Of a stretch of DNA of 64,000 nucleotides, positions 1-64,000 are shown one piece after another. Positions within the stretch are counted from its first letter, which is position 1. Every line of letters begins with the position of its first letter. Below the pieces are notes generated by a model that ran no database searches, had not been told where the DNA came from, and was given only the letters and a program-made list of their open reading frames with translations. The stretch covers positions 640,001 through 704,000 of the forward strand of contig CAXXMV010000001.1 in assembly GCA_963662285.2 (NCBI GenBank), in the 5' to 3' direction. This stretch comes from a bacterium. GTDB taxonomy: Bacteria > Hinthialibacterota > Hinthialibacteria > Hinthialibacterales > Hinthialibacteraceae. The translations under genes were made by a program, and so were the position numbers.

Positions 1-34
1 CATCTCTTTATCTAGCCTAGCAGCGCTGCAAGCG

Positions 35-2065
35 TTGGGAGCGAATGCATCTGCATCGCAGGTAGCGCGATTGACCGATATTTTTCCTGCAACGCCGCAA
101 TGCAAAAATCTGGTAGTTGCAGATATTAAATCTTCTGATGTTGATGAGCGAATAACTTTCCTGACCCTTCAAGGCCTAATCAATAAAAAACAGCCCCAGG
201 TATACCTGCTCTCCAATGAGCATTGTGAATTCTGGGTGGATTATTACCAGCAGCGTTTTGATATTCAACATACCCGCACCGACTCGGTCTATACATTGCT
301 GGAAATGTTCCGGGATAAGATTAGCGGATACCGTATATATGATCCCGATAACCTGTACACCATCAATCTAGCGTCGGTGATGGCCAGCCTGGATTATGCG
401 TTGCCGATACATCCACAGCATGAAGCAAAAATGAAGCAGGCCGGTTTGCGATGCATTGATGATTTGCAGGGTAAGTTCAAGGATCGTTATGACGCTTACC
501 GATGGAGTATTGACAATCTATATTCGTTGTGCTCACAACGGGTCATCGCCAATTTCTGCATGGATCGTCCTCATTGGCCATCGCACGTCATCACCGCCTT
601 AGATTTCTTTGTAAGCCGGGATGCGTTCCAGGTTGATTTATCCTCATCAAGGGCGCATCCCAAAGACATGAGCCTGCTGGGTGAAATTTACGAACGCATG
701 GAAAAACCGGGCTGCGTGGTTGGCTGGCATTGCGCCCGCGACCTGGAGCATGAAGCCGTCAGCCTGGCCGCTGATCATGGTATATTCGTCATTTGCAACC
801 TCTCTTCGCCAAACTATTCAATCCATCAAAGCGTAAAACCTGCTGAGCCGTCGACATTATCACAGGCATTGCCGCCCGCCAAACAAGCAGCGAGTACTAA
901 AGTTGAATCCAAGGTTTATATCGCTCCACTTATTACCGATGGCGACGCCGCCTGGGCTATGACTAACCGCATGGATGATAAATGGACTAATAGCGAACGC
1001 GGTAAAGCGCCGATGAACTGGGGATTCATGCCTGCGGTTTATCACTTAGGCCCTGGAATGTTACAGTATTATATAGAGACGCGCACCGATAATGATTATC
1101 TAATCGCCGGACCATCCGGCATTGGATATACCTATCCACACTTGCATCCCGATCCGCTGCCATTTCTGCAAATGACCCGTGAATCCATGAAACGCCTTGA
1201 TCTGCGCATAGCCAATATTGTCACCTGGGACCCCCGGCTATCTCACAAGGGCGTGAATCCGACCGGGTTTCATAACCTGATGAGGCGCGAAATTCCCGAA
1301 GCGTTAGGTTTCGTCAGGGGATTGGGCGATTCCCTTTGGGAACCAAGCATCCTGGATGATGGAGCTCCAGTGGTTTACAGCAGCTTAGCTATCCACCGGG
1401 GCGATGATCCCAATGAACGGCTGCAAGATTTGATCAAAGCCTGCCCTAATCGCCCATTGTTCATATTCGCCTACGTCAATCACAGCATTACGTTGGCGCA
1501 ATTGCTCGAAACCGCCAATAAAAACAGTAAAAATGTCGAATTCCTGCGCCTCGATGAGTTTATGATTAAACTGAAAACAGCCATAAAAACGGGACAGGTG
1601 AAAAACGAATTATATCCTGATAAATCCCGATGCGGCGCGTTGTTAATCAAGGAATTCAGGCCGAAATGGCAATCCGCTCTGGATAGCGTTTTGTCTATGG
1701 AACCTCTTACCGCCGCATCGAAGGAGGAATGCCTAACCCATTTCGCCAAACGCATTGGAGGATGCCAGCAAGACGAACTAGCCGCCGCTTTCCAGTTTGA
1801 CCTATGCCAGAATACCGCCAAACTGGTGCAGATCGCTTGTTACAGCCGGGGAGTATATATCGGCGCCCGGCGCCAAGGCGTCAAGCGCTTTCTTGAATTA
1901 TATGCATCACTACCCGATAAGGAGATCTTTCAACAAATCTCAAAATGGTGGCATGAGTGGGATCAAGGCATACAAACAATCCCTCAACTGCAAAAGGCCC
2001 TGAAACGCATTATTCCAGTCGCCCAATGGTTAAAGCAACAGAATCAAGACTGGCGACAAATATAA
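35..2065 (+). CDS. GxGYxYP-domain putative glycoside hydrolase (5' end may lie upstream of the window)
   Basis: 676-aa ORF with GPSGIGYTYP motif, DGD motif and N-terminal TLQGLIN segment typical of the GxGYxYP family. Confidence 0.7.
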   Translation: MGANASASQVARLTDIFPATPQCKNLVVADIKSSDVDERITFLTLQGLINKKQPQVYLLSNEHCEFWVDYYQQRFDIQHTRTDSVYTLLEMFRDKISGYRIYDPDNLYTINLASVMASLDYALPIHPQHEAKMKQAGLRCIDDLQGKFKDRYDAYRWSIDNLYSLCSQRVIANFCMDRPHWPSHVITALDFFVSRDAFQVDLSSSRAHPKDMSLLGEIYERMEKPGCVVGWHCARDLEHEAVSLAADHGIFVICNLSSPNYSIHQSVKPAEPSTLSQALPPAKQAASTKVESKVYIAPLITDGDAAWAMTNRMDDKWTNSERGKAPMNWGFMPAVYHLGPGMLQYYIETRTDNDYLIAGPSGIGYTYPHLHPDPLPFLQMTRESMKRLDLRIANIVTWDPRLSHKGVNPTGFHNLMRREIPEALGFVRGLGDSLWEPSILDDGAPVVYSSLAIHRGDDPNERLQDLIKACPNRPLFIFAYVNHSITLAQLLETANKNSKNVEFLRLDEFMIKLKTAIKTGQVKNELYPDKSRCGALLIKEFRPKWQSALDSVLSMEPLTAASKEECLTHFAKRIGGCQQDELAAAFQFDLCQNTAKLVQIACYSRGVYIGARRQGVKRFLELYASLPDKEIFQQISKWWHEWDQGIQTIPQLQKALKRIIPVAQWLKQQNQDWRQI

Positions 2066-2296
2066 GCCATTAATTATCTATTAGCGTCTAGAAATCCCTG
2101 TTTTGGGGGATTTTTAGACGCATTTGTAAGAACTATATCCATAAAAACCAGACTAATTCCCAAATCCCCTTTCCAAAGAACTTGAATAATCAGGTTTTGA
2201 GATATAATACTTCCTGACTTATAAATGTTTCTTTCTTCTGGATTTATTCTTGCTTTGCGCAAGATTCAGAAGATTCCTCTTTTAGATGAAATTAAC

Positions 2297-2369
2297 GCTG
2301 GCGTAGCTCAGTTGGTAGAGCAGCTGATTTGTAATCAGCCGGTCGGAGGTTCAAGTCCCCTCGCCAGCT
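2297..2369 (+). tRNA. tRNA-Thr (anticodon TGT); CCA not encoded
   Basis: GCTGGCG/CGCCAGC acceptor stem, AGCTCAGTTGGTAGAGC D-arm, GCTGA-TTTGTAA-TCAGC anticodon arm, GGTTCAAGTCC T-arm. Confidence 0.97.
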
Positions 2370-2371
2370 TA
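2325..2371 (+). repeat. Left att core (TGATTTGTAATCAGCC...CGCCAGCTTA)
   Basis: Identical to 43518-43564; similarity continues 18 bp further with 3 mismatches. Confidence 0.95.
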
Positions 2372-2429
2372 TTCATTTCACTTGACTTAGGAATATTCAA
2401 AGCCTTCCCGTTACCTTTCTAAATACGCG

Positions 2430-2451
2430 AATCGTGCAATGATCGTGCAAT
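2430..2451 (+). promoter_or_regulatory. Putative integrase arm-type sites (tandem CGTGCAA)
   Basis: AATCGTGCAATGATCGTGCAAT; near-identical AATCGTGCAACGACCGTGCAAT at 43380-43401 inside the other end. Confidence 0.65.
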
Positions 2452-3654
2452 TTACTGATTAATAACCAAGCGTGGGAATGGTATTATTCCCGAATCCGCT
2501 GGAGCATTCCACTTAGCAACTGCATCATCAATATATGAAACCACTTTTTCACGAAACAATGGAAGCAACCTTTTTCCTTTATCTCCGTGGTAATGGCGCT
2601 CTCCAATCGATGTTGGTGCATGCCCAACGTAACGCTGCATGTAATACCCATACCATCCGCCATCAATAGATGCCGTTTGGATAGTGTTGCGCAAATCTTT
2701 TGGTTTAATATTGACAGATGAGTTCCATCTTAGTATTTCCCGGCGAACCGCGTGTGAGTAATTATCGAATGCAGCGTAACCGGGAATTACTGGTCCTTGG
2801 GGATCAACCAAAGGTCGCACTCTACGTAACAACCGTGCAACAACCATTGATACAGGAATTTTTCTAATGCGATAATGATTCTTAACGACCCCATCAATCG
2901 TGATAGTTTCGTCTTTTAGATCGACTTTTTCCCATGTGAGACGAAGGGCTTCTTGTAACTGAAGCCCAGCCAATCCTTGGAGGGCGATGCCCACAATGAG
3001 GCCGTCTAGACCTTCTTTCCGCGCCAACCAATCCAAAAAATTTAATACCTGATGAATAGATAGGTAGGGATTTCCTTCATCTTCGTTATAAGTCGAAGGA
3101 TGAGATTCTTTCCTAGACAACCTAATACCTTGGCAGAAATTTGTATAATGCTTTGGCCAATTTGATGCTACCCATGCGGCTGAACGGCGTATTGGTAGCA
3201 GATAAAGTCGGATTGAATCAAAGGCAAAACCATGATCTACGAGATATTTTTGGTAATTCAATACATGCTCGTATCGAAGTTCATGCCAATATGTTAGTCC
3301 TAGTTTATCTACCCACTCCAAAAAATATTCGCAGAATTTTTCATCTTTCCGTCGTGTATATTCTGCCCAGTTGCGCGTCTTCGCAGCCCGTAAGAGCGCA
3401 TCGCTGATCTGAAGAGGTTCGAAAGCGTTGGATTGTTGGACTCCAGTAGCCTGTGTGGCTTGTTCCTCCAAGACATCATTCGCCAGGGTCATGGCCTCAT
3501 TCAAGTCTTTGGCATCAAACCGTATCCGGCGATACTTGCCGCTGGAATCTCTGCCGCTGACTTTCCACCGCCCCGGCTTTTCCTGATGGAGTGTGAACCT
3601 GTCTGTTTTGTATTTGTTTGCTTCGTTTTTCAAAGAACTCGGGTTTTTTATCAA
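2452..3654 (-). CDS. int: Tyrosine recombinase / integrase (likely TTG start at 3654; ORF track starts at 3702)
   Basis: GLQLQEALRLTWEKVDL, KDLRNT, VGH...HY motifs (degenerate R-K-H-R-H-Y set); adjacent to att; AGAAAGGA RBS before TTG 3654. Confidence 0.85.
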   Translation of the reverse strand: MIKNPSSLKNEANKYKTDRFTLHQEKPGRWKVSGRDSSGKYRRIRFDAKDLNEAMTLANDVLEEQATQATGVQQSNAFEPLQISDALLRAAKTRNWAEYTRRKDEKFCEYFLEWVDKLGLTYWHELRYEHVLNYQKYLVDHGFAFDSIRLYLLPIRRSAAWVASNWPKHYTNFCQGIRLSRKESHPSTYNEDEGNPYLSIHQVLNFLDWLARKEGLDGLIVGIALQGLAGLQLQEALRLTWEKVDLKDETITIDGVVKNHYRIRKIPVSMVVARLLRRVRPLVDPQGPVIPGYAAFDNYSHAVRREILRWNSSVNIKPKDLRNTIQTASIDGGWYGYYMQRYVGHAPTSIGERHYHGDKGKRLLPLFREKVVSYIDDAVAKWNAPADSGIIPFPRLVINQ

Positions 3655-3871
3655 GATGATTATCCTTTCTGACCACCTTGCCCGTTCCACGTTGACGAGC
3701 AAGATGTTGACATAATATGGTTAAAGAGTCAATAACGTTCTGTCCCCAATACCCTTTTCCAGGCAGTCCAACCAATCCAAATTCCCGCAACGACTCCAAC
3801 TTAACGAAACCGCGCAGGATTTCATTAAGTTCTTTGGAGTCGTATAGCGTATGAGGATCGATCTTTATCAT
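3515..3871 (-). CDS. Small protein, possible excisionase/DNA-binding protein, overlapping the integrase 5' end
   Basis: 118-aa ORF between polA and int; LYDSKELNEIL resembles the start of a winged HTH; position typical of xis. Confidence 0.45.
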   Translation of the reverse strand: MIKIDPHTLYDSKELNEILRGFVKLESLREFGLVGLPGKGYWGQNVIDSLTILCQHLARQRGTGKVVRKDNHLDKKPEFFEKRSKQIQNRQVHTPSGKAGAVESQRQRFQRQVSPDTV

Positions 3872-3892
3872 TATTGATTTCTTAAACCGTTG

Positions 3893-5947
3893 TTATTTCG
3901 CTTCAGCCCAGTTAGCACCAACATTTGCTTCTACTAATCCGTTGGTTGCTGCATCCGGGAATATCTTTAACATGCCGTCAATCATGGCTTGTTGGAGAAT
4001 TTCTTTTGCTTGCTCTGAAACCTCTTTAGCAGCCTCTAATACTATTTCATCATGTATTACGTTGACCAATTTGGCATCAATACCAGATTCATTTATTGAA
4101 TGCTCTAATGCTGCCAGCGCGGCCAACATTATTTCAGCAGCGCCGCCTTGAATAGGAGTGTTTAAGGCTTCTGTATACCTGTAACCCTTTATTTCCTTAC
4201 GAAAATCTCTCACTCTCCCGCCTGGCGTCATTACCTTCATGTCTAATTCGGCTCTCTTGGCTGTCTTCTGCTGCCAATTTCGTAGATCGGGATATGCGGA
4301 GAAAAAGGCGTTTCGTGCTGTCTCCGCCTCGCTTTCAGACATTTCAACACCGTAGTTAGCCCTTGCGTATGCTGCCAATCCTTTGGCTCCCTGACCATAT
4401 AACAACCCAAAGTTTACGGCTTTTGCTAACCGACGCTGTTCGTCAGAAACTTGTTCTATCGATAGTCCTGCGATGGCAGCCGCCGTTTTTCGATGCAAAT
4501 CGATCTTCTGTGTATACGCCGCCAACATGTTTTGATCGTTAGAGACCAGAGCAGCGACGCGAAGTTCAATCTGGCTGTAATCTGCAACGACTAACACATG
4601 GTTCTGTGATGCACAAAACAGTGACCGGAATTCTTTGCCTCGTAAGGGGTTTTGAATATTTGGTTTTGAGCAGGACAAGCGTCCACTAACAGTCCCCCCT
4701 AATTTAAAATTAGCGTGAATTAAATTTGTTACTGGATTAATATATGTGGAGTATTTCTCTCCGTATGTTGAGATTTTTTTTGAGTATTCCTTATAGTTAC
4801 GGAGAGGTTGAACTAAAGGTTGATTAGAAAATTGTGCTAAGGTCGCTGCATCGGTTTTTAATTGTCCAGAGTTAGTTTTGGGCCATTTCGCTGATGTCTC
4901 AACACCCAAATTTTTCAATAACCATTCAGAAACTTGTTTGGGACTTGCTAAATTAATTTCAGCGCCGACGATCATGCGTAAATCTGTTTCGGCGGTTTTT
5001 TGTTCGGTTTCCCATCGATTAAGAAGAAGGTTATGCGCCGCACTGTCGAATCCAATGCCATTGAGTTCCATTTTGGCGATGGAAGGCAATGCGTTCAGCA
5101 TAAGCCGGTATACTTGATCCTTATTCTCATGCTTCAGTTTTGGGTTTTGTATGTGGTAGACTTTAAGCGCTACCACAGCATCCAACGCTGCATAAGAAAT
5201 TTGTTCTGGCGTGAGTACTGCGGCTCCCCAGCCGGACGTTTGAAGGGTTTTATTTAAATCCCAATTCAGAAGTGATTCGGCTAATACAGTTAATTTGGGC
5301 AACGAGCCATCCAGAGCGTTGGTTTGAAGCATCGTGCAGTCGATGTTTTGAATATTGATCCCAGCGTGGATCAGATGTTTGATTTCAAATTTGGCATTAT
5401 GGGCAACCAGATTCAAATCCCATATTGGAGATAAAATGCTTATACCGCCTAACGCTTTCACATCGAAAACATATACCTCCTTGCCTCCTGTATACAATTG
5501 AATCAACCGTATCCGAGATAAAGGCGGCGCCAGCCCTGCCTGCTTATGATCCTCATAACCATCAAGTTTTACTGTTTCTATGTCGAGACCAATAGGATTC
5601 GCGATTTTCACCAATGCGGATATCACTTGCTCCGCTGAATGTTTGTCCGTTATATATTGAGTGGTGATACCCGCCTGCTTTAATATTTCTGAAGCACTCA
5701 ATGGTTCGGCAGAGGAGGAAGAGGGATTAGGTTTAGAATCCCCTTCCCATACATCATTCGTGATTGCCGCTGCGCTCAGGAGACCTAATTCGATTGTCTG
5801 TAGTATTTCAGATTTATACTGACGAAGCGCCGTTTCAAATTCAGGGGTTAAAATGCTATCCGAAGCATCAACGATCAGTCGACCATCGTCAATTCCGAAT
5901 TTTACTGATGAGGATTTTAATATAGTCATTGTTTCAATCAGATTCAT
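3893..5947 (-). CDS. polA: Family A DNA polymerase (3'-5' exonuclease + polymerase; no 5'-3' exonuclease domain)
   Basis: Exo motifs DIET, HNAKFE, YAALDA; motif A DYSQIELR, motif B RRLAKAVNFGLLYG, motif C HDE. Confidence 0.95.
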   Translation of the reverse strand: MNLIETMTILKSSSVKFGIDDGRLIVDASDSILTPEFETALRQYKSEILQTIELGLLSAAAITNDVWEGDSKPNPSSSSAEPLSASEILKQAGITTQYITDKHSAEQVISALVKIANPIGLDIETVKLDGYEDHKQAGLAPPLSRIRLIQLYTGGKEVYVFDVKALGGISILSPIWDLNLVAHNAKFEIKHLIHAGINIQNIDCTMLQTNALDGSLPKLTVLAESLLNWDLNKTLQTSGWGAAVLTPEQISYAALDAVVALKVYHIQNPKLKHENKDQVYRLMLNALPSIAKMELNGIGFDSAAHNLLLNRWETEQKTAETDLRMIVGAEINLASPKQVSEWLLKNLGVETSAKWPKTNSGQLKTDAATLAQFSNQPLVQPLRNYKEYSKKISTYGEKYSTYINPVTNLIHANFKLGGTVSGRLSCSKPNIQNPLRGKEFRSLFCASQNHVLVVADYSQIELRVAALVSNDQNMLAAYTQKIDLHRKTAAAIAGLSIEQVSDEQRRLAKAVNFGLLYGQGAKGLAAYARANYGVEMSESEAETARNAFFSAYPDLRNWQQKTAKRAELDMKVMTPGGRVRDFRKEIKGYRYTEALNTPIQGGAAEIMLAALAALEHSINESGIDAKLVNVIHDEIVLEAAKEVSEQAKEILQQAMIDGMLKIFPDAATNGLVEANVGANWAEAK

Positions 5948-8604
5948 ATTACTATCCTCCTTCGCGGTTCATTTATTACATCTTTAGGAGGATCAGGAGG
6001 GGGATCTGTCTCTTCAAGCATAGAAAAGAGAGAAAGTTGTATAGGAGTTTTGTTTAAGGATCCGTGATTTGCGTCATGAGCGTCAGTTGTCTCCGGATCC
6101 ATCACGCTACACACGGTACTTACGGTGTTTTGAGTGTTTTTAGTTATCTCAAAGAGGCGCTGTGATTTTTTAGTGGTAGCATTCCATTCCGTATCATTAG
6201 GTGGGGTAACATCAATGCCAATTTTCCGTAAGGAGGGAATTAATCTACGAATTCGATTTGATAAGGTCCTTGGATAATCAGGCCAAGATTTAGTTCGCTG
6301 AATTCGTTCGGGAACATATCCGCCAAGTTCTATTAGCAGATCTTGAGCAATACCTTCCCACGTCAGTCTCGTTTCCATTAACTTTACTATGGCCGATGCG
6401 ATGGGATCTTCTTCCAATACTTTCTCAATAGCATTCGCTTGGTTTCTTTCATAAATTTCTAAAAACCTCCCAGGTGCGCACTCAAGAGCGGGTTCAGCAG
6501 CTGTAGCTAAACAGGCGAAATCAACCATTCGAGGTTTTCGCGGCAGTTGGACTTTGTTAATGTTCTTCAAAGCCACACTGAGTGCATCAAAAATTGCCCC
6601 AAGGATTAAAGGGCTTTCTCGATTAAATTTTTCCCAGAACACTGTTTCTTCAATTCGCTGTGTATCGTTAATTGGAGGAAGATGTATATTTAACATACGG
6701 TCGATCAAGTCCGGTTGGTGGGCAAAATCGACTATTCCATTTAGTATGACTGGACACAACACGTTAAATTGAATCTCTTCATCATCTGTGTACAGTTTTC
6801 GTGTGGAAAAACCGCCGCCAGTAGAAAGCCTGCAAAGAGAATCAGAATTCTCTAGAGAAAGATTTGACAGATTGTCAAACGCGAGAATTCCTTGATGTTG
6901 GACTGAAATAATCAAGTCTCTTTCATTTTTTGGAAAGGCTCTTAGGGGATTGTTAACCGGATCTATCAAAGAACGAACCACTCTTGTTGCCGTGCTCTTT
7001 GCGCTACCGTGTTCACCTTGCAAATTCAAGATTGGTTTTGGCGTATTAAGCCGGAACGCTTCTAGTATCCAACTGACCAGGAGCACCAAATCATCATCCT
7101 TTTCTAAATTAATAAACTTTTTCAGAGACTTAACCGACCCGCCGCGCCGAGGGGTGGGGAGGGGGAGCATTCCGCTCGGCTGGAGAAATCGGATTATTTC
7201 ATTTTTAGTTATATCCCAACCAGAAGATGTTATGCTTACTACTTCTCCGCATGCATTCGCCAGATCTACATAGATGGTACCGTGATTCTCCGCAATGCGC
7301 GTGTATACCTCGGATTGAGTTCCTTCGTATAATCCCTTTGCTTCTAATAGATCTATAGCATCTTGTAATGGTTGTTTGCTGAGAGATTTTTTGTATTTAT
7401 TAAAATACCTGTAATGTAGAATGCTTGATATTTTTTTGCTACGGACAGGGTATGTTTTATTACATGTCTTCTCAGATATAGTAGCATATGCTTTCTCATC
7501 TTTTGTATGGAAAAGTTCAAAGTCCGTGATAAGCGGACCGATTCCCGATGGTAAAGATTCGTCGCTTTCTGTGTTGGGAGTATTCTTCTCTTGTGAATCG
7601 TTATAATGAGCGTTCGTATGAGCAAGAGCATTTTGGATGGTTTGGCGCCGGTAATCTTCACGTTCCCATTTTTCACGATACAACTTGGATTGACGAAAAA
7701 TACGATCAATTTGGTTCAGCGACTGCGTCCAGAATGCAAGAATACAGCATAAGGCTGAATCCGCTTCAGACGCCGACCCGTATCCGGTGATATCTCCAGC
7801 GTATAACCTCTGAAACAGTGAACCATTCTTCGCTGATTTAGCACGGGCTATAAGGTCTTCATCACTCATCTTCTCGGCACAGATAGTGGCTGGAAGTGAT
7901 GCAGAATCGTCATCAAACAACTGCTGGAATAGACCGTTTAATTCAGTCGTTCGCTCTTGGATGGATAAGGATTGTCCCTTAAGACGATTCCCTGTAACAG
8001 TGAAATAGCGGCCTTGGTCATACAGTTCAATACCACCTTTGCGGTTGTGTCCAGACGGTAGGCTGCCTTTAATGATTACATGCAAGCCCTGTCCACTGGG
8101 GGTTATTTCCGTGTACGAATCCATTTTGTCGACTATTTCTTGCGCCCAATCCTCCAATCGTTCGGTGCCTGGATCGTAGCAATGGTCCAGATCAATCCCA
8201 ACATAAGGATCATCGCCAGTGAATACAAAGCCAATCCCATCAAATCCGCCGTTATTAAAACTTTGCAATGCATCATCATGAGTCGCCCAAGTAGAAAGAT
8301 CATTTATACGTGCCGGGCTACCATTGGCCTGATATGGTACTTTCGTTATCTTGCCGTTGCGCTCTTGTTTTCTCCAAAGTACCCATTGAGGTTGTTGCTT
8401 AATCTCAACAGGAATGTTTTCCTGTTTGACTTGGGGTGACTGGTTATCCATACATACTGTTGTGTTGCCCTTTGTCTTTGCGTCATTTGAAGAATCGTTG
8501 GATACCTCTACTTCCTGGGATTGCCCCATGAAATCTAAAACATCTTGACTTATACTACTCATAACAGAACTCCTTATAGTTTTGTCAGGGAGGGGCTTCC
8601 GCAT
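5944..8604 (-). CDS. Primase-polymerase (NrS-1-like) fused to a P-loop ATPase/helicase domain
   Basis: KVPY, GIGFVF, GIDLDHC, TEITPSGQGLH, ELYDQGRYFTVTG, SEADSALC motifs; Walker A-like GEHGSAKST; 4-bp overlap with polA; start uncertain. Confidence 0.85.
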   Translation of the reverse strand: MRKPLPDKTIRSSVMSSISQDVLDFMGQSQEVEVSNDSSNDAKTKGNTTVCMDNQSPQVKQENIPVEIKQQPQWVLWRKQERNGKITKVPYQANGSPARINDLSTWATHDDALQSFNNGGFDGIGFVFTGDDPYVGIDLDHCYDPGTERLEDWAQEIVDKMDSYTEITPSGQGLHVIIKGSLPSGHNRKGGIELYDQGRYFTVTGNRLKGQSLSIQERTTELNGLFQQLFDDDSASLPATICAEKMSDEDLIARAKSAKNGSLFQRLYAGDITGYGSASEADSALCCILAFWTQSLNQIDRIFRQSKLYREKWEREDYRRQTIQNALAHTNAHYNDSQEKNTPNTESDESLPSGIGPLITDFELFHTKDEKAYATISEKTCNKTYPVRSKKISSILHYRYFNKYKKSLSKQPLQDAIDLLEAKGLYEGTQSEVYTRIAENHGTIYVDLANACGEVVSITSSGWDITKNEIIRFLQPSGMLPLPTPRRGGSVKSLKKFINLEKDDDLVLLVSWILEAFRLNTPKPILNLQGEHGSAKSTATRVVRSLIDPVNNPLRAFPKNERDLIISVQHQGILAFDNLSNLSLENSDSLCRLSTGGGFSTRKLYTDDEEIQFNVLCPVILNGIVDFAHQPDLIDRMLNIHLPPINDTQRIEETVFWEKFNRESPLILGAIFDALSVALKNINKVQLPRKPRMVDFACLATAAEPALECAPGRFLEIYERNQANAIEKVLEEDPIASAIVKLMETRLTWEGIAQDLLIELGGYVPERIQRTKSWPDYPRTLSNRIRRLIPSLRKIGIDVTPPNDTEWNATTKKSQRLFEITKNTQNTVSTVCSVMDPETTDAHDANHGSLNKTPIQLSLFSMLEETDPPPDPPKDVINEPRRRIVI

Positions 8605-8700
8605 TAACTGGCCAGTTTTGTTTGGAGCCTCTCCCGCTTAAAAATCTGTGTAACCGTTAATAGCCGTTACCGCTAAAATTATAATCACTATACTTTTACA

Positions 8701-8715
8701 GCAAGTAACGTTCCA
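8701..8715 (-). promoter_or_regulatory. Putative sigma54 (-24/-12) promoter for the primase-polA-xis-int operon
   Basis: Minus strand TGGAACGTTACTTGC (GG-N10-GC), ~100 bp upstream of the primase ORF. Confidence 0.55.
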
Positions 8716-9558
8716 TTGTTAATAATAAAAAAAATTAACCTTTCATAAATACTTGAAATCACATTGTTTACATGTCTATGATAATTGACCACAAAACATG
8801 TCAGGAATCATGAAAACAGTTTCGGGAATGTTCGGATTGATTATTAATTGAATCAGGAATCGATGTATGCATTTTGGGAATTCTTATTGGTGGGTTACCC
8901 AGTAGGTGGCCTGCTAAGACTGGAGTTTATTCACACGAACAATTGAAAAGGCTTGGTGTAGGGTCACATTAAATACTCTGCATTCGCTCACTGTGCTACG
9001 GTGAACCATCGAGTGTTGGTTAGTGTGATATACCAATGATCAGTGGGTTTAACTAACCCCATAGTCGCCCGGTGTGATCCGACTTGCGCTAGGGCCATAT
9101 TGTTCAAAGGGTTCTTATTCAACTCGAACAGGGAAGACTGAATAAAGAGGCTTACACGGGCTAAAAGATAGATTTCGAAAGGGTGAAGGTAACCGTTCTA
9201 GCGCCATCGCCATGAATCTGTCGAAAAACACCATAAAGAAACACAACCGCATGGCGGAGCAACATGTATTTCTCGGTACCTTCAAACCGCTGCCATCCAT
9301 CGAAGAACTAGGCGGCGCCCCTATCATCACCCCAACTCATGCACAGTAAGGTAGAACCGTATGAAGAACAAACCTGTCTTTTGTTGGACGCCGAAACTGG
9401 GTAGCAAACTATCAGGCTGCGCTTGCATAACGACTACGGGTATAGCGGGAGTTATTCGTCCTGGCGGCTGGAAGAACCTGTACCTGAAAGAACCAGAGGT
9501 GTTCTGCTGATCAATTTCAAATACTATTCGCAGCGATTCTTTTATTTGCTTGATACAA

Positions 9559-11289
9559 TTAACTGTGATCACAAATATAAAACGGGTATTTTTCTTTCTT
9601 TTCTCTTAATGCTCCAGAAGGGTGGTTATTTCGAATAGTATTTTCCGGTTTGCTAAATTTAACACTGGCTCCTTTAACATCATAACCAGAAAAATATAAA
9701 TATCCGCCGACAGACTTTTCCCGTTGTGAAAGACAGTAGGCCATATATATACTTTGCGCAGATGGTGTATTTTCCAACGTTACACCGTCCTCATCTAACT
9801 TATCCTTGAAATTCTCTACGATAATATCGGGCGTCACCGTATACCCAACCTTATTGCCAAAAAGATGATGTTCGTTTACTGATGCATATAGTTTCTCAAT
9901 CCCGCTAATCAACTCACGAACGTTTCCGCTGTTAAACAGGAATGAGCCATACATCATGAGCGCTGTTGGTGTAAAAGATATTTTGTTATTAGTGTTTGTT
10001 GCGCTGTATTTTTTATATCCAGGTAGATAATGAAGACTTAAAAGTATCCGGTCAAAATCACGGTCTTTAAGTGGGGGAACGCAGATCGCATTATCGACTT
10101 TTAACCGGTATAATAAATCGTGTTGTACTGCTGCCAGGAGTTTTTCTTTATCGAGATTTGATGCCACTATGATTTTAACTTCAACCCCAATATCTGTGTC
10201 GCTACCCAGTCTCCTGATCTTCTTTTCTTCTAAAAAGCGGAGAAGCATGGCTTGGCATTTGGAATCTAAGTGGTGGATTTCATCGAGAAATACGATTCCA
10301 TCATTAGCTTGTTCAAATAATCCTTTATGCTGCTTGTAAGCACCCGTGAAAGCCCCCTTTTCGTGGCCGAATAATAAACTGTATGCCGTGTTTCCGGATA
10401 CCGACGCACAATTGAATGAATGTATATCAGATTTGGTCAATTTACTAATGGATTGGCTAACTAGTTCTTTGCCTGTTCCCGTTTCTCCCAGAATGAAGAT
10501 AGGATCATTGTTATAATTGACTATGACATTCTTCATTACCTTTACTATTGCGGGACTGTAGCCTTGCCAATCATCGAACGCTCCTGGGAAATTGTTTTTA
10601 ATCTTGTTGTAATCTTCGTCCGGAGTTATTTTTTCTTCAATTTCTTTTCGCATCGCGATAGTTTTTGATTCCCATCCTTCAGACCAGTTCTTCTGGTCAT
10701 CATAAATTTCACAGCAAAGAATATCCGCTTTATCAAATTCTTCTAAAATGATATAGGTTTCGGCCAGGATGTCCTTGAGTGAAAGTAGAATGGAGACGAC
10801 AAAACCATGTAAATTAAATGATAGTGGAGGTTCTGATTCATATCGATAATGGAGTTCAATATTTTGGTTTTCAAATGGCTTAATTGTTTCAATAAGCAGC
10901 AACAACATTTGAGCATGCTTTTTTAACTTTTCTATTCCGTTTGGTATTGTCCACCAGTAGTCGCCTGGTTCCATACCCACGTATAATTCAGATGTGATCT
11001 CTTGTTGTGATGAAGAAAAAGAAGACATTATATTTATATCTGTACATCGTTTAAAAAAAGCATAATCGATTTCACTGCTGATATCCAAATCAAAAAAATC
11101 TTTAATAACTGTTTCTATGAAAGGATAAGAATCGGAAAAGAAAATCGATTCCGCATCGTTTCTATCGATACTAAGAGTTGTTGCTGCCTTATAAAAATTT
11201 GTCATCCAATCTTCGCCAAATGGACTTCTTATTTGGACGTTAGGAATTATTGATTCCATCTGCGCTGCAATAAGGTCGGCGTGACGCAT
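9559..11289 (-). CDS. Sigma54-dependent enhancer-binding protein (AAA+) with an unrecognised N-terminal domain
   Basis: GETGTGKE Walker A, LFGHEKGAFTGA, FLDEI Walker B, DLLYRL, GNVREL. Confidence 0.9.
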   Translation of the reverse strand: MRHADLIAAQMESIIPNVQIRSPFGEDWMTNFYKAATTLSIDRNDAESIFFSDSYPFIETVIKDFFDLDISSEIDYAFFKRCTDINIMSSFSSSQQEITSELYVGMEPGDYWWTIPNGIEKLKKHAQMLLLLIETIKPFENQNIELHYRYESEPPLSFNLHGFVVSILLSLKDILAETYIILEEFDKADILCCEIYDDQKNWSEGWESKTIAMRKEIEEKITPDEDYNKIKNNFPGAFDDWQGYSPAIVKVMKNVIVNYNNDPIFILGETGTGKELVSQSISKLTKSDIHSFNCASVSGNTAYSLLFGHEKGAFTGAYKQHKGLFEQANDGIVFLDEIHHLDSKCQAMLLRFLEEKKIRRLGSDTDIGVEVKIIVASNLDKEKLLAAVQHDLLYRLKVDNAICVPPLKDRDFDRILLSLHYLPGYKKYSATNTNNKISFTPTALMMYGSFLFNSGNVRELISGIEKLYASVNEHHLFGNKVGYTVTPDIIVENFKDKLDEDGVTLENTPSAQSIYMAYCLSQREKSVGGYLYFSGYDVKGASVKFSKPENTIRNNHPSGALREKKEKYPFYICDHS

Positions 11290-11373
11290 GATCCCTCCAG
11301 TTGTATTGGGGTGGTTGAATTACATATTTACTCTAAGATTACAAGCCCTTTATACGGGAATTACACCATCTTG

Positions 11374-11388
11374 GCAATATGCGTGCCA
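11374..11388 (-). promoter_or_regulatory. Sigma54 promoter upstream of the EBP gene
   Basis: Minus strand TGGCACGCATATTGC, consensus TGGCAC-N5-TTGC, 85 bp upstream of ATG 11289. Confidence 0.7.
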
Positions 11389-11608
11389 TTTTAGTTATTT
11401 TTTAATACAATTCATTTTTTATTCATGACGCAAATCACGGTACACACAGTGTTTTTTGAAAATAATATAATATTCTATACCTTAGTATGACTATTATATA
11501 CTACTATTTCTCTTCTTAAAAAGGAAAACAACCGTGATTTGCGTGTGTTGCGTGATGGCAAAGAAGATTCCACACGATCCTGACGCAAATCACGCAGTAA
11601 TGTAAAAA

Positions 11609-12739
11609 TCATTCCGCTCTCCACAACGTCGCGGCTATATACCGCTCCGGTGACTGATTGTCGCAGAAATAATAGACTGTGACAATAACACCATCCGGGC
11701 ATTGGATGGTTCGAGGGTAGCCAATATCCCGGCTGATACCATCTTCGCGTAAGCTGATGGGTTCGCTCCAGGTTTTTCCTTCATCCCCGCTGATCTGAGT
11801 CCGGATACTGAACGGTTCGGCGCGGTATCCATATGTCAGGCAAATCCGGCCATCTTGCAAACGGATCATACTGGGTGGATTGCCTTCACCAATGTCATCA
11901 GCGGGCGTGCTCCATGGTTGCCATTCTTTTCCGTTGTTTTCTGACCGGTATATATCTATCCAACGTTTATTCCCTTCGCGCTTTCGAAGAGCTACAATGA
12001 GATTCGTATCGGAAAGCCTGACGGAAGACGGCATAATGGAAAATCCTTCCGGTTCCGGTCCAATCCATGAAATCCGGTGCCAGGTTATTCCGCCATCTTG
12101 CGTACGGGCGCAGAAAGAACGCCCTTCAAGGCCATTTTTCTTAGCACATGTCAAAAAGGCCGTGCACTCTTTCGAAGAATCGACAATATAATCAGTCCGG
12201 GCGGCGATCCCTTTAACCCCATTTATCAACAAATCGAATGGCCCCTTCCAGTGATGTCCCCGGTCGTATGAATAATAGAATAATGAGGGGCCGGTGTTAC
12301 TATCCAGCATACGCATCGTCATGGCAAAATCGGGATGCGTAAAATCAATCTTTGTTGTATTTGGAATAGGTACAGGAGGGATAAGATGCGGGGGACGTTC
12401 TCCATGAAGCGCGGTTCCCCACGGTACAATGGTTTCAGAGGGATCTTCAACCGCCTAGGATTGCCCGCCATCGATACTTCTGGCAAACAGATGCTCTTCG
12501 GGCTGTTCGCGGTCTATATGATGCCTGTCGCCTAAATCCTTGTAATAACCACGGCTGAATCCAACCAGAATTTCATCGCCCCAATTCCAAATACCATGAT
12601 TAGCAGGCCAGCCTCCGAACCGTCCTTCCTCCCTGTATACTGTCACATGATTAATAACCGTAATCTTCGTATCCGCTTGAGTTGTAATCAAGATAACAAA
12701 AACAAAAAAGAAAATGAGCATCGTCTTAATACAGGACAT
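11609..12739 (-). pseudogene. Secreted BNR/Asp-box (sialidase-like) protein interrupted by one in-frame TAG
   Basis: ORFs 12455-12739 and 11609-12322 share a frame; TAG at 12455-12457 falls where the Asp-box Trp is expected (SIDGGQS*); other Asp boxes SYDRGHHW, TQDGGITW, SENNGKEW, SGDEGKTW; signal peptide. Confidence 0.8.
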
Positions 12740-12999
12740 TATAAATCCCTTTCTTCACAAACCCGTCGGTAAAAAGGTGACTGTGACTGAAAACTGTTTT
12801 ATCACAACGGCGTAACAGTAACAATAGAAGATCCTTAATCTGCTCACAAACGAAGCACAATTTCCCATATTCTCCAAACATGCTTATTATGATATGCCCA
12901 ATCGACCGTAGAAGCCGTATGGTGATTTAACTAAATTTTTTATCAAGGACAAATATATGAAATTAAAAAGAACTCATCCTTATAAGGAGGTAAAGTCAA

Positions 13000-13155
13000 A
13001 TGAAGATTGCAAAGTATACAAAGTCACTGACGATTGTCTTGGAAGAAGAAATTTATAACCACATCAAGCAGATCAGTGAGGAGCGAGAGACCAGTATGGG
13101 CGAAATCGTTCGTGAGATCGTCGATACGCATTTTAAACAAAACAAAAAACTATAG
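13000..13155 (+). CDS. Ribbon-helix-helix (CopG-like) protein, 51 aa, absent from the ORF track
   Basis: AAGGAGG RBS; MKIAKYTKSLTIVLEEEIYNHIKQISEERETSMGEIVREIVDTHFKQNKKL has a beta-alpha-alpha RHH pattern. Confidence 0.7.
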   Translation: MKIAKYTKSLTIVLEEEIYNHIKQISEERETSMGEIVREIVDTHFKQNKKL

Positions 13156-13167
13156 GAGAGAAATATT

Positions 13168-13608
13168 ATGTTTAATAGTCAAGAAATAAATTTAACAGAG
13201 GTGAACGATTTTTATAACGATTTGTATAAAGATCGTAAAGAAGAAGCGAGTGCTCCGGAAGAAGTAAAGGCTAGTTCAGGTGTTCCCAATGGTGAATATA
13301 AAGTATCTGTGAACAATGTGCGTTTATCAGAATCAAAGAGTGGAAAACCACAATTAAAATGGGTGCTTGAAATCGAAAAAGGCGCTTACCAGGAAGATCT
13401 ATTATGGCATTGCAATACTCTGACGAAGAGTAAAGAATCGATGGATCAGTTACGGCGGGATCTATCCAAATTCGGTGTTAAATTGGATTCTCTGGATGAT
13501 CTGAGAAACCAAAAATTTCTGAGCCAGTTTGTAGGCCGCTGTTTGATTGTTTGTGTTGAGAGAGACAACACATTCGTGAATGCGCATTTCTTAAAAGCGA
13601 TAGATTAA
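13168..13608 (+). CDS. DUF669-like protein (putative phage-type ssDNA-binding)
   Basis: VPNGEYKVSV...SKSGKPQLKWVLEI.KG.Y pattern; AGGAGA RBS. Confidence 0.65.
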   Translation: MFNSQEINLTEVNDFYNDLYKDRKEEASAPEEVKASSGVPNGEYKVSVNNVRLSESKSGKPQLKWVLEIEKGAYQEDLLWHCNTLTKSKESMDQLRRDLSKFGVKLDSLDDLRNQKFLSQFVGRCLIVCVERDNTFVNAHFLKAID

Positions 13609-13953
13609 AATCAAGCGGGCATAAACCGCTCTATCTGTCTATAAAAAACTTTCAAAATCTGGGGTCTCTCCAGCACTTCTGCTGGTAAAAAATACACAGA
13701 AGTATTAGAAAACAAGAATGGAAATGGCGCCAGCGCAAGTACTGGTTTTTATTATGACAAAGATCATATTGCAGCGGTTTTTGAATACTGTGCTAAAAGC
13801 ATTCGAGAAGGTGGTATCGTCATAAATGATAGTAAGTCTGCTTCCCAAAAGATAGTTCGGGACGCATCGGTTCAATCGAAAGCGCTCGTTAATAACAGTG
13901 GGATAGTACAAAACACTAATATCGAAGCAGCGGTAAAAAGGCAACCATATCGA

Positions 13954-14271
13954 TTGAAAGCAGAAATTTTTGATGTTCAAGTTAAACAGGATCCAAAATC
14001 AGGGAAAGAAAATGTTCAGTGGGGTTTGATACCTATTGATCTTGATGCTCCTAAGGATAAATATTGGCAAACAACATGGGTCAATTGCAAAGATAACAAC
14101 AGATATCTGAAAGATAATTTATCCATCTGCGGTTATCCTGATGCAACAGTGGAAGATTTGAAAAAACCAGATTTCGTACAGCAATTGATTGGAATACAAG
14201 TTTGGATAAAGGTCACTCCAAGTAGTGGAGATTACTGGAATACATGCATCGAAAGGAGATTCTATAAATAA
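13954..14271 (+). CDS. Divergent DUF669-like protein (frame open from ~13645, start unclear)
   Basis: KSGKENVQW...LKDNLSICG...DLKKPDFVQQLIG parallels the 13168 ORF. Confidence 0.45.
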   Translation: MKAEIFDVQVKQDPKSGKENVQWGLIPIDLDAPKDKYWQTTWVNCKDNNRYLKDNLSICGYPDATVEDLKKPDFVQQLIGIQVWIKVTPSSGDYWNTCIERRFYK

Positions 14272-14443
14272 TGCTTGAAGCTCCGAGAGAGAAAATCTTT
14301 CGATACAAGACTCAAGAGCAAATAGTCGGCATTACCCAGAACCGGGATAAGTTAGTAAAAGTACGCACCACTTTGAAGACGAAGATAAATAATATTTTTG
14401 TCAACTCATGGTGGTGCGTATACTTATTATAGGAGATTAACAA

Positions 14444-14977
14444 ATGAATAAAGAATCAGATAGTACTTTACTTAATCTAAGCGATAGTACATCAAATGCG
14501 AATGATCAAATTATTTTCTACGAAAGCCATTGTTCATATAATAACAATGATAATTCAATTGAAAGGAGTGACTTGATAACTGATCGAGAAGAATTAGCGA
14601 ATGTTGATGATTTCTATCAAAAATTGAAGGAAAGAATGACAATTTCTTCTGTTGTAATCCCAAATGGAAAATATACCGTATCGGTTGTTGCCATGAAACT
14701 CAAAAAAACTACTGAGGGATATTTACAATTAGTGTGGACGCTTAAGATCATCGGAAAATTGGAAGAATTAGTGATAGAGCATAAAAACAATATAGTTGTT
14801 ACTTATAAACCCTTAAAACGGCTGATAAAGGATCTCGCAATATTTGGTGTTTCAATAAATAATATTACCGAATTGGATGATCCGAAATTCTATAAACAAT
14901 TTATTGGAAGAAAACTAGAAATAAAAACCAAACAAAAGATTGTAAGTTACAGCACTAATTTCTTGAAAATTCTGTAA
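14444..14977 (+). CDS. DUF669-like protein, paralog of 13168-13608
   Basis: VDDFY, IPNGKYTVSV, LVWTLKI, KDLAIFGV, FIGRKL, NFLK match the first paralog. Confidence 0.6.
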   Translation: MNKESDSTLLNLSDSTSNANDQIIFYESHCSYNNNDNSIERSDLITDREELANVDDFYQKLKERMTISSVVIPNGKYTVSVVAMKLKKTTEGYLQLVWTLKIIGKLEELVIEHKNNIVVTYKPLKRLIKDLAIFGVSINNITELDDPKFYKQFIGRKLEIKTKQKIVSYSTNFLKIL

Positions 14978-15447
14978 TAATTGACAACAAAAATTCTGTG
15001 GATCGAGGCATCGAAAGGAGAAGAATATTAGACGATGCGCAAAGTTCAAAAATCAAAGAAGGCTGGAGTCGTTTTTAGTGAAATGGCTCTGGCTTTTTTC
15101 AACTTTGGAATTGCAGATATATTCTCTCATTTATTTATCCGGTATAGCAACAAAGGTCAAACTCACGGGTTGACTTGTGGGTTTCATTATCCTAGAACCG
15201 GGAACCTTACTAAGTGCTTGTATCGCACCTAACGGAATAATTCTATTTTGGGAATGAACGCAATCGAATATGTGGAAACTATCACTTACGACAGAACAAC
15301 CAAGCTATAACTCCCAGGATGACAATCTTCTTCGACAGATAAGTGAGTTAAACAAGTCGCTCTTGAATATGATGGAAGGAATGCCGTATCCAGTCATTGT
15401 TGAATACTCCTATATATTAAATCAAAAATAAAGACTCAAAAGAAAAC

Positions 15448-16122
15448 TCAAATATCCCATTCCAAAATGGCCCCATTTTTCAACAGCCAGTCTTTAGCTT
15501 TTTCCATATCGGTGATCTGAGCTTTGACGATGTTCCAAAACTGTGGCGTGTGGTTATTTTCAAGCAAATGAGCCAATTCGTGGATGATCATGTAATCGAT
15601 GATGAACATGGGGGCTTTGATCAAACGCCAGTTAAAATTGAGATTGTTCTTTGGCGTACAGGAGCCCCATCGATATTTACAATCCGTGATTTTAGCCTGA
15701 TTGTATTCAACTCCCAATTTTATCGCGTGACGGGGAACACGGGGGAGAATAATCTCTTTCGCTTTCTCGATATACCATTGCTTAATTACGTTTTTTCTTT
15801 TCGATAGTTTTTTTGGAATTAGGAACTTATGGGCAAATCGGATTTCGTCTACGCCATCTACCAATTCAATCAGGTAATTACGCCCCAAGTAAAGCATAGA
15901 TTCTCCGTTAACTAATTCTTTTCCAGGAGGGTGGGGTAATTCATTGAATTTTTGAGGGTGTTTTGTCTTGATGTAAATCCATTCTTTTCTCGATTCTACG
16001 GCTTGTCGAATTTTCTCTGGTGTTGCGCCAGCTGGCGCACGCACTACTATCGAACGGTCGCGTTCTACCGTGATCGCGATATTCTTCCTCTTCGAATAGA
16101 TAATCGTATAATTGAGTTCCAT
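15448..16122 (-). CDS. YgjP/DUF45 (M48-like) metal-dependent hydrolase associated with type I R-M
   Basis: RWGSC, HELAHL..NH...FW motif; directly downstream of hsdR. Confidence 0.88.
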   Translation of the reverse strand: MELNYTIIYSKRKNIAITVERDRSIVVRAPAGATPEKIRQAVESRKEWIYIKTKHPQKFNELPHPPGKELVNGESMLYLGRNYLIELVDGVDEIRFAHKFLIPKKLSKRKNVIKQWYIEKAKEIILPRVPRHAIKLGVEYNQAKITDCKYRWGSCTPKNNLNFNWRLIKAPMFIIDYMIIHELAHLLENNHTPQFWNIVKAQITDMEKAKDWLLKNGAILEWDI

Positions 16123-16123
16123 T

Positions 16124-19100
16124 TTATGGCGCGTAGAGAATCCTGTCGTTATTCTTGTAGGCTAGTTCCATGCAACGAGTAATAATCTGTTCCCGCTTAG
16201 AAATAATTCCCGGCAATCTTACAAAATTCGCGGATAGCAGGACTTGTTGGATCTCTGCCCTCAAACGCTTCCGGGCGGGATTGCACTCCCAAAAGCCGGT
16301 TAATTTCAATTCCCGTTCTACCGTATTATACACTTGTTGTGTTAAGTCGACCATTTTACTGATTTGGTCATCGTCGAGTTCGCCGTTGTCATAGATTTCT
16401 TTCTTGAACATGCGGAAAAACGGCATCTGTTTTTTCTTATGCAGCCCGTACGTGGGTTCTTTATTCGCATTCAGAATTCGTTTCCGTAGTTTTTCTAATT
16501 CTTCATATATTTTCTGCCAGTTTTCTTTAAATTCCATAAAAATCGCAGCTAATGCTTCAGCGAAAGACGCTTGTAAATCGGGATCGTCGTCCAGTTCCAC
16601 TTCTATATGGTGGCGAATGGCATGCTCGACTTCCGCCGCTTTGGTTTTCTCCCGCTTACGTTTCCCCACCTGACTCTCAAAATCATCATCCAGGATGGAA
16701 ATCGGTTTTATCTTCTGCTCGATTCCTTTCGATTCGAGGTAAGCATCCGTCAACACGCGCAATTTGGCAGGAATCCCCTTCATGCTTAAACGCGCATCAT
16801 AAAAATGTTTCGCCGCCATAACATTGATTTCGGTCAGCTGCTGATAAAGATTCATGTATTCCAGTGCTTCTTTGGCAGGAAACACGAGATTCAAACTTTT
16901 AGTCAGGTTTTTGAAGGCCTGCATGTATTCAAAGCGGATGTCTTCATCGTAAAATAAATCAAAAAAAGAGTCGAGATCGTTATAATCAGTTAGACCGTAC
17001 TTCTCCAAGAATTCCTGGATCACTCGGCAGTTTGCCTGTAATTCCCGCAATTCTTCTTCAGGAAAACTGAGGGAATCACGTATTTCTTTTTGTTCTTTAT
17101 CATCATAGACATCGATAGCCCGCTTTAGGTGATGCCCGATGCCAACGTAATCGACGACGAATCCTTTCTCTTTATCCTCACTCTCCACGCGATTTACGCG
17201 GGCAATGGCCTGAAGCAGATTATGAGCCACGATAACACGATCCAGATACAACACCTGTTCGACTGGTGCATCGAATCCTGTAATCAACATGTTGTATACA
17301 ATCACAATTCCGATTTCCCCGGTCACGCCTTCATCCTGGCCCTCAAAAGGCAATTTGAAACTCTTAATGGATGCTTTGTGCTTAGATGGATTGGTATAAG
17401 GCTTAAGATGCAACTGATCGTTATTGTTACTAGAAATAATCACATCCGTTTCTAGTTTTTTGAGTGTGACAAGATTCAATTTACGGGGATTGCTCTTTTC
17501 CAATTCCGCTATGACATCCGCCAACGCCTTATCAAGCGCCGTTTTGTAACGCACCGCTGCTTCTCGTGATGCAGCTACTACCTGCGCCTTGAAGCCGTTA
17601 GGAAACACGTGATCAAGATAATGACGAATCACATCCTCCGCTTTGGCGGTTATGGTCGGCTCTGCTTCCAGATACGCATCACGCGAGCCATAACCGAGAA
17701 TCGCCAATCGTTCCTGTAGGTTGTATTCGCTGAACACGTCGGCGAACGCTGTATCCATTGCATCTCGGTTGACAATTTCGGCGTTATGCGTTCGGCCTTC
17801 GTAAACAATTTCCAGTGTGACGCCGTCCTCGATGGATTGGCGCATGGTGTATTTGTCGATGTAATCCCCAAAAACCCGCTCGGTCTTATCGATTGGCGTT
17901 CCTGTATATCCGAATCGGGCGGCGTTGGGAATCGCCTTATCCAGGTTCGCCGCCAGAAGCGCGTACTGCGATCGATGCGCTTCGTCGGTCATTACCAGGA
18001 TATTCGGGCTGGGATTCAATTCCGGGAAAGTCTGCGTCAGGTCTCGCTCCTGGAACTTGTGAATCATCGCCATAACCAAATCGGACGAACCAGAACGCAG
18101 CAGATCTTTGAGTTCGGGAATGTTGTTAGCCTGATTAACGGAGAAACCGATGTTTTGCCCCGTCTCCAGGAGTTGATCTTCGAGCTGCGTCCGGTCGGTG
18201 ACAAAAACCACTTTCCATTGACAGAGTTGAGGATGCTTGTACATCTCTCGCACCATAAACATCATGGTCAATGACTTGCCAGAGCCTTGGGTATGCCAGA
18301 TTATGCCACTGCGTTCGCGTGGCGTCTTCCCATCCAACAATTGTTTCACTGCCTTTTTCACCGCGCGGAATTGTTGATAGCGCCCAACGATCTTGATGGT
18401 TTCACCCTTGTCGTTGGTCGTGAAGAGGGTAAATGTTCGGATGATGTCCAATAGGTTATCCTTGGTCATCATCCCTGCAACTAACCGTTGTTGGTCGTTA
18501 GCCGTGCTGCCGCCGTGTTCCAGATCATCGACCGAAAGAGGGTACGGATCAGCCCAACGGAAGAAATATTTTTCCGTTTTCGTCGTGATGGATCCAAATT
18601 TCGCTTTTTGGCGACTGGTGACAACAATGAACTGATTGTAAAAAAACAACGACGGACTGCCTTCGCCTTTAGCACCGCGCTGTTCGCTGTAACGCATCAG
18701 TTGGTCGATGGCTTCAGGAATCGAATCATTCACCTTGGGGGATTTACATTCAATAACGACAAAAGGAAGACCATTAACGAACAACACGATATCCGGATAT
18801 ATATGGTGCTCCGTCCCCAGAATACGCACCTTGTACTGGCAGACGGCGATGAATCGGTTATTTTGAGAATTCTTGAAATCGATAAAGCGCACTGTCGGGC
18901 TTTTTTCGCCCGTTTGGCGGTTTTCGGAAACACTGGTGTTTTCCAACAGCAAATGCAACAGATGGCGGTTATTTTCAATTAGTTGGCTGCCTGGAAAGTT
19001 GGCGGTGAGATGCTTGACCGCTTCTTCCACCTGATCGTCTTCCAACCAGGGATTGATGGTCTTCAGCGACTCACGCAGCACGGGGAGCATCACCACTTCC

Positions 19101-19252
19101 GTGAAACTCTCCCTGAAGGTATCGCCCGGTTTCTGCTTGTTATTCAGGTCGATAATCTCCCAGCCCAATCCCGCCAACTGATCCAATAGCGGTTTTTCAA
19201 CGTGGTTACGTTCGTCGAGTTTGATGTGCGGAGGAGTTTTGTTCGTTTTCAT
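16124..19252 (-). CDS. hsdR: Type I restriction endonuclease subunit R
   Basis: PDIVLFVNGLP..IECK nuclease motif, HTQGSGKS, DEAHR, TGTP, TGFDAP, QAIARVNR. Confidence 0.96.
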   Translation of the reverse strand: MKTNKTPPHIKLDERNHVEKPLLDQLAGLGWEIIDLNNKQKPGDTFRESFTEVVMLPVLRESLKTINPWLEDDQVEEAVKHLTANFPGSQLIENNRHLLHLLLENTSVSENRQTGEKSPTVRFIDFKNSQNNRFIAVCQYKVRILGTEHHIYPDIVLFVNGLPFVVIECKSPKVNDSIPEAIDQLMRYSEQRGAKGEGSPSLFFYNQFIVVTSRQKAKFGSITTKTEKYFFRWADPYPLSVDDLEHGGSTANDQQRLVAGMMTKDNLLDIIRTFTLFTTNDKGETIKIVGRYQQFRAVKKAVKQLLDGKTPRERSGIIWHTQGSGKSLTMMFMVREMYKHPQLCQWKVVFVTDRTQLEDQLLETGQNIGFSVNQANNIPELKDLLRSGSSDLVMAMIHKFQERDLTQTFPELNPSPNILVMTDEAHRSQYALLAANLDKAIPNAARFGYTGTPIDKTERVFGDYIDKYTMRQSIEDGVTLEIVYEGRTHNAEIVNRDAMDTAFADVFSEYNLQERLAILGYGSRDAYLEAEPTITAKAEDVIRHYLDHVFPNGFKAQVVAASREAAVRYKTALDKALADVIAELEKSNPRKLNLVTLKKLETDVIISSNNNDQLHLKPYTNPSKHKASIKSFKLPFEGQDEGVTGEIGIVIVYNMLITGFDAPVEQVLYLDRVIVAHNLLQAIARVNRVESEDKEKGFVVDYVGIGHHLKRAIDVYDDKEQKEIRDSLSFPEEELRELQANCRVIQEFLEKYGLTDYNDLDSFFDLFYDEDIRFEYMQAFKNLTKSLNLVFPAKEALEYMNLYQQLTEINVMAAKHFYDARLSMKGIPAKLRVLTDAYLESKGIEQKIKPISILDDDFESQVGKRKREKTKAAEVEHAIRHHIEVELDDDPDLQASFAEALAAIFMEFKENWQKIYEELEKLRKRILNANKEPTYGLHKKKQMPFFRMFKKEIYDNGELDDDQISKMVDLTQQVYNTVERELKLTGFWECNPARKRLRAEIQQVLLSANFVRLPGIISKREQIITRCMELAYKNNDRILYAP

Positions 19253-20604
19253 GGCTTTCTCTTCACAACCCAGCGACCGCCTTTGGCCGGACCGGTTCGT
19301 TCGATGAATCCCTGTTCCCGTAGATTTTTCGTCTGTTTGAGCACGGCTCGTTTCGATATTCCAAGGATGTTCGCAATCGTTTCCGTCGAAATCTGAGGAT
19401 TGTCGAGCATCAATTCCACAATCCGTTCGCCGGTTTTTGGTGAACTTTTTGGTGAACTTTTTGGTGAACTTTTTGGTGAACTTTTATCCGGCGCTGGAGA
19501 GGGCAGGCTGAACTGTACCATCAACCCCGCGCCGTCGTACCGGTAGTTGGGCGGAGGGACTCCTGCATCCAGGCAAGCAGCGTTGATTTTCTCTATCCCT
19601 CGTCCCCACGATTCGATCATCCCTGTGCGGAAGAACGTGTTGGCGATCAAGGGATTGAATGGTCGCGAGGCGTGTTTGGATAATAGGTTTTCCACAGTCC
19701 AGTTTTCTGGAAGACGACCTTCATTCCAGAAATAGATTTTGTCTTCGTAAACGCTGATCTGAATGGGTACGCCGCTGCTGTAATCTTTATGAACAATGGC
19801 GTTCAACAACGCCTCGCGCAACGCCGCCGGAGGAACGGGTAACCGCTCCACCCGCACTAATCCCTCATAACTGATTGCGGCCTTCTGATATTTCGTGAGC
19901 AACAAATCCATCGCCTTGTCGGCCTGGATCAGCAGACTTCCATGGATTTCGTCCTGATACAGCAAATCGGCGTCTGTGCGAAAGTATCCGATTTTGATGT
20001 AGGCCCCGACCGCCCACTTTTCGGGATTGTGATGAAACAGCAGGAGGGCGGCGTGCTTGAGGTATTCGCCTTCAGTCAGGTTCAGATTGTCGAGCAGCAG
20101 AGCGTTGCAGTCCGCCAGGACGGCGTCGCTTACCCTTCCGCTACGCGCGGCTTTGGCGCGAAAGTTTGTAAACGATTCTTCCTGAAGATCGTCCGCCGTT
20201 ACGTTGGGCGTGGGCGCGCCATCCCAATGACGCCCCTGCTTCTTTAGCAGAAACCGGTCGAGGGCCGCCCCCTTTAGCTCCTGTTTGGTGCTTCCACTGC
20301 GATAGTGATATTCTCCCTTGTAATTGATGGGATAGGGATAGGATTCCACCAGGATTTCAAGAAGGTCTTTGCCGTTTTCCTTGATCAGGTTCACATCAAC
20401 AACAATACCTAGAATATCCCGTACTTTGTTGGGGATGTCGGTTAACAGTTTTTTCGCGTTGGAAAGCCCGACAGTCTTGCCCCTGTCGTCCTTTCCGACG
20501 ATCAGTTTGCCGCCCTGCGCGTTGGCAAAGCCACATATCCAACGCAGATACTCATCGCGCCAGGATTCTTTCCATTCCACGGATTGGCTTTCGCCGTCGC
20601 TCAT
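19249..20604 (-). CDS. AlbA_2/Schlafen-domain + RecG-C/HATPase-like + HTH protein
   Basis: ESQSVEWK..ICGFANAQGG, LREALLNAIVHKDY, NPLIA, ESWGRG, C-terminal HTH. Confidence 0.82.
   Translation of the reverse strand: MSDGESQSVEWKESWRDEYLRWICGFANAQGGKLIVGKDDRGKTVGLSNAKKLLTDIPNKVRDILGIVVDVNLIKENGKDLLEILVESYPYPINYKGEYHYRSGSTKQELKGAALDRFLLKKQGRHWDGAPTPNVTADDLQEESFTNFRAKAARSGRVSDAVLADCNALLLDNLNLTEGEYLKHAALLLFHHNPEKWAVGAYIKIGYFRTDADLLYQDEIHGSLLIQADKAMDLLLTKYQKAAISYEGLVRVERLPVPPAALREALLNAIVHKDYSSGVPIQISVYEDKIYFWNEGRLPENWTVENLLSKHASRPFNPLIANTFFRTGMIESWGRGIEKINAACLDAGVPPPNYRYDGAGLMVQFSLPSPAPDKSSPKSSPKSSPKSSPKTGERIVELMLDNPQISTETIANILGISKRAVLKQTKNLREQGFIERTGPAKGGRWVVKRKP
19434..19485. repeat. 12-bp tandem repeat x4 encoding a (KSSP)n linker
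   Basis: TTTTTGGTGAAC repeated four times in frame. Confidence 0.9.
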
Positions 20605-21770
20605 GACTTGGCATCCTCTCGTTCATTTAGCAGTTTTGTTACACGCACCGTACCCGTTAATAAGTCTTGCATTAGGGCGGTTTTCTGACAAGTGAACTTA
20701 TTCAAGCTGCTTTTATAGTCCTCAATCAGTTGATCTATTGCTTCCAATACTTTTATGATTTCAATTTGTTCAGTTCTATTTGGTACTGAAAGTTGATTAG
20801 GATGTAAATCATTTCGGTTTAGAGACGGCGATCCAGATTTGGTTCCAAATCTTTGCAAATCTAAAAAAGTATATAAATAAAAAACATACTTTACACAGTT
20901 ATCATTAAAGTTAGTTACAAACAAACTTGTATCATGTGCCCAAAAGTCACCTTCAACATAGTGAACTAAACCAATTGTTCCTTTTCTTCCGACGGTTACA
21001 CCGGGGCCACTTGTTGTCCATTTGTTATGAAACCCAATAATTCCTGATGATGATATTACAGGATAGGTTCCTTCAATTATATTCTCTTCAATAATATCAA
21101 ATCCACGTTGTAGAGGGGCGAAATTACGAAGATTAACAATTTCCCACTCCACCGGAATCCTCCCCAGCGGAGTGTCCTTAAACTCATGATTTTCTTCAGA
21201 GCGGATATTGCCGTGTTCGTCGATGCCTTTGGTCAGCAGGTCCTGCATCAGGCCGGTCTTAATGCGCTGCTGCTTGGCGATCAACGCCTCGGTCTGCTCA
21301 ATCGCCCGATCTACCATCGAGAGAATTTCAGAGATTTGGGTTTGCTCTGCTTTGTCAAATTCAAGGATTTCCAACTTTCCGAGAATTTCTTTATCTACAT
21401 GCGGGATACCAGAACCAGATGTATGTCCTTTGAGATAAGGCTCCCATTTTTTCAGAGCATAAAAGAAATATTCTGTATCAAATTCATCTCCGTGAGATAC
21501 GTAAGTCATTGTTGAAGCTAATAAACCTTTACGTCCTCGGAAAATCTCACCAGCGTTTGAACCATCCCACAAAAGCACAGTATCTCTATCATCAATCCAA
21601 ACAGCTTTTGCGCTTGGCTTTGCGAGTTCGGCTGGTGCTTTACATCTTAGATATTCAGGGGACAAATAATAGGTTGCACCTTCACCGAAATATGGTATTT
21701 GGGCAGGTGGTTTACCTTTATTTAGAACGACCACTTCTGAAAGTAATTTATGCTTAATTTTTATAATCAT
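20601..21770 (-). CDS. hsdS: Type I R-M specificity subunit S (probable ATG 21770)
   Basis: Two TRDs separated by [28 protein letters not shown]; C-terminal ALMQDLLTG; ATGA overlap with the hsdM stop. Confidence 0.93.
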
Positions 21771-24424
21771 CCCATATACCCCAATCCCTTCAAGAAACCA
21801 TCCAACGTTAGCAGAGTTTCCTGCCGTTGCGCTTCTAGTTCGCAGCTGCTGACGGCGTATTTGTCCCACAGGTTTTCCACGATGCGGACAAGCGCCCGCT
21901 TTTCGGCGTTCAGGTAACGGTTCAGTTCTTCGTTGATCAGATCGTAGAGTTTCTTAAGGATCAGCCGCTTGGCTTCCTCCTCGGACAGCGGCCCGCCGAT
22001 TTCTTTCAGCAGTCCATCGACGCGCTCCAATCGCGCATTAAGCGCCGCCTTATCCTTGTTGAGGGCATTGACCTTTTTCTTGTTGTCTTTCTTCGCCGGA
22101 TCGAGCCCCGCCAATTGCGCCTCAACCTGCCGGATCAACTCGCGCGTCTCTGCCTTATATTCCTCGCCGCCAAGCCGTTTCAGTTCGAGTTTCTCCTGCA
22201 ACTCCGATTCTTTCTCTTTCAAAAAGGCCTTCAATTCCTTGATCGCCTTTTCGATATCTGTGATGGCCTTGAGCTGCCGCTGGTATTGCTTCAGTTCCTT
22301 TTTCGCCGACTCGCCGGGCGAATCCTTCAGGTCGTCTATTGTGCTTTTCAGATGTTTCTTGATCACAGTCGCGGTTACTTTTTCGCCTTCATCCGGTTCG
22401 TACTCCACCGCTTCCACTGCCTCCTCCAATTCCCCCTGCTTTTCACTAATCCGGGCTTCCAGGTCGGCGATGGCATCCGCCTCGGCTTGAAAGAATTCGG
22501 CGATAAGATACTTGTCGGGGATCAATCCATGATACCAACCGGTTGTGGTGACGGTTTTGAGATCGTATCGGATATTCTTCCACCAATTCACAAAAACTCC
22601 GGCGGACTGAAATTCATCGAGCACATTAAGTGGTACGAGTCTATCTTTGATAGTGGTTAACAGTTCGTGGCGCACGTCGGGTAGTTTCCTACCGTCGCGC
22701 AGCTGGGCGAAATCGTCACGTGCAATCGTCCACCACGTTTTTAGTATATTTGCATGTTTCGCCAAAACCTTAATCAATTGCTTATCTGTCTCCAGCCGTG
22801 TTTTAATAGCAGGTTTACTATTGATTTCAGGACGAAAAATCAGATAACCCGCCCGCTCTGGTTGAAACAAGGTCACCGAATCTACACGGAATTTAAAAAA
22901 CTCTTTGCGTTGTGTCTCAACCTCCGATTCTGGTACTCCACCGATCAAGTGCGCCTGTACATCTTCCGGCTCAGGATCTGGGGTATTATCCACATACCGG
23001 CGGATGTTCAGATTATAGTCGTGCTTTTCAATAATTTCGGTTGAATCCACCAGGCGGCTGTATTTAGAGATTTCCAGTTTATGAGTGAAGACGTGATCTA
23101 TTTTTTCGATGTCTTCCGGTCGAAGTTTGTTCTGATTTTTGCCCTCGGCGTATTCACGGTCGGCATTGACGAACAGAATCTTGTTCTTAAGCGTATCGGG
23201 TTTGTTTTTATTCACCACCAGCACGCAGGCCGGAATACCCGTCCCGTAAAATAATCCTGACGGCAAACTGATTATCGCTTCAATCCAGTCTTCCTGAATG
23301 AATATTTCGCGAATGAGTTTCTCTTTCCCGCCCCGGAAAAGAACGCCGTGGGGCATTATCGTCGCCATATGCCCATCGGATTTCAAACTGGCGATCATGT
23401 GCTGAACAAACATCAGATCGGCTTTTTTCCCAGTCTCCGTGCAAAACTCCTGAAAGCGGTGCTTAAAGTCCATGTTCTCGCGGCTGTAGTTCTGAGAAAA
23501 GGGAGGGTTGGCAAGCACGCGGTCGAATTGACGAATCTTTCCATTCTTCAAAATCAGAGGATCTTCCAGCGTGTCGCCGTTTTCAACGGTAAAGCGGGTG
23601 ATGTTATGCAAAATCATGTTCATGTTGCAGATCGACCATACCGTGCCGTTGGAGTCCTGGCCGTACAGGAATAAGTCATCCTGATTCTGCCCCTGTTCCT
23701 CGACGTATTGATACGCCTGAATGAGAAAGCCGCCAGATCCCACAGTGGGGTCATAGATCGTTTTACCCGCTTCGGGCTTGACTAACTGTACGAGCAGCCG
23801 AACTACTTCGGCGGGCGTATAAAATTCACCGCCCTTTTTCCCCGCGCTATCCGCAAAATATTTGATTAGGTATTCGTAAGCGGCTCCAAGCAGGTCTGGA
23901 AACTCAAAATTATCGTTGATCAACACAATACCGTTGAAATGATCGAGCAGTTTTTTCCAATTCTGGTCAGATATCTTTGTTTTGCCTTTTACGGCGTTGA
24001 AATCGATATTGTTTTTCAACACGCCAGCCAGCGCGTCGTTCTCGTCTTCAATGGCGGCGATTGCTTTATTCAGCATGTTGCCGATGTCATGCTTGAGATC
24101 TTTCATTGGTGGCACTTCGTCGCCATTCTCATCGATCCACGATTCACGCCAACGCGCCCTGGTTGGAATGAAAAAGGTATCGCTATACGACGTCTTGCTG
24201 TTTATGACTTCTTCATACTGTTTCGGATCAATTTCCTTCAGATGAGCGTAAGTCTTTTTGATTTCTTCCCGCTTTACATCGAACTCATCTGAAAGCCGCT
24301 TAATAAAAAGCATTCCAAAGATGAATTCCTTGAATTCCGAAGCGTCCATTTTACCGCGCAAAATATCAGCGGCTTTTAATAGAAAACTTTCCAATTGAGC
24401 AAGAGTGATTTTGTTACGGTTCAT
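21767..24424 (-). CDS. hsdM: Type I R-M methyltransferase subunit M with long coiled-coil C-terminal extension
   Basis: [30 protein letters not shown] motifs. Confidence 0.96.
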
Positions 24425-25504
24425 AAATACTTAAATTCCCATCGTTTTTCTATTAACCAAAATCTTATCATGTTCCATAAAATTGACTTTAGGAATCATC
24501 TGCGATAGTAGTTAGCGAGTCAATTACCCCAGTTCGAAAACAAAAAAAACGTGAACCTGTCAGATAAAGGACGCTGCTTTTTAGAAGACTTAGTAGAAAA
24601 AGCCGCTTTTCTTACATCAAGCAGTGCTCATGGTAATCCCACAAAGACAGTCTGTCTCAAATAGTCACCCGCCATATTATTCGCCCCACCGCAACTTTCA
24701 CTGCATATAATCCACTTATCCACCCTAACCTCTCCAGGAGTAGACGTAGGCATGGGTCCAGATGAAACGTATTTATCTTACTGGACACAATTCTTCTTGA
24801 CTCATGATTTTCAAATTATCGATTAGAATACTCGATTTGACGCCGGGACCGCCCAATTGTACTACGCCAATGGGTGCAAATATTATAAGTAACTGGTTTT
24901 TGCTTGCCGATATGATTTATTACACCAGAACAAACTACAGGCGTCAACTGAACTGAACAACATATACTTACAACTAATAAATACATATATAATAAATAAT
25001 ATGCCAAATAAGTACCAAATATATTCATTATTTGCAAAAATTTTGGGTGGAATCGATAGAAAAATGAATTATGCACTACGCTTTTGATCCATAATACTGA
25101 ATAATACAACTGTATGTATTGACTTAATTGAATGACCTTGATGCGTAAGTATTAGATTGTTTGAGTCTCGGCGTTTTTACGTATCATTGAATAGTTATTT
25201 GTTTATTGTTGAAAACCTTGTAAAGTAACTCTTGTTATTTGCTGTTTTTATTCTCTATTGCATTCGACATGAACCGTTTTTGCGCAAAATCTTGTTTTTT
25301 AATGGATGTTTCTAGTGATATCACGGAAACCAATGGTGTTACGCTTATAGGGGCAGGTGTTCGGTTAAGTTTTCCTGTAATACTTATTGATTGTTGATGA
25401 ACATCAGAAGAAACGATGGTTGCGCTTTTAGTCTACCGATTAAACTCGGTTGCTTTTTGTTTGATCAAATCTTAAAAATCTCAAAATGCAGAGGAGAATT
25501 TATT

Positions 25505-27853
25505 ATGAACATGGTGAAATCTTTACGCTTCAATGCAACGCGAAAATTTGTATTTTACGGGATGATGGCATTTTGCTTTATGTTTTCCCAGAGTGGCGCT
25601 ACCCAGGAGACGATAGTTATCGATATTCCAAACTTACCGGCAGGCGCTAAACCCCTGGAAATGATACGAGTACCAGCAGGGACTTTTCTCATGGGTGCAC
25701 CAGCCGAAAAAGTTGAGAGTTTTGATGATGAAAAAGATGAATCTCCACAGCACAAAGTTTCAATCACTAATCCGTTTTATATTGGAAAATACGAAATAAC
25801 GCAGGCGCAATGGAAAGCAGTGATGGGCGATAATCCTGCGAAGGATTTCGGTGAAGGAAATGATTACCCAGTTTATTTTGTGTCATGGAATGACTGCCAT
25901 AGTTTTATAGAAAAACTTAATTCACTTGGACAAGGGCGATTTCGCTTACCAACTGAAGCGGAATGGGAGTATGCCTGTCGAGCGGGTATAACAACAGTAT
26001 TCTTTTGGGGAGACGACCCAATTTCTATTAAACTAATAGATGAATATGCGTGGACTTTTGGGGAAAATGAAGCAAAAAAATGTCATGTTGTTGGATTAAA
26101 AAAAACAAATCTCTGGGGATTATCTGATGTCAAAGGTAATGTTTGGGAATGGTGTTATGATTATTATGGCAAATATGTCTCAGCCGATCAAATTGATCCA
26201 AAAGGGCCTTCATCAGGAACTCACCTAGTAGTTCGTTGAAATGGTTCTATTAGATTAGTTCCAGACCATTGTTCTTTAACAAATCGAGGCATGGGTTCAC
26301 AAAATGAACGACATAAAGAGATTGGTTTTCGCATTGTACGAGAATATACAAGTCTACTACCGACGCCAATAATAACTCCAACGCCAACAGTTACTCCATT
26401 CCCAACCCCCACCCAGACGCCAACACCTGTTTCAGCGGGGACAGAACCTTTTGAATTGCCATTGAATGTGGATATCGGCCCATCAACGTTCAACCTTAAT
26501 TTGGGTACAAACGAATCAGCAACCGTCATATATGATCCAGGGATTGATGTATTAAGCCCTCCAGCCGATCCATCGGGTAGAGAAGCATATTTTATTCTTG
26601 TTTCCGGTGAAAAGTTGTGGACGGATTTACGTAATCTTGATACAGAGAATAGAAAATGGACTTTAATCATCACGGTTCCGCCCAATCAGCAAGCCACGAT
26701 TGTATGGAATCCAGAATTAATTCCCGATGACGGATATTTTGTTCCCGTTGATGCAATGGGGCGTCCTTCTGGGAAATCTATCGATATGAAGACGGAAATT
26801 TCTATCGACATTGAGGCGCAAGGCGGATTTGTTGCACGGAAGTTCTATTACCAAATTAATTTTGAAACAATTCTACCGGTAACCTTAGATTACGATTTGG
26901 TACGCGGCTGGAATTTAATTTCTGTACCGTTGCTCGTCGAGGAAAACGTAGTTCCAAGTAGCGTATTTGGAGCAATCACGCCAATATGGTCTTATAATCC
27001 GGAAATCTCGCAATACGAAATCCCAACATCCTTCGAGATGCAAAAAGGTTATTGGGTTTATGTTGAGCATGATCAACTTTTCCAAATAACAGGCCGCCAA
27101 GATAACAACCTTCCTATTACATTGATTCCAACCTGGAATTTGATTGGCGTTAATCAATCCGTTCTTCGCAGCACAGAAGGAATCGGTGTCGTATGGGGAT
27201 ATGATAACGTCAAAAAGAGATATATTCCTGTCGCGCCAACAGAATATTTAGAACCGCAAAAAGCGTATTGGTTCCAAGTCGGCGAACCAATTGAGTTGTT
27301 CTCGGATACTCCGCCAGCGAAAGTATCACATCGCGTAAACAAGGTAAATACGTTGAACGTTGAGACTCCATCAATTCTCTATTTGATTAATCCATCGATT
27401 GGTTCGGCACCTTTAGCGACATTAGAACTGGGAAGAGACGCCTCCGCTATCAATGAACTCGGTCCAGAAGATCTTCTTGCGCCCCCACCAGTTCCTGATT
27501 CAGACGGGAATGCATTTTTCTTGCTTAACACAGGGGTAGATTACGTAAAAGTAATGCGTGATGTACGTAGTATGCAAGGCAACCTCACTTGGCTTCTAGA
27601 AATCGATCAGAATCCAGGGATACCCGCCTCGCTAACCTGGGATGCAGCGGTCTTTGATGAACTAGCCCAAGCAGAGATTATTGAAATCGATCCAAATACG
27701 CTGCAACCAATAGCAGGATCCTCTTCAATAAAAATGGCGATTACCAATTCTTTACAGTTGGCTGCACCACAAGGCTTCGGTGGTACAAGTCGTTTCTTCC
27801 AAATTACATTATCAGAAAATACCGCCGTTTATGATTGGTTTATCATGAATTAA
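25505..27853 (+). pseudogene. Secreted FGE-sulfatase/CLec-domain surface protein interrupted by an in-frame TGA at 26237-26239
   Basis: ORFs 25391-26239 and 26291-27853 share a frame; RLPTEAEWEYACRAG, GNVWEWC, then VVR*NGS...GFRIVR; PT-rich linker; GWNLIS repeats; GAGGAG RBS before ATG 25505. Confidence 0.75.
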
Positions 27854-27878
27854 TCAAGAATCAACTCGGTTTATCACA

Positions 27879-27913
27879 TGGCGCTACTGATTTTTAGTAG
27901 CGCCAATTTTTTT
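27879..27913 (+). terminator. Rho-independent terminator
   Basis: TGGCGCTACT/AGTAGCGCCA stem followed by a T tract. Confidence 0.8.
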
Positions 27914-27985
27914 CAAATCACTATATATATTAAACACTAACGAGCATGTATTCATGAAACTGTTTTTACCAAAGGAGGTAAATTT

Positions 27986-28357
27986 ATGGCAGCATCCTTT
28001 GATTTACCAGTAATATTGGGCAAATTAACGTTGTGTTTGGTTGGAATAGTGTTGATGGCGTTATTATGTTCATGTAATAGTGAACCACCCCCGCTCACAA
28101 TCGAATACACCCCCACCCCACAAATCCACGAACAAACCATCCAGGAAGTCCAAACCACTCTCGCCAACATCCAAGAAACTCAGCGACAACTCATCCAGTC
28201 TCAAAAAAGCATTGATAACATGAAACTTGAGGCGGAACAGATTCGTCATCAATCCGCATTTCTGAAAGGCTTAGGTATTTCGGGGACTATTATGGCTTTA
28301 GTGGCTGGCGCGGCGCTGGGTTCCAGAGCACGTAACGCTGCCAAACGAAAGAGGTAA
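27986..28357 (+). CDS. Hypothetical lipoprotein/membrane protein with coiled coil
   Basis: AGGAGG RBS, lipobox-like LLCSC, C-terminal hydrophobic helix. Confidence 0.6.
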   Translation: MAASFDLPVILGKLTLCLVGIVLMALLCSCNSEPPPLTIEYTPTPQIHEQTIQEVQTTLANIQETQRQLIQSQKSIDNMKLEAEQIRHQSAFLKGLGISGTIMALVAGAALGSRARNAAKRKR

Positions 28358-28816
28358 TTGCTTATGGTCAAAAATCGAGAGAACAAAAACGATGTAGCCG
28401 TTATTCAATCCAAAGAAATCGCGCAATCCCGCAGCACTGAATTATCACCCACGAAACTCCTCGACTTAATCCCTCCCGTATATCCGCTTACTGAACCAAA
28501 CGTGGATCGACTTATATCAAGACGGCATTGGCTTGAACGATCAACTGAAGTTTTGGCATATTCCATCAAATCCTTCGAGTACGCATTGTCGCCATCAGGA
28601 CGCCTTCGTCAGTTTATCAAATTGAATCTGTTATTACTCTGCATTATTGGCATCCCGCTGCTCATCTTCCTGCCCATTACCGCTTTCGCATTCAATCAGC
28701 TTGTTGATATCACTTATAACCTTCAACTGTGCATTAATCATCTGCTGCAAGCCGCTGTACCCGTCATGATTCTGGTTTTTGTATTATCTCTGATCGTCAT
28801 TATGGTTAAGAGATAG
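28358..28816 (+). CDS. Hypothetical membrane protein (2 TM)
   Basis: 152-aa ORF abutting the previous gene, two hydrophobic segments. Confidence 0.6.
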   Translation: MLMVKNRENKNDVAVIQSKEIAQSRSTELSPTKLLDLIPPVYPLTEPNVDRLISRRHWLERSTEVLAYSIKSFEYALSPSGRLRQFIKLNLLLLCIIGIPLLIFLPITAFAFNQLVDITYNLQLCINHLLQAAVPVMILVFVLSLIVIMVKR

Positions 28817-28874
28817 CGCTTCATTCAGGTCACTTATACAACAAAAAAATCCAAATCACAAGAAAGGAATCGAT

Positions 28875-29222
28875 ATGCTGAATCATTGCGTATTAACCGG
28901 TAATTTAGGCGGTGATCCAGAAATAAGATATACAGCCAATGGAGATCCCGTCGCAACTTTGAACCTGGCGTTTAGATTTGGTAAAGATCAAACCGGATGG
29001 ATCAAAGTAACATGCTTCAAAAAACTGGCTGAACTCTGCGAAAAGTATCTTCACAAAGGCGCGCGGATTGGAATTGACGGGTATCTGACCCATGAATCGT
29101 GGGAAACGCAGAACAACGAAAAACGAACTGCGATCAAGATCATTGCCAACTCCCTGGAATTCATCAAAACCGACGGGCGTGGATTCAAAGAAGGTGAAGA
29201 CGCCAGTGATCTCCCGTTTTAG
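28875..29222 (+). CDS. ssb: Single-stranded DNA-binding protein
   Basis: LTGNLGGDPEIRYT, YLHKG, acidic DLPF C-terminus. Confidence 0.95.
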   Translation: MLNHCVLTGNLGGDPEIRYTANGDPVATLNLAFRFGKDQTGWIKVTCFKKLAELCEKYLHKGARIGIDGYLTHESWETQNNEKRTAIKIIANSLEFIKTDGRGFKEGEDASDLPF

Positions 29223-29253
29223 CAACATCATTCATCAGAAAGGAACATAATCA

Positions 29254-29970
29254 ATGAACCAAGAAGAACTCGAACAACAAAATCCATCCAAACCCAAATT
29301 GGATGATCGCTTCATCATGAATATCAAAGACAAGGAATTTGTTCAATACGCGGGACTGTTAGATTTGGCGCATCAACACGGTCTGATTAAACTGGAAGTC
29401 GAACATCTGCAATTCCCAAGTAAAGAGAATAACAATGTAGCCATCTGCCGGGCAATTGCGACGACAAAAACAGGTGCAGTGTTTTCTGATATCGCCGATG
29501 CTGATCCCCATAATGTCAATAAAATGATTGCGCCGCACATATTACGCATGGCCAGCACTCGCGCCAAAGCCAGAGCCCTACGGGATATGTGCAACATCGG
29601 CATCACCTGTATGGAAGAATTGGGATCATTGGATGAAGTAGTCGGAGAAAACCAGTATTCGAACAATAACAAAAAATCATCATCACCAACTCGCAATAAC
29701 AACAGCAAACAGCCGCCAAGCAATTCAGCATCGCCTGAGAAAAACACAGAACAATCAACTGCTTCAACTCCAAAATCAACCCATGATTCACAACTTGCGC
29801 CGAAACTCTCTGAAGCCCAGCACCGCGCCATTCGCAATCTCAGTAACCGCCGCGGCATCAAAGAAGATGAATTGAATAGTTTGGCTGTTAAGACCTATGG
29901 CGCGTCGGTCGATCAACTCACATTAAGCGACGCATCATCGTTCATCCGTACCTTACAACAAACCGCATGA
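29254..29970 (+). CDS. Putative single-strand annealing protein (Rad52/Sak-like)
   Basis: GLLDLAH, ADADP, RMASTRAKARALRD motifs; low-complexity linker; located between ssb and a nuclease. Confidence 0.6.
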   Translation: MNQEELEQQNPSKPKLDDRFIMNIKDKEFVQYAGLLDLAHQHGLIKLEVEHLQFPSKENNNVAICRAIATTKTGAVFSDIADADPHNVNKMIAPHILRMASTRAKARALRDMCNIGITCMEELGSLDEVVGENQYSNNNKKSSSPTRNNNSKQPPSNSASPEKNTEQSTASTPKSTHDSQLAPKLSEAQHRAIRNLSNRRGIKEDELNSLAVKTYGASVDQLTLSDASSFIRTLQQTA

Positions 29971-30079
29971 TTTAACCCAGGCATCAACCGAACAAACAAG
30001 AAAAAACAAAGGGGACAGGGAACATGGGTTGAAATATCTCTGTCCCTAATTCATTCACTTTCAAAACAAGGAGGTCTGT

Positions 30080-30886
30080 ATGGATATACAAACGCTTCGC
30101 CAACAACCGCATCTGTCCGCGTCGTCGATACAAAGTTACATTGAATGTGGTCTGCAATACAAATTTGGTAAGATCGACAAGATTAAATCCGAATACACAT
30201 CTGATGCCATGCTGTTTGGATCATGCATTCACAAGGCATTAGAAAAGTTGCATATCGCCAAAAAGGATAATCGCGAACTCCCATTGGAGAGGTTACTCGA
30301 ACTGTGGGAATCCGAATGGCAAAAGGAATTAAAAAAGCATCCAGACATCCGGTACAAAGAAGGAGAGAGTGTCGATACTCTTCTGCATCAAGGCCGGAAA
30401 CTGTTGACAACCTATTTCAAACAGCGCCCACAGGATTCATTCAAAGTGATCTCTACAGAAAAACCATTCGCTTTTAATCTGGAAGGTGTTCCAATACCTA
30501 TTATCGGCGTTACTGATCTGATCGAAGAAGATTCCGCAGGTAATATTATCATCACCGATTTCAAAACCGCCAGCAAAGCCTATTCCTCTGACGATATCGA
30601 CAAGAGTTTTCAACTGACTGTGTATTACATGGAGGTACGGCAAAATGGATTGGCGAACCGGGAGATACTGCTGAAATTCGATTGTCTGGTCAAAACAAAA
30701 ACACCCAAGTTCCAACAGTATTACACCGTGCGCACGCCTGAAGATGAGAACCGGGCCGTCCGCAAGATTCAAAAAGTCTGGCAAGGCATTGAGAAAGGCG
30801 TGTTTATCCCCAACGATACATCGTGGAAATGCGGATATTGCATGTACAAAGATCATTGTGACAAATGGTTTCAAAAACGACAGTGA
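30080..30886 (+). CDS. PD-(D/E)XK (RecB/AddB-like) nuclease with putative Fe-S cysteines
   Basis: HLSASSI..C, FGSCIH, E..F, G..DLI, DFKT, QL..Y, C-terminal CGYC..C. Confidence 0.88.
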   Translation: MDIQTLRQQPHLSASSIQSYIECGLQYKFGKIDKIKSEYTSDAMLFGSCIHKALEKLHIAKKDNRELPLERLLELWESEWQKELKKHPDIRYKEGESVDTLLHQGRKLLTTYFKQRPQDSFKVISTEKPFAFNLEGVPIPIIGVTDLIEEDSAGNIIITDFKTASKAYSSDDIDKSFQLTVYYMEVRQNGLANREILLKFDCLVKTKTPKFQQYYTVRTPEDENRAVRKIQKVWQGIEKGVFIPNDTSWKCGYCMYKDHCDKWFQKRQ

Positions 30887-30967
30887 AAACGAATTGATTT
30901 CAGGCTCTCAATCAACAACGACCATGATTGGATTTTAGGACAAATCAAAAAGAAGGAGATTCTTATC

Positions 30968-31207
30968 ATGAAGTCAAACATTATCGTCAGTGTAGGCGGC
31001 GGCGTTGTACAAGGCATTTGGGTATCGAAAGACATTCTTGATACGGTTCAGGTGATTGTGAAAGATTATGATTGTCAGCAGGACGAAGATCAACCAAATA
31101 TGATGAAAGATGAAAACGGGGATATCTGTGAGATGCAAAGATGGGATCAGGATAATTTCATCATCTTAACTGATGTCCAGGAAGGATTATTGAAAAACGT
31201 GATATAG
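30968..31207 (+). CDS. Hypothetical protein
   Basis: 79-aa ORF with AAGGAG RBS in operon; VGGGVVQ...DYD motif. Confidence 0.6.
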   Translation: MKSNIIVSVGGGVVQGIWVSKDILDTVQVIVKDYDCQQDEDQPNMMKDENGDICEMQRWDQDNFIILTDVQEGLLKNVI

Positions 31208-31234
31208 ATCAATTCAAAAGAAGGGAGGATAACA

Positions 31235-33118
31235 TTGTCTATGCTTGAATTGAACGATCAACAAAAGCAAGCGGCTGAGTTCTATCAAGGAACAGCGATG
31301 GTAATTGCAGTGCCGGGCAGTGGTAAAACGCTAACCATGACTCATCGTATTGGCAACTTGGTTGAAAAATACAACGTGCCTCCCGAACAGATATTGGGGA
31401 TGACGTTTACCCGTAACGCAGCTCATGCCATGCGGGAACGTCTCAAGCCGCTGTTGGATAAAAAGGCCAAGCGCGTTCTATTGACCACCATCCATAGTTT
31501 CTGCTTTTACGTGTTGAAGCGGGAAGGCTATGCATTCGAATTACTCACCGGCCACGATCAAGCATCGTTACTCAAAAACATCATTAACGATCTTAAACTG
31601 AAGAATCTGACCGTGGGTATGGTACTGCGAGAGATCAGCCTTTCCAAAAACAACCTGATACTATTGGATGAGTTTCAGAATTTACATGACGGCGATTCAA
31701 CCATGCTTCAGGTTGCCCAGGTTTATGATCAGTACGAACAACGCAAATCGAAGAAGATGTTGTATGATTTCGATGATTTACTGCTCAACGTCCAGGCGAT
31801 TCTGAATGAGAAGCATGATGTTAGAGACAAGTACAGAGAAATTTACCGCCATATCCTGGTGGATGAATTTCAAGATACCAATCCGGCGCAAATGGAAGTG
31901 TTAAAACTGTTGCTGGCAGACTCGACCGAAGAATCCAGTTGTTGGGTATGCGGTGATGATTGGCAAAGTATTTACGCATTCAATGGAGCCAGCGTCAGCA
32001 ATATCCTCAACTTCAGAGATATATACCCGCAGACGGAAACATTTGTCTTGGATATCAACTATCGCTCAACGCCCCAGATCATTGAAGCCTGTCAAACTCT
32101 GATTCAGTTCAACACCCGCAAGATCGATAAACAGGTGCAAGCCCATAATACTGATGGTGATGCGGTTATTACTTTGGATTGTTCCAGTGAAGAAGATGAA
32201 GCCTTACAGATCGTCAATGAGATAAGAGACTTGGTTGGTCGAAAGGGATACCATTATTCTGATATGGCGGTTTTGTATCGCGCCAACTATCTCAGCCGTA
32301 CCATAGAAGAGATATTCTCACAATACAAGATTCCATACGCCATTGAAAACGGGATGAATTTCTATCAACGCCGCGAAGTTAAATGGTTGTTGGATTACAT
32401 GAGAGTGATTAGCGCTCCAGATTCATGTGAAGGAGACGAAGCGTTACGCAGTATCATCAACATACCCAATCGTTACATCGGCAAGAAATTCGTGCAGGAA
32501 TTGGAGCAATATGCATCTGAACAAGGCATCCATTTGTATGAAGCGTTGAAGACCATAACGATAGACGCCCCATATCTACGTCGTAATGTCAGGGAATTGG
32601 TTCGCTTGCTTGATCCGTTAGTGGCAGAATCAGAATTCATTGAGCCAGCAGAACTGATTCACATTCTGCGTGAGGTACTCGATTATGACCGCTTTGTCGC
32701 TGATGACGAGATTCCCAGCCCGGATGACGCCAAGATCGATAACCTCAATCAGTTGAAATTATCCGCCGCCAAGTTCGATGATGTAAAGAGTTTTCTGCAA
32801 TATACCGAGACTTTTCAGGATAAAACGGTTGGTTCTGATCAAGAGGGTGTTCAGTTAATGAGCATCCACAAAAGTAAAGGCATGGAATTTTCCGTCGTAT
32901 TCGTCATTGGCTTAATTCAGGGAATCCTACCATCCCACAGAGAAGGCGATATCGAAGAAGAACGTCGCATCTGCTTTGTAGGCATATCCCGCGCCATGCA
33001 ACTATTGTATCTCAGCACCTGCCAGGTTCATCTTGGTCAACCCGCCGTCAAGTCCGTATTTATGGATGAGATCGTTGGGAATCAAGAAAACTGCCATACC
33101 TCTTCACAGCAAGATTAG
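31235..33118 (+). CDS. UvrD/PcrA-family ATP-dependent helicase
   Basis: AVPGSGKT, TFTRNAA, VDEFQDTN, GDDWQSIY, NYRS, HKSKGMEF, EEERR. Confidence 0.95.
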   Translation: MSMLELNDQQKQAAEFYQGTAMVIAVPGSGKTLTMTHRIGNLVEKYNVPPEQILGMTFTRNAAHAMRERLKPLLDKKAKRVLLTTIHSFCFYVLKREGYAFELLTGHDQASLLKNIINDLKLKNLTVGMVLREISLSKNNLILLDEFQNLHDGDSTMLQVAQVYDQYEQRKSKKMLYDFDDLLLNVQAILNEKHDVRDKYREIYRHILVDEFQDTNPAQMEVLKLLLADSTEESSCWVCGDDWQSIYAFNGASVSNILNFRDIYPQTETFVLDINYRSTPQIIEACQTLIQFNTRKIDKQVQAHNTDGDAVITLDCSSEEDEALQIVNEIRDLVGRKGYHYSDMAVLYRANYLSRTIEEIFSQYKIPYAIENGMNFYQRREVKWLLDYMRVISAPDSCEGDEALRSIINIPNRYIGKKFVQELEQYASEQGIHLYEALKTITIDAPYLRRNVRELVRLLDPLVAESEFIEPAELIHILREVLDYDRFVADDEIPSPDDAKIDNLNQLKLSAAKFDDVKSFLQYTETFQDKTVGSDQEGVQLMSIHKSKGMEFSVVFVIGLIQGILPSHREGDIEEERRICFVGISRAMQLLYLSTCQVHLGQPAVKSVFMDEIVGNQENCHTSSQQD

Positions 33119-33172
33119 AGCGAAGCATTACACCCAAAACCAAATACAATTTCAAAATCATAGGAGAATAAT

Positions 33173-34102
33173 ATGTCTCAAGTAACCACATTAGGAGAAT
33201 TACGTGCGCAAGTCGAAAAGAAATCCCTGAACCATTGGGATGATTATATTCCAGTGAAGGATATTCAGTTCGTTGGATTACAGAAAAACATTATCCAAGG
33301 TGACGAGCATCTAATGAGACCAGCGGCGCAACGGGCGATCTGTAACCGGTTGGGAATACCAATTCAGTATTTACAGAAATGCGAGCCGTTATTGCAAGCA
33401 GTTAACCTGAACGAATGGCTACCCAAAGAACGCAATGATAATCTGTTTGTGAGATTCGACGGCAATGATATCAGGGCTATATTCACACCGCGTTACAAGC
33501 CAATCGATAACCTGCAAGTGTTGGATCGCTTATACGAACAGGGATACAACGATGATAATAAGATTCAATGCTCATTAGATGATGAGTTCTTTATGCTCAA
33601 TATCCCCGACAAAGAAAAATCCTTTCAAGTCCGGCATGGCGACCGAATGGAACCGGGGATCAGTATCGGAAACAGCGAAGTCGGTATGTCATCACTAACC
33701 ATTGCAGCATTTGTGCTCCGGCTTATATGCACCAACGGTTTGATCTCCACAACTAGCGTTGAATCTTCATACCGGCATGTATCACATCGTATTCTGAGCG
33801 AGTTCCCGCAGGTGCTCAATCAGGTAAGCATGGATCTCAACCGGCAGCGTAACCAATGGGAAATTTCCGCCGATAGCCACGTCGATAATCCAGAAGGCAC
33901 GCTTCGCTCATTCAATAGACAATACAATCTGGATAAGCAAGAAACCGAAGCAGTTGATTGGGCATGGAGTCAAGAATCAGGCGAAACCATGTTTGATATC
34001 GTGAACACATACACCAAAGCCGCGCAGCATCCCCAGTTACCAGCCGAAAGCGAATATCAGTTACAAAAAGTAGGAGGCAATATTCTGGCGATGATAAACT
34101 GA
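33173..34102 (+). CDS. DUF932-like protein
   Basis: NSEVG.SSL...RLICTNG motif. Confidence 0.75.
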   Translation: MSQVTTLGELRAQVEKKSLNHWDDYIPVKDIQFVGLQKNIIQGDEHLMRPAAQRAICNRLGIPIQYLQKCEPLLQAVNLNEWLPKERNDNLFVRFDGNDIRAIFTPRYKPIDNLQVLDRLYEQGYNDDNKIQCSLDDEFFMLNIPDKEKSFQVRHGDRMEPGISIGNSEVGMSSLTIAAFVLRLICTNGLISTTSVESSYRHVSHRILSEFPQVLNQVSMDLNRQRNQWEISADSHVDNPEGTLRSFNRQYNLDKQETEAVDWAWSQESGETMFDIVNTYTKAAQHPQLPAESEYQLQKVGGNILAMIN

Positions 34103-34198
34103 GAGCATTTCAAGTCTCCCAGGAAACATGAAATATCAGCCCCAAAAGAACCAGAATTCAAAAAACCGAAATTTAACAAACTAGAAACGAGGTGATAC

Positions 34199-34534
34199 AT
34201 GTCGAAAACCACTGCCCTGATTGATGAGATACGAGATGATTTGCAAAGGTTACAAGCGCTGTCCAATGAAATGAAAGTCAAATACCGTGAACTGGCCGCC
34301 ACACTATTAAGCGCCCGCGCATTGGTTCCAGAAAATCGCTGGGAAGCATGGGTATCAGCCAACCTGGAATTGGATGTATCAGTCGTCGAATCGGTGATGG
34401 AATGCGATATACCAGCGCTAGGCATCAACTCGCTGATGCTGCCATTAACTTTCGATGAAGTACAGCAAGCGTCAGAAAGTTCCAAGCCTAATGGAAGCCG
34501 GATTCACAACAGAAAATCTAAGAAAAAAGTTTGA
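34199..34534 (+). CDS. Hypothetical protein
   Basis: GAGGTG RBS; last gene of the operon before a terminator. Confidence 0.55.
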   Translation: MSKTTALIDEIRDDLQRLQALSNEMKVKYRELAATLLSARALVPENRWEAWVSANLELDVSVVESVMECDIPALGINSLMLPLTFDEVQQASESSKPNGSRIHNRKSKKKV

Positions 34535-34564
34535 TGCGTTGAAATGAATATTGATTTGCGATTG

Positions 34565-34590
34565 ACTCCATGAATTGTGGAGTTTTTTTT
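34565..34590 (+). terminator. Rho-independent terminator
   Basis: ACTCCA/TGGAGT stem plus T tract. Confidence 0.65.
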
Positions 34591-34619
34591 GTTGCATGAT
34601 GATACCTATGAATATGAAA

Positions 34620-34940
34620 TCAATCTGAACTATTTATAATCGCGTCGGGGATTGTGTATGGGAGTAGTACGGTATCTGCGGCGAAACTGAGTGGTAGATC
34701 AATTAATAGAAGCGGCAAAACTATGGGTGATGGTTTGTTTTCCTTATCGCTGGCGATCTCGCCCATTGTGCTTGCGTCGAAGCGTACTCCTGCATAGATT
34801 TTGTTATCAGGGGGATTCGGGAGTGGCGTGAAGCCTTCACCTACCGTCATCCCCATTAACGTGCCGATGCAGCCGGTTTGCATGAAAAGTACAAATGCCA
34901 TCAATGAGGCTGATAAAAAATGTTTGATTGATTTATACAT
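34620..34940 (-). CDS. YceK/YidQ-family lipoprotein
   Basis: Lipobox QTGC, YAGVRFD, LIDLPLSFAADTVLLPY. Confidence 0.85.
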   Translation of the reverse strand: MYKSIKHFLSASLMAFVLFMQTGCIGTLMGMTVGEGFTPLPNPPDNKIYAGVRFDASTMGEIASDKENKPSPIVLPLLLIDLPLSFAADTVLLPYTIPDAIINSSD

Positions 34941-35100
34941 ATCAAGATTCTCCTAGATCAAAATATTTTATATAAATATCAATTCAAATTAGGATTGACA
35001 AATCTTTCATAATACAACGTCATCCAAAAAAAGAACGAGCGCCGCGCTTTCGCGTATTCGAGCAGATATTTCATGCTTTAACCGCTGGTTGATGTATTTT

Positions 35101-35198
35101 TGTCTGAATCAGGATTTGCTGGATTAAAGGATGTACTTGATAAAAGCCCAAACCAACATCCTGAGTATCCTTCTATCATGGGTATCCAGATTCAGACA
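35101..35198. repeat. REP-like inverted-repeat element
   Basis: TGTCTGAATC...GATTCAGACA terminal IR; related half-copies at ~59231 and 61436-61477. Confidence 0.55.
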
Positions 35199-35356
35199 GG
35201 CTTGGTAATCGCCCTGGCAGAACCTTCTGCTTTCGCTTACCAGCCCCGCCAAGGCAGTTTTTTGTTTGCACGGATTCTCACCGTGTCGGGGATGGAACTG
35301 GACTCCTTGTATACTCCTGAACGATTCGCACCGTCCAGATCTGATATTTGGGAGTA

Positions 35357-35470
35357 CTGCACAAACGAAAACCCCTGTTGTTTTTCCTGTTGTTGGGGTT
35401 GTTCCTGTTACGATTTGCAGAACGGCAGTTCCTGGTGTTGTTGTTCCAGCTGCCGCCCCGAAGAACCCTG
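35357..35470 (-). ncRNA. DGR template repeat (TR)
   Basis: 114 bp, ungapped match to the VR at 36995-37108; AAC-rich, reading [37 protein letters not shown] in the VR frame. Confidence 0.96.
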
Positions 35471-36541
35471 AGCGTCCATCCCTTCTACTCGTTGGAAAAC
35501 CAACGGGCCTATTACTTTTTCCCGCAACCGCCAACTATCTGCATGAGATACATGAGCAATCCAACTCATAATTCGTTGTTTTGCATCGTTTAAGTTTACT
35601 TCTTCATTGCTATACGCTTTTTGCAATTCTCTGAATCTGCTTCTGGCTTTCTGTACATTGCCAGAGACAACGCGAACATAATTTTGAAATACCCTGTATC
35701 CCAAGAATGTTATACCTTTGGAAACTGAGAAAATTTGGCTCTTGATTGGATGGATAATCAATCGGTTATGCTCTAGAAATCTTTCAATTTGAATACGCCA
35801 TTCTTGTAATTGTTCTTTGGAATCAGATAAAAGTACGAAATCATCCACATATCGTAAATAAGTCTCACATTTCAATGTTTCAATTACAAAATGGTCAAAT
35901 GGATTCAAGAAAATATTGGCGAAATGCTGGCTGGTCAAATTACCGATGGGAATGCCGCGACGGCGTTCGATATGAGTAAAAAGGTCGTCACTTGGGAAAT
36001 ACTCCACGATTTCTTCTTGAGGATTACTGGCGTCAATGATGGTATCCAGGAGCCAAAGTGTATTGGGACACTTGATCTTTTTTCGCAATAATCCTTTGAG
36101 AATTGCATGATCTATGCTGGGAAAATATTTTCGGATATCTGCTTTGAAAACATAGTTATATCTTTTGGCATAATACTTTAGGGCTTGTATGGCCCGATGC
36201 GTTCCATACCCGTTTCGGTTAGCGAAGGTTTTGTTCGTGTATGTGTTTTCAAATATGGGCATCACTATTTGGCAAACCGCGTGATGGATCACTCTATCCC
36301 GGTAAGGCGCGGCGGAAATGTAACGTCTTTTGGTATCGAATACTTCAAAGCAGGTATAATCCCCAGGCCAATACGAATGATTTAGAAGTTCTTGCTGAAG
36401 TTTCATAAGATTCTTTTCCAAATCGTAGTTAAAGCGAAGCACTTGGTCATGATACCGCTTACCCCGTTGAGCGTTTTTTGCGGCGCGAACCAGGTTATCC
36501 CAGGTTACGATTTGAGAGAACAAGTTACTATGTCTTTTCAT
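35408..36541 (-). CDS. DGR reverse transcriptase
   Basis: [29 protein letters not shown] (DGR-type), [12 protein letters not shown]. Confidence 0.97.
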
Positions 36542-36885
36542 GCTGACCTTCCCTGTTGCCGCAGCCAGCCGCCCAGCATGGAGCCGATTTCATTCATATT
36601 GACGCTGGCGAATTCGTATTGGCGGTTGCTGAAAATATTGAAATCTTTGAGAAGGCGGGTTTGAAATCGAATGACCTCCAAATCCACGTTCAGTTTTCGT
36701 AATATTTCGTTCCGTGCGCGACTATACCTTGCCTGGATAAGGCCTTCCAATAGACCATAAAGCAACGATGTCATCCTATTTCCCAAACCAAAGCGGTGAT
36801 CCCGCGGCATGCGGTTTAGATGGGGTATATACCATAGAATCAAATCGTAAGTTTTTTGTATGATGGGCAGTTCTTTTTCGCTCAT
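36538..36885 (-). CDS. avd: DGR accessory protein Avd (four-helix bundle)
   Basis: YDLILW, PRDHRFGLG, EIGSMLGGW; ATGA overlap with the RT gene. Confidence 0.92.
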   Translation of the reverse strand: MSEKELPIIQKTYDLILWYIPHLNRMPRDHRFGLGNRMTSLLYGLLEGLIQARYSRARNEILRKLNVDLEVIRFQTRLLKDFNIFSNRQYEFASVNMNEIGSMLGGWLRQQGRSA

Positions 36886-36913
36886 TCTTATATACTCCCA
36901 AAAAAAATCGCGT

Positions 36914-36926
36914 CGGGCTTCGCCCG
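36914..36926 (-). promoter_or_regulatory. GC-rich hairpin downstream of the VR (candidate DGR homing hairpin and/or terminator)
   Basis: Minus strand CGGGC-GAA-GCCCG followed shortly by a T tract, ~60 bp after the target stop codon. Confidence 0.6.
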
Positions 36927-36984
36927 CATTTTAAAATGGAAAAAATTTAAATGGCAAATGGTAAAATAGTAATATACCAAATGG

Positions 36985-39525
36985 CTACTGAGTCCTGCAC
37001 AAACGAAAACCCCCGCCGTCCCTCCCGCTGCCGGGGACGCTCCCGCAACGATTCGCAGAACGGCAGACCCAGGTGACGTAGTACCAGCTGCCGCCCCGAA
37101 GAACCCTGTACGAGCCAGAACTTGCACCTTCAGGATCATTGTTTGGAGAATTGGCATAATAATTGCTATCATACCAATCATTACACCACTCCCACACATT
37201 GCCGCTCATATCAAACAGACCAAATTCATTTGGTAATTTCGTTCCGACTTCATGGGTCTTTGATCCCGAATTGCTAGTATACCAGGCATAATCGCCAATA
37301 TTTCCATTTTCCCAATAATAATCTGTCGTTGTTCCTGCCCGGCAAGCGTATTCCCATTCAGCTTCTGTTGGCAAGCGAAAAGTCCCATATCCCATCTCAT
37401 TCAGTTTTTGAATAAAGGTCTGGCAATCATTCCAGGAAACTTGTTCTACTGGATGGTTGTCTCCACTGAAACGTGATGGATTGCTCCCCATCACCGCCTG
37501 CCACTGCGCTTGGGTCACCTCATACATCCCCATATAGAAATCTTTAGAGATTGTAACCTCATGAATCGGTTTTTCATCTGAATCACCAGAATTACTACCC
37601 ATATCGAAAGTACCCGCCGGGATTTTAACCATAACCAGTTCCTTCGCCCCGGCGGGGAGAGTTAGGGAAATGGTTTCAGTTTCTTTGTTTTCTGCTGATT
37701 TCAGAACTTCCTGCACCGCATAATAGGCGGATTTGGCATTGTAATTGTCATCGAATAGCAATGGAGTTCCCCAGCCGGGATAGGTTTCGGGAATCCAGGT
37801 ATACTTGTCTGTGAATCCCCACATGATTAATCCCGTACAATTATCCGCTAATAGACAAGCATCTAATATGCTGGCATAGATATTCGCTTGCTCGTCTAGC
37901 ATTGCTTGCGTTGCGGGCTGCTTCAGGCTGACATCCAGTTCTGTAATCTGGCATTCCACACCAATCTCTGCAAAACGATTCATATAAGCGATTAAATCAA
38001 CGGATGATGGCACTGGGGCAGGAGCATGGATTCCAGTGGATGGATCAGACGCATTGACGCCTAGATGCATTTGCAGCCCGACGCCGTCAATGGGAACGCC
38101 ATTTTCTTTGAGCGCTTTCACCAGATCATAGATTCGTTCCGATTTATCCCCCAAACCTTCCGGATCGTAATCGTTGTAGAACAGTTTAATGTCAGCACCG
38201 ATGTTTGATGCGGCTACGTAAGCATACTCAAAGGCCAACTCGACATATTCAGCACCAATCTTATCTGCCCAGAACGAATTTACACTGTTATCGTCTACTT
38301 TAGAACTTAGCCTAATAACAGGATTATCCACGTAATCTAACGCCAAATCTCCTTGATCGGGCACAGCCTCGTTTACCACATCCCAAATGATAACGCGTCC
38401 GGGAAAGTTATCAGCGAAGTGTGTGACGACCGTCTCAATATAACCATGGAGAAGAGCAATTGCATCGACCTTATCTAATTCAACCTGATGTTTCTCAAGC
38501 CACGATGGAAGATTGTTGTATTTCGGGTTGTGCCAAACCAGGGCATGGCCCCGCACATGCATGTCATTGGCGGCGGCGAACTCGACGATTGAGTCTGCAT
38601 CTCCCCAGTTGTAGTCTGAGGCAGTGATGTTTTCCCAGTTAATGTTTGGGTTATACAACAGCGCGTCCATCTTCATCTCATTTTCAGGGGTGATGATGTT
38701 AAACTCACGCGCCAGCGTAGCCTTGTAGTTCTGGTCGTTCCATGGGGTGTTTTGGATAGTTCCGTTACTGTTCCAGGTATTCATACGGATTGAAGAGCCT
38801 ATTTTGAAGTTGGCTTTGTCAGCGTAGGTGCGCAATCTTTCACCATCAGGCTCTATAACTAAAATTGAAGAATTATTCTCATCGGGAACTATACTAATTG
38901 TATTTGGATCATCCCCATCGCCATCCAAAAACGCGCCGTCGTAATATCTACCTGATTCGAGGAGATAGACGTCAAAGTTATCGATGTAAAAAGTTACCGT
39001 TCTACCGCTGTTTTCAGGATTGTGAAGCTGGATGAACGGATCGAATCCCAATCCCGGTGGAACAAACAAAACAGAAACCTGTCTCCATTTGTTGTGAAAT
39101 TCAGATAAACCCGCCGGGCTGTTGGTGGGCACATCGATAGAACCGCTTTTCCCAATCGCCCCTATCGTGATAGAGCCTTCAGTGCCGTCCATTCTTACAT
39201 TGCAGCGAATCAGGGCAGCGTTGATTGCGTTAAACGATTTATTAAAAATCATAACGCCTTCGCCCGGATCGGCGGTGACGCGAACCCCAATCCCATCCGT
39301 AGCGCTCTCGAATGAGTTGTTCGTGGGTATTGTCACGCCAAACTGAACATCGGCTAAAGGTAAAGCGCCAAAACCAGCGCCTTGTATTGTTATGCCATTG
39401 GCTGCTGCGGATTTACCAGCAAAATCAATACGTATAGGATCATCCTGGGCATAGATAGTCTGACATAATATAATACTAATAAATACATATAACACATTCA
39501 CGAATAAATTCTTCATAATAATCAC
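36985..39525 (-). CDS. DGR target: secreted protein with GH10 xylanase-like domain and C-terminal FGE-type CLec domain containing the VR
   Basis: Signal peptide; GH10 motifs TPENEMK, GHALVWH, WDVVNEA, YNDY, GLQMH, ITELDV; FGE motifs [30 protein letters not shown]...GFRL. Confidence 0.93.
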   Translation of the reverse strand: MIIMKNLFVNVLYVFISIILCQTIYAQDDPIRIDFAGKSAAANGITIQGAGFGALPLADVQFGVTIPTNNSFESATDGIGVRVTADPGEGVMIFNKSFNAINAALIRCNVRMDGTEGSITIGAIGKSGSIDVPTNSPAGLSEFHNKWRQVSVLFVPPGLGFDPFIQLHNPENSGRTVTFYIDNFDVYLLESGRYYDGAFLDGDGDDPNTISIVPDENNSSILVIEPDGERLRTYADKANFKIGSSIRMNTWNSNGTIQNTPWNDQNYKATLAREFNIITPENEMKMDALLYNPNINWENITASDYNWGDADSIVEFAAANDMHVRGHALVWHNPKYNNLPSWLEKHQVELDKVDAIALLHGYIETVVTHFADNFPGRVIIWDVVNEAVPDQGDLALDYVDNPVIRLSSKVDDNSVNSFWADKIGAEYVELAFEYAYVAASNIGADIKLFYNDYDPEGLGDKSERIYDLVKALKENGVPIDGVGLQMHLGVNASDPSTGIHAPAPVPSSVDLIAYMNRFAEIGVECQITELDVSLKQPATQAMLDEQANIYASILDACLLADNCTGLIMWGFTDKYTWIPETYPGWGTPLLFDDNYNAKSAYYAVQEVLKSAENKETETISLTLPAGAKELVMVKIPAGTFDMGSNSGDSDEKPIHEVTISKDFYMGMYEVTQAQWQAVMGSNPSRFSGDNHPVEQVSWNDCQTFIQKLNEMGYGTFRLPTEAEWEYACRAGTTTDYYWENGNIGDYAWYTSNSGSKTHEVGTKLPNEFGLFDMSGNVWEWCNDWYDSNYYANSPNNDPEGASSGSYRVLRGGSWYYVTWVCRSANRCGSVPGSGRDGGGFRLCRTQ
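36995..37108 (-). repeat. DGR variable repeat (VR)
   Basis: 24 mismatches to the TR, all at TR adenines on the coding strand. Confidence 0.96.
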
Positions 39526-39643
39526 CTTTTTGAGATAATTTATAAACGCCTAACAAATTAGATCGTATTTGAACTGTATAATCAAGTGTGCTCCTTATTT
39601 TTGCGCTTGAGTGGATAATAATTCGATTTATCCAAAATCAATT

Positions 39644-39967
39644 TCACAGCAACCCTTTTACCCACATAATACAATTTTCAACGATTCCAAAGGTGGCAAG
39701 GATGATTGGTTTGACTTGTTCATTCCGCATTGCATATTCAAGCGCCCACAATGTTAGAATCGAATAAATGATTGTTAGAATCTTTATGATCAGTATTTCT
39801 TCCACTATGCGGCGGCATTTGGCGCGGAAGGGCAGTTCACGGAAGGTTGCTTTTCGGCGGCGGGGCCGAGGGATGAATACAATTTCCCCATACTGGTTAA
39901 CCTCATAGTCTCCCCGGCGATCATTGGTCGGCATGGTTCCAAGAGGACTTTGATACAATCGAGCCAT
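39644..39967 (-). CDS. Hypothetical membrane protein, last gene of the E2-JAB-E1 operon
   Basis: AAGGAG RBS, basic N-terminal half, hydrophobic C-terminal segments. Confidence 0.6.
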   Translation of the reverse strand: MARLYQSPLGTMPTNDRRGDYEVNQYGEIVFIPRPRRRKATFRELPFRAKCRRIVEEILIIKILTIIYSILTLWALEYAMRNEQVKPIILATFGIVENCIMWVKGLL

Positions 39968-39985
39968 CTCTCCATCTCCTTTGGA

Positions 39986-41191
39986 TTAAAAGACTGTTTC
40001 GTGAGGCTTTAATGAATCCCATATACATTCTGGATCATCATCGGGTATTTCATCACATAGCATGGCAGGTTCCGAGTATTCAGGATTTCGCTTATTCTGG
40101 CAGATATCACAATTTGATCGCGGCCCGACAAAGCGCGTAGGGAAAATATCAAACGGTTTCTGAAAAGGATCATGGCCTTTGCAAAACGCTCCGCCAACAA
40201 ACCAAAAACAGCGGTCAGGATTTACAATCTGTGCATAGGCATCGTTGTGATTGCGCAAAAGAACGCCCAAGGCTATCTGGGCTTCCAGACTGGACACAAA
40301 GTTGACGGCTGCGTGCAAACCCGGCTGACCTTCATAATCGTCCCGGCCAGTTGCAGTACTATAATCAATGGGACCGCGTTTCTGTTGGACGACTACGCCT
40401 CCACCTTTTAAGCAACATAGGCAGGGCGTTTCCCATTCGGGAACATAAGCGAAGACCTCGCCGCCGATAGCATTTTCATAACAACCACCAAACACGGCGG
40501 GTGTTCGATGGTTTACCGCCCATTCATTGACCATAAGTTGAACAGCCAATATATCGGTGGATGCGATAACCAGACTGGATTGGGTAAACAAATCGTACAT
40601 AAACGTATCTGAATCGTCTTGAAAGATATCCCGTGGATAGCATTGAACCTGAGCATTGGGGTGAATATCCATAATCCGGTCTTTCACAACGGAGACTTTG
40701 TTGCGTCCAAGATCGCTGAATCCCCCTTCATGCCGCGAGAGGTTGGAGGCTTCCATCGTATCAGGATCAATCAAGATAAAATTCCCAACTCCAGCACGTG
40801 CCAATTCCAGGGCCAGGTAACTACCGCCAGTTCCACAACCGAAGATGGTTACAGTGGAATGTTGTAGAGTCTTCAGGCACGCAGGATCGAAGGGAGTCCG
40901 CGCAAACACATCATGATCTTCAATTACCTCAACCTGTGTGAGTGAAAGATGATTCTGACTCCAAATGAAAACCTTGGGCTGCGATGAGTGTGCGAAGACA
41001 AATAACCAGGGAGACTGGGGAGGCGTTGGAATTGCCTCTCCCCGGTGCAAGACCTGTCCAATTACAGATCGGTCGTGCGTCATTTCAGGAGCGCAGATAT
41101 GAGCCGTGTTTTCCTCTTCACGGATAACGCCATGAATCTTCATACCCGGTTTTAACTGCGACAGTGCGTGAGACGAAATAAACACTCTCAT
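39986..41191 (-). CDS. ThiF/E1-like adenylating enzyme
   Basis: GCGTGGS, LARAGVG, DPD...SNLSRH, GRNKV, STD, Zn motifs CLCC and CDIC. Confidence 0.92.
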   Translation of the reverse strand: MRVFISSHALSQLKPGMKIHGVIREEENTAHICAPEMTHDRSVIGQVLHRGEAIPTPPQSPWLFVFAHSSQPKVFIWSQNHLSLTQVEVIEDHDVFARTPFDPACLKTLQHSTVTIFGCGTGGSYLALELARAGVGNFILIDPDTMEASNLSRHEGGFSDLGRNKVSVVKDRIMDIHPNAQVQCYPRDIFQDDSDTFMYDLFTQSSLVIASTDILAVQLMVNEWAVNHRTPAVFGGCYENAIGGEVFAYVPEWETPCLCCLKGGGVVVQQKRGPIDYSTATGRDDYEGQPGLHAAVNFVSSLEAQIALGVLLRNHNDAYAQIVNPDRCFWFVGGAFCKGHDPFQKPFDIFPTRFVGPRSNCDICQNKRNPEYSEPAMLCDEIPDDDPECIWDSLKPHETVF

Positions 41192-41197
41192 GATAAT

Positions 41198-42094
41198 TCA
41201 CCCATATTGGACGAGCGCTGATAGGGATTTTCTCATCCGACTATACTGCTGAATCGCTTTAGCTATCGATTCTCCCACTTGACGCTGCATTGGAATAAAA
41301 CGGTTACGCCACGCTCCATAACTTAATTCGATTAACAATTCTTTCGGCTTACTTTTATCAGATAAAACGTAAGCATAATGCTCTGCGCCCCGCTTTGCAT
41401 ACAACGCTGCATATTTGGCTTTGCCCGAATAAAAGACTGTTGTTTCAAAGCCATGAGCATTCATCTCTGATGTTTCGTCATCAATGAAATGTTGGAATGT
41501 AGAATGTATATCTTCTGGTATGGCAAATACATTTGATACAGAACAGGGTGTGGATGATTCGATTTTAAGTGATTGCGCAATATCTTTATGGGTGTCTTCG
41601 ACCCAGTGCAATTGCAAAGGATCGAAACCAGTCAGGTCTTTGCGCAATTCATAGGCGCAAATCCGCCATCCCTGTTTCCCCTTTTTATGATTCATTGTTA
41701 CTATGAATGACAAGAGGGGGCCAATTGAAAGATCCCAGCCGTCTTTTTGCACCATACGCACGGCTTGACGTAGATCGCCCTTGCTGGGCGTATGAAAGGA
41801 GCCTGGGTGTTTATGCCAGTATCCCAGTACATGAACCCTGTTCTGATGATGCCATTTGATGATATTGAGCAGCAGTTGATCGAATTCTGCATCGTTTGAA
41901 CAATGGATAATATCAAGATCCGAATTCGGACCAGCAGGAAAGGCATAGAGCAGCGCTGGATCAGAGCAAGTTCCAACCAGCAAACCGACGGTCTCCTGGT
42001 TGAGGTTTTTGTTGCATTCCGATTCGATGACGGCGAGACAAGACCAGGATGCAGGCATCACTTTGGCGAACAAAGGAATCGAGAGAATATTCAA
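41198..42094 (-). CDS. JAB/MPN-domain metallopeptidase with C-terminal extension
   Basis: ETVGLLVG and GYWHKHPGSFHTPSKGD (E...HxH-x7-S-x2-D JAMM motif). Confidence 0.88.
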   Translation of the reverse strand: MNILSIPLFAKVMPASWSCLAVIESECNKNLNQETVGLLVGTCSDPALLYAFPAGPNSDLDIIHCSNDAEFDQLLLNIIKWHHQNRVHVLGYWHKHPGSFHTPSKGDLRQAVRMVQKDGWDLSIGPLLSFIVTMNHKKGKQGWRICAYELRKDLTGFDPLQLHWVEDTHKDIAQSLKIESSTPCSVSNVFAIPEDIHSTFQHFIDDETSEMNAHGFETTVFYSGKAKYAALYAKRGAEHYAYVLSDKSKPKELLIELSYGAWRNRFIPMQRQVGESIAKAIQQYSRMRKSLSALVQYG

Positions 42095-42097
42095 CGA

Positions 42098-42529
42098 TCA
42101 AGCCCTCCTTCGCAGCAGAGGGTTGGATGATTCCCGCTGATTTTCCCATTTGTTGCCATCTGGCCAATGTTTGGTTCGGCGATACTCCTCATACGACCGT
42201 ATCCATCCACAAGCCCAATCGAGAATCACTTTACCGGACGTTTGAGGCCCAACATCATCAACCCCCCACAAACACAAACGACCATCGCCAAACATGTGGG
42301 GAGCAGGATTGATGCGGGGCGATGTAATGACAACTTCGGGGTGATCGTAGGGAAAACGGTCGGGATAATACATCATTATATTGTACAGTTTCCCTTTCCA
42401 GCGGAATTTCAGATAGACCTCTATCCTCCCTTTGCGTTGAGATATGCGGGTATTGGGATAGACCTTGTTGATTAAATTGGTTTCAAGCCGTAAACGTTCA
42501 GGCAGACGTATATACCAAGGTTTCATCAC
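42098..42529 (-). CDS. Ubiquitin-conjugating E2-like protein
   Basis: RLRLE, YPDRFPYDHP, PHMFGDGRLCL (HxxxxGxxC catalytic motif). Confidence 0.85.
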   Translation of the reverse strand: MMKPWYIRLPERLRLETNLINKVYPNTRISQRKGRIEVYLKFRWKGKLYNIMMYYPDRFPYDHPEVVITSPRINPAPHMFGDGRLCLWGVDDVGPQTSGKVILDWACGWIRSYEEYRRTKHWPDGNKWENQRESSNPLLRRRA

Positions 42530-42596
42530 TTCACCTCCTAGTAAGGCGTCAGATCAATTGGAAGACGCAGAATAAAGGAATCGATCAGCACACAAA

Positions 42597-42764
42597 TTAA
42601 TGCCAGGTCGTTTTCTTCACATCATCCCGCTGATCCTGCTTATCCAGGTTAATAGTGACAACCTCTCGATCCTGAGGCGACATGTCCCGTCCCAGTAAAG
42701 GGCGTGGTTCCGGAGCGTCGTGGCTTTCTTCTTCGAAATTGGGGGTATTGGGCTGATCAGGCAT
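42597..42764 (-). CDS. 55-aa acidic peptide, first gene of the E2-JAB-E1 operon (absent from the ORF track)
   Basis: AAGGAGA RBS ~6 nt before ATG; MPDQPNTPNFEEESHDAPEPRPLLGRDMSPQDREVVTINLDKQDQRDDVKKTTWH*. Confidence 0.7.
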   Translation of the reverse strand: MPDQPNTPNFEEESHDAPEPRPLLGRDMSPQDREVVTINLDKQDQRDDVKKTTWH

Positions 42765-42932
42765 AGTATTTCTCCTTCTATTTTTAAAGTATGATTAAAA
42801 AAAGACAAAACTATCCCTCAGAAGTGATTTATATTTACATAAACCACTCAAAACAATATGGTTATAGATAGAAATAAGGATGGGAAACTTAAAGGATGGC
42901 TCCCGAAGGCAAGGGCATAGAAGATCAATCGC

Positions 42933-42981
42933 ATCGCATTACTTACCCAGGTAATGTAATGCGATAATAAAATAAAGTCAA
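42933..42981 (-). promoter_or_regulatory. Sigma70-type promoter overlapped by a 33-bp palindrome
   Basis: Minus strand TTGACT-17bp-TACATT; plus-strand palindrome ATCGCATTAC-TTACC-CA-GGTAA-T-GTAATGCGAT covers the -10 box. Confidence 0.6.
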
Positions 42982-43517
42982 GCGCTTTTTTCATTTTTTT
43001 ACACTAAAAGATTTGGTGGAATTCTAAGAAGCAACCGTAGAGCTAAAGATGCCGCGATTATCTGACTCCTGAGCTGAGCAAGGAGCAACCAGCACCAATG
43101 ACCACGCAAAGATAACGTATAACAGAAGCATTAATTGAATAGAGCCACGCTGAACCATGATTTCACCCGCATTTCGGAATAGCCAAAATAAATCGAATGA
43201 TAGGATTATCTCAAAAAACAGAAGAAGAGTCTACTTGAGAGAGAGATTTCAACATAAACAGCGGATAATATTTGATTTGCAGACTATTATATTTGTTATG
43301 GGCTGTGGAGGGTGCAATGAGTTATAACCTGACTTGATCCATCACTCCAATTACGATGCGAACGGCGCTTCTATTTTGAAATCGTGCAACGACCGTGCAA
43401 TACAGGGGTGGTTTGAGGGGGTCTGAGGGTGGTCTGAGGGTGGTGTCAACGTGAGGGCAAGATGAGTAAGTGTTTCTAAATGCTTGCTTTACTGATATTT
43501 ACGTGAATTGATGAATG

Positions 43518-43564
43518 TGATTTGTAATCAGCCGGTCGGAGGTTCAAGTCCCCTCGCCAGCTTA
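43518..43564 (+). repeat. Right att core (duplicated tRNA-Thr 3' half)
   Basis: Identical to 2325-2371; lacks the tRNA 5' half. Confidence 0.95.
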
Positions 43565-43805
43565 CTTATTTCACTAGACTTATAATGATATCCCCTTAAA
43601 AAATTAAATTTCTCTTACAGCAGTTATGGTAAAAATACTACGATGTTTCTATGTGGGATATCCCATTTAAGAAGCATATATTTTTCTATACGTGAGTTTT
43701 TCGGTTATTTTTTTATTTCTCATAGGTTGTTATTCTTGGACAAATAAGTAATATCATACAAGTATTAGAACAAAAGAGAAATAATACAGTTTTGAGGAAA
43801 TCACA

Positions 43806-44501
43806 ATGCAATTAAATGTCCAAGAGGTTTCACAATTGCTAAACGTATCAGATAAAACGATTTATCGATGGGTTAGCCAGGGTGAAATACCCGCATACAA
43901 ATTCAAGGATCAATATCGTTTCAACGAAGCTGAGATTCTTGAATGGGCGATTATCAGGAAAATCAATATTTCCACCAATTTATTAGACGCATCGGAAACG
44001 AAGAATATCGTAACGCCGAAACTCTCCGAGGTTTTGCAGAATGGCGGTATTTTTTATCGTCTGGAGGGCAATGATTCCAGTGCGGCGATCAGTTCATTGA
44101 TCAAATCTTTACCAATTCTCGATGCACCGGTGCGTCAATTTTTGTTGGAAAGTTACATAGCGCGTGAATCTCTTAATTCGACGGCTGTGGGTGACGGGAT
44201 CGCCATCCCCCATTCGCGGGTTCGCGTGGTGCCTTATATCGTACGCCCGATGGCAGCCTTAGGATTTCTTGAAAACCCGGTTGATTTTAAGGCCCTGGAT
44301 GGTCAGCCTGTCCAGATATTGTTCACTGTCTTAAGTCCCAATTTGCGGGATCATCTGCGCATTCTTTCCCGCTTCATGTTGGCATTAAACGATCCAGAAT
44401 TCCGGGAAGCTCTACGAAAACAGGAATTGCGTGAAACGATTTTGAACCATTGCCGCCGTATTGATGAAAGTTCTACCCCTTCAAAGAATCCTAATCCGTA
44501 A
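43806..44501 (+). CDS. PTS IIA (Ntr/Fru-type) protein with N-terminal excisionase-like HTH
   Basis: VSQLLNVSDKTIYRW..GEIPAYK; RE..STAVGDGIAIPH; DGQPV. Confidence 0.9.
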   Translation: MQLNVQEVSQLLNVSDKTIYRWVSQGEIPAYKFKDQYRFNEAEILEWAIIRKINISTNLLDASETKNIVTPKLSEVLQNGGIFYRLEGNDSSAAISSLIKSLPILDAPVRQFLLESYIARESLNSTAVGDGIAIPHSRVRVVPYIVRPMAALGFLENPVDFKALDGQPVQILFTVLSPNLRDHLRILSRFMLALNDPEFREALRKQELRETILNHCRRIDESSTPSKNPNP

Positions 44502-44510
44502 GTTACCGCA

Positions 44511-44545
44511 TCAAGGGCTGACCGCAATGCGGTCTTGCCCTTGGC
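44511..44545. repeat. REP-like palindrome family A (also 54563-54595, 59348-59380, 63868-63900, variant ~61552-61581)
   Basis: TCAAGGGCTGACCGCAATGCGGTCTTGCCCTTG in intergenic positions. Confidence 0.85.
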
Positions 44546-44630
44546 GCCCGAATTGATGAAAGTCTTATCCCCTCAATGAATCCAAATTGATGAGTTACGA
44601 ATAATAGAACGCTTATCAAAATTCATATCG

Positions 44631-47489
44631 TCAATCGTATAACAACGGCCCTCCGAGCGCCTCGAATGTTCCGGTTATCTCTGAACAGCGCTTTCCATCT
44701 TTGGTTATGATTTCTACGTTTAAGGTATAATGTCCCGGCGTGATTTTTGATGAATCCAGGATGAGCAGGCGGCTGGCTGTTAAATCCTGTTCAGTGCGGG
44801 ATAGAATTTTTCCTTGATCGTTGATAAGGCTTGTTTTAATTTTATGGCCGCCCGGTTTGATGGAAGAGACGCCCAATACCTCAAAAGAGACAGGTAAGTT
44901 TGAATCGGGCAGCATCACGAAACGCGGCGCCTCAAGCCGGGATATCATCGGAGATGTGAAGCGCAACAGTTTCACTGATCCCACGTCAACAGTTAGATCA
45001 GCGCCATGTTTGTAATCTCCCTCTGAAATATTTAATTGGACTTTGGATATGGTTTTCCATGGCGCCGCTCCCATGCCGGTGGATTTGATCATATCCTGCA
45101 CTGAAAATTGGACTGGAATCCATACGCGCTGCCGGTCTCCCAGGTCTCGCATGCTGGAGAAGAACTGGCGTTGTTTTTGGTGCGAGCCGATTAAAAAATT
45201 CAGTGGAGTTGAGTCGTCATCCACTTCGTCGCGGTTGGAATCAACCCGGACTTTGAATTCAAGATAATCATAGGAACTCATATCGAGCGCATTTTCGCTG
45301 AAATCCCGGTGTACGCGGGGCCATCCGACTGGATATTTGCCGCCTTCACCGCCGTCCAAGTTATGATCAACCTTTACCCGCCAACGAAGGCCTTTGGCGC
45401 CGTCCAGTCCGGCGGCGGTTTTAACCTCAGCCATTCCTTCCTTGGTGTCATTACGCCACTTGGTGAAATCGTCGCTGAGGTCTTTGGCTTCCAGTAGGCC
45501 TTGTTGCATGGCCTGATCAAGGATTGATGGCGCGTCCGAAGCATGCGCGGGGGATATTTGAGATATCAGCACGGACGGCGCAACGGCGTCATTGGTTGCT
45601 GGATATTGCAATAGGGATTCAATCATCAGAGCCAAACGCCAGCGCCGGGCATTGAATTCTTCTGAGGGCCACATGCCATCCGCCAGATATTTCTGTTGAA
45701 CTTCAATCGCGTCCCATGTCTCCTGCAACAACGCTTTGCCGGATTCCACCAGACTGCGACATTCTGGATCACGCGAGTCTACACGCTCACACACCGCCTG
45801 CTGAAGAGTGTAGATATAGCGGGCGTCATCGCGTCCTTCGCGGAAGCATTCCCAATAAACTGCGGGAATTACTTCGCCATCATCGCCGATGCGCTGGCCG
45901 CAGCCCGAACGGCTGCCGCGTAAGTAATCAAACTGATCAGGAGAGGGCGTCCAATTCCAGTTCCAGGGAATAAGGGTGGTGTAGCCGCTCCTCCAGAAGC
46001 CAAAGCCGTATGTCATTCGACCGCCTTTGCACATGACGCGGCGGTCTTTGATCTCACCAGCATTGTGATTGGGGTAGCACCAATACTCATAGCGTTTTTG
46101 GGCGATGATCTTTTCATAGGGCATTGAGTATGGTTGGGAACACCAGATATCAATATAGGGCCGGTAAGGTTCAGCATCGGCGGCGATGGGATTTTTGGTG
46201 GCGTAGGTTCGGACGCCAGCGTCATGCACCGCCTGGTACACCCGCCAACCGAACTCCTTATGGGAGGCGGCTACTTCGTCGATGGGGCAACAGATCACTT
46301 CCGGCCAGCCTTTGGCGCTGCATTCCTTCTGGAAGGATTTGAAAAGCGCTGTGACCTTTTCATAGAACTGCGGCGGGGGCATCTTGCTGATTATCCAGTG
46401 GTTTTCCCGTTTTCCGTCAGGAGTAGTTTCTTGATAAATGCGTGACATGACGCCGCCTCCAGTGACCGGAAGAGGCCCCTTCATACCAGCGGCCAGCATG
46501 CGCTCAAGTTCCTCTGCATTGCTGACAATGATCTTCTGGTTTCGTTCATCGGTTCGAAGAGAGAATGTCGGAAGCATGTCAAGACCGTACTCGACCATAG
46601 TACGGTATTCGTTGCCTGTGGCCTTGTTGATAAAATCTTCGTCTTTTCCTTTGTATTGCACGGAGTTTCGCACATAGTAATAAGACGAGTAATGTTTGTT
46701 CGGATCGGATTTCAACTTGAAGCCAAGCACCCGAAGCGCGAGCGGTATCTCAATGGCTTTATCGAAACCATCATCCCACACCGTTACTTTACCCTGGTAA
46801 AGACCGGGTTTCGCATCTTCCGGTATATGTATTCGAATCCACCAGCGCTGACATTCACCAGCTGGCGATGAGTGAACCGTGACGTGTTCCAGCAGTTCCG
46901 GGGTTCGTCGGTATGCGTCCCGCGAAGTGTAGCGCGGATAACCTACGTTCCAGTAAGTCACTAAACGCGCCGTAATCTGAGAAGCATCAATCACGCTGCC
47001 AGGACCATTCAGGGCGGAGACCTGAATCCGGAAATTCTCCAGGTTACGTACCGGATAAATGCTGAAGGTAACCGGCTCAAATTCGCCCGCCGCACTGAAG
47101 GCAGTGAGATATTGAAGCCGTTCGTGATAAAGGGGCTGTGTGTTGGGATGCACCGGCTCGGTGATGGGACGTTGAAAAAGCAGGTAACCGCGCTGTTTTT
47201 CAATTGCGGTCAGTTCCGGTTGGGGCGCGTTCGCAGTAAATGGCAATTCCCGGTAGTTCGCTGGAACGGTTGGCTGCGTCCGCGCCCGCAGGTCAGATTG
47301 GGCGCTGGCGGGTTTGGGAACATGGTGAATCGATGGCGCCGCATCCGGGATTGCTTGCTTTGCGCCCAGACCAAATGATAGGTACAGGCCAATAATTAAC
47401 GGGATTATCACTCTGCATCCGACGCGCACATTAAACATTTTATCCTCCATGCAAAAGTAGTTCGCTGTCAATTGGAACTGATATCTCAT
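44631..47489 (-). CDS. Large secreted hypothetical protein, possibly glycoside-hydrolase-like (DUF4091/GH123-like)
   Basis: Signal-like N-terminus, GEFEPVTF, WECFREGRDDARY motif. Confidence 0.55.
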   Translation of the reverse strand: MRYQFQLTANYFCMEDKMFNVRVGCRVIIPLIIGLYLSFGLGAKQAIPDAAPSIHHVPKPASAQSDLRARTQPTVPANYRELPFTANAPQPELTAIEKQRGYLLFQRPITEPVHPNTQPLYHERLQYLTAFSAAGEFEPVTFSIYPVRNLENFRIQVSALNGPGSVIDASQITARLVTYWNVGYPRYTSRDAYRRTPELLEHVTVHSSPAGECQRWWIRIHIPEDAKPGLYQGKVTVWDDGFDKAIEIPLALRVLGFKLKSDPNKHYSSYYYVRNSVQYKGKDEDFINKATGNEYRTMVEYGLDMLPTFSLRTDERNQKIIVSNAEELERMLAAGMKGPLPVTGGGVMSRIYQETTPDGKRENHWIISKMPPPQFYEKVTALFKSFQKECSAKGWPEVICCPIDEVAASHKEFGWRVYQAVHDAGVRTYATKNPIAADAEPYRPYIDIWCSQPYSMPYEKIIAQKRYEYWCYPNHNAGEIKDRRVMCKGGRMTYGFGFWRSGYTTLIPWNWNWTPSPDQFDYLRGSRSGCGQRIGDDGEVIPAVYWECFREGRDDARYIYTLQQAVCERVDSRDPECRSLVESGKALLQETWDAIEVQQKYLADGMWPSEEFNARRWRLALMIESLLQYPATNDAVAPSVLISQISPAHASDAPSILDQAMQQGLLEAKDLSDDFTKWRNDTKEGMAEVKTAAGLDGAKGLRWRVKVDHNLDGGEGGKYPVGWPRVHRDFSENALDMSSYDYLEFKVRVDSNRDEVDDDSTPLNFLIGSHQKQRQFFSSMRDLGDRQRVWIPVQFSVQDMIKSTGMGAAPWKTISKVQLNISEGDYKHGADLTVDVGSVKLLRFTSPMISRLEAPRFVMLPDSNLPVSFEVLGVSSIKPGGHKIKTSLINDQGKILSRTEQDLTASRLLILDSSKITPGHYTLNVEIITKDGKRCSEITGTFEALGGPLLYD

Positions 47490-47505
47490 TTCTGTTTAAG
47501 ACTGA

Positions 47506-48783
47506 TCAATTAGTTTTCAGCGCCTCTGGTTTGGGGCATTGGTTGATAAACTTTAGAGATTGTTCTATAAAAATCTCTCCAGCCATTTCTCCCAGACTGG
47601 TTTGGGTGATGTATTCGTATTTTTTGAAACTGTCATAATCCACTTTGGTCAACAAATAACCGAAAGCGTCATTGGTCAGCCCCAGCAGGAAATTGTGCTT
47701 CCCATGCATATTGCGCCGTAAGTAATAACCGATATTGGGCAGCGCTTCGCCCGGAATGGTGAGCATCTGCGCGTCGCCCAGATTGACCACGTTTACCTGA
47801 GTGGAAACGCTGCCATCCTGGTTGGTCTGATAATTAAGTGGAGAATTTTTTAAGATAAATTGCATTATGGGCGATTCAATCTGGAAGGTGACCGTTGTCG
47901 CTTTGCATAACAGCGCAGGTGATTTTTGTACGCTGGCGCCAGAGACAATGCGCAATGCTTCATCCGCTAAAAGGTTTCCGATGCGGATGCATTCATCCCA
48001 TGTTTGAATATCCTCTCCATCAGCGCTGCGGCAGTCGGCGGTGACCATGCCGCCTTGGGCGCTATTCATGAAAATGGCCGTTCCGCCGCCTTGGGCTGCA
48101 ATGCGGTCATAAAGCGGCCCGCAGAGATCGGGGCTTAGGATTCCTCTATGAGGTCCGAGAACTTCGGGATGAGTGGCGTAGTTAACCAGCGTGGCGATAG
48201 GATTCCCCTGGCCATCAATGCACTGAAGAACCAGGCACCGGGGATCATAAAGTTCATCGGCGTAATAGTTGTAAGCGATTTTGCCTTGCGCTTTTCCGGT
48301 GGCTGTTTTGATTGACGCCGGTTGAAGATTCTGGATGGCGTCATTAATAGCTAGCGCCATTTTTTGGCAAACCATATTGATGTAATCAAGATCGGCTTCA
48401 ACTTTACCCGTCTCTGAGGGAAAGGCATAACAATCCGGCGCGCTATGAGTATGAGTAACTCCAATCAGGATATTTTCGGGTGGAATGCCTTTTACCAAGT
48501 CCCTGACCTTGTCGCCTAATATGGATGGGAAGCCCAGCAAATCCGCGCTGACAATCGCTACGCGCACATCGCCTTGTTCGATTACCAATGCCCGAACGGT
48601 TAAATCGCCCTTTTGCGTATGGGTTGGAATTGATGCGCCAATGCCTCCAGAAACAGGCAGCAATGGATCAGGAGTAATCATCTGAACCGAAATGGCCGCA
48701 CGAAATTCGGCGAACGGCCCGTTAACAAAAACCAACGAAAACAACATGCATGATATAAGTAGACGGAAAATCATTCTATTCAA
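47506..48783 (-). CDS. Neutral/alkaline ceramidase-like hydrolase
   Basis: THTHSAP, NYATHP, GAQG-like SAQGG, IPGE motifs; signal peptide. Confidence 0.7.
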   Translation of the reverse strand: MNRMIFRLLISCMLFSLVFVNGPFAEFRAAISVQMITPDPLLPVSGGIGASIPTHTQKGDLTVRALVIEQGDVRVAIVSADLLGFPSILGDKVRDLVKGIPPENILIGVTHTHSAPDCYAFPSETGKVEADLDYINMVCQKMALAINDAIQNLQPASIKTATGKAQGKIAYNYYADELYDPRCLVLQCIDGQGNPIATLVNYATHPEVLGPHRGILSPDLCGPLYDRIAAQGGGTAIFMNSAQGGMVTADCRSADGEDIQTWDECIRIGNLLADEALRIVSGASVQKSPALLCKATTVTFQIESPIMQFILKNSPLNYQTNQDGSVSTQVNVVNLGDAQMLTIPGEALPNIGYYLRRNMHGKHNFLLGLTNDAFGYLLTKVDYDSFKKYEYITQTSLGEMAGEIFIEQSLKFINQCPKPEALKTN

Positions 48784-48815
48784 CTCCTTATTGTTTCATG
48801 ATTATATGGAAGCCC

Positions 48816-48990
48816 GATGGGACACGCTGGCGCTTTGTCCCATCATTTGCGCTTAGGTTTACGTCTGTATGTATTTATCTAAAAGCGATGGGACACGCTG
48901 TCGCTTTGTCCCATCCTACCAGATGTTTTTCTATATGATATGGCTTTTGGTTAATTTCCCTCACCCTTTCCCTCTCCCGATGGGAGAGGA
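48816..48990. repeat. REP-like palindrome cluster
   Basis: GATGGGACACGCTG.CGCTTTGTCCCATC at 48816 and 48887; CCCTCACCCTTTCCCTCTCCCGATGGGAGAGGA at 48958, repeated at 50833, variant at ~56716. Confidence 0.8.
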
Positions 48991-49049
48991 GAAGTAAATC
49001 CGTTGGTGATAATATATCAATATCTACTCGTTTATATAGATATTGGCGT

Positions 49050-50747
49050 TTATGGGATTTGCGGCGCTGCTATGGTTGGTCGCCTCATTGGCGCTATGTC
49101 TGAATTATCCAGTAGATATTGAAACATCAGATAGTCTACCAGTTCTTTGTAGGCGTATCCGATTTGATTTAGATTGTTTTGTGCATACCCGGTTACGAAT
49201 TTTCCGGCTTCTGCTACGCCCTTTTTCTTGAAGATAGTTTGCGCTTTTTTTTCAAATTCATTTTGTAGATTGAAATAATTCTCTTCTGCGGGTTCGAATA
49301 CTTGCTGGATATCTTTGATGATGTCCTGATAATTCAGGTTATTAGCGATACTGCTGGTCAGGCGAAAATTCCACTGGGTTTGATCGCGGTTTATTTTGGT
49401 GAAATCTGCGGGTTGATCCCAGGAATCAGGGAGATCGGTTACTCCGGCGTAGATGGGCGTGAAGCAGCTGGTGTGCGCCGGGCCATAGGCGAACCATAGA
49501 CAATTGCCGATAGAATCGGGCAGCCAATCTCTTAACTGCGCGACGAATACATATCCACTGGTGGGAGTGCATATAGACCTTTCAGGTTTGACGCCTAACA
49601 GGTCAAACAGTTCAGGCGGCCCCCAGGGACGGGCGAGGGGACTCTTTTTTCCATCAGGATTGAACGCTGGATTTTCGGTGATATCGAACTCTGTTCCCTG
49701 ATAATCATCTCTCATGATATCCATCAGCGTTTGAACCGATATGGATTTATCCGGTTTGACCGAAAAGGGATAGCGGTCTATCAGAGGGTCGCCAGTTGCA
49801 GGGAGGTCTAATGATGGAGCGGCCAGACTTAAGGCTCTCCATTCGCGCAGGGAATTATAATTACTGCCGGGGTTTCCATAGACTTCATACCAGACGAATG
49901 GTTCTCCCTTTTTCCATAAATCGTATTCTTCGGCTAGAGAGTATAGGTTTGGTGAAGCCATGAAGTGGTCTTTGTCTTTCAAGTTCACTTGACTGATCCG
50001 GCTGCGGTTGGCGCTGCATCCAACTTCTCCATCGGGGATTCTTTGAGCGCACCAGACGCCGCCCGGTTTTCCGCTTGCCGCGTTCCAGTTCTGACCAGGG
50101 CCGAAAATTTCCATAAGCCATGTTTCATTCCCGTCAGAAATAGGCAGCGCGACGCCTGCTTTGGGCGCCCGGTAATAGAGGAAGCCATATTGTTCGACCA
50201 TGGAACCGATGAGTTGAATAGCTTCGCGGGCGGTTTTGGTTCTCATCAAGCCATTGGCGATAAGCGAGGTTGTCCAATGATTGCTATTGGGGCCGACAAC
50301 TCCCTTTGGGCTGGCCAATACTGGTTTCATGGATATAAATTCGATGGCGATGTTCAGACCTAACTCGTTTAATCCACCAGTGGTCATGCTTTCTATATTG
50401 CCGCCCAGGATTATGCTTCGATAAGTCTGCTCGATTGGCAAGTAGCCTACAAAGTCATAGCCTTTTCTGATATTGGCCATATATTCACTGTGATTTGTGG
50501 GACGGGGTACATTCCAATACATAGGCAGTTTATGGCCTGCGGGATACTGCATGGCAGGCATGATGGATATGACGCCCATGACGTCGCCGTCGCACGAACT
50601 GCTCATCAGGACAGAGCCATCAATGGTGGCTTTTTTGCCAACCATGAGCGTTGTACAGGCAACGGCTTGCTGGATAATCCAGAGTGAAATTATTAGAATC
50701 ATAATAAATGTTGGAATTATTTTTATTCGGTAATTATTGATATTCAT
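49050..50747 (-). CDS. C69-family dipeptidase (Ntn hydrolase)
   Basis: Signal peptide then ACTTLMVGKKATIDGS; GLNELG; KTAREAI; YPFSVKPD. Confidence 0.88.
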   Translation of the reverse strand: MNINNYRIKIIPTFIMILIISLWIIQQAVACTTLMVGKKATIDGSVLMSSSCDGDVMGVISIMPAMQYPAGHKLPMYWNVPRPTNHSEYMANIRKGYDFVGYLPIEQTYRSIILGGNIESMTTGGLNELGLNIAIEFISMKPVLASPKGVVGPNSNHWTTSLIANGLMRTKTAREAIQLIGSMVEQYGFLYYRAPKAGVALPISDGNETWLMEIFGPGQNWNAASGKPGGVWCAQRIPDGEVGCSANRSRISQVNLKDKDHFMASPNLYSLAEEYDLWKKGEPFVWYEVYGNPGSNYNSLREWRALSLAAPSLDLPATGDPLIDRYPFSVKPDKSISVQTLMDIMRDDYQGTEFDITENPAFNPDGKKSPLARPWGPPELFDLLGVKPERSICTPTSGYVFVAQLRDWLPDSIGNCLWFAYGPAHTSCFTPIYAGVTDLPDSWDQPADFTKINRDQTQWNFRLTSSIANNLNYQDIIKDIQQVFEPAEENYFNLQNEFEKKAQTIFKKKGVAEAGKFVTGYAQNNLNQIGYAYKELVDYLMFQYLLDNSDIAPMRRPTIAAPQIP

Positions 50748-50781
50748 ATTTATTTTCCTTGGAAGGGAATAAGTGGTTTTT

Positions 50782-50810
50782 GGTGGGTCGATAAGGCCGA
50801 CCCACCCTAC
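50782..50810. repeat. GTAG-type REP palindrome (also 52351-52379; related 55146-55171, 62828-62853)
   Basis: GGTGGGTCG..AAGGC.GACCCACCCTAC and GGGCAACC...GGATTGCCCCTAC, all ending in CTAC. Confidence 0.8.
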
Positions 50811-50906
50811 GCTTAGGTGATTTTATATATTCCCCTCACCCTTTCCCTCTCCCGATGGGAGAGGAGAAATAATTTCGTTGGTGATAGTGTAGCAAAAGAT
50901 TCTTGA

Positions 50907-51575
50907 TTATTGGGTTCCTCCGCCGGTGCGGACTATGATTTCGCCGTTGGATAAGAGTCCATTGGTGGAATCGTAGGGGATGCCCCAGGTTCCATCATCC
51001 ATCTTGCGATCCGGGCCGTATCCCAGCAGCACCCATTCGTTGGTTCGCAGAGGACGGACGCCGAACATGTTGGTTTTGTTGTTCTTGGGATTGTATATCG
51101 GGACATAGAATCCGCCGATATCCGCGTCGAGAATTTCCAGGTCGCCATAGATGTACCAGCGGAAGTTAACGCTATTACCGCCGTGCTTTTCGACGCCCTG
51201 TTTTTCGATGAAGGGATCGGTGGGGATGGATGACATGTAGGAGACCGGCGTGGTCAATGGAGCGAAGACATCCAGGCTGGTGCGTTGGAGTTGATTACTC
51301 TGGAAACCGGCGCCGTTGAATGTTTCGTTGATTCGCTTGGTTCCCCATTCGTAGTCGTCGTCCCACAGATCGATCAGCATAACGCTTTTATCGGCGCGCA
51401 GCATTTCGATGGAGGTTCCCAGGTTCTTCATATCGGCGTAGCTGCGGGCGATTTTGGCGCGGATCTGGGCGTTGATGAAGTTGGGAACCGCGATAGCCGC
51501 CAGGATGCCAATGATTGCCACGACAATGAGCAACTCGATCAATGTGAATCCTCTATAACTGCGCTTATCATACAT
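50907..51575 (-). CDS. Prepilin-type N-terminal cleavage/methylation domain protein
   Basis: GFTLIELLIVVAIIGILAAIAVPNF; C-terminal GPD...YDSTNG..SNGEI. Confidence 0.92.
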   Translation of the reverse strand: MYDKRSYRGFTLIELLIVVAIIGILAAIAVPNFINAQIRAKIARSYADMKNLGTSIEMLRADKSVMLIDLWDDDYEWGTKRINETFNGAGFQSNQLQRTSLDVFAPLTTPVSYMSSIPTDPFIEKQGVEKHGGNSVNFRWYIYGDLEILDADIGGFYVPIYNPKNNKTNMFGVRPLRTNEWVLLGYGPDRKMDDGTWGIPYDSTNGLLSNGEIIVRTGGGTQ

Positions 51576-51742
51576 AATGACTTAATTCCTGTTAGTATTG
51601 GATTGAATACAATGCCTTCGATAGATCATCCACTATTCATGGCATTAATTCAAGCAAAAAAGCAGCCTGCCATGCAACCTTTGGCCAGGTTGATGGGGAT
51701 GCAGAAGACGTATTTTGGTTAATTCAGGTCATGATTGACCCG

Positions 51743-52114
51743 TTATGCCAGTTTTCTGTTGCGCAAGAATTGGTTGAGACGCGATTTCTTTTTATTCTTG
51801 TCTGTGCTGCATGTAGAATTTGTGTTATTTGATTCAATATCTTTGAAAATGGTTGCGCCAGTGTTAAGCATGTTTTGTACGTCAGAGGATTTGTTCAGAC
51901 TCTGGTTGGTTTTTACAATGGCGCCGGGATTTTTCTTCATGATCATAATCCGGGTTTTGAGAGAAGAGCAGAACAAACGGAATAATGATTTTGATTCTTT
52001 CTCTTCGGGATTGAATTTTTTCTTCAGAGTATCAGCGATTTTCATGATACAGGCATCGAGAGCATCAAAGACTAACTGATCTAATTCGTTTGTGTTAGAT
52101 GTTGTAGAATTCAT
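51743..52114 (-). CDS. Hypothetical protein
   Basis: AGGAGA RBS; sigma54-type promoter upstream. Confidence 0.55.
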   Translation of the reverse strand: MNSTTSNTNELDQLVFDALDACIMKIADTLKKKFNPEEKESKSLFRLFCSSLKTRIMIMKKNPGAIVKTNQSLNKSSDVQNMLNTGATIFKDIESNNTNSTCSTDKNKKKSRLNQFLRNRKLA

Positions 52115-52172
52115 TTGTCTTCTCCTGATCTTATGATTATTGTTAACCGCTTAAAGCGTTGAAATGTTATAG

Positions 52173-52188
52173 TGCAAGATGCGTGCCA
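52173..52188 (-). promoter_or_regulatory. Sigma54 promoter
   Basis: Minus strand TGGCACGCATCTTGCA, consensus -24/-12. Confidence 0.7.
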
Positions 52189-52440
52189 AATCATGAACAT
52201 TTGTTTATTTGATTTATATCCATCATCCTGCGCATTTGTTGCTATTGGGTGATTGTGCTATGATTCAATGTTGGGTATATAAAAATATTTGGGGGTGGAT
52301 TTTTGGCTTTATCGATGGCAAGGGTGGTATTTTGTTGGGGGTGAATTTTTGGTGGGTCGGTAAGGCTGACCCACCCTACGCTAAGGTATTTGTATATATC
52401 AACCAGCGTAAATTAGAGATCATATTAACTAGGGAGTGTA

Positions 52441-53433
52441 ATGATGAAGAAATTATATGGCAGCCTTGTGTTACTATTTTTATTGTCCGGTTTAACTCAA
52501 AGCGTAGTGGCGCAACCAAAAATGGATATCAAAACCTTTCAGCATAATTTCGGAGTTACCTATCCTAACCAATTGCTGCATCATGATTTCGAATTCTCTA
52601 ACCTGGGCGATAAGCCTTTGATTATCACGCAAGTGACAACCACTTGCGGATGCACGGCGGCTGTTCTGGCGGCGACAACAATAATGCCAAGCGCAACCAG
52701 TATTGTTTCAGTTACCATGATAACCCGTTCACCCATTAAAAAGAGTGAATCGGCTACGCTTCATACCAATGATCCCATGCGTCCCAAAGTGACGCTGGCC
52801 ATTGAAGCCATGGTTCGCAATTTATGGTCATTATCACCCAGTCAATATTTCGTGTTTCCCGATCTTCCTTTCAATGAAGAAAAAAGTATAACTTTGATGT
52901 TAGAGAATGAAGATGAGAAGCCATTCAAGATATTGGCTACCTCGGTCATAGAGCCTGAATTATCCGTATCAGTGGGCGAATTCACAGGCAAGGGGTATCC
53001 CATTACTGTAACCATCAAAGCGGGAACCGAAAAGAAATATATCAACGATCAGGTCTTGATCCAGACAGATCACCCAAAGCAGCCCAAAGTAAGCATACAG
53101 GTTATGGGGCGTATTATTGGTTATATCAAGATAAACCGCAACCGGGTCTTTTTCGGTTCAATGCGAAAAGGCGAAACCAAGAAGATCGTGATTACCGCCA
53201 GTATGACGGATATAGAAAGCAAAAAGAAATTGGAAATTATTGAAGTGCAATCCGATTCCACGTCAATTACAGGGAAAGCAATCGGAACCCGCGGCGATGG
53301 CTTCTTGAACATCGAACTGACTTTCACGGCGCCGGATAAAGCCGGTTACACTACGGGAAACCTATCGTTACATACTAATATTGAAGAAGAGCGGGTCGTT
53401 ACGCTGCCATTTTCAGCGCTAGTGCGTAATTAA
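52441..53433 (+). CDS. DUF1573-domain secreted protein
   Basis: F.FSNLGDKPLII..V.TTCGCT; TND motif; signal peptide. Confidence 0.85.
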   Translation: MMKKLYGSLVLLFLLSGLTQSVVAQPKMDIKTFQHNFGVTYPNQLLHHDFEFSNLGDKPLIITQVTTTCGCTAAVLAATTIMPSATSIVSVTMITRSPIKKSESATLHTNDPMRPKVTLAIEAMVRNLWSLSPSQYFVFPDLPFNEEKSITLMLENEDEKPFKILATSVIEPELSVSVGEFTGKGYPITVTIKAGTEKKYINDQVLIQTDHPKQPKVSIQVMGRIIGYIKINRNRVFFGSMRKGETKKIVITASMTDIESKKKLEIIEVQSDSTSITGKAIGTRGDGFLNIELTFTAPDKAGYTTGNLSLHTNIEEERVVTLPFSALVRN

Positions 53434-53472
53434 AACCACAGTGGCGATGATAAACAATAAAGCAGGAGTTAA

Positions 53473-54465
53473 GTGATGAAAAAGTTTTATTGCAGTATTG
53501 CGTTATTAATTCTATTCGGTGGATTAACTCAAAGCGCATTGGCGCAACCGATATTTGATATAAAAAACACCCAGCACGATTTCGGGACGGCCTACCCGGA
53601 TCAAATGCTGCTCCATAATTTTGAGTTCGCCAATAAGGGTGACAAGCCTTTAATAATCTCTAAAGTAACCACTACTTGCGGTTGCGCTGCGGCCATCCTG
53701 GCGGCGACGACAATTATGCCAAGTGCGACCAGCATTGTTTCGGTAACCATGGTTGCGCATTCACCCGCGAAGAAGAGTGAATCGGCTTATCTTTATACCA
53801 ATGATCCCAAGAATCCTAAAGTAATGCTTGGTCTTGAAGCTTTGATCCGAAATATATGGTCATTTTCTCCAGATCAGTCTTTTAAGTTTTCCGACTTACC
53901 TTTCAATGAAGAAAAAACCATGACCTTGATGTTGGAGAACATAACTAAAACGCCTTTTAAGATATTGGCTACATCGGTGAAGGATCCAGGTTTGTCAGTA
54001 TCGGTGGGTGAATTCACCAGCGAGGGATGCCCCATTACAGTAACGTTGAAAGCGGGAACCGAAAAGAGAAATGTTACCGATCAAGTCTTGATTCAAACAG
54101 ATAATCCAAACCAGCCAAAGATAAACGCTCAAGTTTTGGGACGCGTTGTGGGATATATCAAGTTCGACCGTCAGACTGTTTTTTTCGGATCAATGCGAAA
54201 AGGCGCCACCAAAAAAATGGTCATTACCGCCAGTATGATTGATAATAATAGTATAAAAACATTTCAAATTTTGGATATTCAATCTGATTCCGACAATATT
54301 GAGGGGAAAGTTGTTGGAGTACGAGGCGACGGGTTGTTGAGCATCGAACTAACCTACACCGCTCCCAACAAGTCCGGTTACAGCCGGGGGCTTCTATCTT
54401 TCCACACTAATATTGAAGAAGAGAAGGTCATCACATTACCCTATTCAGCGCAGGTGCGTAATTAA
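53473..54465 (+). CDS. DUF1573-domain secreted protein (tandem paralog)
   Basis: Same length (330 aa) and colinear similarity with the preceding gene; TTCGC. Confidence 0.85.
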   Translation: MMKKFYCSIALLILFGGLTQSALAQPIFDIKNTQHDFGTAYPDQMLLHNFEFANKGDKPLIISKVTTTCGCAAAILAATTIMPSATSIVSVTMVAHSPAKKSESAYLYTNDPKNPKVMLGLEALIRNIWSFSPDQSFKFSDLPFNEEKTMTLMLENITKTPFKILATSVKDPGLSVSVGEFTSEGCPITVTLKAGTEKRNVTDQVLIQTDNPNQPKINAQVLGRVVGYIKFDRQTVFFGSMRKGATKKMVITASMIDNNSIKTFQILDIQSDSDNIEGKVVGVRGDGLLSIELTYTAPNKSGYSRGLLSFHTNIEEEKVITLPYSAQVRN

Positions 54466-54647
54466 AACATACTGAAAATTACGTTAAATACCCGGCATTA
54501 TAATAAGTAAAAGGTCATCCAAATTGTTTTGAATCGCACTAACCTTATACCAAGTGGTTGGATCAAGGGCTGACCGCAATGCAGTCTTGCCCTTGCCACC
54601 CATCAGCGCAGGTGCGTAATTAAAACCTCATACATTCTGAAATTACT

Positions 54648-55112
54648 ATGATAAAAATATTTAAGCAGGCATCGTATATATTAATAATCTCAGTCATCCT
54701 GGGATTAGTGGTTAATGCTTTTTCGAGTAATCCCTTAAGTTTCATCCGTCCACTGGATACGCGTGAGACAGAATACGTCCCACTAAATGCGGATGATGTA
54801 ATGAAGCATATTGAAGAGGGAAGCGCCATAATTGTAGATGCCAGGGAAACTAAATATTTTGAGGAAGGCCGCTTACCGGGCGCCATAAACCTTCCCGCTC
54901 ATCAGTTCGGAGAGTATTTCGCTGAAATTGGAGAATCGCTGCCCCGTGATTATCCCCTGATTATTTACTGCCAGGGCAGCCCATGCGATGAGAGTTTAGA
55001 TGTGCTGGAAAATCTCAAGTTATTGGAATTCGAGAAACTATACCTATATCCCGGCGGATGGCAGGAATGGACTAATAAGGGTTTAATGGTCGAATCTGAT
55101 CAAATGCCTTGA
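54648..55112 (+). CDS. Rhodanese-like domain protein
   Basis: IVDAR...GRLPGAIN, IIYC, GGWQEW. Confidence 0.9.
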   Translation: MIKIFKQASYILIISVILGLVVNAFSSNPLSFIRPLDTRETEYVPLNADDVMKHIEEGSAIIVDARETKYFEEGRLPGAINLPAHQFGEYFAEIGESLPRDYPLIIYCQGSPCDESLDVLENLKLLEFEKLYLYPGGWQEWTNKGLMVESDQMP

Positions 55113-55282
55113 TGTGGTTGATTTCAACAACGGGTATTCAACATCGGGCAACCATGAAGGATTGCCCCTACGGTATTGGGGGAGAGGTTTGATACCGGGG
55201 GTGGATTTTTGATGAGTCGGTGAGGCGTGATCCACCCTACGCTTTGGTGGATTATTGTTTTAGGGTGTTTTTTTTGATTGCT

Positions 55283-56671
55283 TTAATGTACTACCTGTTT
55301 AAGGAAGAGGTCGTACATGCCGTCGAATTTGGGGCTGTCTTTTTTGGTGTGACATTGGGCGCATAGTTTTTTGTCTGGCGTACGGCGGATGATCCCCAAG
55401 CCGTATTCATCTACATGCTTCTTGCCCGGTCCGTGGCAGGTCTCGCATTGCACATGGAATAAATCTTTGGATAATGGTTGAAACTTGAAACCCTTTTTAT
55501 GTCCGAATCCGGTGACATGGCATTGGGCGCATTGCGGCGCCCAATGGCGATTGACATTCAATAATTGGTTATAGGTGTAGGAGTGTTTGGTTTTCCGCCA
55601 TTGTTCGTATTGTTCAATATGACAATTCTTACATGTTTTGACTCCCATATAGCCATTGTAAGCATCCTTTTCCATATCCAAATTCATAAGCACTGGAACT
55701 GTTGTCAACTCCAGTTTAAGTTCGGAAGTCATCGCTGCATAAGAATTGTTCAGAAACTCGCGCATGGCGGGATTAGCGTATTGTCCGGGATTAAGAGATA
55801 CGCGGTTATAAGCGGGATTAACGATTCCTACGCCTTTCACAACATCGAATGTTATTGCACCCAGCGCCCGGCCTTTTGACGGAGCGTTAGCCAGGTAGCA
55901 ATCACCGACTTTTTCCAGTTTGACGCCGAAATCGAGTGCAATAACCAGGTCAATTTTCGGCCCCTTATAGTTTGACAGCCATTGTTTGGCGATAGGAGGC
56001 GGTTCGTGAGCGAGCAGAACCACAGCATCCACTTTTTCTATGGAACGTAATTTTTCAACTGCTGGAGTAATGCTGGACGTTGCTGGCGTGAAAACAAATT
56101 CCTGATTTACACGAAAGGTTTTTGTTTTAAGCGAAGAAGCGCCGATGATTCCAATCTTCACACTACCTATTTCTTTAACAATGTATGGATGAATCCAGTC
56201 AGGGGAATCTTTGATATTAGCGCCCAGTAATAATTCCCGCGCCGGAAGGTTCGACTTAAAGAACTTTGAGCCGAACATTAGATCATCTGATCCAAGCAGA
56301 ACCGCGTCGTAATTCATCATATTCATGGCAGCCAGATTGACTGCGCCGATGGCTGAATCAACTTTATTTTCATTAGGAAGGGAAAAATTGGACTTAGCGT
56401 TTTTTTTAATATCGGGCATAAAACCGCCTAAATCGACCAAGAGAGAATGGGGATTCATTTCCCTGGCGCTTTCCATAAATCCAGCACGCGCTTCAAGCCC
56501 TCCTTCGATAGAGGCGCAGCCGCATTGTTCAAAAAGGCTCTTGGTTTTGCTGGTGGCATAGATAGTAACTGTCTCGGACCATACGCATTGAATTAGGGAA
56601 AACATACAAAAAACCATGATGTAAAGATGACGCATATTAAAAAAATCCTGCTTGTTTGGAGTGGATGACAT
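55283..56671 (-). CDS. 5'-nucleotidase-like N-terminal domain fused to a tetraheme cytochrome c (c554-like)
   Basis: CGC...GGLEAR N-terminus; four CxxCH motifs (CKNCH, CAQCH, CETCH, CAQCH). Confidence 0.82.
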   Translation of the reverse strand: MSSTPNKQDFFNMRHLYIMVFCMFSLIQCVWSETVTIYATSKTKSLFEQCGCASIEGGLEARAGFMESAREMNPHSLLVDLGGFMPDIKKNAKSNFSLPNENKVDSAIGAVNLAAMNMMNYDAVLLGSDDLMFGSKFFKSNLPARELLLGANIKDSPDWIHPYIVKEIGSVKIGIIGASSLKTKTFRVNQEFVFTPATSSITPAVEKLRSIEKVDAVVLLAHEPPPIAKQWLSNYKGPKIDLVIALDFGVKLEKVGDCYLANAPSKGRALGAITFDVVKGVGIVNPAYNRVSLNPGQYANPAMREFLNNSYAAMTSELKLELTTVPVLMNLDMEKDAYNGYMGVKTCKNCHIEQYEQWRKTKHSYTYNQLLNVNRHWAPQCAQCHVTGFGHKKGFKFQPLSKDLFHVQCETCHGPGKKHVDEYGLGIIRRTPDKKLCAQCHTKKDSPKFDGMYDLFLKQVVH

Positions 56672-56956
56672 GAAAACCTATGTAATATCGTTTATCTTAA
56701 GATGTATAAAAGTCGCCCTCACCCTAGCCCTCACTCCCGGTGGGAGAGGGGAATTGTTTTCGGGGGTGAATTTTGCTGGGGGTAGATTAGTCTAAGCACA
56801 ACCCCCTCTAACTCCCCTCAGGCTTGGGGGGAGAATTCTATCACCAATGTTTTGTATAAAGCATAGTTATTTCTTATCTATCCATATAGTTTATAATTAC
56901 AAATGTAATTATAAACCAATACTAAGAGAATGTTGAGAAGCGTCTGGGGTAGGATA

Positions 56957-57796
56957 TCAGCGGGCTATTTCGACTACCTGTCCGGGGTAATGCTGGATAG
57001 AGATGGGTTTCTCTCCTATAAGCGACCAACGCTGTTCGTTCGCTCCGGCTTCTTCGATGGCGCGTTCATAATCGTGATCGGTGAAACCATAATCCAAGGC
57101 GCGACCTATATTTGCCGATGGGAGGAATCCGACATTAGATTTTTCCTCTTCATTAACGAAAAAATAGCATTGCAACTGTTCTTTACCGCTGATATATAGG
57201 CTCAAGTTCCTATCGACGCTGATATCCAAAACATAATCGATCTGCGCCGCTTCGACTTCAGCGCAAGGGGTACGATGATGCAGCACCATGTGGGCGCGGT
57301 CGCCATCAGCTTGAGTGAGTCCATAAACATAACAACGCGCCCCGGGGAAATATTGCAGAAATTCATGCGCCCGTGGAGATGAGATAGCAATCTTATATAT
57401 TTCTTTGGGATTAATTTCTACACGCCGTTCTTTTGATCGCTTGCGCCCGACAGACATTGTTGGAATAATGACGCCAACAAATACCGCAATGCCCATAGTA
57501 GGCCATAGCGGAGTATCGAACCAATAACATGGGATAGTCACCAAAATTATTACGGTCGCCGCCATAGCGATATATTTATCCTTGGCCAGCGAGGCGGGAG
57601 TTCTTTTATCCCAATTCAGCAGCATATCGATGGGCCACCAGAAGAAGATAAAACCAAGCAGCGTGAAATATATCTTGTAATATATCGAGGGAATTTCAGG
57701 CATTAAATTGCTAACCTGAAGGATTATGCTCATGAAGAACATGAAGACCGATAATCCTATACAAATAAGTATTATGTTTGGAGACAATCTAATCAT
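56957..57796 (-). CDS. Hypothetical membrane protein
   Basis: About four N-terminal TM segments plus a soluble C-terminal domain. Confidence 0.65.
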   Translation of the reverse strand: MIRLSPNIILICIGLSVFMFFMSIILQVSNLMPEIPSIYYKIYFTLLGFIFFWWPIDMLLNWDKRTPASLAKDKYIAMAATVIILVTIPCYWFDTPLWPTMGIAVFVGVIIPTMSVGRKRSKERRVEINPKEIYKIAISSPRAHEFLQYFPGARCYVYGLTQADGDRAHMVLHHRTPCAEVEAAQIDYVLDISVDRNLSLYISGKEQLQCYFFVNEEEKSNVGFLPSANIGRALDYGFTDHDYERAIEEAGANEQRWSLIGEKPISIQHYPGQVVEIAR

Positions 57797-57893
57797 GATA
57801 GTGTAAAATAAACGTATGAAATCGATTTTTGTTACTAAAAGATTTTTTTTACTATTCCGTAATATACTAATAAATCATTAAATAATAATCTTT

Positions 57894-59222
57894 ATGAGGA
57901 TAATAATGGATTTAGAGCATGATCGTCAATCAGTAATGACCAAAACTTCATTTAATTGGAGCGACAGGTTCTCTGAAATCGCTCAACGGACTGCGCCCCC
58001 ACAGATAAGCTGGCTTATGGCGCAAGCCTTGGAAACTCCGGGGCTTATCTCTTTGGCGGCAGGTTTTGTTGATCAAAAATCTCTGCCTCATAAGCAAATT
58101 GCTGAAGTGATGCGGCAAATGTTACTCGATCCTCACAGCGGTCAGGCGGCTTTGCAATATGGCACGACTCAGGGCGACCTGGATTTGCGCACCCTTTTGG
58201 TGGATCACTTAAGAGAGGAAGACGCTTTTCACCCGGATGCACAGATTTCCCCTGAGCATTGCATTATTGGTTCAGGATCGCAACAGATTTTGTATCTGGC
58301 GGCGGAAGCATTGTTGAATCAAGATGATATCGTATTGATGGAGGCGCCAACCTATTTTGTGGTATTGGGCGTTTTTCAATCACGCGGAGCGCGTACGGTC
58401 GGCATTGATACAGATAAATACGGGCTGGTTCCAGAAAAATTAGAGCAATGCCTGGAGACGCTTAAAATTGCGGGTCAATTATCCCGCATTAAAATGCTTT
58501 ACCTGATGTCTTACTCGACTAATCCACTGGGCGTCACGCTGACGCAGGAACGGCGCAAAGCCATTTTCTCTATACTGCAACGTTATAAAGATGACGGTTT
58601 TCCCATTCTTTTAGTGGAGGACGCCGCATATAAAAGGCTGGTTTTTGATGATGATAGCCCGGTTCCTATAAAATCTGATGACGAAGATAATGATCAGATT
58701 CTATATACCGAGTCGTTCTCAAAATCACTGTCTCCCGGATTCCGTCTGGGGTTCGGCATAGGGCCAAAATCATTAATCGATAAAATGACTGACTTGAAAG
58801 GCAATCATGATTTCGGCAGCGGTAATTTCGCGCAACACGCCCTGAAATCAGTGATTCAATCGGGATTATTCGACCGTCATCTGGATATCATCAAGCAAAT
58901 TTACCACCAGAAACGCGATGCGGCGTTGGAGACGCTCAAGCAACATTTCCCGGCGGACGCCAGGATACTGCACCCTAACGGGGGATTGTATATCTGGATC
59001 ACTCTGCCCGATCACCTGGACACCGGCCCCCAGGGAGAGATTTTCAAAGCGGCGCTGGAAGAGAAAGTTCTCTACGTACCGGGCTGTTTATGCTATTCGC
59101 CGGACCGCCCTGAATCGCGCAGATCATCTTCTATACGTTTATCTTACGGCATGATTGATCAAGAACCATTGCGCGAAGCCTGTATACGTTTGGGGAAGGC
59201 TTTACAGAGGTTTGTGGGGTAG
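57894..59222 (+). CDS. PLP-dependent class I/II aminotransferase (LysN/ARO8-like)
   Basis: ISLAAG, LQYG, GSQQ, NPLG, EDAAY, SFSKSLSPGFRLG. Confidence 0.92.
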   Translation: MRIIMDLEHDRQSVMTKTSFNWSDRFSEIAQRTAPPQISWLMAQALETPGLISLAAGFVDQKSLPHKQIAEVMRQMLLDPHSGQAALQYGTTQGDLDLRTLLVDHLREEDAFHPDAQISPEHCIIGSGSQQILYLAAEALLNQDDIVLMEAPTYFVVLGVFQSRGARTVGIDTDKYGLVPEKLEQCLETLKIAGQLSRIKMLYLMSYSTNPLGVTLTQERRKAIFSILQRYKDDGFPILLVEDAAYKRLVFDDDSPVPIKSDDEDNDQILYTESFSKSLSPGFRLGFGIGPKSLIDKMTDLKGNHDFGSGNFAQHALKSVIQSGLFDRHLDIIKQIYHQKRDAALETLKQHFPADARILHPNGGLYIWITLPDHLDTGPQGEIFKAALEEKVLYVPGCLCYSPDRPESRRSSSIRLSYGMIDQEPLREACIRLGKALQRFVG

Positions 59223-59413
59223 GGATTTAGTTTGAATCTGGATACGCTGGATTTATTGGATTTTTTGGTTGCGAAGTTATTGTAGATACATCCTTCATTG
59301 GCAATGTCATTAAGTTAAGGATTTTTACCCTATCGTTGGTGGTTTGATCAAGGGTTGACCGCATTGCAGTCATGCCCTTGGCACCCGGCAGGATGCTTAT
59401 TACCAAGAATTAT

Positions 59414-59447
59414 AAAGAAGAGGAAGAATAGGTTCTCCCTCTTCTTT
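59414..59447. terminator. Putative bidirectional terminator between convergent genes
   Basis: AAAGAAGAGG/CCTCTTCTTT stem. Confidence 0.55.
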
Positions 59448-59466
59448 GAATTAACTTAAAAGAGAA

Positions 59467-60249
59467 TCAGTACAGAGACCAATTGGAAATCGATGTTGGT
59501 CCGAAAACGACTATGTTATCAATGATGCATTGGTTGCCTTCAAAGGTAGCATCTGAAACATCTTCCCACAATGCTAAGCAGTTGAGACCTTCGTTTTCGG
59601 CGCTGGGCAAGCGGCGAAAACCGAAGTCCCGGGCTATTTCAATCTCTTGTTCGCCTTCACGCTGAGCATACACAGTGTAGATCCAATCTTGAATATTGAT
59701 TTCAGCCCGCATAAATATTTTGACGCCGTCCTGGTATTTAACTTCGTTGGTAATTGAATAACTTCCGCCGCCATCCCAATCGCCATCACGCACGTCAATG
59801 ACGCCCTCGCCATTGGCCAAGTCGTGGGTCATGCGAATCATGGCGCCTTGTTCGTTCCAGGTTAAGTCTGGATTACTATCAAGATTGAAATTCGCCGAAT
59901 CGCTGAAGTTTATTCCCGTATCGACCATGCCGTCGGCCGGTCCAACATAGCGCCAATCCCATGTTGCGGTGATGGATTCCTTTTGTAGGGGAAACATGAT
60001 GTATACCCATTTTGAGCCGCTAAGATCAACTGTTGTAACCAGGGCTTCATCGACCAATTCAAAATTAACTGCTGGAGTATTGGCAACTCCATCAACCCAC
60101 AATTCGGATGCACCAGCGGGTTGATCCACTAATAGTCCATCTGTGTATCCTTCGGCGCTGGAGAAATCTGCTGAAAAAATCACTTGCGCGTGTACATTTG
60201 CGACGCATAACGCTAAAGACATAAGACTGTATACCAATATCCTTTTCAT
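59467..60249 (-). CDS. Secreted hypothetical beta-rich protein
   Basis: Signal peptide (VHA-Q); acidic; ends TSISNWSLY. Confidence 0.7.
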   Translation of the reverse strand: MKRILVYSLMSLALCVANVHAQVIFSADFSSAEGYTDGLLVDQPAGASELWVDGVANTPAVNFELVDEALVTTVDLSGSKWVYIMFPLQKESITATWDWRYVGPADGMVDTGINFSDSANFNLDSNPDLTWNEQGAMIRMTHDLANGEGVIDVRDGDWDGGGSYSITNEVKYQDGVKIFMRAEINIQDWIYTVYAQREGEQEIEIARDFGFRRLPSAENEGLNCLALWEDVSDATFEGNQCIIDNIVVFGPTSISNWSLY

Positions 60250-60433
60250 GCTCCTTTTTCTCCTTATGTTTAATGAATAAGAGACTCTAATTCAATTGAT
60301 CATATCAAATAATACAAAAAAATAAAATGGGAGATTGCAAAAATATTTTGATGAGCCTTAATTTTGCAGTTCATCAGATTTTCATATATTTTTAGGCGCA
60401 TTTATCCAACTGCTACATCGTCTGCATTTAATG

Positions 60434-61366
60434 CTACTTTTCTAATGGAACGGGGGCTGGTTGAGGTTTTCCTCTAGTGGCTTTGCCGTGGAGGACGCCT
60501 TTATCGTCAAACCATAGTGGATCGATGCAGATGAAGCGGTTCCAGGGCTTGGTATCATCCTTCTGCTGGTGGTAGACCGACCATAATTTGCCCGCCCCGT
60601 CTTTGACGACGCAGCCGTGTCCCGGCCCGAAGGCGTCATCGTTGCGCTGGACGATGGGGTTGCCGGGGTGTTTGATAAATGGTCCGGTGGGGCTTTTGGA
60701 TGTTGCATAACCAATGGCGTAATTGAGCGAATTGGCGCCGGTGCCTGAATAGAGCAGGTAGTAGGTTCCCTGGTGTTTCAACATCCAGGGACCTTCGGTG
60801 ACGTGACCGCTGATTTTTTCCCAGGGTTCGGTGGGGTGAATAATTTCGATGGGGTTGCCATGTTTCTTGAGGGGCGTCTCCATTTTCTGGACGTGGATGC
60901 GGAATCCGGGGAATTGGACGTAGTAGAGATAGTATTGACCGTCAACGTCGCAGAACATGTGGGCGTCGATGGCGTTTTCGTATAGGGGAGCTTGATCCAC
61001 AAAGGTTCCATCGGGACGGTCAGCGACCGCGACGCCGATGTTTTCGCTGACGGTGTAATAGAGATAGAACTTGCCGTCTTTGGGATCGTGGAAAACATCC
61101 GGCGCCCAGACGCCTTTCGGCCCCGGCTGAAAGACACGCTTACCTTTGGTCCAATGCACCAGATCGGTTGAGGTGTAGACGTGATAACTGACGTTGTCGC
61201 CAGTGGGGTACATATAATAGACGCCCTCGAATTGCACGATGGTGGGATCGGCGGGGCCGATTTCATCAATCACCGGATTGGTATAGGTTTCTGCGGCGGT
61301 GGAGTCGAGGGCTACGAGATTGATCAGAGCTAGTAATACTACGACAACAAGGATTTGTTTTTTCAT
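60434..61366 (-). CDS. Glycoside hydrolase family 43 protein
   Basis: NPV...ADP, STDLVHW, WAPD, AIDAH, EGP, GPGH. Confidence 0.92.
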   Translation of the reverse strand: MKKQILVVVVLLALINLVALDSTAAETYTNPVIDEIGPADPTIVQFEGVYYMYPTGDNVSYHVYTSTDLVHWTKGKRVFQPGPKGVWAPDVFHDPKDGKFYLYYTVSENIGVAVADRPDGTFVDQAPLYENAIDAHMFCDVDGQYYLYYVQFPGFRIHVQKMETPLKKHGNPIEIIHPTEPWEKISGHVTEGPWMLKHQGTYYLLYSGTGANSLNYAIGYATSKSPTGPFIKHPGNPIVQRNDDAFGPGHGCVVKDGAGKLWSVYHQQKDDTKPWNRFICIDPLWFDDKGVLHGKATRGKPQPAPVPLEK

Positions 61367-61591
61367 TTTAGGATACCTGTGTTAGAGATGGGTTATTTTA
61401 CATCGCAGGAGTTGGATTGTGGAAGGTTGCTTGTAGTCTGAATCTGGATATGCAGGATTTAAGGATGAGCAGGATTCTTATTATTATTGGGTATTTTTTT
61501 GTATGAGGTTCATTGGTTTACGCGGGTGATTCTTATCAACGCCTGGGCGCTAAGGGCAAGACCGTGAAGCAGTCTCGCCCTCTCTAGTATT

Positions 61592-62488
61592 CTACCAACC
61601 GAGATGATCATAGGCGGCTATTTTACCTGTTTCAGCATCGACGTAAACATATATTTCAGTTATTGCATATTCATGTTTGCCTGATTTTGTTTTAATTTTC
61701 TCCTTTAACTTATATAGATATTTCCATGCTAATAAACCTTCTGTTTCAGCATCAGAGACAAGATTGCGCTTAATTGGATCCATTACATAAGAAAGATTAA
61801 TGACCATAGGATAAACATCCTTCAGTTCAATCCCGACATTTGAATTAGGGTATCCTTTTTCCAGTAAATCCTCCGCAAAGGCCCTGGTTTTTTTCAAACC
61901 TGCTTTCTTATCGACCTTTATTGATTTATTCAGAATTTTTCGAGTTACAAAAGACTGAGTTATATACACTAATTCCTGTTTTGAATTGTATGACAGAGCA
62001 ACACAATCCAGATCATGCTGATAAGGAATTCCATCTTCCGTCAATTTCTGCCAAGTAACAATCCATTGAGGACCTCCTTGATGACAATATTCAGCCCACC
62101 TGATTTCCGGTTCACCCAAGTTAACATTTGGTAGAGAGAAAAAGACTTCCCCATCTTTCTTCGCTCGATCAAATATTTTTTCCCGAAGATATACCGGTTC
62201 TTTTTTAAACTGTTCATCATCACCTGGATAGTATGCTAAATCAACCTTGATTTGTTGGAGATCATCAGAATAAATCATATTATATTTTTTTTCACCAATA
62301 TAAAAACTGCCTGAATACCTCTTGATGTTATCACTATTTTTATCAAGATTCTTCTTATAATCAGAAATTTTCATTTCTTTTGAAAATAAAGAAATATATT
62401 TTTTAACCATATCTGGCTCATCACCCAAACCACCCATAGCTGTCGTGCATAGGTAGAAGATAATAATATTCTTAAGAGAGAAAATCAT
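61592..62488 (-). CDS. Hypothetical exported protein with PepSY-like C-terminus
   Basis: AT-rich 298-aa ORF; LAW...VYVDAETGKI. Confidence 0.55.
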   Translation of the reverse strand: MIFSLKNIIIFYLCTTAMGGLGDEPDMVKKYISLFSKEMKISDYKKNLDKNSDNIKRYSGSFYIGEKKYNMIYSDDLQQIKVDLAYYPGDDEQFKKEPVYLREKIFDRAKKDGEVFFSLPNVNLGEPEIRWAEYCHQGGPQWIVTWQKLTEDGIPYQHDLDCVALSYNSKQELVYITQSFVTRKILNKSIKVDKKAGLKKTRAFAEDLLEKGYPNSNVGIELKDVYPMVINLSYVMDPIKRNLVSDAETEGLLAWKYLYKLKEKIKTKSGKHEYAITEIYVYVDAETGKIAAYDHLGW

Positions 62489-62920
62489 AACTATACATCT
62501 CCTTAATTATTGAGATTATAATCTACTTTGAAATTTCCCTGACCGATTTTTCTGAATTTATCTTGATATAGTATTACATTCCTCAACATCTGTCATAATA
62601 CTTAACGGAACATGAACAACGAATCATTTTTATTTGATCCGGTTATTATTTATATTTGTCTGAATCTAGATAAGAAGCAGTTTCTATTATTGAGATACTT
62701 AGGAATTACGAAAAAATATCTATAGTTGTATCATTATTTGATTTAATCCGTTTTGTCGAGTGTAGTTTTAGATTATTCCTCACACTAACAGGGGACTTTG
62801 TTAAATCAAAAGTAATTACACCAAACAGGGCAACCACAAGGGATTGCCCCTACGGGTGATTAGAAGGTGATTTATAATCGTATTAGATATATAAAATACA
62901 AATAATCGTAAAGTGGACTT

Positions 62921-63847
62921 ATGTGGACATATACCTTAAAACGATCATTGCATACTATCCCGGTTTTAATCGGGGTTACTTTGTTGACATTTCTTTTGTT
63001 TCACGCCATTCCCGGCGATCCGGCGCGGATGATGCTGGGGATGCGGCCTAATGTCGCCACTATGGAGATGCTGCGCGAGCAATGGGGATTAGATAAACCA
63101 TTGCATGTACAGTATCTATTATTCATGGAAAAAGCGGTCACCGGAGATTTGGGGCGATCTACCAACGACAACCGGGTAGTGTTTGACACTATTATAAACC
63201 GCGCTCCAGCCACGGGTTTACTGGCGGTGTTCGCGCTGATTTTCGCTGTGATTATTGGAATCCCGGCGGGCATAATGGCGGCGGTTAAGCGTAATAGCTG
63301 GGTTGATTTCAGTTCGATGTTCGTCGCCTTAGCGGGCATATCTCTGCCTATATTCTTTCTGGCGATTTTGTTGGGATGGGTTTTCGCCTATGAGTTGCGC
63401 TGGTTCCCTATGACCGGGTATATATCCAACCGGGGCTGGTTGGCCATCGTACTGCCCGGCGTCGCTTTGGGCACGCGCCCTATGGCTATTATTGCGCGGC
63501 TCACCCGCAGCAGTATGTTGGAAGTGCTGCGCAAGGACTATATTTTAACCGCCCGCGCCAAGGGACAGAATGAAATAATAGTGCTGCTCAAACATGCTTT
63601 CCGCAACGCCTTTAATCCGGTTTTTACGGCTATATCAGGTTCAATGGCGGGATTGATGGTGGGCAGTTTTTTTGTGGAGTTTATCTTCGGATGGCCGGGA
63701 GTGGGACTGCTGGCTATTCAGGCGATCCAAACCCGCGACCTGCCCATGATACAAGGGACGGTTTTATTTGCGGCTTTGATTTTTGTGGTTATTAATCTTT
63801 TGGTTGATATCGGGTACCGGCTTTTGGATCCTCGGGTTAAGTTATGA
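62921..63847 (+). CDS. Peptide/nickel ABC transporter permease (DppB/OppB family)
   Basis: IPGDPA, GLDKPL..QY, GDLGRS, RLTRSSMLEVL..DYILTARAKG, HAFRNA, RDLP. Confidence 0.95.
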   Translation: MWTYTLKRSLHTIPVLIGVTLLTFLLFHAIPGDPARMMLGMRPNVATMEMLREQWGLDKPLHVQYLLFMEKAVTGDLGRSTNDNRVVFDTIINRAPATGLLAVFALIFAVIIGIPAGIMAAVKRNSWVDFSSMFVALAGISLPIFFLAILLGWVFAYELRWFPMTGYISNRGWLAIVLPGVALGTRPMAIIARLTRSSMLEVLRKDYILTARAKGQNEIIVLLKHAFRNAFNPVFTAISGSMAGLMVGSFFVEFIFGWPGVGLLAIQAIQTRDLPMIQGTVLFAALIFVVINLLVDIGYRLLDPRVKL

Positions 63848-63939
63848 TGAAAATTAAGGTGGTTTGATCAAGGGCTGACCGCATTGCGGTCTTGCCCTTG
63901 GCACCCGCGCGGGATTAAGGTTTTACGGAAATAGTTTAT

Positions 63940-64000
63940 ATGTCGATTTTACTTAAGCAGAAAATGGCGTTGGTCGGTGCTATCCTTACCGGCGCGCTTA
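63940..64000 (+). CDS. Probable 5' end of the second ABC permease (DppC/OppC family), truncated by the window
   Basis: MSILLKQKMALVGAILTGAL directly after the dppB-like gene. Confidence 0.45.
   Translation, partial: MSILLKQKMALVGAILTGAL

Follow-up and report, generated by a model that had tools for sequence, protein, structure and literature searches.

The cassette described here lies on the minus strand of a 64,000-nt stretch of bacterial DNA (GCA_963662285.2, CAXXMV010000001.1:640001-704000), referred to as the window and numbered from its first letter, and its elements follow one another in the order target, avd, reverse transcriptase (RT) and template repeat (TR). Its features are:

35211-35356, minus strand: structured RNA candidate, RT-14-like, directly 3′ of the TR (Rfam RF02921)
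35352-35470, minus strand: TR, overlapping the final 21 codons of the RT ORF (repeat alignment)
35408-36541, minus strand: DGR RT, 377 aa, with IGNLTSQ and YVDD (RVT_1, E 2.4e-24)
36538-36885, minus strand: avd accessory gene, 115 aa (NCBIfam NF033474; Pfam bAvd, E 1.7e-22)
36985-39525, minus strand: DGR target gene, with signal peptide, N-terminal beta-sandwich, GH10 and CLec with the variable repeat (VR) (ORF and Pfam)
36988-37632, minus strand: C-terminal FGE-type C-type-lectin (CLec) domain of the target (Pfam PF03781)
36990-37013, minus strand: invariant 3′ end of the VR, IMH-like, 24 nt, G/C-rich, with one T>G relative to the TR copy
36990-37108, minus strand: VR, the final 40 codons of the target (repeat alignment)
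37690-38850, minus strand: predicted GH10 catalytic domain, residues 226-612 (Pfam PF00331 and 1xyz_A alignment)
38881-39447, minus strand: N-terminal domain, CBM-like beta-sandwich, residues about 27-215 (AF2 model and Foldseek)

The repeat search returned a single direct repeat between 35352-35470 and 36990-37108 (119 nt, no gaps, 79% identity), with 25 mismatches on the minus-strand reading. Twenty-four fall at TR adenines (17 A>G, 7 A>T; 13 of the 37 TR adenines are kept), and the remaining one, a T>G at the 3′ end, is beyond the 114-nt span 35357-35470/36995-37108. Within that span, which has 36 TR adenines, 24 of 24 mismatches are at adenines (hypergeometric P = 4.5e-16), the same mismatch count that the original prediction had obtained by hand for its 114-bp ungapped TR/VR pair. 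The changed VR sites run from 37014 to 37083 (plus-strand coordinates) and distribute over codon positions 1, 2 and 3 as 13, 9 and 3, and the TR read as codons contains 11 AAC. The invariant end of the VR presumably corresponds to what the Bordetella phage literature names IMH/IMH*. The lone hairpin on the 3′ side of the VR lies about 65 nt away and resembles a terminator stem, and folding of this region is no better than that of shuffled sequences (z -0.92). A second VR was not found in the 64-kb window, all other TR-like stretches of the 7.29-Mb genome show at least 16 non-adenine mismatches, and the only further RT found in the genome is that of a group II intron. The DGR has one target. 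With Avd, RT, TR and VR all identified, the cassette is a genuine, complete DGR, as had been claimed.

The avd gene and the RT start overlap by 4 nt, and the Avd protein scores 126.4 bits against the NCBIfam NF033474 DivGenRetAVD equivalog (cut-off 80). Among solved structures the top match of the RT is 8ub7_A (a 328-aa RT, E 1.4e-49), which we take to be the bRT of a Bordetella phage and which carries IGSLTSQ where the RT here has IGNLTSQ; group II intron RT follows at 3e-17. The [LIV]GxxxSQ motif and YxDD are both present and place the RT, by its sequence, in the DGR clade. The nearest RT found belongs to a cyanobacterial MAG locus (L058, 59% identity), and the viral contig collection searched contained no related RT. 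The RNA candidate matches the full RF02921 model (1-144) at 39.3 bits, below the gathering threshold of 48.1 (E 4.7e-4 in 401 nt), and its two-sequence alignment with L058 holds 27 pairs, nine of them with compensatory changes; when L058, the nearest related DGR, was itself searched, the RT-14 match was absent.

A similar set of parts makes up the DGR of Bordetella phage BPP-1 (Mtd, Avd, bRT, TR and spacer RNA), in which TR-to-VR transfer is adenine-specific, as here, and which also has an Avd partner, an RT with [LIV]GxxxSQ and, next to its TR, a structured RNA. The layouts differ: the RT-10 motif of BPP-1 lies between TR and RT according to Weinberg et al. 2017 (PMC5737381), whereas here the RNA comes last (target-avd-RT-TR-RNA) and the TR overlaps the 3′ end of the RT. 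The targets differ as well, a phage tail-fibre protein in BPP-1 and a predicted cellular secreted enzyme here.

The target ORF encodes 846 aa from GTG 39525 or 843 aa from ATG 39516, the latter being the more likely start given the AGGTG 7 nt upstream and a database copy (P0001) of 843 aa. A signal peptide, MKNLFVNVLYVFISIILCQTIYA/QDD, was read by eye at the N-terminus, and we infer a Sec-exported protein of three modules, namely a CBM-like beta-sandwich, GH10 and the C-terminal CLec. The Pfam scan gave no match for the N-terminal domain (N-domain). Its AF2 model is all-beta (mean pLDDT 82.4), and Foldseek against the PDB returned MAM, CBM22 of Xyn10B and Xyn10C, CBM4 and CBM61 (E 1e-6 to 1e-5), at TMq 0.45-0.56 and 9-19% identity and with MAM and toxin domains ranking equally high.

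The assignment to GH10, the clan GH-A family of endo-beta-1,4-xylanases, extends over the whole (beta/alpha)8 domain and comes from PF00331, which covers residues 258-606 (E 7.3e-87, profile positions 18-310 of 311), and from 1xyz_A (XynZ), of which chain residues 23-344 of 347 are aligned (E 1.6e-66) with ENEMK, RGHxLxWH, NE, LQMH, TELD and WGFTD paired. Both catalytic Glu motifs of the original prediction were recovered, WDVVNEA at 381-387 and ITELDV at 527-532, where they pair with WDVANE and FTEIDI of 1xyz. Glu386 is the presumed acid/base and Glu529 the presumed nucleophile, the roles that we understand the GH10 literature to give the glutamates of NE and TE[LI]D. Since 1xyz aligns this closely with all hallmark motifs, the domain is apparently intact and predicted to be a catalytic endo-xylanase. 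Modular GH10 xylanases such as the CBM22-GH10 Xyn10B of C. thermocellum (PDB 2w5f) likewise have a beta-sandwich followed by the GH10 barrel, the difference being that the extra C-terminal module here is a DGR-diversified CLec and not a fixed CBM.

That module matches PF03781 (FGE-sulfatase) over residues 632-843 (E 7e-52), and the VR forms the end of the target inside the C-type-lectin fold, in agreement with the variable FGE-type CLec first proposed for the C-terminus. Among solved structures it is nearest to TvpA, the variable protein of the Treponema denticola DGR (2y3c, E 1.5e-37), and true FGEs follow at 4e-26. TvpA likewise comes from a cellular, non-phage DGR and has its VR at the very C-terminus, in an FGE-type CLec, and its RGGSW...GFRL scaffold aligns with the CLec here. 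Unlike TvpA, which we take to be a lipoprotein without a catalytic domain, the CLec here is preceded by GH10 and CBM-like domains.

How unusual the pairing is depends on how widely it is drawn, and the original prediction stands for GH10 but not for the enzyme-CLec idea in general. GH10 and CLec are paired in 1 of 35 genomes of the phylum, and among the 150 nearest GH10 cluster representatives both domains occur only in the target and in one reversed CLec-GH10 protein, the nearest GH10 relatives of the target having 33-49% identity. In the reversed protein (P0321, 631 aa) a start resembling a signal peptide is followed by FGE-sulfatase (47-266) and then by GH10 (305-615), which retains WDVLNEG and ITEIDI; the reverse domain order and lack of the N-domain mark P0321, to judge by sequence, as an independent GH10/CLec fusion. 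Four large Atlas clusters, with 77, 54, 55 and 59 members and similarity scores (0.77-0.82) that make them leads only, join GH71, GH30 or GH14/GH42 to FGE-sulfatase, so that here too, as in P0321 and in our target, a glycoside hydrolase and FGE-sulfatase share one secreted-looking protein.

Other enzymes precede the CLec in related DGRs. The L058 target combines Peptidase_C14 with FGE-sulfatase, in the same target-avd-RT-TR order, and an in-phylum DGR (G011) has a TIR_2 plus FGE-sulfatase target beside a TIR-NACHT gene. Kinase- and peptidase-bearing DGR targets are also in print (PMC10907252, PMC11661182); a catalytic domain ahead of a diversified CLec is thus an established pattern, and the GH10-CLec pairing reads as rare, not unique. 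The kinase-, caspase/CHAT-, TIR- and STAND-CLec targets of cyanobacteria and other multicellular bacteria are interpreted as intracellular conflict-system sensors or effectors, from which the protein here differs in its signal peptide and polysaccharide hydrolase domain.

The origin of the fusion can be approached from the N-domain. A 489-aa protein (P0121) has N-domain and CLec identities of 61% and 49% and is without GH10, and 487-aa paralogs from the same genome have the layout N-domain-CLec. The N-domain family comprises eight proteins, and among the seven others FGE-sulfatase is found in four and GH10 in none. As these relatives are fused straight to CLec, an older N-domain-CLec target family seems to have gained GH10 in its linker, and the insertion of a catalytic domain at such a place in an existing DGR target is a plausible evolutionary route.

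The reading that we consider on the whole probable is that of an active single-target DGR on a 41-kb island, with a CLec that targets a secreted xylanase and a GH10 domain inserted in an older family. By analogy with the DGR family, an RNA made of the TR and the structured 3′ element would be copied by an Avd-RT complex with errors at adenines, and the cDNA would replace the final 40 target codons, guided by the invariant VR 3′ end. Some 24 CLec surface positions would be rewritten in this way, allowing roughly 10^21 possible protein variants. The CLec would then act as a hypervariable targeting module tethering the xylanase to changing glycans, particles or cell surfaces, and the likeliest role we can infer for it is comparable to that of a fixed carbohydrate-binding module. 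Such targeting is not the sole precedent, since the diversified proteins of the closest related DGRs are peptidase-CLec or TIR-CLec and look cytoplasmic.

More tentatively, and as a possibility that we would not yet call probable, the hypermutating lectin may work as an adaptive carbohydrate-binding module that keeps redirecting a functional xylanase to new glycans or surfaces, in a pairing that selection and not accident would account for. Selection is suggested by the repeated independent fusions of glycoside hydrolases with DGR-type CLec (GH10 in both orientations, GH30, GH71, GH14/GH42). So far, DGR targets have been interpreted either as binders (tail fibres, adhesins, pilins) or as conflict-system sensors; the diversified lectin here is joined to an extracellular polysaccharide hydrolase that apparently works. 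Were the adaptive module real, DGR-guided enzyme targeting would be an unrecognised strategy of polysaccharide degraders, with a bearing on how particle-attached bacteria handle varied plant and algal cell walls. Because industrial xylanases are usually aimed by fixed CBMs, a lectin that steers its enzyme, that is, a natural system evolving enzyme targeting on demand, would also be of practical interest. The case is compact, one protein and one small cassette, and directly testable.

It seems unlikely that the target is mainly a diversified adhesin for particles or cells, in which GH10 would add further binding or slight local clearing and would not be what the lectin aims. Its N-domain-CLec relatives do manage without GH10 and the modelled fold of the N-domain is CBM-like, and Roux et al. 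2021 (PMC8144416) report carbohydrate-binding or adhesion domains in most cellular targets, accompanied by a signal peptide or a transmembrane domain, and tie these targets to a particle-associated lifestyle. However, the target keeps every GH10 hallmark motif, both catalytic Glu motifs included, which would be unexpected for a pure binding remnant, and P0321 likewise keeps its two motifs in an independent fusion.

Whether the DGR still operates was judged from VR variation in assembled contigs of three runs (X1, X2, X3) at depth 2-6. The contig graph of X3, a public run, divides at 37014 and its branches reunite at 37084, which are the outermost variable adenine sites. The sequence of one branch (depth 5.7) is that of the window; the other (depth 3) differs by 19 letters plus one 1-nt gap, and because of the gap this variant could be erroneous or stem from a defective allele. 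A contig of X1, from a second study, has 23 differences across 36970-37120, adenine sites 37014 and 37016 among them, and its neighbour at 37271-37421 only three. Among the contigs of X2, a run of the X3 sample, there was no second VR allele. Because the two alternative X3 contigs cover exactly the variable stretch, the element looks active, and it probably still is.

We regard as improbable the alternative of a frozen relic, in which the VR was diversified in the past and retrohoming has ceased. It would account for the single allele of X2 and for the shallowness of the variant contigs (depth 2-3), and decay does occur in the lineage, given the in-frame TAG in the RT of G003, the closest in-family homologue (63% identity). 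Yet none of the three ORFs (RT, avd, target) is disrupted, the 114 nt hold zero non-adenine mismatches against 16-53 in the decayed TR-like copies of the same genome, and the X3 split matches the variable interval exactly.

The borders of the surrounding element, predicted as integrative and non-phage, are:

2325-2371, plus strand: attL, 47-bp exact repeat, over the 3′ part of tRNA-Thr (2297-2369)
2452-3702, minus strand: tyrosine integrase, adjoining attL (Pfam Phage_integrase, phrog_1)
43518-43564, plus strand: attR, second 47-bp copy, exact repeat of 2325-2371

The integrase matches phrog_1 at E 6.8e-19 and Pfam Phage_integrase at E 1.9e-5 (25.0 bits, below the curated cut-off of 27.1). From the tRNA-Thr, the adjoining integrase and the direct repeat at the far border, the cassette rides on a tRNA-Thr-integrated genomic island, about 41.2 kb between the att copies, and the integrative part of the claim is borne out. 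The non-phage part holds in that 22 island ORFs compared with PHROGs (mostly those of 110 aa or more) include no capsid, portal, terminase or tail family and Pfam scans of the island found no virion genes; it needs qualifying for a phage-like replication/recombination module (PolA, primase, two SSBs, exonuclease, helicase). The ORFs so compared matched replication/recombination families only, which speaks against a prophage. DGRs on integrative conjugative elements have already been described (10.1101/2024.11.15.621889). The island also holds a type I R-M system and a Schlafen-like gene, and an E1/E2/JAB operon lies just upstream of the cassette on the same strand.

That the CLec senses invasion on behalf of a conflict or defence system, with GH10 as effector and the E2-JAB-E1 operon and defence genes in the same system, strikes us as very doubtful. 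Doré et al. 2024 (PMC10907252) propose such a role for related DGRs, the diversified targets of the nearest RT relatives are Peptidase_C14-CLec (L058) and, beside TIR-NACHT, TIR-CLec (G011), and the defence-type genes just named would suit it. The target, however, has an N-terminal signal peptide (by eye) and a CBM-like domain, a xylanase is without an obvious cytoplasmic substrate, and Pfam scans showed no STAND, MoxR or vWA partner beside the target.

Finally, an assembly chimera across the conserved core of the 29 CLec paralogs, which the original prediction had named as its own possible undoing, is scarcely credible: short-read contigs of both runs do end inside the CLec at 37306-37324, where collapsed paralogs raise the depth more than ten-fold, but independent contigs from two runs cross the GH10-CLec junction (37633-37690, inside X2 record 14 at 37306-39700 and X3 record 22 at 37306-38181, 0 differences each) and chain to the VR, the overlapping X3 record 21 (37084-37324) and X1 record 5 (37271-37421, from the other study) bridging the break, and the window itself sits on a 1.25-Mb contig of an eight-contig assembly.

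By its sequence features the predicted cassette is a textbook diversity-generating retroelement (DGR). All parts of the target-avd-RT-TR arrangement were found, in that order and on the minus strand:

36985-39525, minus strand, target, first in cassette order
36538-36885, minus strand, avd accessory gene, NCBIfam DGR Avd equivalog (126.4 bits against a cut-off of 80)
35408-36541, minus strand, DGR reverse transcriptase (RT), its start overlapping avd by 4 nt, with IGNLTSQ and YVDD in the translation
35352-35470, minus strand, template repeat (TR), overlapping the last 21 codons of the RT

A repeat search of 34000-41000 returned a single long direct repeat, 119 nt, ungapped and 79% identical between 35352-35470 and 36990-37108. 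It has 25 mismatches in the minus-strand reading: 24 fall at adenines of the copy beside the RT (17 A>G, 7 A>T) and one, a T>G, at the extreme 3′ end. The original prediction of a 114-nt pair of TR and variable repeat (VR) with 24 mismatches, all at TR adenines, is confirmed (36 adenines among 114 positions, hypergeometric P 4.5e-16). In plus-strand coordinates the changed VR sites run from 37014 to 37083, with a preference for the first two codon positions (13/9/3 for positions 1/2/3). The TR holds 11 AAC codons and a single AAA codon able to mutate to a stop, and the protein variants reachable from it were computed at ~10^20.8. Diversification would proceed by the mechanism of the DGR family, taken here by analogy.

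The closest solved relative of the RT is that of 8ub7 (328 aa, E 1.4e-49), with a group II intron RT at 3e-17. The stretch immediately 3′ of the TR, 35211-35356, aligns with the Rfam RT-14 model over its full length at 39.3 bits, below the gathering threshold of 48.1 (E 4.7e-4 in a 401-nt search). Aligned to the equivalent stretch of the cyanobacterial DGR locus L058, it has 27 pairs, 9 with compensatory changes in a comparison of two sequences only; no Rfam match to RT-14 at E ≤ 0.1 was obtained in three related RT loci, L058 among them. RNA motifs RT-1 to RT-19 are described as adjoining RT genes in the available text of Weinberg et al. (2017, PMC5737381). No convincing hairpin was found 3′ of the VR, and a promoter/terminator scan was uninformative (14 promoter-like sites versus 11.6 ± 3.5; 2 terminator-like versus 4.5).

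Public sequencing runs suggest that the DGR is probably active. X2 and X3 are two runs of one sample in which the stretch is present; X1, a seawater run of another study, holds small parts only (0.07 of sampled words; 25 of 34 records less than 90% alike) and is not used as habitat evidence. In the X3 contig graph, two alternative contigs with 30-nt shared flanks cover 36984-37113, parting at 37014 and rejoining at 37084, the first and last variable adenine sites. One branch is identical to the window (depth 5.7) and the other has 19 different letters plus one gap (depth 3); X2 has a single VR allele. A 151-nt X1 contig (36970-37120) carries 23 differences, adenine sites 37014 and 37016 included, with two offsetting indels, and its neighbour at 37271-37421 carries 3 differences only. 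An active DGR would be expected to leave such a pattern, seen here in contigs of low depth with most of their letters not shown.

The target is predicted to be a secreted CBM-like-GH10-CLec protein, where CLec is an FGE-type C-type-lectin domain. Translation more likely begins at the ATG at 39516, which AGGTG precedes by 7 nt, and the database copy is 843 aa long; the N-terminus, judged by eye, reads as a Sec signal peptide (MKNLF...IYA/QDD), in agreement with the signal peptide originally proposed. Pfam assigns residues 258-606 to GH10 (E 7.3e-87) and residues 632-843 to FGE-sulfatase (E 7e-52). The GH10 domain aligns with chain residues 23-344 of 347 of C. thermocellum XynZ (1xyz, E 1.6e-66); both catalytic Glu motifs claimed for it are indeed kept. 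ENEMK, RGHxLxWH, WDVVNE, LQMH, ITELD and WGFTD all align with 1xyz, and Glu386 and Glu529 are presumably the catalytic pair. That the variable domain is an FGE-type CLec likewise held: among solved structures it comes closest to the Treponema DGR variable protein TvpA (2y3c, E 1.5e-37; true formylglycine-generating enzymes reach 4e-26), with the VR aligning to the C-terminal RGGSW...GFRL scaffold of TvpA. The N-domain (residues ~27-215) has no Pfam hit. In its AlphaFold model (11 sequences, mean pLDDT 82.4) it forms an all-beta sandwich, with MAM, CBM22 (Xyn10B and Xyn10C included), CBM4 and CBM61 as Foldseek neighbours (E 1e-6 to 1e-5, TMq 0.45-0.56); the modelled fold is CBM-like and sugar binding putative.

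The best-supported reading, which we hold somewhat better than even, is that the variable lectin would aim a working xylanase; the main rival, an adhesin-first reading, seems to us rather improbable. An assembly chimera is unlikely: in X2 (record 14, 37306-39700) as in X3 (record 22, 37306-38181) one error-free contig runs across the GH10-CLec junction (37633-37690), and the contig breaks at 37306-37324, which is conserved CLec core, are bridged by the overlap there of X3 record 21 (37084-37324) and X1 record 5 (37271-37421).

The GH10 domain appears to have entered the linker of a pre-existing N-domain-CLec family, because N-domain-CLec relatives without GH10 exist and the closest GH10s are only distantly identical (29.5% in the own genome, 33-49% anywhere). 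Among these relatives, the public protein P0121 (489 aa) is 61% identical to the target in the N-domain and 49% in the CLec, with only a short linker between, and the own genome encodes two paralogs 487 aa long, a 721-aa paralog carrying a pair of CLec domains, and one pseudogene. In a 5.8-billion-sequence collection the N-domain occurs in seven other proteins (four with FGE-sulfatase, one with a C39-like peptidase domain, two without a Pfam domain), none of them with GH10. GC content by target domain (0.44, 0.46, 0.48) gives no sign of a foreign GH10.

The pairing had been called unusual, and this stands in part: GH10-CLec fusions are rare, but the sequences point to one independent parallel or more with GH10 itself and to several in other GH families. 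A junction probe (residues 500-740), run against the order (26 genomes) and the phylum (35 genomes), gave a cross-junction match in the own genome only; the other matches listed all begin at probe position 66 or later, in genomes where CLec genes are abundant. Among the best 120 GH10-side and best 120 CLec-side matches, the target itself alone had both domains. The whole-protein search, whose listed matches are tandem-CLec proteins only, carries little information on GH10 fusions. In the best 150 of 9754 GH10 cluster representatives, CLec was found in two, the target and the public protein P0321 (CLec was detected in 120 of 120 known CLec proteins as a control).

P0321 (631 aa; a cluster of one, from a 53-kb contig) appears by its sequence to be an independent CLec/GH10 fusion. 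It starts with a putative signal peptide, has the reverse order (FGE-sulfatase 47-266, then GH10 305-615), keeps WDVLNEG and ITEIDI, and has a VR-like stretch that looks diversified. A metagenome scan for loci of this type gave 80 loci, none with both domains and one (L124) with CLec-avd-RT. In the ESM Atlas, a GH domain and FGE-sulfatase occur together in every member, or almost every one, of clusters with GH71 (77 and 54 members), GH30 (55) and GH14/GH42 (59); their domain content stands, and for kinship they are leads, since similarity scores are 0.77-0.82. As a comparator, GH71-CLec was set aside: PF03659 gave weak matches (ORFs of 303-460 aa) and no fusion in the 26 order genomes. The available literature text yielded no glycoside-hydrolase DGR target, and supplementary tables, e.g., Supplementary Data 5 of PMC8144416, may list some.

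The closest RT in the genome collection (59% identity) belongs to L058, from a cyanobacterial MAG, which shares the order target-avd-RT-TR and has a 126-nt TR/VR at 87% identity and a Peptidase_C14 + CLec target. At E ≤ 1e-20, 10 of the 35 phylum genomes, the own included, encode an RT homologue; no relative was found in viral contigs. Where visible, phylum targets are TIR_2 + CLec beside a TIR-NACHT gene (G011), CLec alone (G015) and CLec-HRDC-RT (G022). Catalytic or signalling domains ahead of a diversified CLec also appear in the available text of PMC10907252 and PMC11661182; with the related targets, this makes such an architecture a known pattern.

The DGR has a single target. A scan of the window tolerating any adenine change found only the known VR. 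Nine significant TR-like stretches (E 6.2e-9 or better) occur in the 7.29-Mb genome, namely TR, VR and seven others; six of these seven were compared and rejected as targets (at least 16 non-adenine mismatches each), and the seventh, a weak match, lies at C8:271692-271807 (C8 and C1 being own-genome contigs). Two further candidates, for another target and another DGR, were also discarded:

25391-27853, plus strand, second island CLec gene, 820 codons in one frame with an in-frame TGA at 26237-26239
C8:1291797-1293059 (L036:3798-5060), minus strand, group II intron RT/maturase (RVT_1 + GIIM)

The former shows 53 of 86 non-adenine mismatches; its TGA lies at the start of the RGGSW scaffold and is followed by a Pro/Thr linker and ~480 aa without a family. 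The gene would be a pseudogene, or else one expressed by read-through. The latter is the sole other RT found in the genome.

CLec genes are strongly expanded, with 6-48 matches per genome of the order (the own and 25 others); the own genome has 29 CLec ORFs but a single DGR RT. Its CLec domains stand up to three in tandem and are fused to KAP NTPase, Lectin_C, WD40/He_PIG, HZS_alpha, TPR/HEAT, beta-helix and BNR_2. Stop codons interrupt one N-domain-CLec paralog (C1:279046-280467; loci L011, L002). In it, the stretch equivalent to the VR is rich in Asn with adenines intact, differs from the island TR at 21 non-adenine sites and resembles a template, not a diversified repeat; the gene may be left over from another DGR or from the birth of a TR.

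The cassette sits, as predicted, on an integrative element, enclosed with the following features by a tRNA-Thr, an integrase and an exact repeat:

2297-2369, tRNA-Thr, island border
2452-3702, integrase, island border
2325-2371 and 43518-43564, 47-bp exact repeat bounding ~41.2 kb
3893-8604 (minus), 13168-14977 (plus) and 28875-33118 (plus), phage-like replication/recombination set
15448-24424, minus strand, type I restriction-modification (HsdR, HsdS, HsdM)
39644-39967, minus strand, 107-aa membrane-like ORF
39986-41191, minus strand, E1-ThiF
41198-42094, minus strand, JAB
42098-42529, minus strand, E2-like

Its description as non-phage holds insofar as none of 22 ORFs scanned is a virion gene, but a phage-like set is present: a family A DNA polymerase (PolA), an NrS-1-type primase-polymerase, an SSB, two DUF669 proteins of which one matches phage SSB families as the second SSB-like gene, a PD-(D/E)XK exonuclease and a UvrD-type helicase. 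The island could be a self-replicating element or a prophage in decay. For Bacteroides, the available text of 10.1101/2024.11.15.621889 already describes DGRs carried by integrative conjugative elements.

The island also carries a putative defence cluster (15448-24424), made up of the type I restriction-modification genes with an inserted Schlafen/AlbA_2-HATPase gene, together with a YgjP-like metallopeptidase. Directly upstream of the target, on the same strand, the E2-JAB-E1 operon (39644-42529 with the membrane-like ORF) matches the PADLOC E1-E2, JAB and E2 models, with no cyclase, and resembles the self-contained ubiquitin-like conjugation systems that have been linked to phage defence. 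At 9559-11289 (minus strand) lies a sigma-54 activator-type AAA+ protein whose best PADLOC matches are RtcR/PspF-like CARF-AAA-HTH models.

Follow-up and report, generated by a model that had tools for sequence, protein, structure and literature searches.

The E2-JAB-E1 operon and its genomic island

The window, i.e., the whole stretch of 64,000 nucleotides of bacterial DNA that was analyzed, contains an operon of five close-packed genes on the minus strand (39644-42764), which was delineated by ORF calling and domain profiles. The genes encode, in this order, a 55-aa peptide, an E2, a JAB metallopeptidase, an E1, and a small membrane protein, and the last four of them are separated by 3, 6, and 18 nt. 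The following features were annotated:

42953..42981, minus strand: TTGACT-17-TACATT, promoter-like hexamers ahead of the peptide gene, a consensus match alone
42597..42764, minus strand: gene of the acidic peptide, 55 aa, an ORF with a Shine-Dalgarno site
42098..42529, minus strand: UBC-type E2, 143 aa from a GTG; probable ATG start at 42526
41198..42094, minus strand: JAB/JAMM metallopeptidase, with a JAB domain (residues ~20-150) and a C-terminal domain of ~110 residues
39986..41191, minus strand: ThiF-type E1 adenylation enzyme, 401 aa (ThiF, 1.6e-34)
39644..39967, minus strand: membrane protein, 107 aa, an ORF with a Shine-Dalgarno site
43518..43564, plus strand: attR-like 47-bp repeat, identical to the 3' part of tRNA-Thr(TGT) at 2325-2371
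2297-2369: tRNA-Thr(TGT), the integration site of the island

The same five genes in the same order are present at a second locus, L001. The identities between the two loci are 51, 56, 42, 52, and 37% for the peptide, the E2, the JAB, the E1, and the membrane protein, respectively. The peptide gene comes first and the membrane protein gene last in 2/2 loci with readable DNA; these two loci and five distinct peptide sequences formed the sample. At L001, the start of the membrane protein gene overlaps the stop codon of the E1 gene in an ATGA.

The first-pass annotation of this region had described five co-oriented genes on an island and behind one promoter, and had recognized an E2 with the motif PHMFGDGRLCL and its Cys, an intact JAMM motif, and a ThiF-type E1. 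The five genes were found at the given coordinates, all on the minus strand, and motifs as well as profiles confirmed the three enzymes. The island was borne out by the exact attR-like copy of the tRNA-Thr 3' part, a repeat of which 0 are expected by chance and which extends to 47 bp. The island comprises ~41 kb and is integrated in tRNA-Thr, and the operon is cargo at its end. The single promoter did not hold up in the same way: a hexamer match is present, but the region contained 11 promoter-like matches versus 9.6 +/- 2.7 in shuffles, i.e., no excess. Rfam had no match in 39000-44000. PADLOC, NCBIfam, Pfam, and PHROGs yielded domain-level matches alone and no system name, in agreement with the earlier view, which PADLOC had been proposed to check, that the system is uncharacterised.

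The three enzymes and their relatives

The E2 matched the E2 and E1-E2 models of PADLOC with a best value of 2.7e-11, and its match to UQ_con of Pfam (0.0061) was under the family cut-off. The motif PHM..G.LCL is invariant (P77, H78, M79, G83, L85, C86, and L87 in 4/4 sequences), and Cys86 is the candidate catalytic residue. The closest solved sequence was that of UBE2W (4.6e-6). For the JAB, the match to Prok-JAB (2.2e-6) was over the cut-off, the JAB models of PADLOC matched down to 6.6e-9, and the JAMM residues E34, H94, H96, S104, and D107 are invariant in all six sequences. An AF2 model of the JAB from a six-row alignment had a mean pLDDT of 55, and the C-terminal domain was modelled as a helix, five strands, and a helix with a pLDDT of ~70-83. 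A Foldseek search of this model against the PDB gave no match at E <= 0.001, the best being TolB and BRCC36 with E >= 0.012, and the C-terminal domain had no usable match in the ESM Atlas. We rejected a fused Ubl with Gly as its last residue as an explanation for this domain: a terminal Gly is found in just 3/6 sequences, one further sequence has a Gly and then two residues, and the order of the modelled elements is the one given above.

The E1 has one ThiF match, covering residues 101-317 of 401. Its further features are an N-terminal region of ~100 residues without a family, a G-loop (GCGTGGS), and two cysteine clusters (CxCC and CxxC); the ATP loop is intact and conserved between the two copies. 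Formation of a thioester by the E1 is uncertain because the predicted crossover region (residues 261-292) contains no cysteine in either copy and the sole nearby candidate, C259, lies within the CxCC cluster. The best score of the N-terminal region in the ESM Atlas was 0.81, which is below 0.9 and within noise, and an AF2 model of the E1 from a two-row alignment (pLDDT 39) was unusable. When isolated, neither this region nor the C-terminal domain of the JAB matched anything in Pfam below E 0.006; a cryptic beta-grasp may reside in one or the other. The Cap2-type E1-E2 models of PADLOC matched the E1 down to 5.5e-29, and among PDB sequences it matched ThiF/MoeB at 1e-12, MccB/PaaA at 1e-10 to 5e-11, and Cap2 at 1e-6.

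For all three enzymes, the best profile matches were Cap2 and Cap3 of type II CBASS. The E2 matched the N-terminal part and the E1 the C-terminal part of the Cap2-type PADLOC model PDLC00855, whereas the JAB was matched by Cap3-type models, with which it shares the intact JAMM motif. Like the operon, type II CBASS is found in mobile or defence contexts. However, Cap2 is a fusion of E2 and E1, whereas in both loci the E2 (143 aa) and the E1 (401 aa) are encoded separately, on either side of the JAB gene. In addition, the JAB has a C-terminal domain that Cap3 does not have, and the last gene of the operon encodes a small membrane protein without a nucleotide-sensing domain. Furthermore, type II CBASS contains a CD-NTase, while there is no cyclase among the five proteins of the operon; the single match to a 'Cyclase' model (PDLC00816) involved only the C-terminal E2-like part of the model (422-535), which aligned to the E2. 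Cyclase and Ubl families were absent from the operon, 21 ORFs of the island, and 7 neighbours of L001, and none of the five operon proteins matched a Ubl profile of Pfam. At the profile level, this confirms the earlier statement that neither a CD-NTase nor a Ubl is recognizable.

The operon resembles BilABCD, the type I/II Bil defence systems with ubiquitination-like chemistry, in that the genes for E2, JAB, and E1 are separate and are preceded by a small first gene, that of the modifier in BilABCD. BilA is reported to be a Ubl of the beta-grasp fold whose C-terminal Gly is conserved, and BilD to combine an inactive with an active adenylation domain in tandem and to have a Cys-bearing helical insertion (PMC10557695). 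In contrast, the E1 of the operon has a single ThiF domain, and its first gene encodes a peptide that has no detectable fold family and ends in His. The 6A-MBL and Bub operons belong to a series of bacterial E1/E2/peptidase cassettes, 6a-6e, that Iyer et al. 2006 defined (PMC1779556); the operon described here is likewise a cassette of E1, E2, and peptidase. NCBIfam 6A-MBL_cap2_3 (NF058523) matched the JAB with 23.4 bits and the E1 with 62.7 bits, compared with a cut-off of 320; unlike 6A-MBL, the operon has separate genes, no MBL gene, and no triple fusion. The Bub E2 is described as using Ser/Tyr oxyesters, with a catalytic Ser in place of Cys (PMC11601596), whereas the E2 of the operon retains the invariant Cys86; a match to DUF6527 (BubE), as in the Bub (6E/DUF6527) cassettes, was not found in the operon.

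The peptide and its conserved tail

The Shine-Dalgarno motif of the peptide gene, GGAG, is located 8 nt before the ATG. The peptide is rich in Pro and acidic residues (13 D+E, 7 K+R), contains no Cys, and is probably disordered, and it belongs to no family in Pfam, NCBIfam, PADLOC, or PHROGs. Homologues are P0006, P0007, P0008, and the L001 copy (9350-9514), which also has a Shine-Dalgarno site. A profile search of 1.84 billion representatives retrieved exactly two further peptides, with E values of 4.7e-25 and 1.6e-18. Judged by these two relatives and by its recurrence with a Shine-Dalgarno site at L001, the ORF is more than a chance reading frame.

The five distinct peptide sequences are all 54-55 aa long, and 24 of 55 alignment columns are invariant. 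The N-terminal 20 residues are variable, but length and acidity are kept. They are followed by a conserved core, RPL[LI]G[RH]DM, and the peptide ends with an invariant tail, DQRDDVKKTTWH, directly before the stop codon. Two lysines of this tail, located 4-5 residues ahead of its end, are invariant, and 5/5 sequences stop after the same final residues, ...TTWH, so that the terminal residue is always His. Between the window and L001, the last 12 codons have 8 synonymous substitutions and 0 non-synonymous ones, and purifying selection on the tail at the protein level is shown. Six-frame translation of the window and of the fetched loci revealed no further occurrence of the tail motif, and no longer protein with this motif was found among the 1.84 billion representatives.

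The conservation is at the amino-acid level and affects mostly the last ~35 residues, while synonymous codons drift, and a ribosome-arrest peptide would show the same pattern. The small ORF could thus be a cis-acting leader, i.e., a ribosome-arrest or attenuation peptide that tunes the expression of the E2, JAB, E1, and membrane protein genes; the real substrate of the E1 would then be elsewhere, such as a host or phage protein, or would not be a protein terminus. In both loci, the ORF heads the operon and precedes the start of the E2 by 61-70 nt, which is in accordance with this, and known arrest peptides may be comparable in composition and length. Nevertheless, we regard a leader as unlikely. 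The spacer between the peptide and E2 genes has no RNA structure beyond shuffles (z -0.84 and +0.23) and its sequence is not conserved between the window and L001, a function confined to the tunnel would not require the variable N-terminal part to keep its length and acidity, and a cassette that moves as one unit would comprise a complete set of E1, E2, and JAB but no substrate for them.

The core offers another explanation, namely that the JAB cuts the peptide after Gly25 (RPL[LI]G/[RH]DM). An acidic 25-mer with a ubiquitin-like R-x-L-x-G end would then be the true modifier, and the last 30 residues would be a pro-segment or have a separate role. R21, P22, L23, and G25 are indeed invariant in 5/5 sequences, and cleavage of pre-proteins after a conserved Gly is reported for the Bil and Bub JAB enzymes (PMC10557695, PMC11601596). 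However, the discarded part would be by far the most conserved and the would-be modifier the least conserved, and nothing would explain why the stop codon never changes its position, so that we consider this cleavage highly improbable.

The peptide as a candidate modifier

The first-pass annotation had proposed the peptide or the membrane protein as modifier or substrate, plausibly of a system for defence. The membrane protein belongs to no family in Pfam, NCBIfam, PADLOC, or PHROGs. Hydropathy analysis revealed one strong hydrophobic segment (~55-80) in both copies. The conserved N-terminus (Y.SPL...R.G.YE.NQYGEIV.I), which we annotated as cytoplasmic, is followed by a juxtamembrane segment that is strongly basic in both loci. 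The C-terminus is not conserved between the window and L001, which makes the membrane protein less likely as a substrate of the E1. Because of this lack of conservation, no product of the operon other than the peptide has a conserved C-terminus. The part of the proposal that concerns the membrane protein was thus weakened, while the peptide may be the modifier or substrate. The small upstream ORF recurs together with its C-terminus, and 2/2 loci are headed by it, rather than lacking it or carrying a normal Ubl or CD-NTase, which favours the earlier proposal.

It is also conceivable that the peptide is never activated but is a target, a decoy, or an antitoxin-like inhibitor of the membrane protein or the enzymes, with the tail as a binding epitope. 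An acidic peptide would fit the basic juxtamembrane segment in both loci, and the two lysines of the tail would be compatible with such a role. Yet the exact end of the tail at the stop codon in all five sequences would lack an explanation, and the E1 would have no conserved C-terminus to activate within the cassette. We therefore regard a peptide that is not activated as very unlikely.

The reading that we favour, and to which we give about an even chance, is that the peptide is a fold-less modifier that is activated at its C-terminal carboxylate within a self-contained ubiquitin-type conjugation cassette. We infer the chemical steps, the target, and the biological role of the operon as follows. 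The ThiF-type E1 would bind the tail DQRDDVKKTTWH and adenylate the carboxylate of the terminal His, and the acyl group would be passed to Cys86 of the E2, either directly or via a cysteine of the E1. The E2 would transfer it to an amine on the target, and the JAB would undo the linkage; deconjugation is assumed to be the role of the JAB because no processing of the peptide is required. The small membrane protein, which is co-conserved, would be the likeliest effector or target; its L001 copy contains no Lys ahead of residue 87, so that an N-terminal or non-lysine linkage would have to be taken into account. A role of the operon in conflict or defence is plausible. The enzymes would represent a Cap2 (E2 and E1) that is split in two genes plus a Cap3-like JAB, and the peptide would stand in for the disordered CD-NTase C-terminal tail that Cap2 activates in type II CBASS.

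E1 substrates typically end in Gly or Ala, and the terminal His of the peptide thus argues against a modifier. Co-folding of the E1 with the peptide and ATP gave scores of 0.00 and 0.23 relative to a mark of 0.32, in runs without controls, and speaks neither for nor against a modifier. An argument in favour is that the substrate is encoded within the operon in characterised relatives (PMC11601596). In Cap2-cGAS, only the extreme, disordered, and conserved C-terminus of the substrate is reported to occupy the E1 active site, and the substrate C-terminus in type II CBASS is conserved and diglycine-like, with a small terminal residue (10.1101/2022.03.31.486616). The tail of the operon peptide is conserved too, but has a different end.

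The MccB and PaaA enzymes, which are ThiF-fold proteins that act on short ribosomal peptides, are among the closest solved sequences of the E1, and a RiPP-like maturation was also considered. The E1-like enzyme would activate the peptide C-terminus for an intramolecular or small-molecule reaction, the JAB would be a processing peptidase, and the membrane protein would confer immunity or export. Cyclisation would suit a short precursor whose C-terminal core is invariant and which has two lysines close to its end. MccB/PaaA have an N-terminal peptide-clamp or RRE domain, and the N-terminal region of the E1 (residues 1-105), which matches no Pfam family, could hold the peptide. However, the similarity of the E1 to ThiF/MoeB is equal or better, and Cap2-type profiles scored far better. 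The peptides of MccB/PaaA have 7-30 aa and other termini. To our knowledge, MccB/PaaA clusters have no E2 or JAB partners, and a UBC-type E2 that is conserved and has a catalytic Cys plays no role in RiPP logic as we know it. In addition, the operon encodes no transporter or other tailoring enzyme, and a protein of 107 aa is unlikely to be an exporter. Such a maturation is, in our view, distinctly unlikely.

As a modifier, the peptide would be similar to Pup, a covalent protein tag of ~60 residues that is acidic and intrinsically disordered. Pup is ligated via a side-chain carboxylate by the glutamine-synthetase-like PafA, and no E1, E2, or JAB is known to be involved. The two systems share no sequence similarity, and Pfam revealed no PafA/Dop family among the operon proteins. 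In all characterised E1/E2 systems that we know of, what is activated is either a protein of the beta-grasp fold or a tail that belongs to a folded enzyme (CD-NTase, Pycsar, or MBL enzymes). We tentatively suggest, with somewhat less than even confidence, that the operon specifies a 'tail-only' tag, i.e., a free disordered peptide of 55 residues that is activated at its C-terminal His, linked to targets by E1 and E2, and removed by the JAB. Possible targets are the membrane protein of the cassette itself and the proteins of an invader. This would be a minimal form of E1/E2 tagging, a Pup-like solution with E1/E2 enzymes. If this is true, a fold is dispensable for E1/E2 tagging, the minimal recognition element is a tail of ~12 residues ending in His, and a small, genetically compact tagging system is available for study or use. 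The operon would then also represent a further very rare branch of the bacterial relatives of ubiquitination on mobile, defence-rich islands.

A peptide-headed E2-JAB-E1 operon was not found described in the literature searched, which comprised text passages on Cap2, Bil, and Bub. Searches of plasmids by tblastn with the JAB and the peptide gave no match, and tblastn with the E1 against plasmids and phages retrieved distant ThiF proteins alone, the best of which, in phage record MT836827, adjoins an FtsK-like ATPase without an E2 or JAB. The operon family is very rare: 5.8 billion clusters contained homologues of the JAB in 5 cases and of the E2 in 3 cases. One neighbour of L001 is the defence candidate HEC-05.

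An operon of five genes and a related locus

Open reading frames and the DNA read confirmed the five co-oriented genes that the first-pass annotation had described:

42597-42764, minus strand: peptide, 55 aa (ORF; GGAG 8 nt upstream of the ATG)
42098-42529, minus strand: E2-like protein, 143 aa (ORF; ATG at 42526 as the probable start)
41198-42094, minus strand: JAB protein, 298 aa (ORF; Prok-JAB match)
39986-41191, minus strand: ThiF-type E1, 401 aa (ORF; ThiF match)
39644-39967, minus strand: membrane protein, 107 aa (ORF)

The intergenic gaps E2/JAB, JAB/E1, and E1/membrane protein are 3, 6, and 18 nt. The proposed identities of the three enzymes were supported by profile searches with Pfam and PADLOC. 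E1 matched Pfam ThiF at 1.6e-34, JAB matched Prok-JAB at 2.2e-6, which exceeds the cut-off, and E2 matched UQ_con weakly (0.0061). CBASS-derived PADLOC models gave much stronger matches than Pfam (E2 2.7e-11, JAB 6.6e-9, E1-E2 5.5e-29), and a single Cap2-type model, PDLC00855, was matched by E2 in its N-terminal part (3-111) and by E1 in its C-terminal part (251-517). With NCBIfam, all matches of the five proteins stayed under the model cut-offs, PHROGs recognised solely the ThiF core of E1, and the peptide and the membrane protein had no match in any of the four libraries.

The peptide/E2/JAB family is very rare. Searches of 5.8 billion clusters yielded five JAB homologues at E <= 0.001 (from 680 candidates) and three E2 homologues (from 8), and a word search with the peptide yielded one homologue from one candidate, a 96% identical copy. 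The longest contig for this copy, and equally for the closest JAB and E2 homologues, is 3854 bp. When a profile built from three peptides was run over 1.84 billion representatives with no word index, two proteins and no others came back, 54 and 55 aa long (E 4.7e-25 and 1.6e-18); the motif was found in no longer protein among these representatives.

A scan of genome contigs matched 19 stretches, and one locus was confirmed, the MAG contig L001, so that two loci (window and L001) were read as DNA. The gene order in L001 is that of the window, with a 54-aa peptide at 9350-9514 behind a GGAGG site, and the ATG of the membrane protein overlaps the stop codon of E1. The identities to the window are 51% (peptide), 56% (E2), 42% (JAB), 52% (E1), and 37% (membrane protein). 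A small upstream ORF with a conserved C-terminus, the recurrence of which had been put forward as a check, was thus seen again in a locus that keeps all five genes. The two loci differ in context, and the five genes thus travel together as one module.

Catalytic residues and additional domains

The JAMM motif and the E2 cysteine, both noted earlier as intact, turned out to be invariant. E34, H94, H96, S104, and D107 are shared by JAB and its five aligned database homologues (6/6), and P77, H78, M79, G83, L85, C86, and L87 are found in 4/4 aligned E2 sequences. The solved sequence nearest to the operon E2 is the eukaryotic E2 UBE2W (4.6e-6). A RiPP-like pathway acting on the peptide is conceivable, as the nearest solved E1 sequences include MccB and PaaA, but such a pathway has no place for a conserved catalytic E2.

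E1 retains the GCGTGGS loop and contains two cysteine clusters, CLCC (257-260) and CDIC (361-364), of which CLCC aligns with the ThiF CxxC and is invariant (window 40234-40425, E1 residues ~257-320). Passages of PMC11601596 place the catalytic cysteine of related E1s in the region equivalent to residues 261-292; both copies, window and L001, lack a cysteine there, which makes a thioester on this E1 less certain. Y277 and Y286, within this cysteine-free stretch after CLCC, are invariant between the two copies.

The C-terminal ~110 residues of JAB and the N-terminal ~100 residues of E1 matched no family or atlas look-alike, and the JAB model matched no known fold. Shallow alignments kept the structure models weak. 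The E1 model was too poor for use, and a cryptic fold in its N-terminal ~100 residues is possible. The moderate-confidence model of the JAB C-terminal domain consists of a helix, five strands, and a helix, which differs from the beta-grasp order.

An unannotated phage record, MT836827.1, encodes within 584-6308 a 382-aa E1-like protein with 24% identity to E1 residues 3-342, N-terminal region included. Next come a 93-aa ORF and an FtsK-like protein of 1423 aa, without E2 or JAB, and this may be a different E1-based system sharing the E1 N-terminal region.

The peptide as a candidate substrate

Five distinct peptide sequences were aligned, and 24 of the 55 columns are invariant. Residues 1-20 vary in sequence with their acidity maintained, the core RPL[LI]G[RH]DM is kept, and all five peptides end in the same twelve residues, DQRDDVKKTTWH, each time directly followed by the stop codon. 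Eight positions differ between the twelve tail codons of the window and L001, and all differences are synonymous. On the sequences compared, selection on the tail acts on the protein, not on DNA or RNA. Six-frame translations of the window and the fetched loci did not contain the tail motif elsewhere.

Conservation of the last ~35 residues at the amino-acid level would equally be expected of a cis-acting leader or arrest peptide; however, the structure of the peptide-E2 spacer was within that of shuffles (z -0.84 and +0.23), and the variable part of the peptide keeps its length and acidity. Cleavage by JAB behind the invariant Gly25 might expose a ubiquitin-like RxLxG end, but the best-conserved part of the peptide would then be thrown away. 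The peptide might also be a binding partner or antitoxin, which would leave the fixed position of the stop codon unexplained.

The operon itself encodes the protein activated at its C-terminus in type II CBASS, Pycsar, MBL, Bil, and Bub, according to passages of PMC11601596. In Cap2-cGAS, as described in part of 10.1101/2022.03.31.486616, a tail that is disordered and conserved places just its final seven residues in the E1 active site. Because substrates are operon-encoded in these relatives and the peptide is the only operon product with a conserved C-terminus, our preferred reading is that E1 acts on the peptide as its substrate, a "tail-only" modifier, and we judge this reading to have an even chance of being correct. 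We infer every chemical step: the peptide would be adenylated at His55 by E1, handed to Cys86 of E2, moved onto an amine, and freed again by JAB, with the membrane protein as effector or target. Either small protein had been suggested as modifier or substrate; the peptide is retained, whereas the membrane protein is judged less likely as the E1 substrate, its C-terminus being completely different between window and L001.

Profile searches agreed that neither a CD-NTase nor a beta-grasp Ubl is recognisable. CD-NTase, other cyclase, MBL, DUF6527, and Ubl families were absent from the operon (Pfam, PADLOC, NCBIfam), from 21 further island ORFs, and from 7 ORFs around the L001 operon. Membership tests placed the cassette outside type II CBASS, Bil, Bub, and 6A-MBL. 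In the classification by Iyer et al. 2006 (6a-6e), operons of 6a and 6b lack a Ubl and those of 6d carry a beta-grasp Ubl; the portion of PMC1779556 consulted makes no mention of a short non-beta-grasp peptide as first gene. A full-text literature search found no description of a peptide-headed E2-JAB-E1 operon, although supplementary operon tables of the Cap2, Bil, and Bub papers could list one. In its working, the cassette would come closest to a split Cap2/Cap3 pair in which only a tail is left of the cyclase.

The integrated element and neighbouring genes

The island location proposed for the operon was substantiated by a 47-bp exact repeat, the 3' part of tRNA-Thr(TGT) at 2325-2371, which is copied at 43518-43564 and bounds a ~41-kb element. 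From these repeats, the integrase-like gene, and the cargo between them, it follows that the operon is the last cargo module of an integrated element, with 750 nt separating it from the right end of the element. Inside the repeats are a family-A DNA polymerase, a primase-polymerase, type I restriction-modification, a UvrD-type helicase, a PD-(D/E)XK nuclease, and a diversity-generating retroelement.

2297-2371: tRNA-Thr(TGT) region, left boundary of the element
2452-3702, minus strand: integrase-like gene adjoining the tRNA (Phage_integrase 1.9e-5, slightly under the cut-off)
15448-16122: YgjP-like metallopeptidase gene
16124-19252: HsdR, type I restriction-modification
19249-20604: Schlafen/AlbA_2-HATPase_c_4-wHTH protein, between HsdR and HsdS
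20601-21869: HsdS
21767-24424: HsdM
35352-35470: retroelement template repeat
35408-36541: retroelement RT
36538-36885: retroelement Avd
36985-39525: GH10 + FGE-sulfatase-domain gene
36990-37108: retroelement variable repeat, 3' end of the GH10 + FGE-sulfatase-domain gene

Within 3893-8604, the family-A DNA polymerase carries a 3'-5' exonuclease domain, and a protein of 886 aa includes a primase-polymerase helix-bundle domain of the NrS-1 type; the two genes suggest a self-replicating element. A sigma-54-interaction AAA+ protein is encoded within the island at 9559-11289 (PADLOC RtcR/PspF-type models, 7.7e-52). The retroelement (35352-39525) lies directly downstream of the operon, and template adenines account for 24 of the 25 mismatches between its template and variable repeats. 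At a second FGE-sulfatase-domain gene (25391-26239), no repeat of at least 40 nt was found.

Just beyond the right repeat, on the strand opposite the operon, 43806-44501 encodes an HTH_17 (excisionase/MerR-like) domain fused to PTS EIIA_2, and this gene probably belongs outside the operon. Upstream of the L001 operon (5995-8973) are a 585-aa protein matching the PADLOC candidate defence protein HEC-05 (2.3e-50) and, by the look of their translations, a minus-strand ORF of 168 aa that resembles a transposase of the IS200 type, and two small ORFs, also on the minus strand and overlapping each other, as a putative toxin-antitoxin pair.

Follow-up and report, generated by a model that had tools for sequence, protein, structure and literature searches.

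What would an operon of ubiquitin-type enzymes attach to its targets, when no gene for a ubiquitin-like protein accompanies it? An E1/E2 cascade requires a substrate with a defined C-terminus, and in the window, i.e. the whole stretch of 64,000 nucleotides of bacterial DNA analysed here, E2, JAB and E1 genes are headed by a small unannotated ORF that had been put forward, in what we call the original prediction, as a candidate Pup-like tag or RiPP-like precursor. Since the operon lacks a ubiquitin-like gene, the product of this ORF, the mini-protein, may itself be the tag that is attached. We put the probability that it is the substrate or tag of the E1-E2-JAB cascade at roughly 45%. The features on which the argument rests are the following.

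42772..42778, minus strand: Shine-Dalgarno sequence AAGGAGA, located by direct sequence reading 7 nt 5' of the mini-protein ATG.
42597..42764, minus strand: mini-protein gene, 55 aa, an ORF with an ATG start and the stop TAA at 42597-42599.
42704..42690, minus strand: RPLLG, residues 21-25 of the mini-protein, invariant in the alignment.
42635..42600, minus strand: the tail DQRDDVKKTTWH, the last 12 residues of the mini-protein, invariant in the alignment.
42098..42526, minus strand: E2-like conjugating enzyme, 142 aa from the ATG at 42526, matching PADLOC CBASS-type E2 models (best E 2.7e-11).
41198..42094, minus strand: JAB/JAMM metallopeptidase, 298 aa (Pfam Prok-JAB E 2.2e-6, above cut-off; PADLOC JAB E 6.6e-9).
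39986..41191, minus strand: ThiF-type E1, 401 aa (Pfam ThiF E 1.6e-34; PADLOC Cap2-type 'E1-E2' model E 5.5e-29).
39644..39967, minus strand: small membrane protein, 107 aa, with a positional homologue (36% identity) in G020, a genome of another family of the same order.

The original prediction had described a 55-aa ORF ending in ...KKTTWH behind a strong AAGGAGA ribosome-binding site, and this is indeed what the minus strand holds, the full C-terminal end being ...DDVKKTTWH. The product, of 6.45 kDa, is acidic, polar and Pro-rich, as had been claimed (D8, P7 and E5 among 55 residues; computed pI 4.6 and GRAVY -1.57), with no Cys and few Ser/Thr. There is no C-terminal Gly, and the sole Gly (G25) is internal, within PRPLLG-R. 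The polar, Pro-rich composition disfavours a beta-grasp fold, and AF2 agrees with the earlier claim on this point: modelled alone from an alignment of five sequences, the mini-protein reaches a pLDDT of 62 and a pTM of 0.25, with one low-confidence helix (residues 30-49) and zero strands. It is predicted to be intrinsically disordered, and a beta-grasp is not predicted. Pfam, NCBIfam and PADLOC gave no family match, and the ESM Atlas no usable one (best score 0.83). The overlapping 63-aa ORF in another frame that had been noted before is present as well (42617..42808, minus strand, TTG start), yet both alternative frames contain stops at the G020 locus, and it is therefore not conserved.

Is the 55-aa ORF a gene at all? 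In G020, whose E2 is 56% identical to that in the window, a homologous ORF of 54 aa is found with its own GGAGG site 8 nt 5' of the ATG. The ORF is thus present upstream of E2, where the original prediction proposed to look, in both in-family loci that can be read (window and G020). Five mini-protein sequences are known, namely those of the window, G020 and three database proteins, which represent about three lineages and only two of which come with DNA. All five end in the same 12 residues, DQRDDVKKTTWH, with His at the C-terminus, and RPL[LI]G ending at residue 25 is likewise invariant (5/5); the last 30 residues contain zero Gly in any of them. Between window and G020, the last 12 codons show 8 synonymous and 0 non-synonymous changes (at 6.5 synonymous and 29.5 non-synonymous sites), a pattern with a chance of ~1e-6 by our own arithmetic, assuming that changes fall uniformly. 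The intergenic DNA directly 3' of the stop is poorly conserved. Taken together, the ORF with its ribosome-binding site, its G020 counterpart behind a GGAGG site, the exclusively synonymous changes in the tail, the closed alternative frames and the unconserved flank argue that, as judged from sequence, this is a genuine conserved small protein gene. That the ORF would be spurious and untranslated, its conservation being due to a DNA or RNA element, is hardly credible: the lack of a family match in Pfam, NCBIfam, PADLOC and the ESM Atlas would fit, but changes in the tail are confined to third positions, strong Shine-Dalgarno sites precede the ORF in two diverged loci, and neither a significant RNA fold nor an Rfam match at, or even near, a gathering score was found.

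The manner in which conservation rises along the mini-protein, from a variable N-terminus through a better conserved second half to a C-terminal 12 that is invariant up to the stop, does not speak for a tag alone, as an invariant C-terminal stretch beside a variable N-terminus also suits an arrest or leader peptide. Such a peptide would act in cis, its nascent chain stalling the ribosome at or near the stop and thereby controlling the translation or transcription of E2-JAB-E1 61-84 nt downstream. The ORF always comes first and is followed by an untranslated gap before E2 (70, 61 and 84 nt in the window, in G020 and in G113, respectively, the last being a distant locus described below), and the mini-protein family is much more restricted than that of the enzymes, both of which would fit. 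However, RNA structure between the ORF end and the E2 ribosome-binding site is not significant (z -1.1 and -1.05), the intergenic sequence is unconserved, and the cascade would be left without a substrate. Moreover, RPL[LI]G, 30 residues from the end, is also invariant, and would lie at the limit of exit-tunnel constraint. We regard an arrest peptide as quite unlikely.

Turning to the enzymes, the E2 ORF call begins one codon before the ATG, at a GTG (the 143-aa form), while a GGAGG site precedes the ATG itself. Its His78 and Cys86 (143-aa numbering) are invariant in 4/4 aligned sequences. Against Pfam UQ_con the protein scores below the family cut-off (E 0.006), Pfam PF26395 is listed as precomputed for it, and its best PDB match is UBE2W (E 4.6e-6). 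In the JAB protein, the JAMM residues E34, H94xH96, S104 and D107 are intact, and invariant in 3/3 loci; a C-terminal extension of about 150 aa has no assigned fold. With the NCBIfam 6A-MBL cap2_3 model, JAB and E1 reach 23 and 63 bits, respectively, against a cut-off of 320. The E1 is laid out as an N-terminal domain (residues 1-95), predicted to be all-beta in an AF2 model with a pLDDT of 81, and an adenylation domain (89-377), with two CxxC pairs. Structure searches aligned almost solely residues 89-377, with matches to ThiF and MoeB at Z 27 (residues 89-365), and the PADLOC Cap2-type model aligns from residue 59, upstream of the adenylation domain. Invariant columns among 26 E1 sequences, which take in the ATP-site residues and the zinc cysteines, are R98, N150, S152, R153, K165, D213, C257, C260, C361 and C364, and the candidate catalytic Cys237 is kept in at least 90% of them. 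We take these E1, JAB and E2 residues to be catalytic by comparison with known MoeB/ThiF, JAMM and UBC enzymes, and with their motifs intact all three enzymes look active.

Compared by sequence, the E1 is roughly as close to MccB (E 1.1e-10) and to PaaA (E 5e-11) as to ThiF, which brings in the other half of the original prediction, namely that the mini-protein is a RiPP-like precursor. In that case an MccB/PaaA-like E1 would adenylate and modify the peptide, which would then be trimmed and exported. The extra N-terminal domain, which MccB also carries, and a precursor-sized ORF as first gene of the operon are in line with this. McC-type precursors, however, end in Asn, which that chemistry requires as its adenylation/succinimide site, and here a C-terminal Asn is lacking, as are Cys and more than a few Ser/Thr. 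Furthermore, the operon holds no transporter or immunity gene, carrying an E2 with an intact Cys and a JAB instead, and the N-terminal domain of the E1, predicted as all-beta, would be unlike a winged-helix peptide clamp. The precursor half of the original prediction has thereby become very improbable.

The last gene of the operon encodes a small membrane protein in which the N-terminal motif Y.SPL..P..DR.G.YE[VI]NQYGEIV is conserved and a basic linker and a single hydrophobic helix are also present; maximum 19-aa Kyte-Doolittle scores of the small membrane proteins lie at 2.3-3.0. No match to it was found in Pfam, NCBIfam or PADLOC, and no usable one in the ESM Atlas. The five genes thus follow in the order mini-protein, E2, JAB, ThiF-type E1 and small membrane protein, and G020 carries the same five in the same order. 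The operon ORFs include no CD-NTase (SMODS) cyclase and no beta-grasp Ubl. When window and G020 are compared, E2, JAB, E1 and the membrane protein lack a conserved C-terminus, and the mini-protein alone has one. In one of the two cassette genomes, the cassette adjoins a GmrSD restriction gene and an IS200-type transposase gene. A promoter and terminator scan yielded 11 elements where 9.6 were expected, no more than chance.

The mini-protein occurs in 2/35 genomes of the phylum, the same two that have a close E2. At a more distant locus (G113; E1 profile E 3e-50), a 65-aa polar ORF with a GGAGG-type site is followed by E2, JAB, E1 and a small hydrophobic protein, so that a positional analogue with a hydrophobic helix comes after E1 there as well; a profile comparison of the 65-aa ORF with the mini-protein family detected no similarity (probability 0.13). 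At E <= 1e-40, the E1 profile matches 6/401 genomes, among which G140 and G016 have architectures that differ from the cassette; the phylum of G113 (12 genomes) gave no further match. Another genome (G005) has a different E2-E1-JAB arrangement, without a similar upstream ORF. Searches with the mini-protein itself returned little: a word-based protein search found one match, a 96% identical copy, and a search of 1.84 billion representative proteins two, of 54 and 55 aa, with no longer or fused form. Scans with a pattern from the mini-protein alignment found no relative among 429 pattern matches in metagenome, 587 in genome and 36 in viral contigs, but as the genome-contig scan missed the known-positive G020 record, which encodes the peptide, these negative scans are weak evidence. 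A tblastn search against plasmids and phages gave no match. Scanning with the E2 alignment found only G020 and a metagenome contig of 1643 bp (L008), which starts inside E2 so that its upstream region is unreadable, and nothing in viral contigs; E1 searches likewise found none in viral contigs and only two generic ThiF matches in plasmids. A 70% identical E2 exists on a contig of 7303 bp. About 60 E1 relatives at 40-48% identity exist, for which the search of representative proteins found no matching mini-protein, meaning either that such a tag is not general or that its sequence diverges too far to be recognised. The cassette family is very rare.

How, then, would the cascade work on the mini-protein? 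The gene, its conservation, its synteny with the enzymes and the intact catalytic motifs of the latter are observed as set out above, and from these we infer each biochemical step. An E1 dimer would bind the invariant C-terminal tail and adenylate a C-terminal carboxylate of the mini-protein, which would pass as a thioester to an E1 cysteine (the candidate Cys237) and then to Cys86 of E2, finally to be ligated to an amino group of some target. The JAB peptidase could remove or process the tag, and the membrane protein would likely be an effector, anchor or target. What makes the tag the best available reading is that the mini-protein heads the operon, has no beta-grasp, carries the sole conserved C-terminus of the five proteins, and finds weak support in the prediction of an E1 complex. 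In the latter, two E1 copies, ATP, Mg and the mini-protein scored 0.41 (runs of 0.41, 0.47 and 0.36), where the best of three controls reached 0.01. At least 49% of the contacts agree between runs and the partner pLDDT is at least 40; the prediction reported no interface, and its score singles out no part of the peptide as the binding one. The mark used for such scores was passed by 58/80 solved complexes and 2/110 mismatched pairs, and passing scores of 0.60 or lower came from 7 of the 80 solved complexes plus both passing mismatched pairs, counts that are only approximate given our own alignments and the ligands riding along. The prediction thus lends weak support to E1 binding by the mini-protein, its score band being more often wrong than right unless binding was likely beforehand.

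Binding alone would suit a different role equally well. The mini-protein might be a regulator or pseudo-substrate that is not conjugated, its tail binding E1, JAB or E2 and keeping the cascade off, or serving as an adaptor, up to its degradation or displacement (upon phage infection, for instance), with the true substrate encoded elsewhere. Conservation, synteny and the weak E1-binding score fit this as well as they fit a tag, and a bulky end of Trp-His would be easier to reconcile with a blocker than with a substrate for adenylation. Furthermore, acidic, disordered small proteins are common as labile inhibitors. Against this, the cassette would be left without any other candidate substrate, as the other four C-termini are unconserved. 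A SMODS cyclase (PF18144) was not found in the genome of the window (G000, 92.5% complete), nor does any other frame of that genome end in the mini-protein tail; a single one ends in ...TTWH, about the number expected by chance. We consider a regulator unlikely.

For the tag itself, the bulky ...TWH end counts against it. To our knowledge, E1 substrates end in Gly or Gly/Ala. In the CBASS of V. cholerae, changing the terminal Gly to Glu abolished defence, as stated in the preprint of Ledvina et al. (10.1101/2022.03.31.486616). Two variants of the tag, both along lines that the original prediction had raised, may be distinguished here. In the first, which is a tentative proposal, His55 would be activated directly. 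In the second, JAB would cleave after RPL[LI]G25 and so expose a Gly terminus; this would leave the strong conservation of the 30 residues past the cleavage site unexplained, and appears unlikely. The tail also contains the invariant Lys50-Lys51, through which the mini-protein might be an acceptor rather than a donor, i.e. the target of conjugation, or might be linked to itself in chains. Two invariant lysines within an invariant tail would agree with this, as would the chain formation by CBASS E2 systems that has been reported in a preprint. A donor with a conserved C-terminus would then still be missing, however, and we hold an acceptor role to be very unlikely.

Bacterial E1/E2/JAB operons (CBASS type II, Bil and Bub) are increasingly recognised as antiviral systems and as the ancestors from which ubiquitin signalling arose. 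In all cases that we know to be described, what is conjugated is a beta-grasp protein or else an enzyme tail, and a literature search, mostly covering titles and abstracts, returned no paper on an E1-E2-JAB operon with a free peptide substrate that is not a beta-grasp. If the mini-protein is a tag, E1-E2 chemistry would need only a short linear tail, the range of substrates that an E1 can adenylate would widen, and a minimal, portable peptide-ligation module would be at hand. The mini-protein would then be a new sort of protein modifier. In its strongest form, which we consider doubtful, this would be a free-standing, disordered modifier of 55 residues, recognised solely via its invariant 12-residue tail and activated at a His C-terminus, and the first ubiquitin-type system with a modifier that lacks the ubiquitin fold, a convergent, Pup-like solution built on Cap2/Cap3-type enzymes. 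A regulator or arrest peptide instead would still make this a new and tractable five-gene system with a membrane component.

Compared with known systems, the mini-protein shares with Pup that it is a small, acidic, disordered, would-be covalent tag without a ubiquitin fold, the two together spanning about 55-64 aa. Pup ends in GGQ or GGE, and a glutamine-synthetase-like ligase joins it via a side-chain carboxylate; the mini-protein, in contrast, ends in KKTTWH, has E1, E2 and JAB as its partners, and shows no sequence similarity. Pup_ligase (PF03136) was not found in G000 (1 genome, 92.5% complete); the same search did detect it in Corynebacterium as a control. Of the Pup-like tag that was originally predicted, the tag for an E1 and E2 therefore stands as the best reading, while membership of the Pup family is rejected. 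Like MccA/MccB and PaaA, the cassette joins a ThiF-type enzyme bearing an extra N-terminal domain to a short, unstructured ribosomal peptide, but those clusters are without E2 or JAB, and membership of the MccA family is rejected as well, the mini-protein ending in His and not Asn in 5/5 sequences.

With Bil types I and II (6d and 6c) and Bub (6e), the cassette shares an operon of E1, E2, a deconjugating peptidase and a small (here putative) substrate as first gene. The Ubls of Bil and Bub are described as beta-grasp proteins in which a Gly is universally conserved and at most nine non-conserved residues come after it; in type II Bil, this conserved Gly marks the point after which JAB pre-processes the Ubl (Chambers 2023). 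Here, no beta-grasp is predicted, and the sole Gly, 30 residues short of the C-terminus, precedes the best conserved part of the protein. Five operon types, 6a-6e, have been outlined (Iyer 2006). The Bil, Bub and 6a-MBL sets among them feature a Ubl or polyUbl, a CEHH-type or inactive E2, a JAB-E1 or E2-E1-JAB fusion and a metallo-beta-lactamase (Iyer 2006, Chambers 2023), and the gene set of the cassette matches none of the types 6a-6e as outlined there.

Type II CBASS (operon family 6b of Iyer/Burroughs/Aravind) has no counterpart here for its CD-NTase. E2, JAB and E1 are three separate genes in the cassette, the JAB bears the extra domain of ~150 aa, a free-standing peptide of 55 aa that ends in Trp-His and not in Gly/Ala is the putative substrate, and a small membrane protein takes the place of the nucleotide-activated effector. 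Nevertheless, all three enzymes find their best profile match in a CBASS-type model (E2, JAB and 'E1-E2', respectively), and in neither system is the (putative) substrate a beta-grasp: in type II CBASS, the substrate of Cap2 is reported to be the disordered, conserved C-terminal tail of a protein with another fold (Ledvina et al. preprint, 10.1101/2022.03.31.486616). As far as the genes of the cassette reveal, we are dealing with a 'split' relative of Cap2/Cap3, the conjugation module of CBASS, that has lost its cyclase or never had one.

The 55-aa ORF on the minus strand of the window (42764..42597), MPDQPNTPNFEEESHDAPEPRPLLGRDMSPQDREVVTINLDKQDQRDDVKKTTWH, hereafter the mini-protein, opens a tight minus-strand operon, in which it is followed by four genes:

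42526..42098, minus strand: E2, 142 aa (PADLOC CBASS-type E2, E 2.7e-11)
42094..41198, minus strand: JAB, 298 aa (Prok-JAB, above the Pfam cut-off)
41191..39986, minus strand: ThiF-type E1, 401 aa (ThiF, E 1.6e-34; Cap2-type 'E1-E2' model, E 5.5e-29, aligned from residue 59)
39967..39644, minus strand: membrane protein, 107 aa, with one hydrophobic helix

Its description in the original prediction is present in full in the window sequence: an AAGGAGA ribosome-binding site (42778..42772) lies 7 nt 5' of the ATG, the composition is rich in Asp, Pro and Glu (8, 7 and 5 residues, respectively) with a single, internal Gly (G25), and a 63-aa ORF with a TTG start overlaps it in another frame (42617..42808). 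The computed pI is 4.6 and the GRAVY -1.57, and a fold prediction of the mini-protein alone gave, at low confidence (pLDDT 62, pTM 0.25), one helix and no strands. It has no family match in Pfam, NCBIfam, PADLOC or the ESM Atlas. Two more short ORFs, one of 48 aa and hydrophobic, the other of 44 aa with a signal-peptide-like start, lie 5' of the gene on the same strand (42848-42994 and 43024-43158); no counterparts of them were found 5' of the cassette in G020, a genome from another family within that order.

This genome was reached by a whole-genome search with the E2 as query, which returned an E2 that is 56% identical. Immediately 5' of it lies a 54-aa ORF with a GGAGG site, the final 12 residues of which, DQRDDVKKTTWH, are the same as in the window. 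Over these 12 codons the two sequences show eight synonymous and no non-synonymous differences, while over the entire ORF synonymous sites are saturated and pN is 0.31. The two remaining reading frames are closed by stops in G020, and DNA conservation ends a little 3' of the mini-protein stop codon. Public protein data hold three additional copies, P0001 (96% identical), P0002 (G020-like) and P0003 (60% identical), and in the five-sequence alignment RPL[LI]G (residues 21-25), D27, M28, L40, D41 and the last 12 residues are invariant, with residues 1-20 being variable. The conservation in homologous loci on which the original prediction hinged was thus found, in the form of the same tail 5' of the G020 E2, and we consider it almost certain that the mini-protein ORF is a real gene. 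For practical purposes, the codon pattern rules out a spurious ORF. A stretch that is invariant up to the stop codon behind a variable N-terminus would also fit a cis-acting leader or arrest peptide, as would the 61-84-nt gap ahead of E2; against this stands that no RNA switch was detectable, and the search for an RNA explanation of the conservation returned neither an Rfam family nor a significant RNA fold.

A full HMMER search of 1.84 billion representative proteins matched only these 54-55-aa proteins, in two clusters, and the family is therefore extremely rare and without longer or fused forms. Five sequences are known, with DNA for two of them. A pattern scan of genome contigs with the mini-protein alignment gave no relative, yet it missed the G020 contig (L009) in the same collection, which encodes the mini-protein at E 3e-33; negatives from this kind of scan are not to be relied on when the query is very short and charged.

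All five genes occur in identical order in G020, at identities to the window of 57% (mini-protein), 56% (E2), 45% (JAB), 52% (E1) and 36% (membrane protein), and the mini-protein turned up in two of the phylum's 35 genomes, namely the two with a close E2. In G020, a GmrSD-family restriction endonuclease gene and an IS200-type transposase gene adjoin the cassette (L007, G020:C31, 9420-12398), surroundings that look like a mobile or defence neighbourhood. The flanks in the window are unlike these:

35352-39525, minus strand: complete diversity-generating retroelement (DGR), directly downstream of the cassette
39525..36985, minus strand: DGR target gene, 846 aa
37108..36990, minus strand: DGR variable repeat
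36885..36538, minus strand: DGR Avd-like gene, 115 aa
36541..35408, minus strand: DGR reverse transcriptase
35470..35352, minus strand: DGR template repeat
43806-44501, plus strand: HTH-EIIA protein, 231 aa, divergent, ~1 kb upstream of the cassette

The DGR repeats (119 nt) are 79% identical, with template adenines at 24 of the 25 mismatches, and the 231-aa protein, a possible regulator, fuses an excisionase/MerR-type HTH (E 7e-14) with a PTS EIIA/PtsN-like domain (E 3e-16). Since the same five genes stand between unlike flanks, they move as a unit. The mini-protein is very probably a functional part of the E2-JAB-E1 cassette.

Relatives of the E1 are more widespread, with ~60 in public protein data at 40-48% identity and 65 proteins at E <= 1e-10. 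In G113, a genome of another phylum, an E1 profile match (E 3e-50) led to one distant relative of the cassette:

L018 (G113:C1) 4680-8493, minus strand: sigma-54 activator, 65-aa polar ORF, E2, JAB, E1, 110-aa hydrophobic-helix protein, HerA-like ATPase

Its JAB is split over two ORFs (6999..6373 and 6369..6076) and thus possibly interrupted. The 65-aa ORF has a GGAGG-type site and ends in ...RTFGLGEVDAPR, but similarity to the mini-protein family is not detectable, and chance ORFs are common in this GC-rich genome. This single case hints at a general layout, '[small polar protein]-E2-JAB-E1-[membrane protein]', whose first gene evolves fast. The window's own family carries other, differently arranged operons: E2 (220 aa), E1 and JAB in G005 (L010, G005:C215, 1026-3131), and E2, a 497-aa E1 and a large unknown protein in G016 (L015, G016:C110, 482-2493).

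Judged from their sequences, the catalytic residues of all three enzymes are intact. His78 and Cys86 of E2 are invariant (4/4 sequences), as are the JAMM residues E34, H94, H96, S104 and D107 of JAB (3/3 loci) and, among 26 E1 sequences, R98, N150, S152, R153, K165 and D213 of the nucleotide site and two CxxC pairs; E1 Cys237 is present in at least 90% of these. The predicted E1 structure (pLDDT 81) combines a ThiF/MoeB-like core (residues 89-377, Z 27) with an additional, all-beta N-terminal domain.

An E1/E2 cascade requires a substrate with a defined C-terminus. The cassette lacks a gene for a beta-grasp Ubl, and a nucleotide cyclase was found neither in the operon nor across the 92.5%-complete genome. 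As the window and G020 have unrelated C-termini in E2, JAB, E1 and the membrane protein, the mini-protein is the sole cassette protein with a defined C-terminus, and therefore the likeliest substrate. In type II CBASS, according to the Ledvina et al. preprint (10.1101/2022.03.31.486616), Cap2 acts on a substrate other than a Ubl, namely the cyclase's C-terminal tail, which is disordered and conserved, and Cap3 (JAB) cuts exactly past the last residue of this tail. With this precedent in the closest enzyme relatives, we read the mini-protein as such a tail made free-standing. A minimal, disordered, conjugated tag is the best single reading, at a probability of roughly 0.45.

How would such a tag be activated? 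His55 could be adenylated directly, but the E1 substrates known so far have Gly or Ala at their ends, and CBASS function is lost when this Gly is replaced by Glu. Alternatively, JAB might cut after the invariant Gly25, leaving a ...RPLLG end akin to a Ubl tail; this would discard the 30 residues past Gly25, where conservation of the mini-protein is highest. The membrane protein may serve as effector, anchor or target. A predicted complex of the E1 dimer, ATP, Mg and the mini-protein scored 0.41 (runs 0.41, 0.47 and 0.36; contact agreement at least 49%, partner pLDDT at least 40), against 0.01 for the best of three controls, and lends weak support to binding. The calibration counts apply only approximately to this complex: 58 of 80 solved complexes and 2 of 110 mismatched pairs pass the mark, and passing scores of 0.60 or less comprise only seven of the 80, plus both mismatched pairs. 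Having no reported interface, the prediction does not distinguish binding by the tail from binding by the RPLLG region.

These data fit as well a mini-protein that is not conjugated but acts as a regulator or pseudo-substrate, blocking the enzymes or recruiting them; this suits the bulky terminus better, at the cost of leaving the cascade without a substrate. The invariant Lys50-Lys51 would provide for a rival in which the mini-protein is the acceptor of conjugation. The RiPP-like precursor of the original prediction, here for an MccB/PaaA-like enzyme, is unlikely, because a terminal Asn and a transporter are absent and E2 and JAB look active; the mini-protein also falls outside MccA.

Its small size and disorder make the mini-protein similar to Pup, but it does not belong to Pup, because the terminus is wrong and a PafA/Dop gene was not found. 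Nor does the mini-protein belong to the beta-grasp proteins. The five operon types 6a-6e of Iyer et al. 2006, which now go by names such as CBASS type II, Bil I/II and Bub, all have gene sets unlike that of the cassette. The literature searched gave no account of an E1-E2-JAB system whose peptide is free and not of the beta-grasp kind, although the supplementary tables of Bil and CBASS papers could include such operons. The cassette is rare, and known here from sequence and prediction. Lacking a cyclase, it falls outside CBASS, yet it is Cap2/Cap3 that it would work most like.
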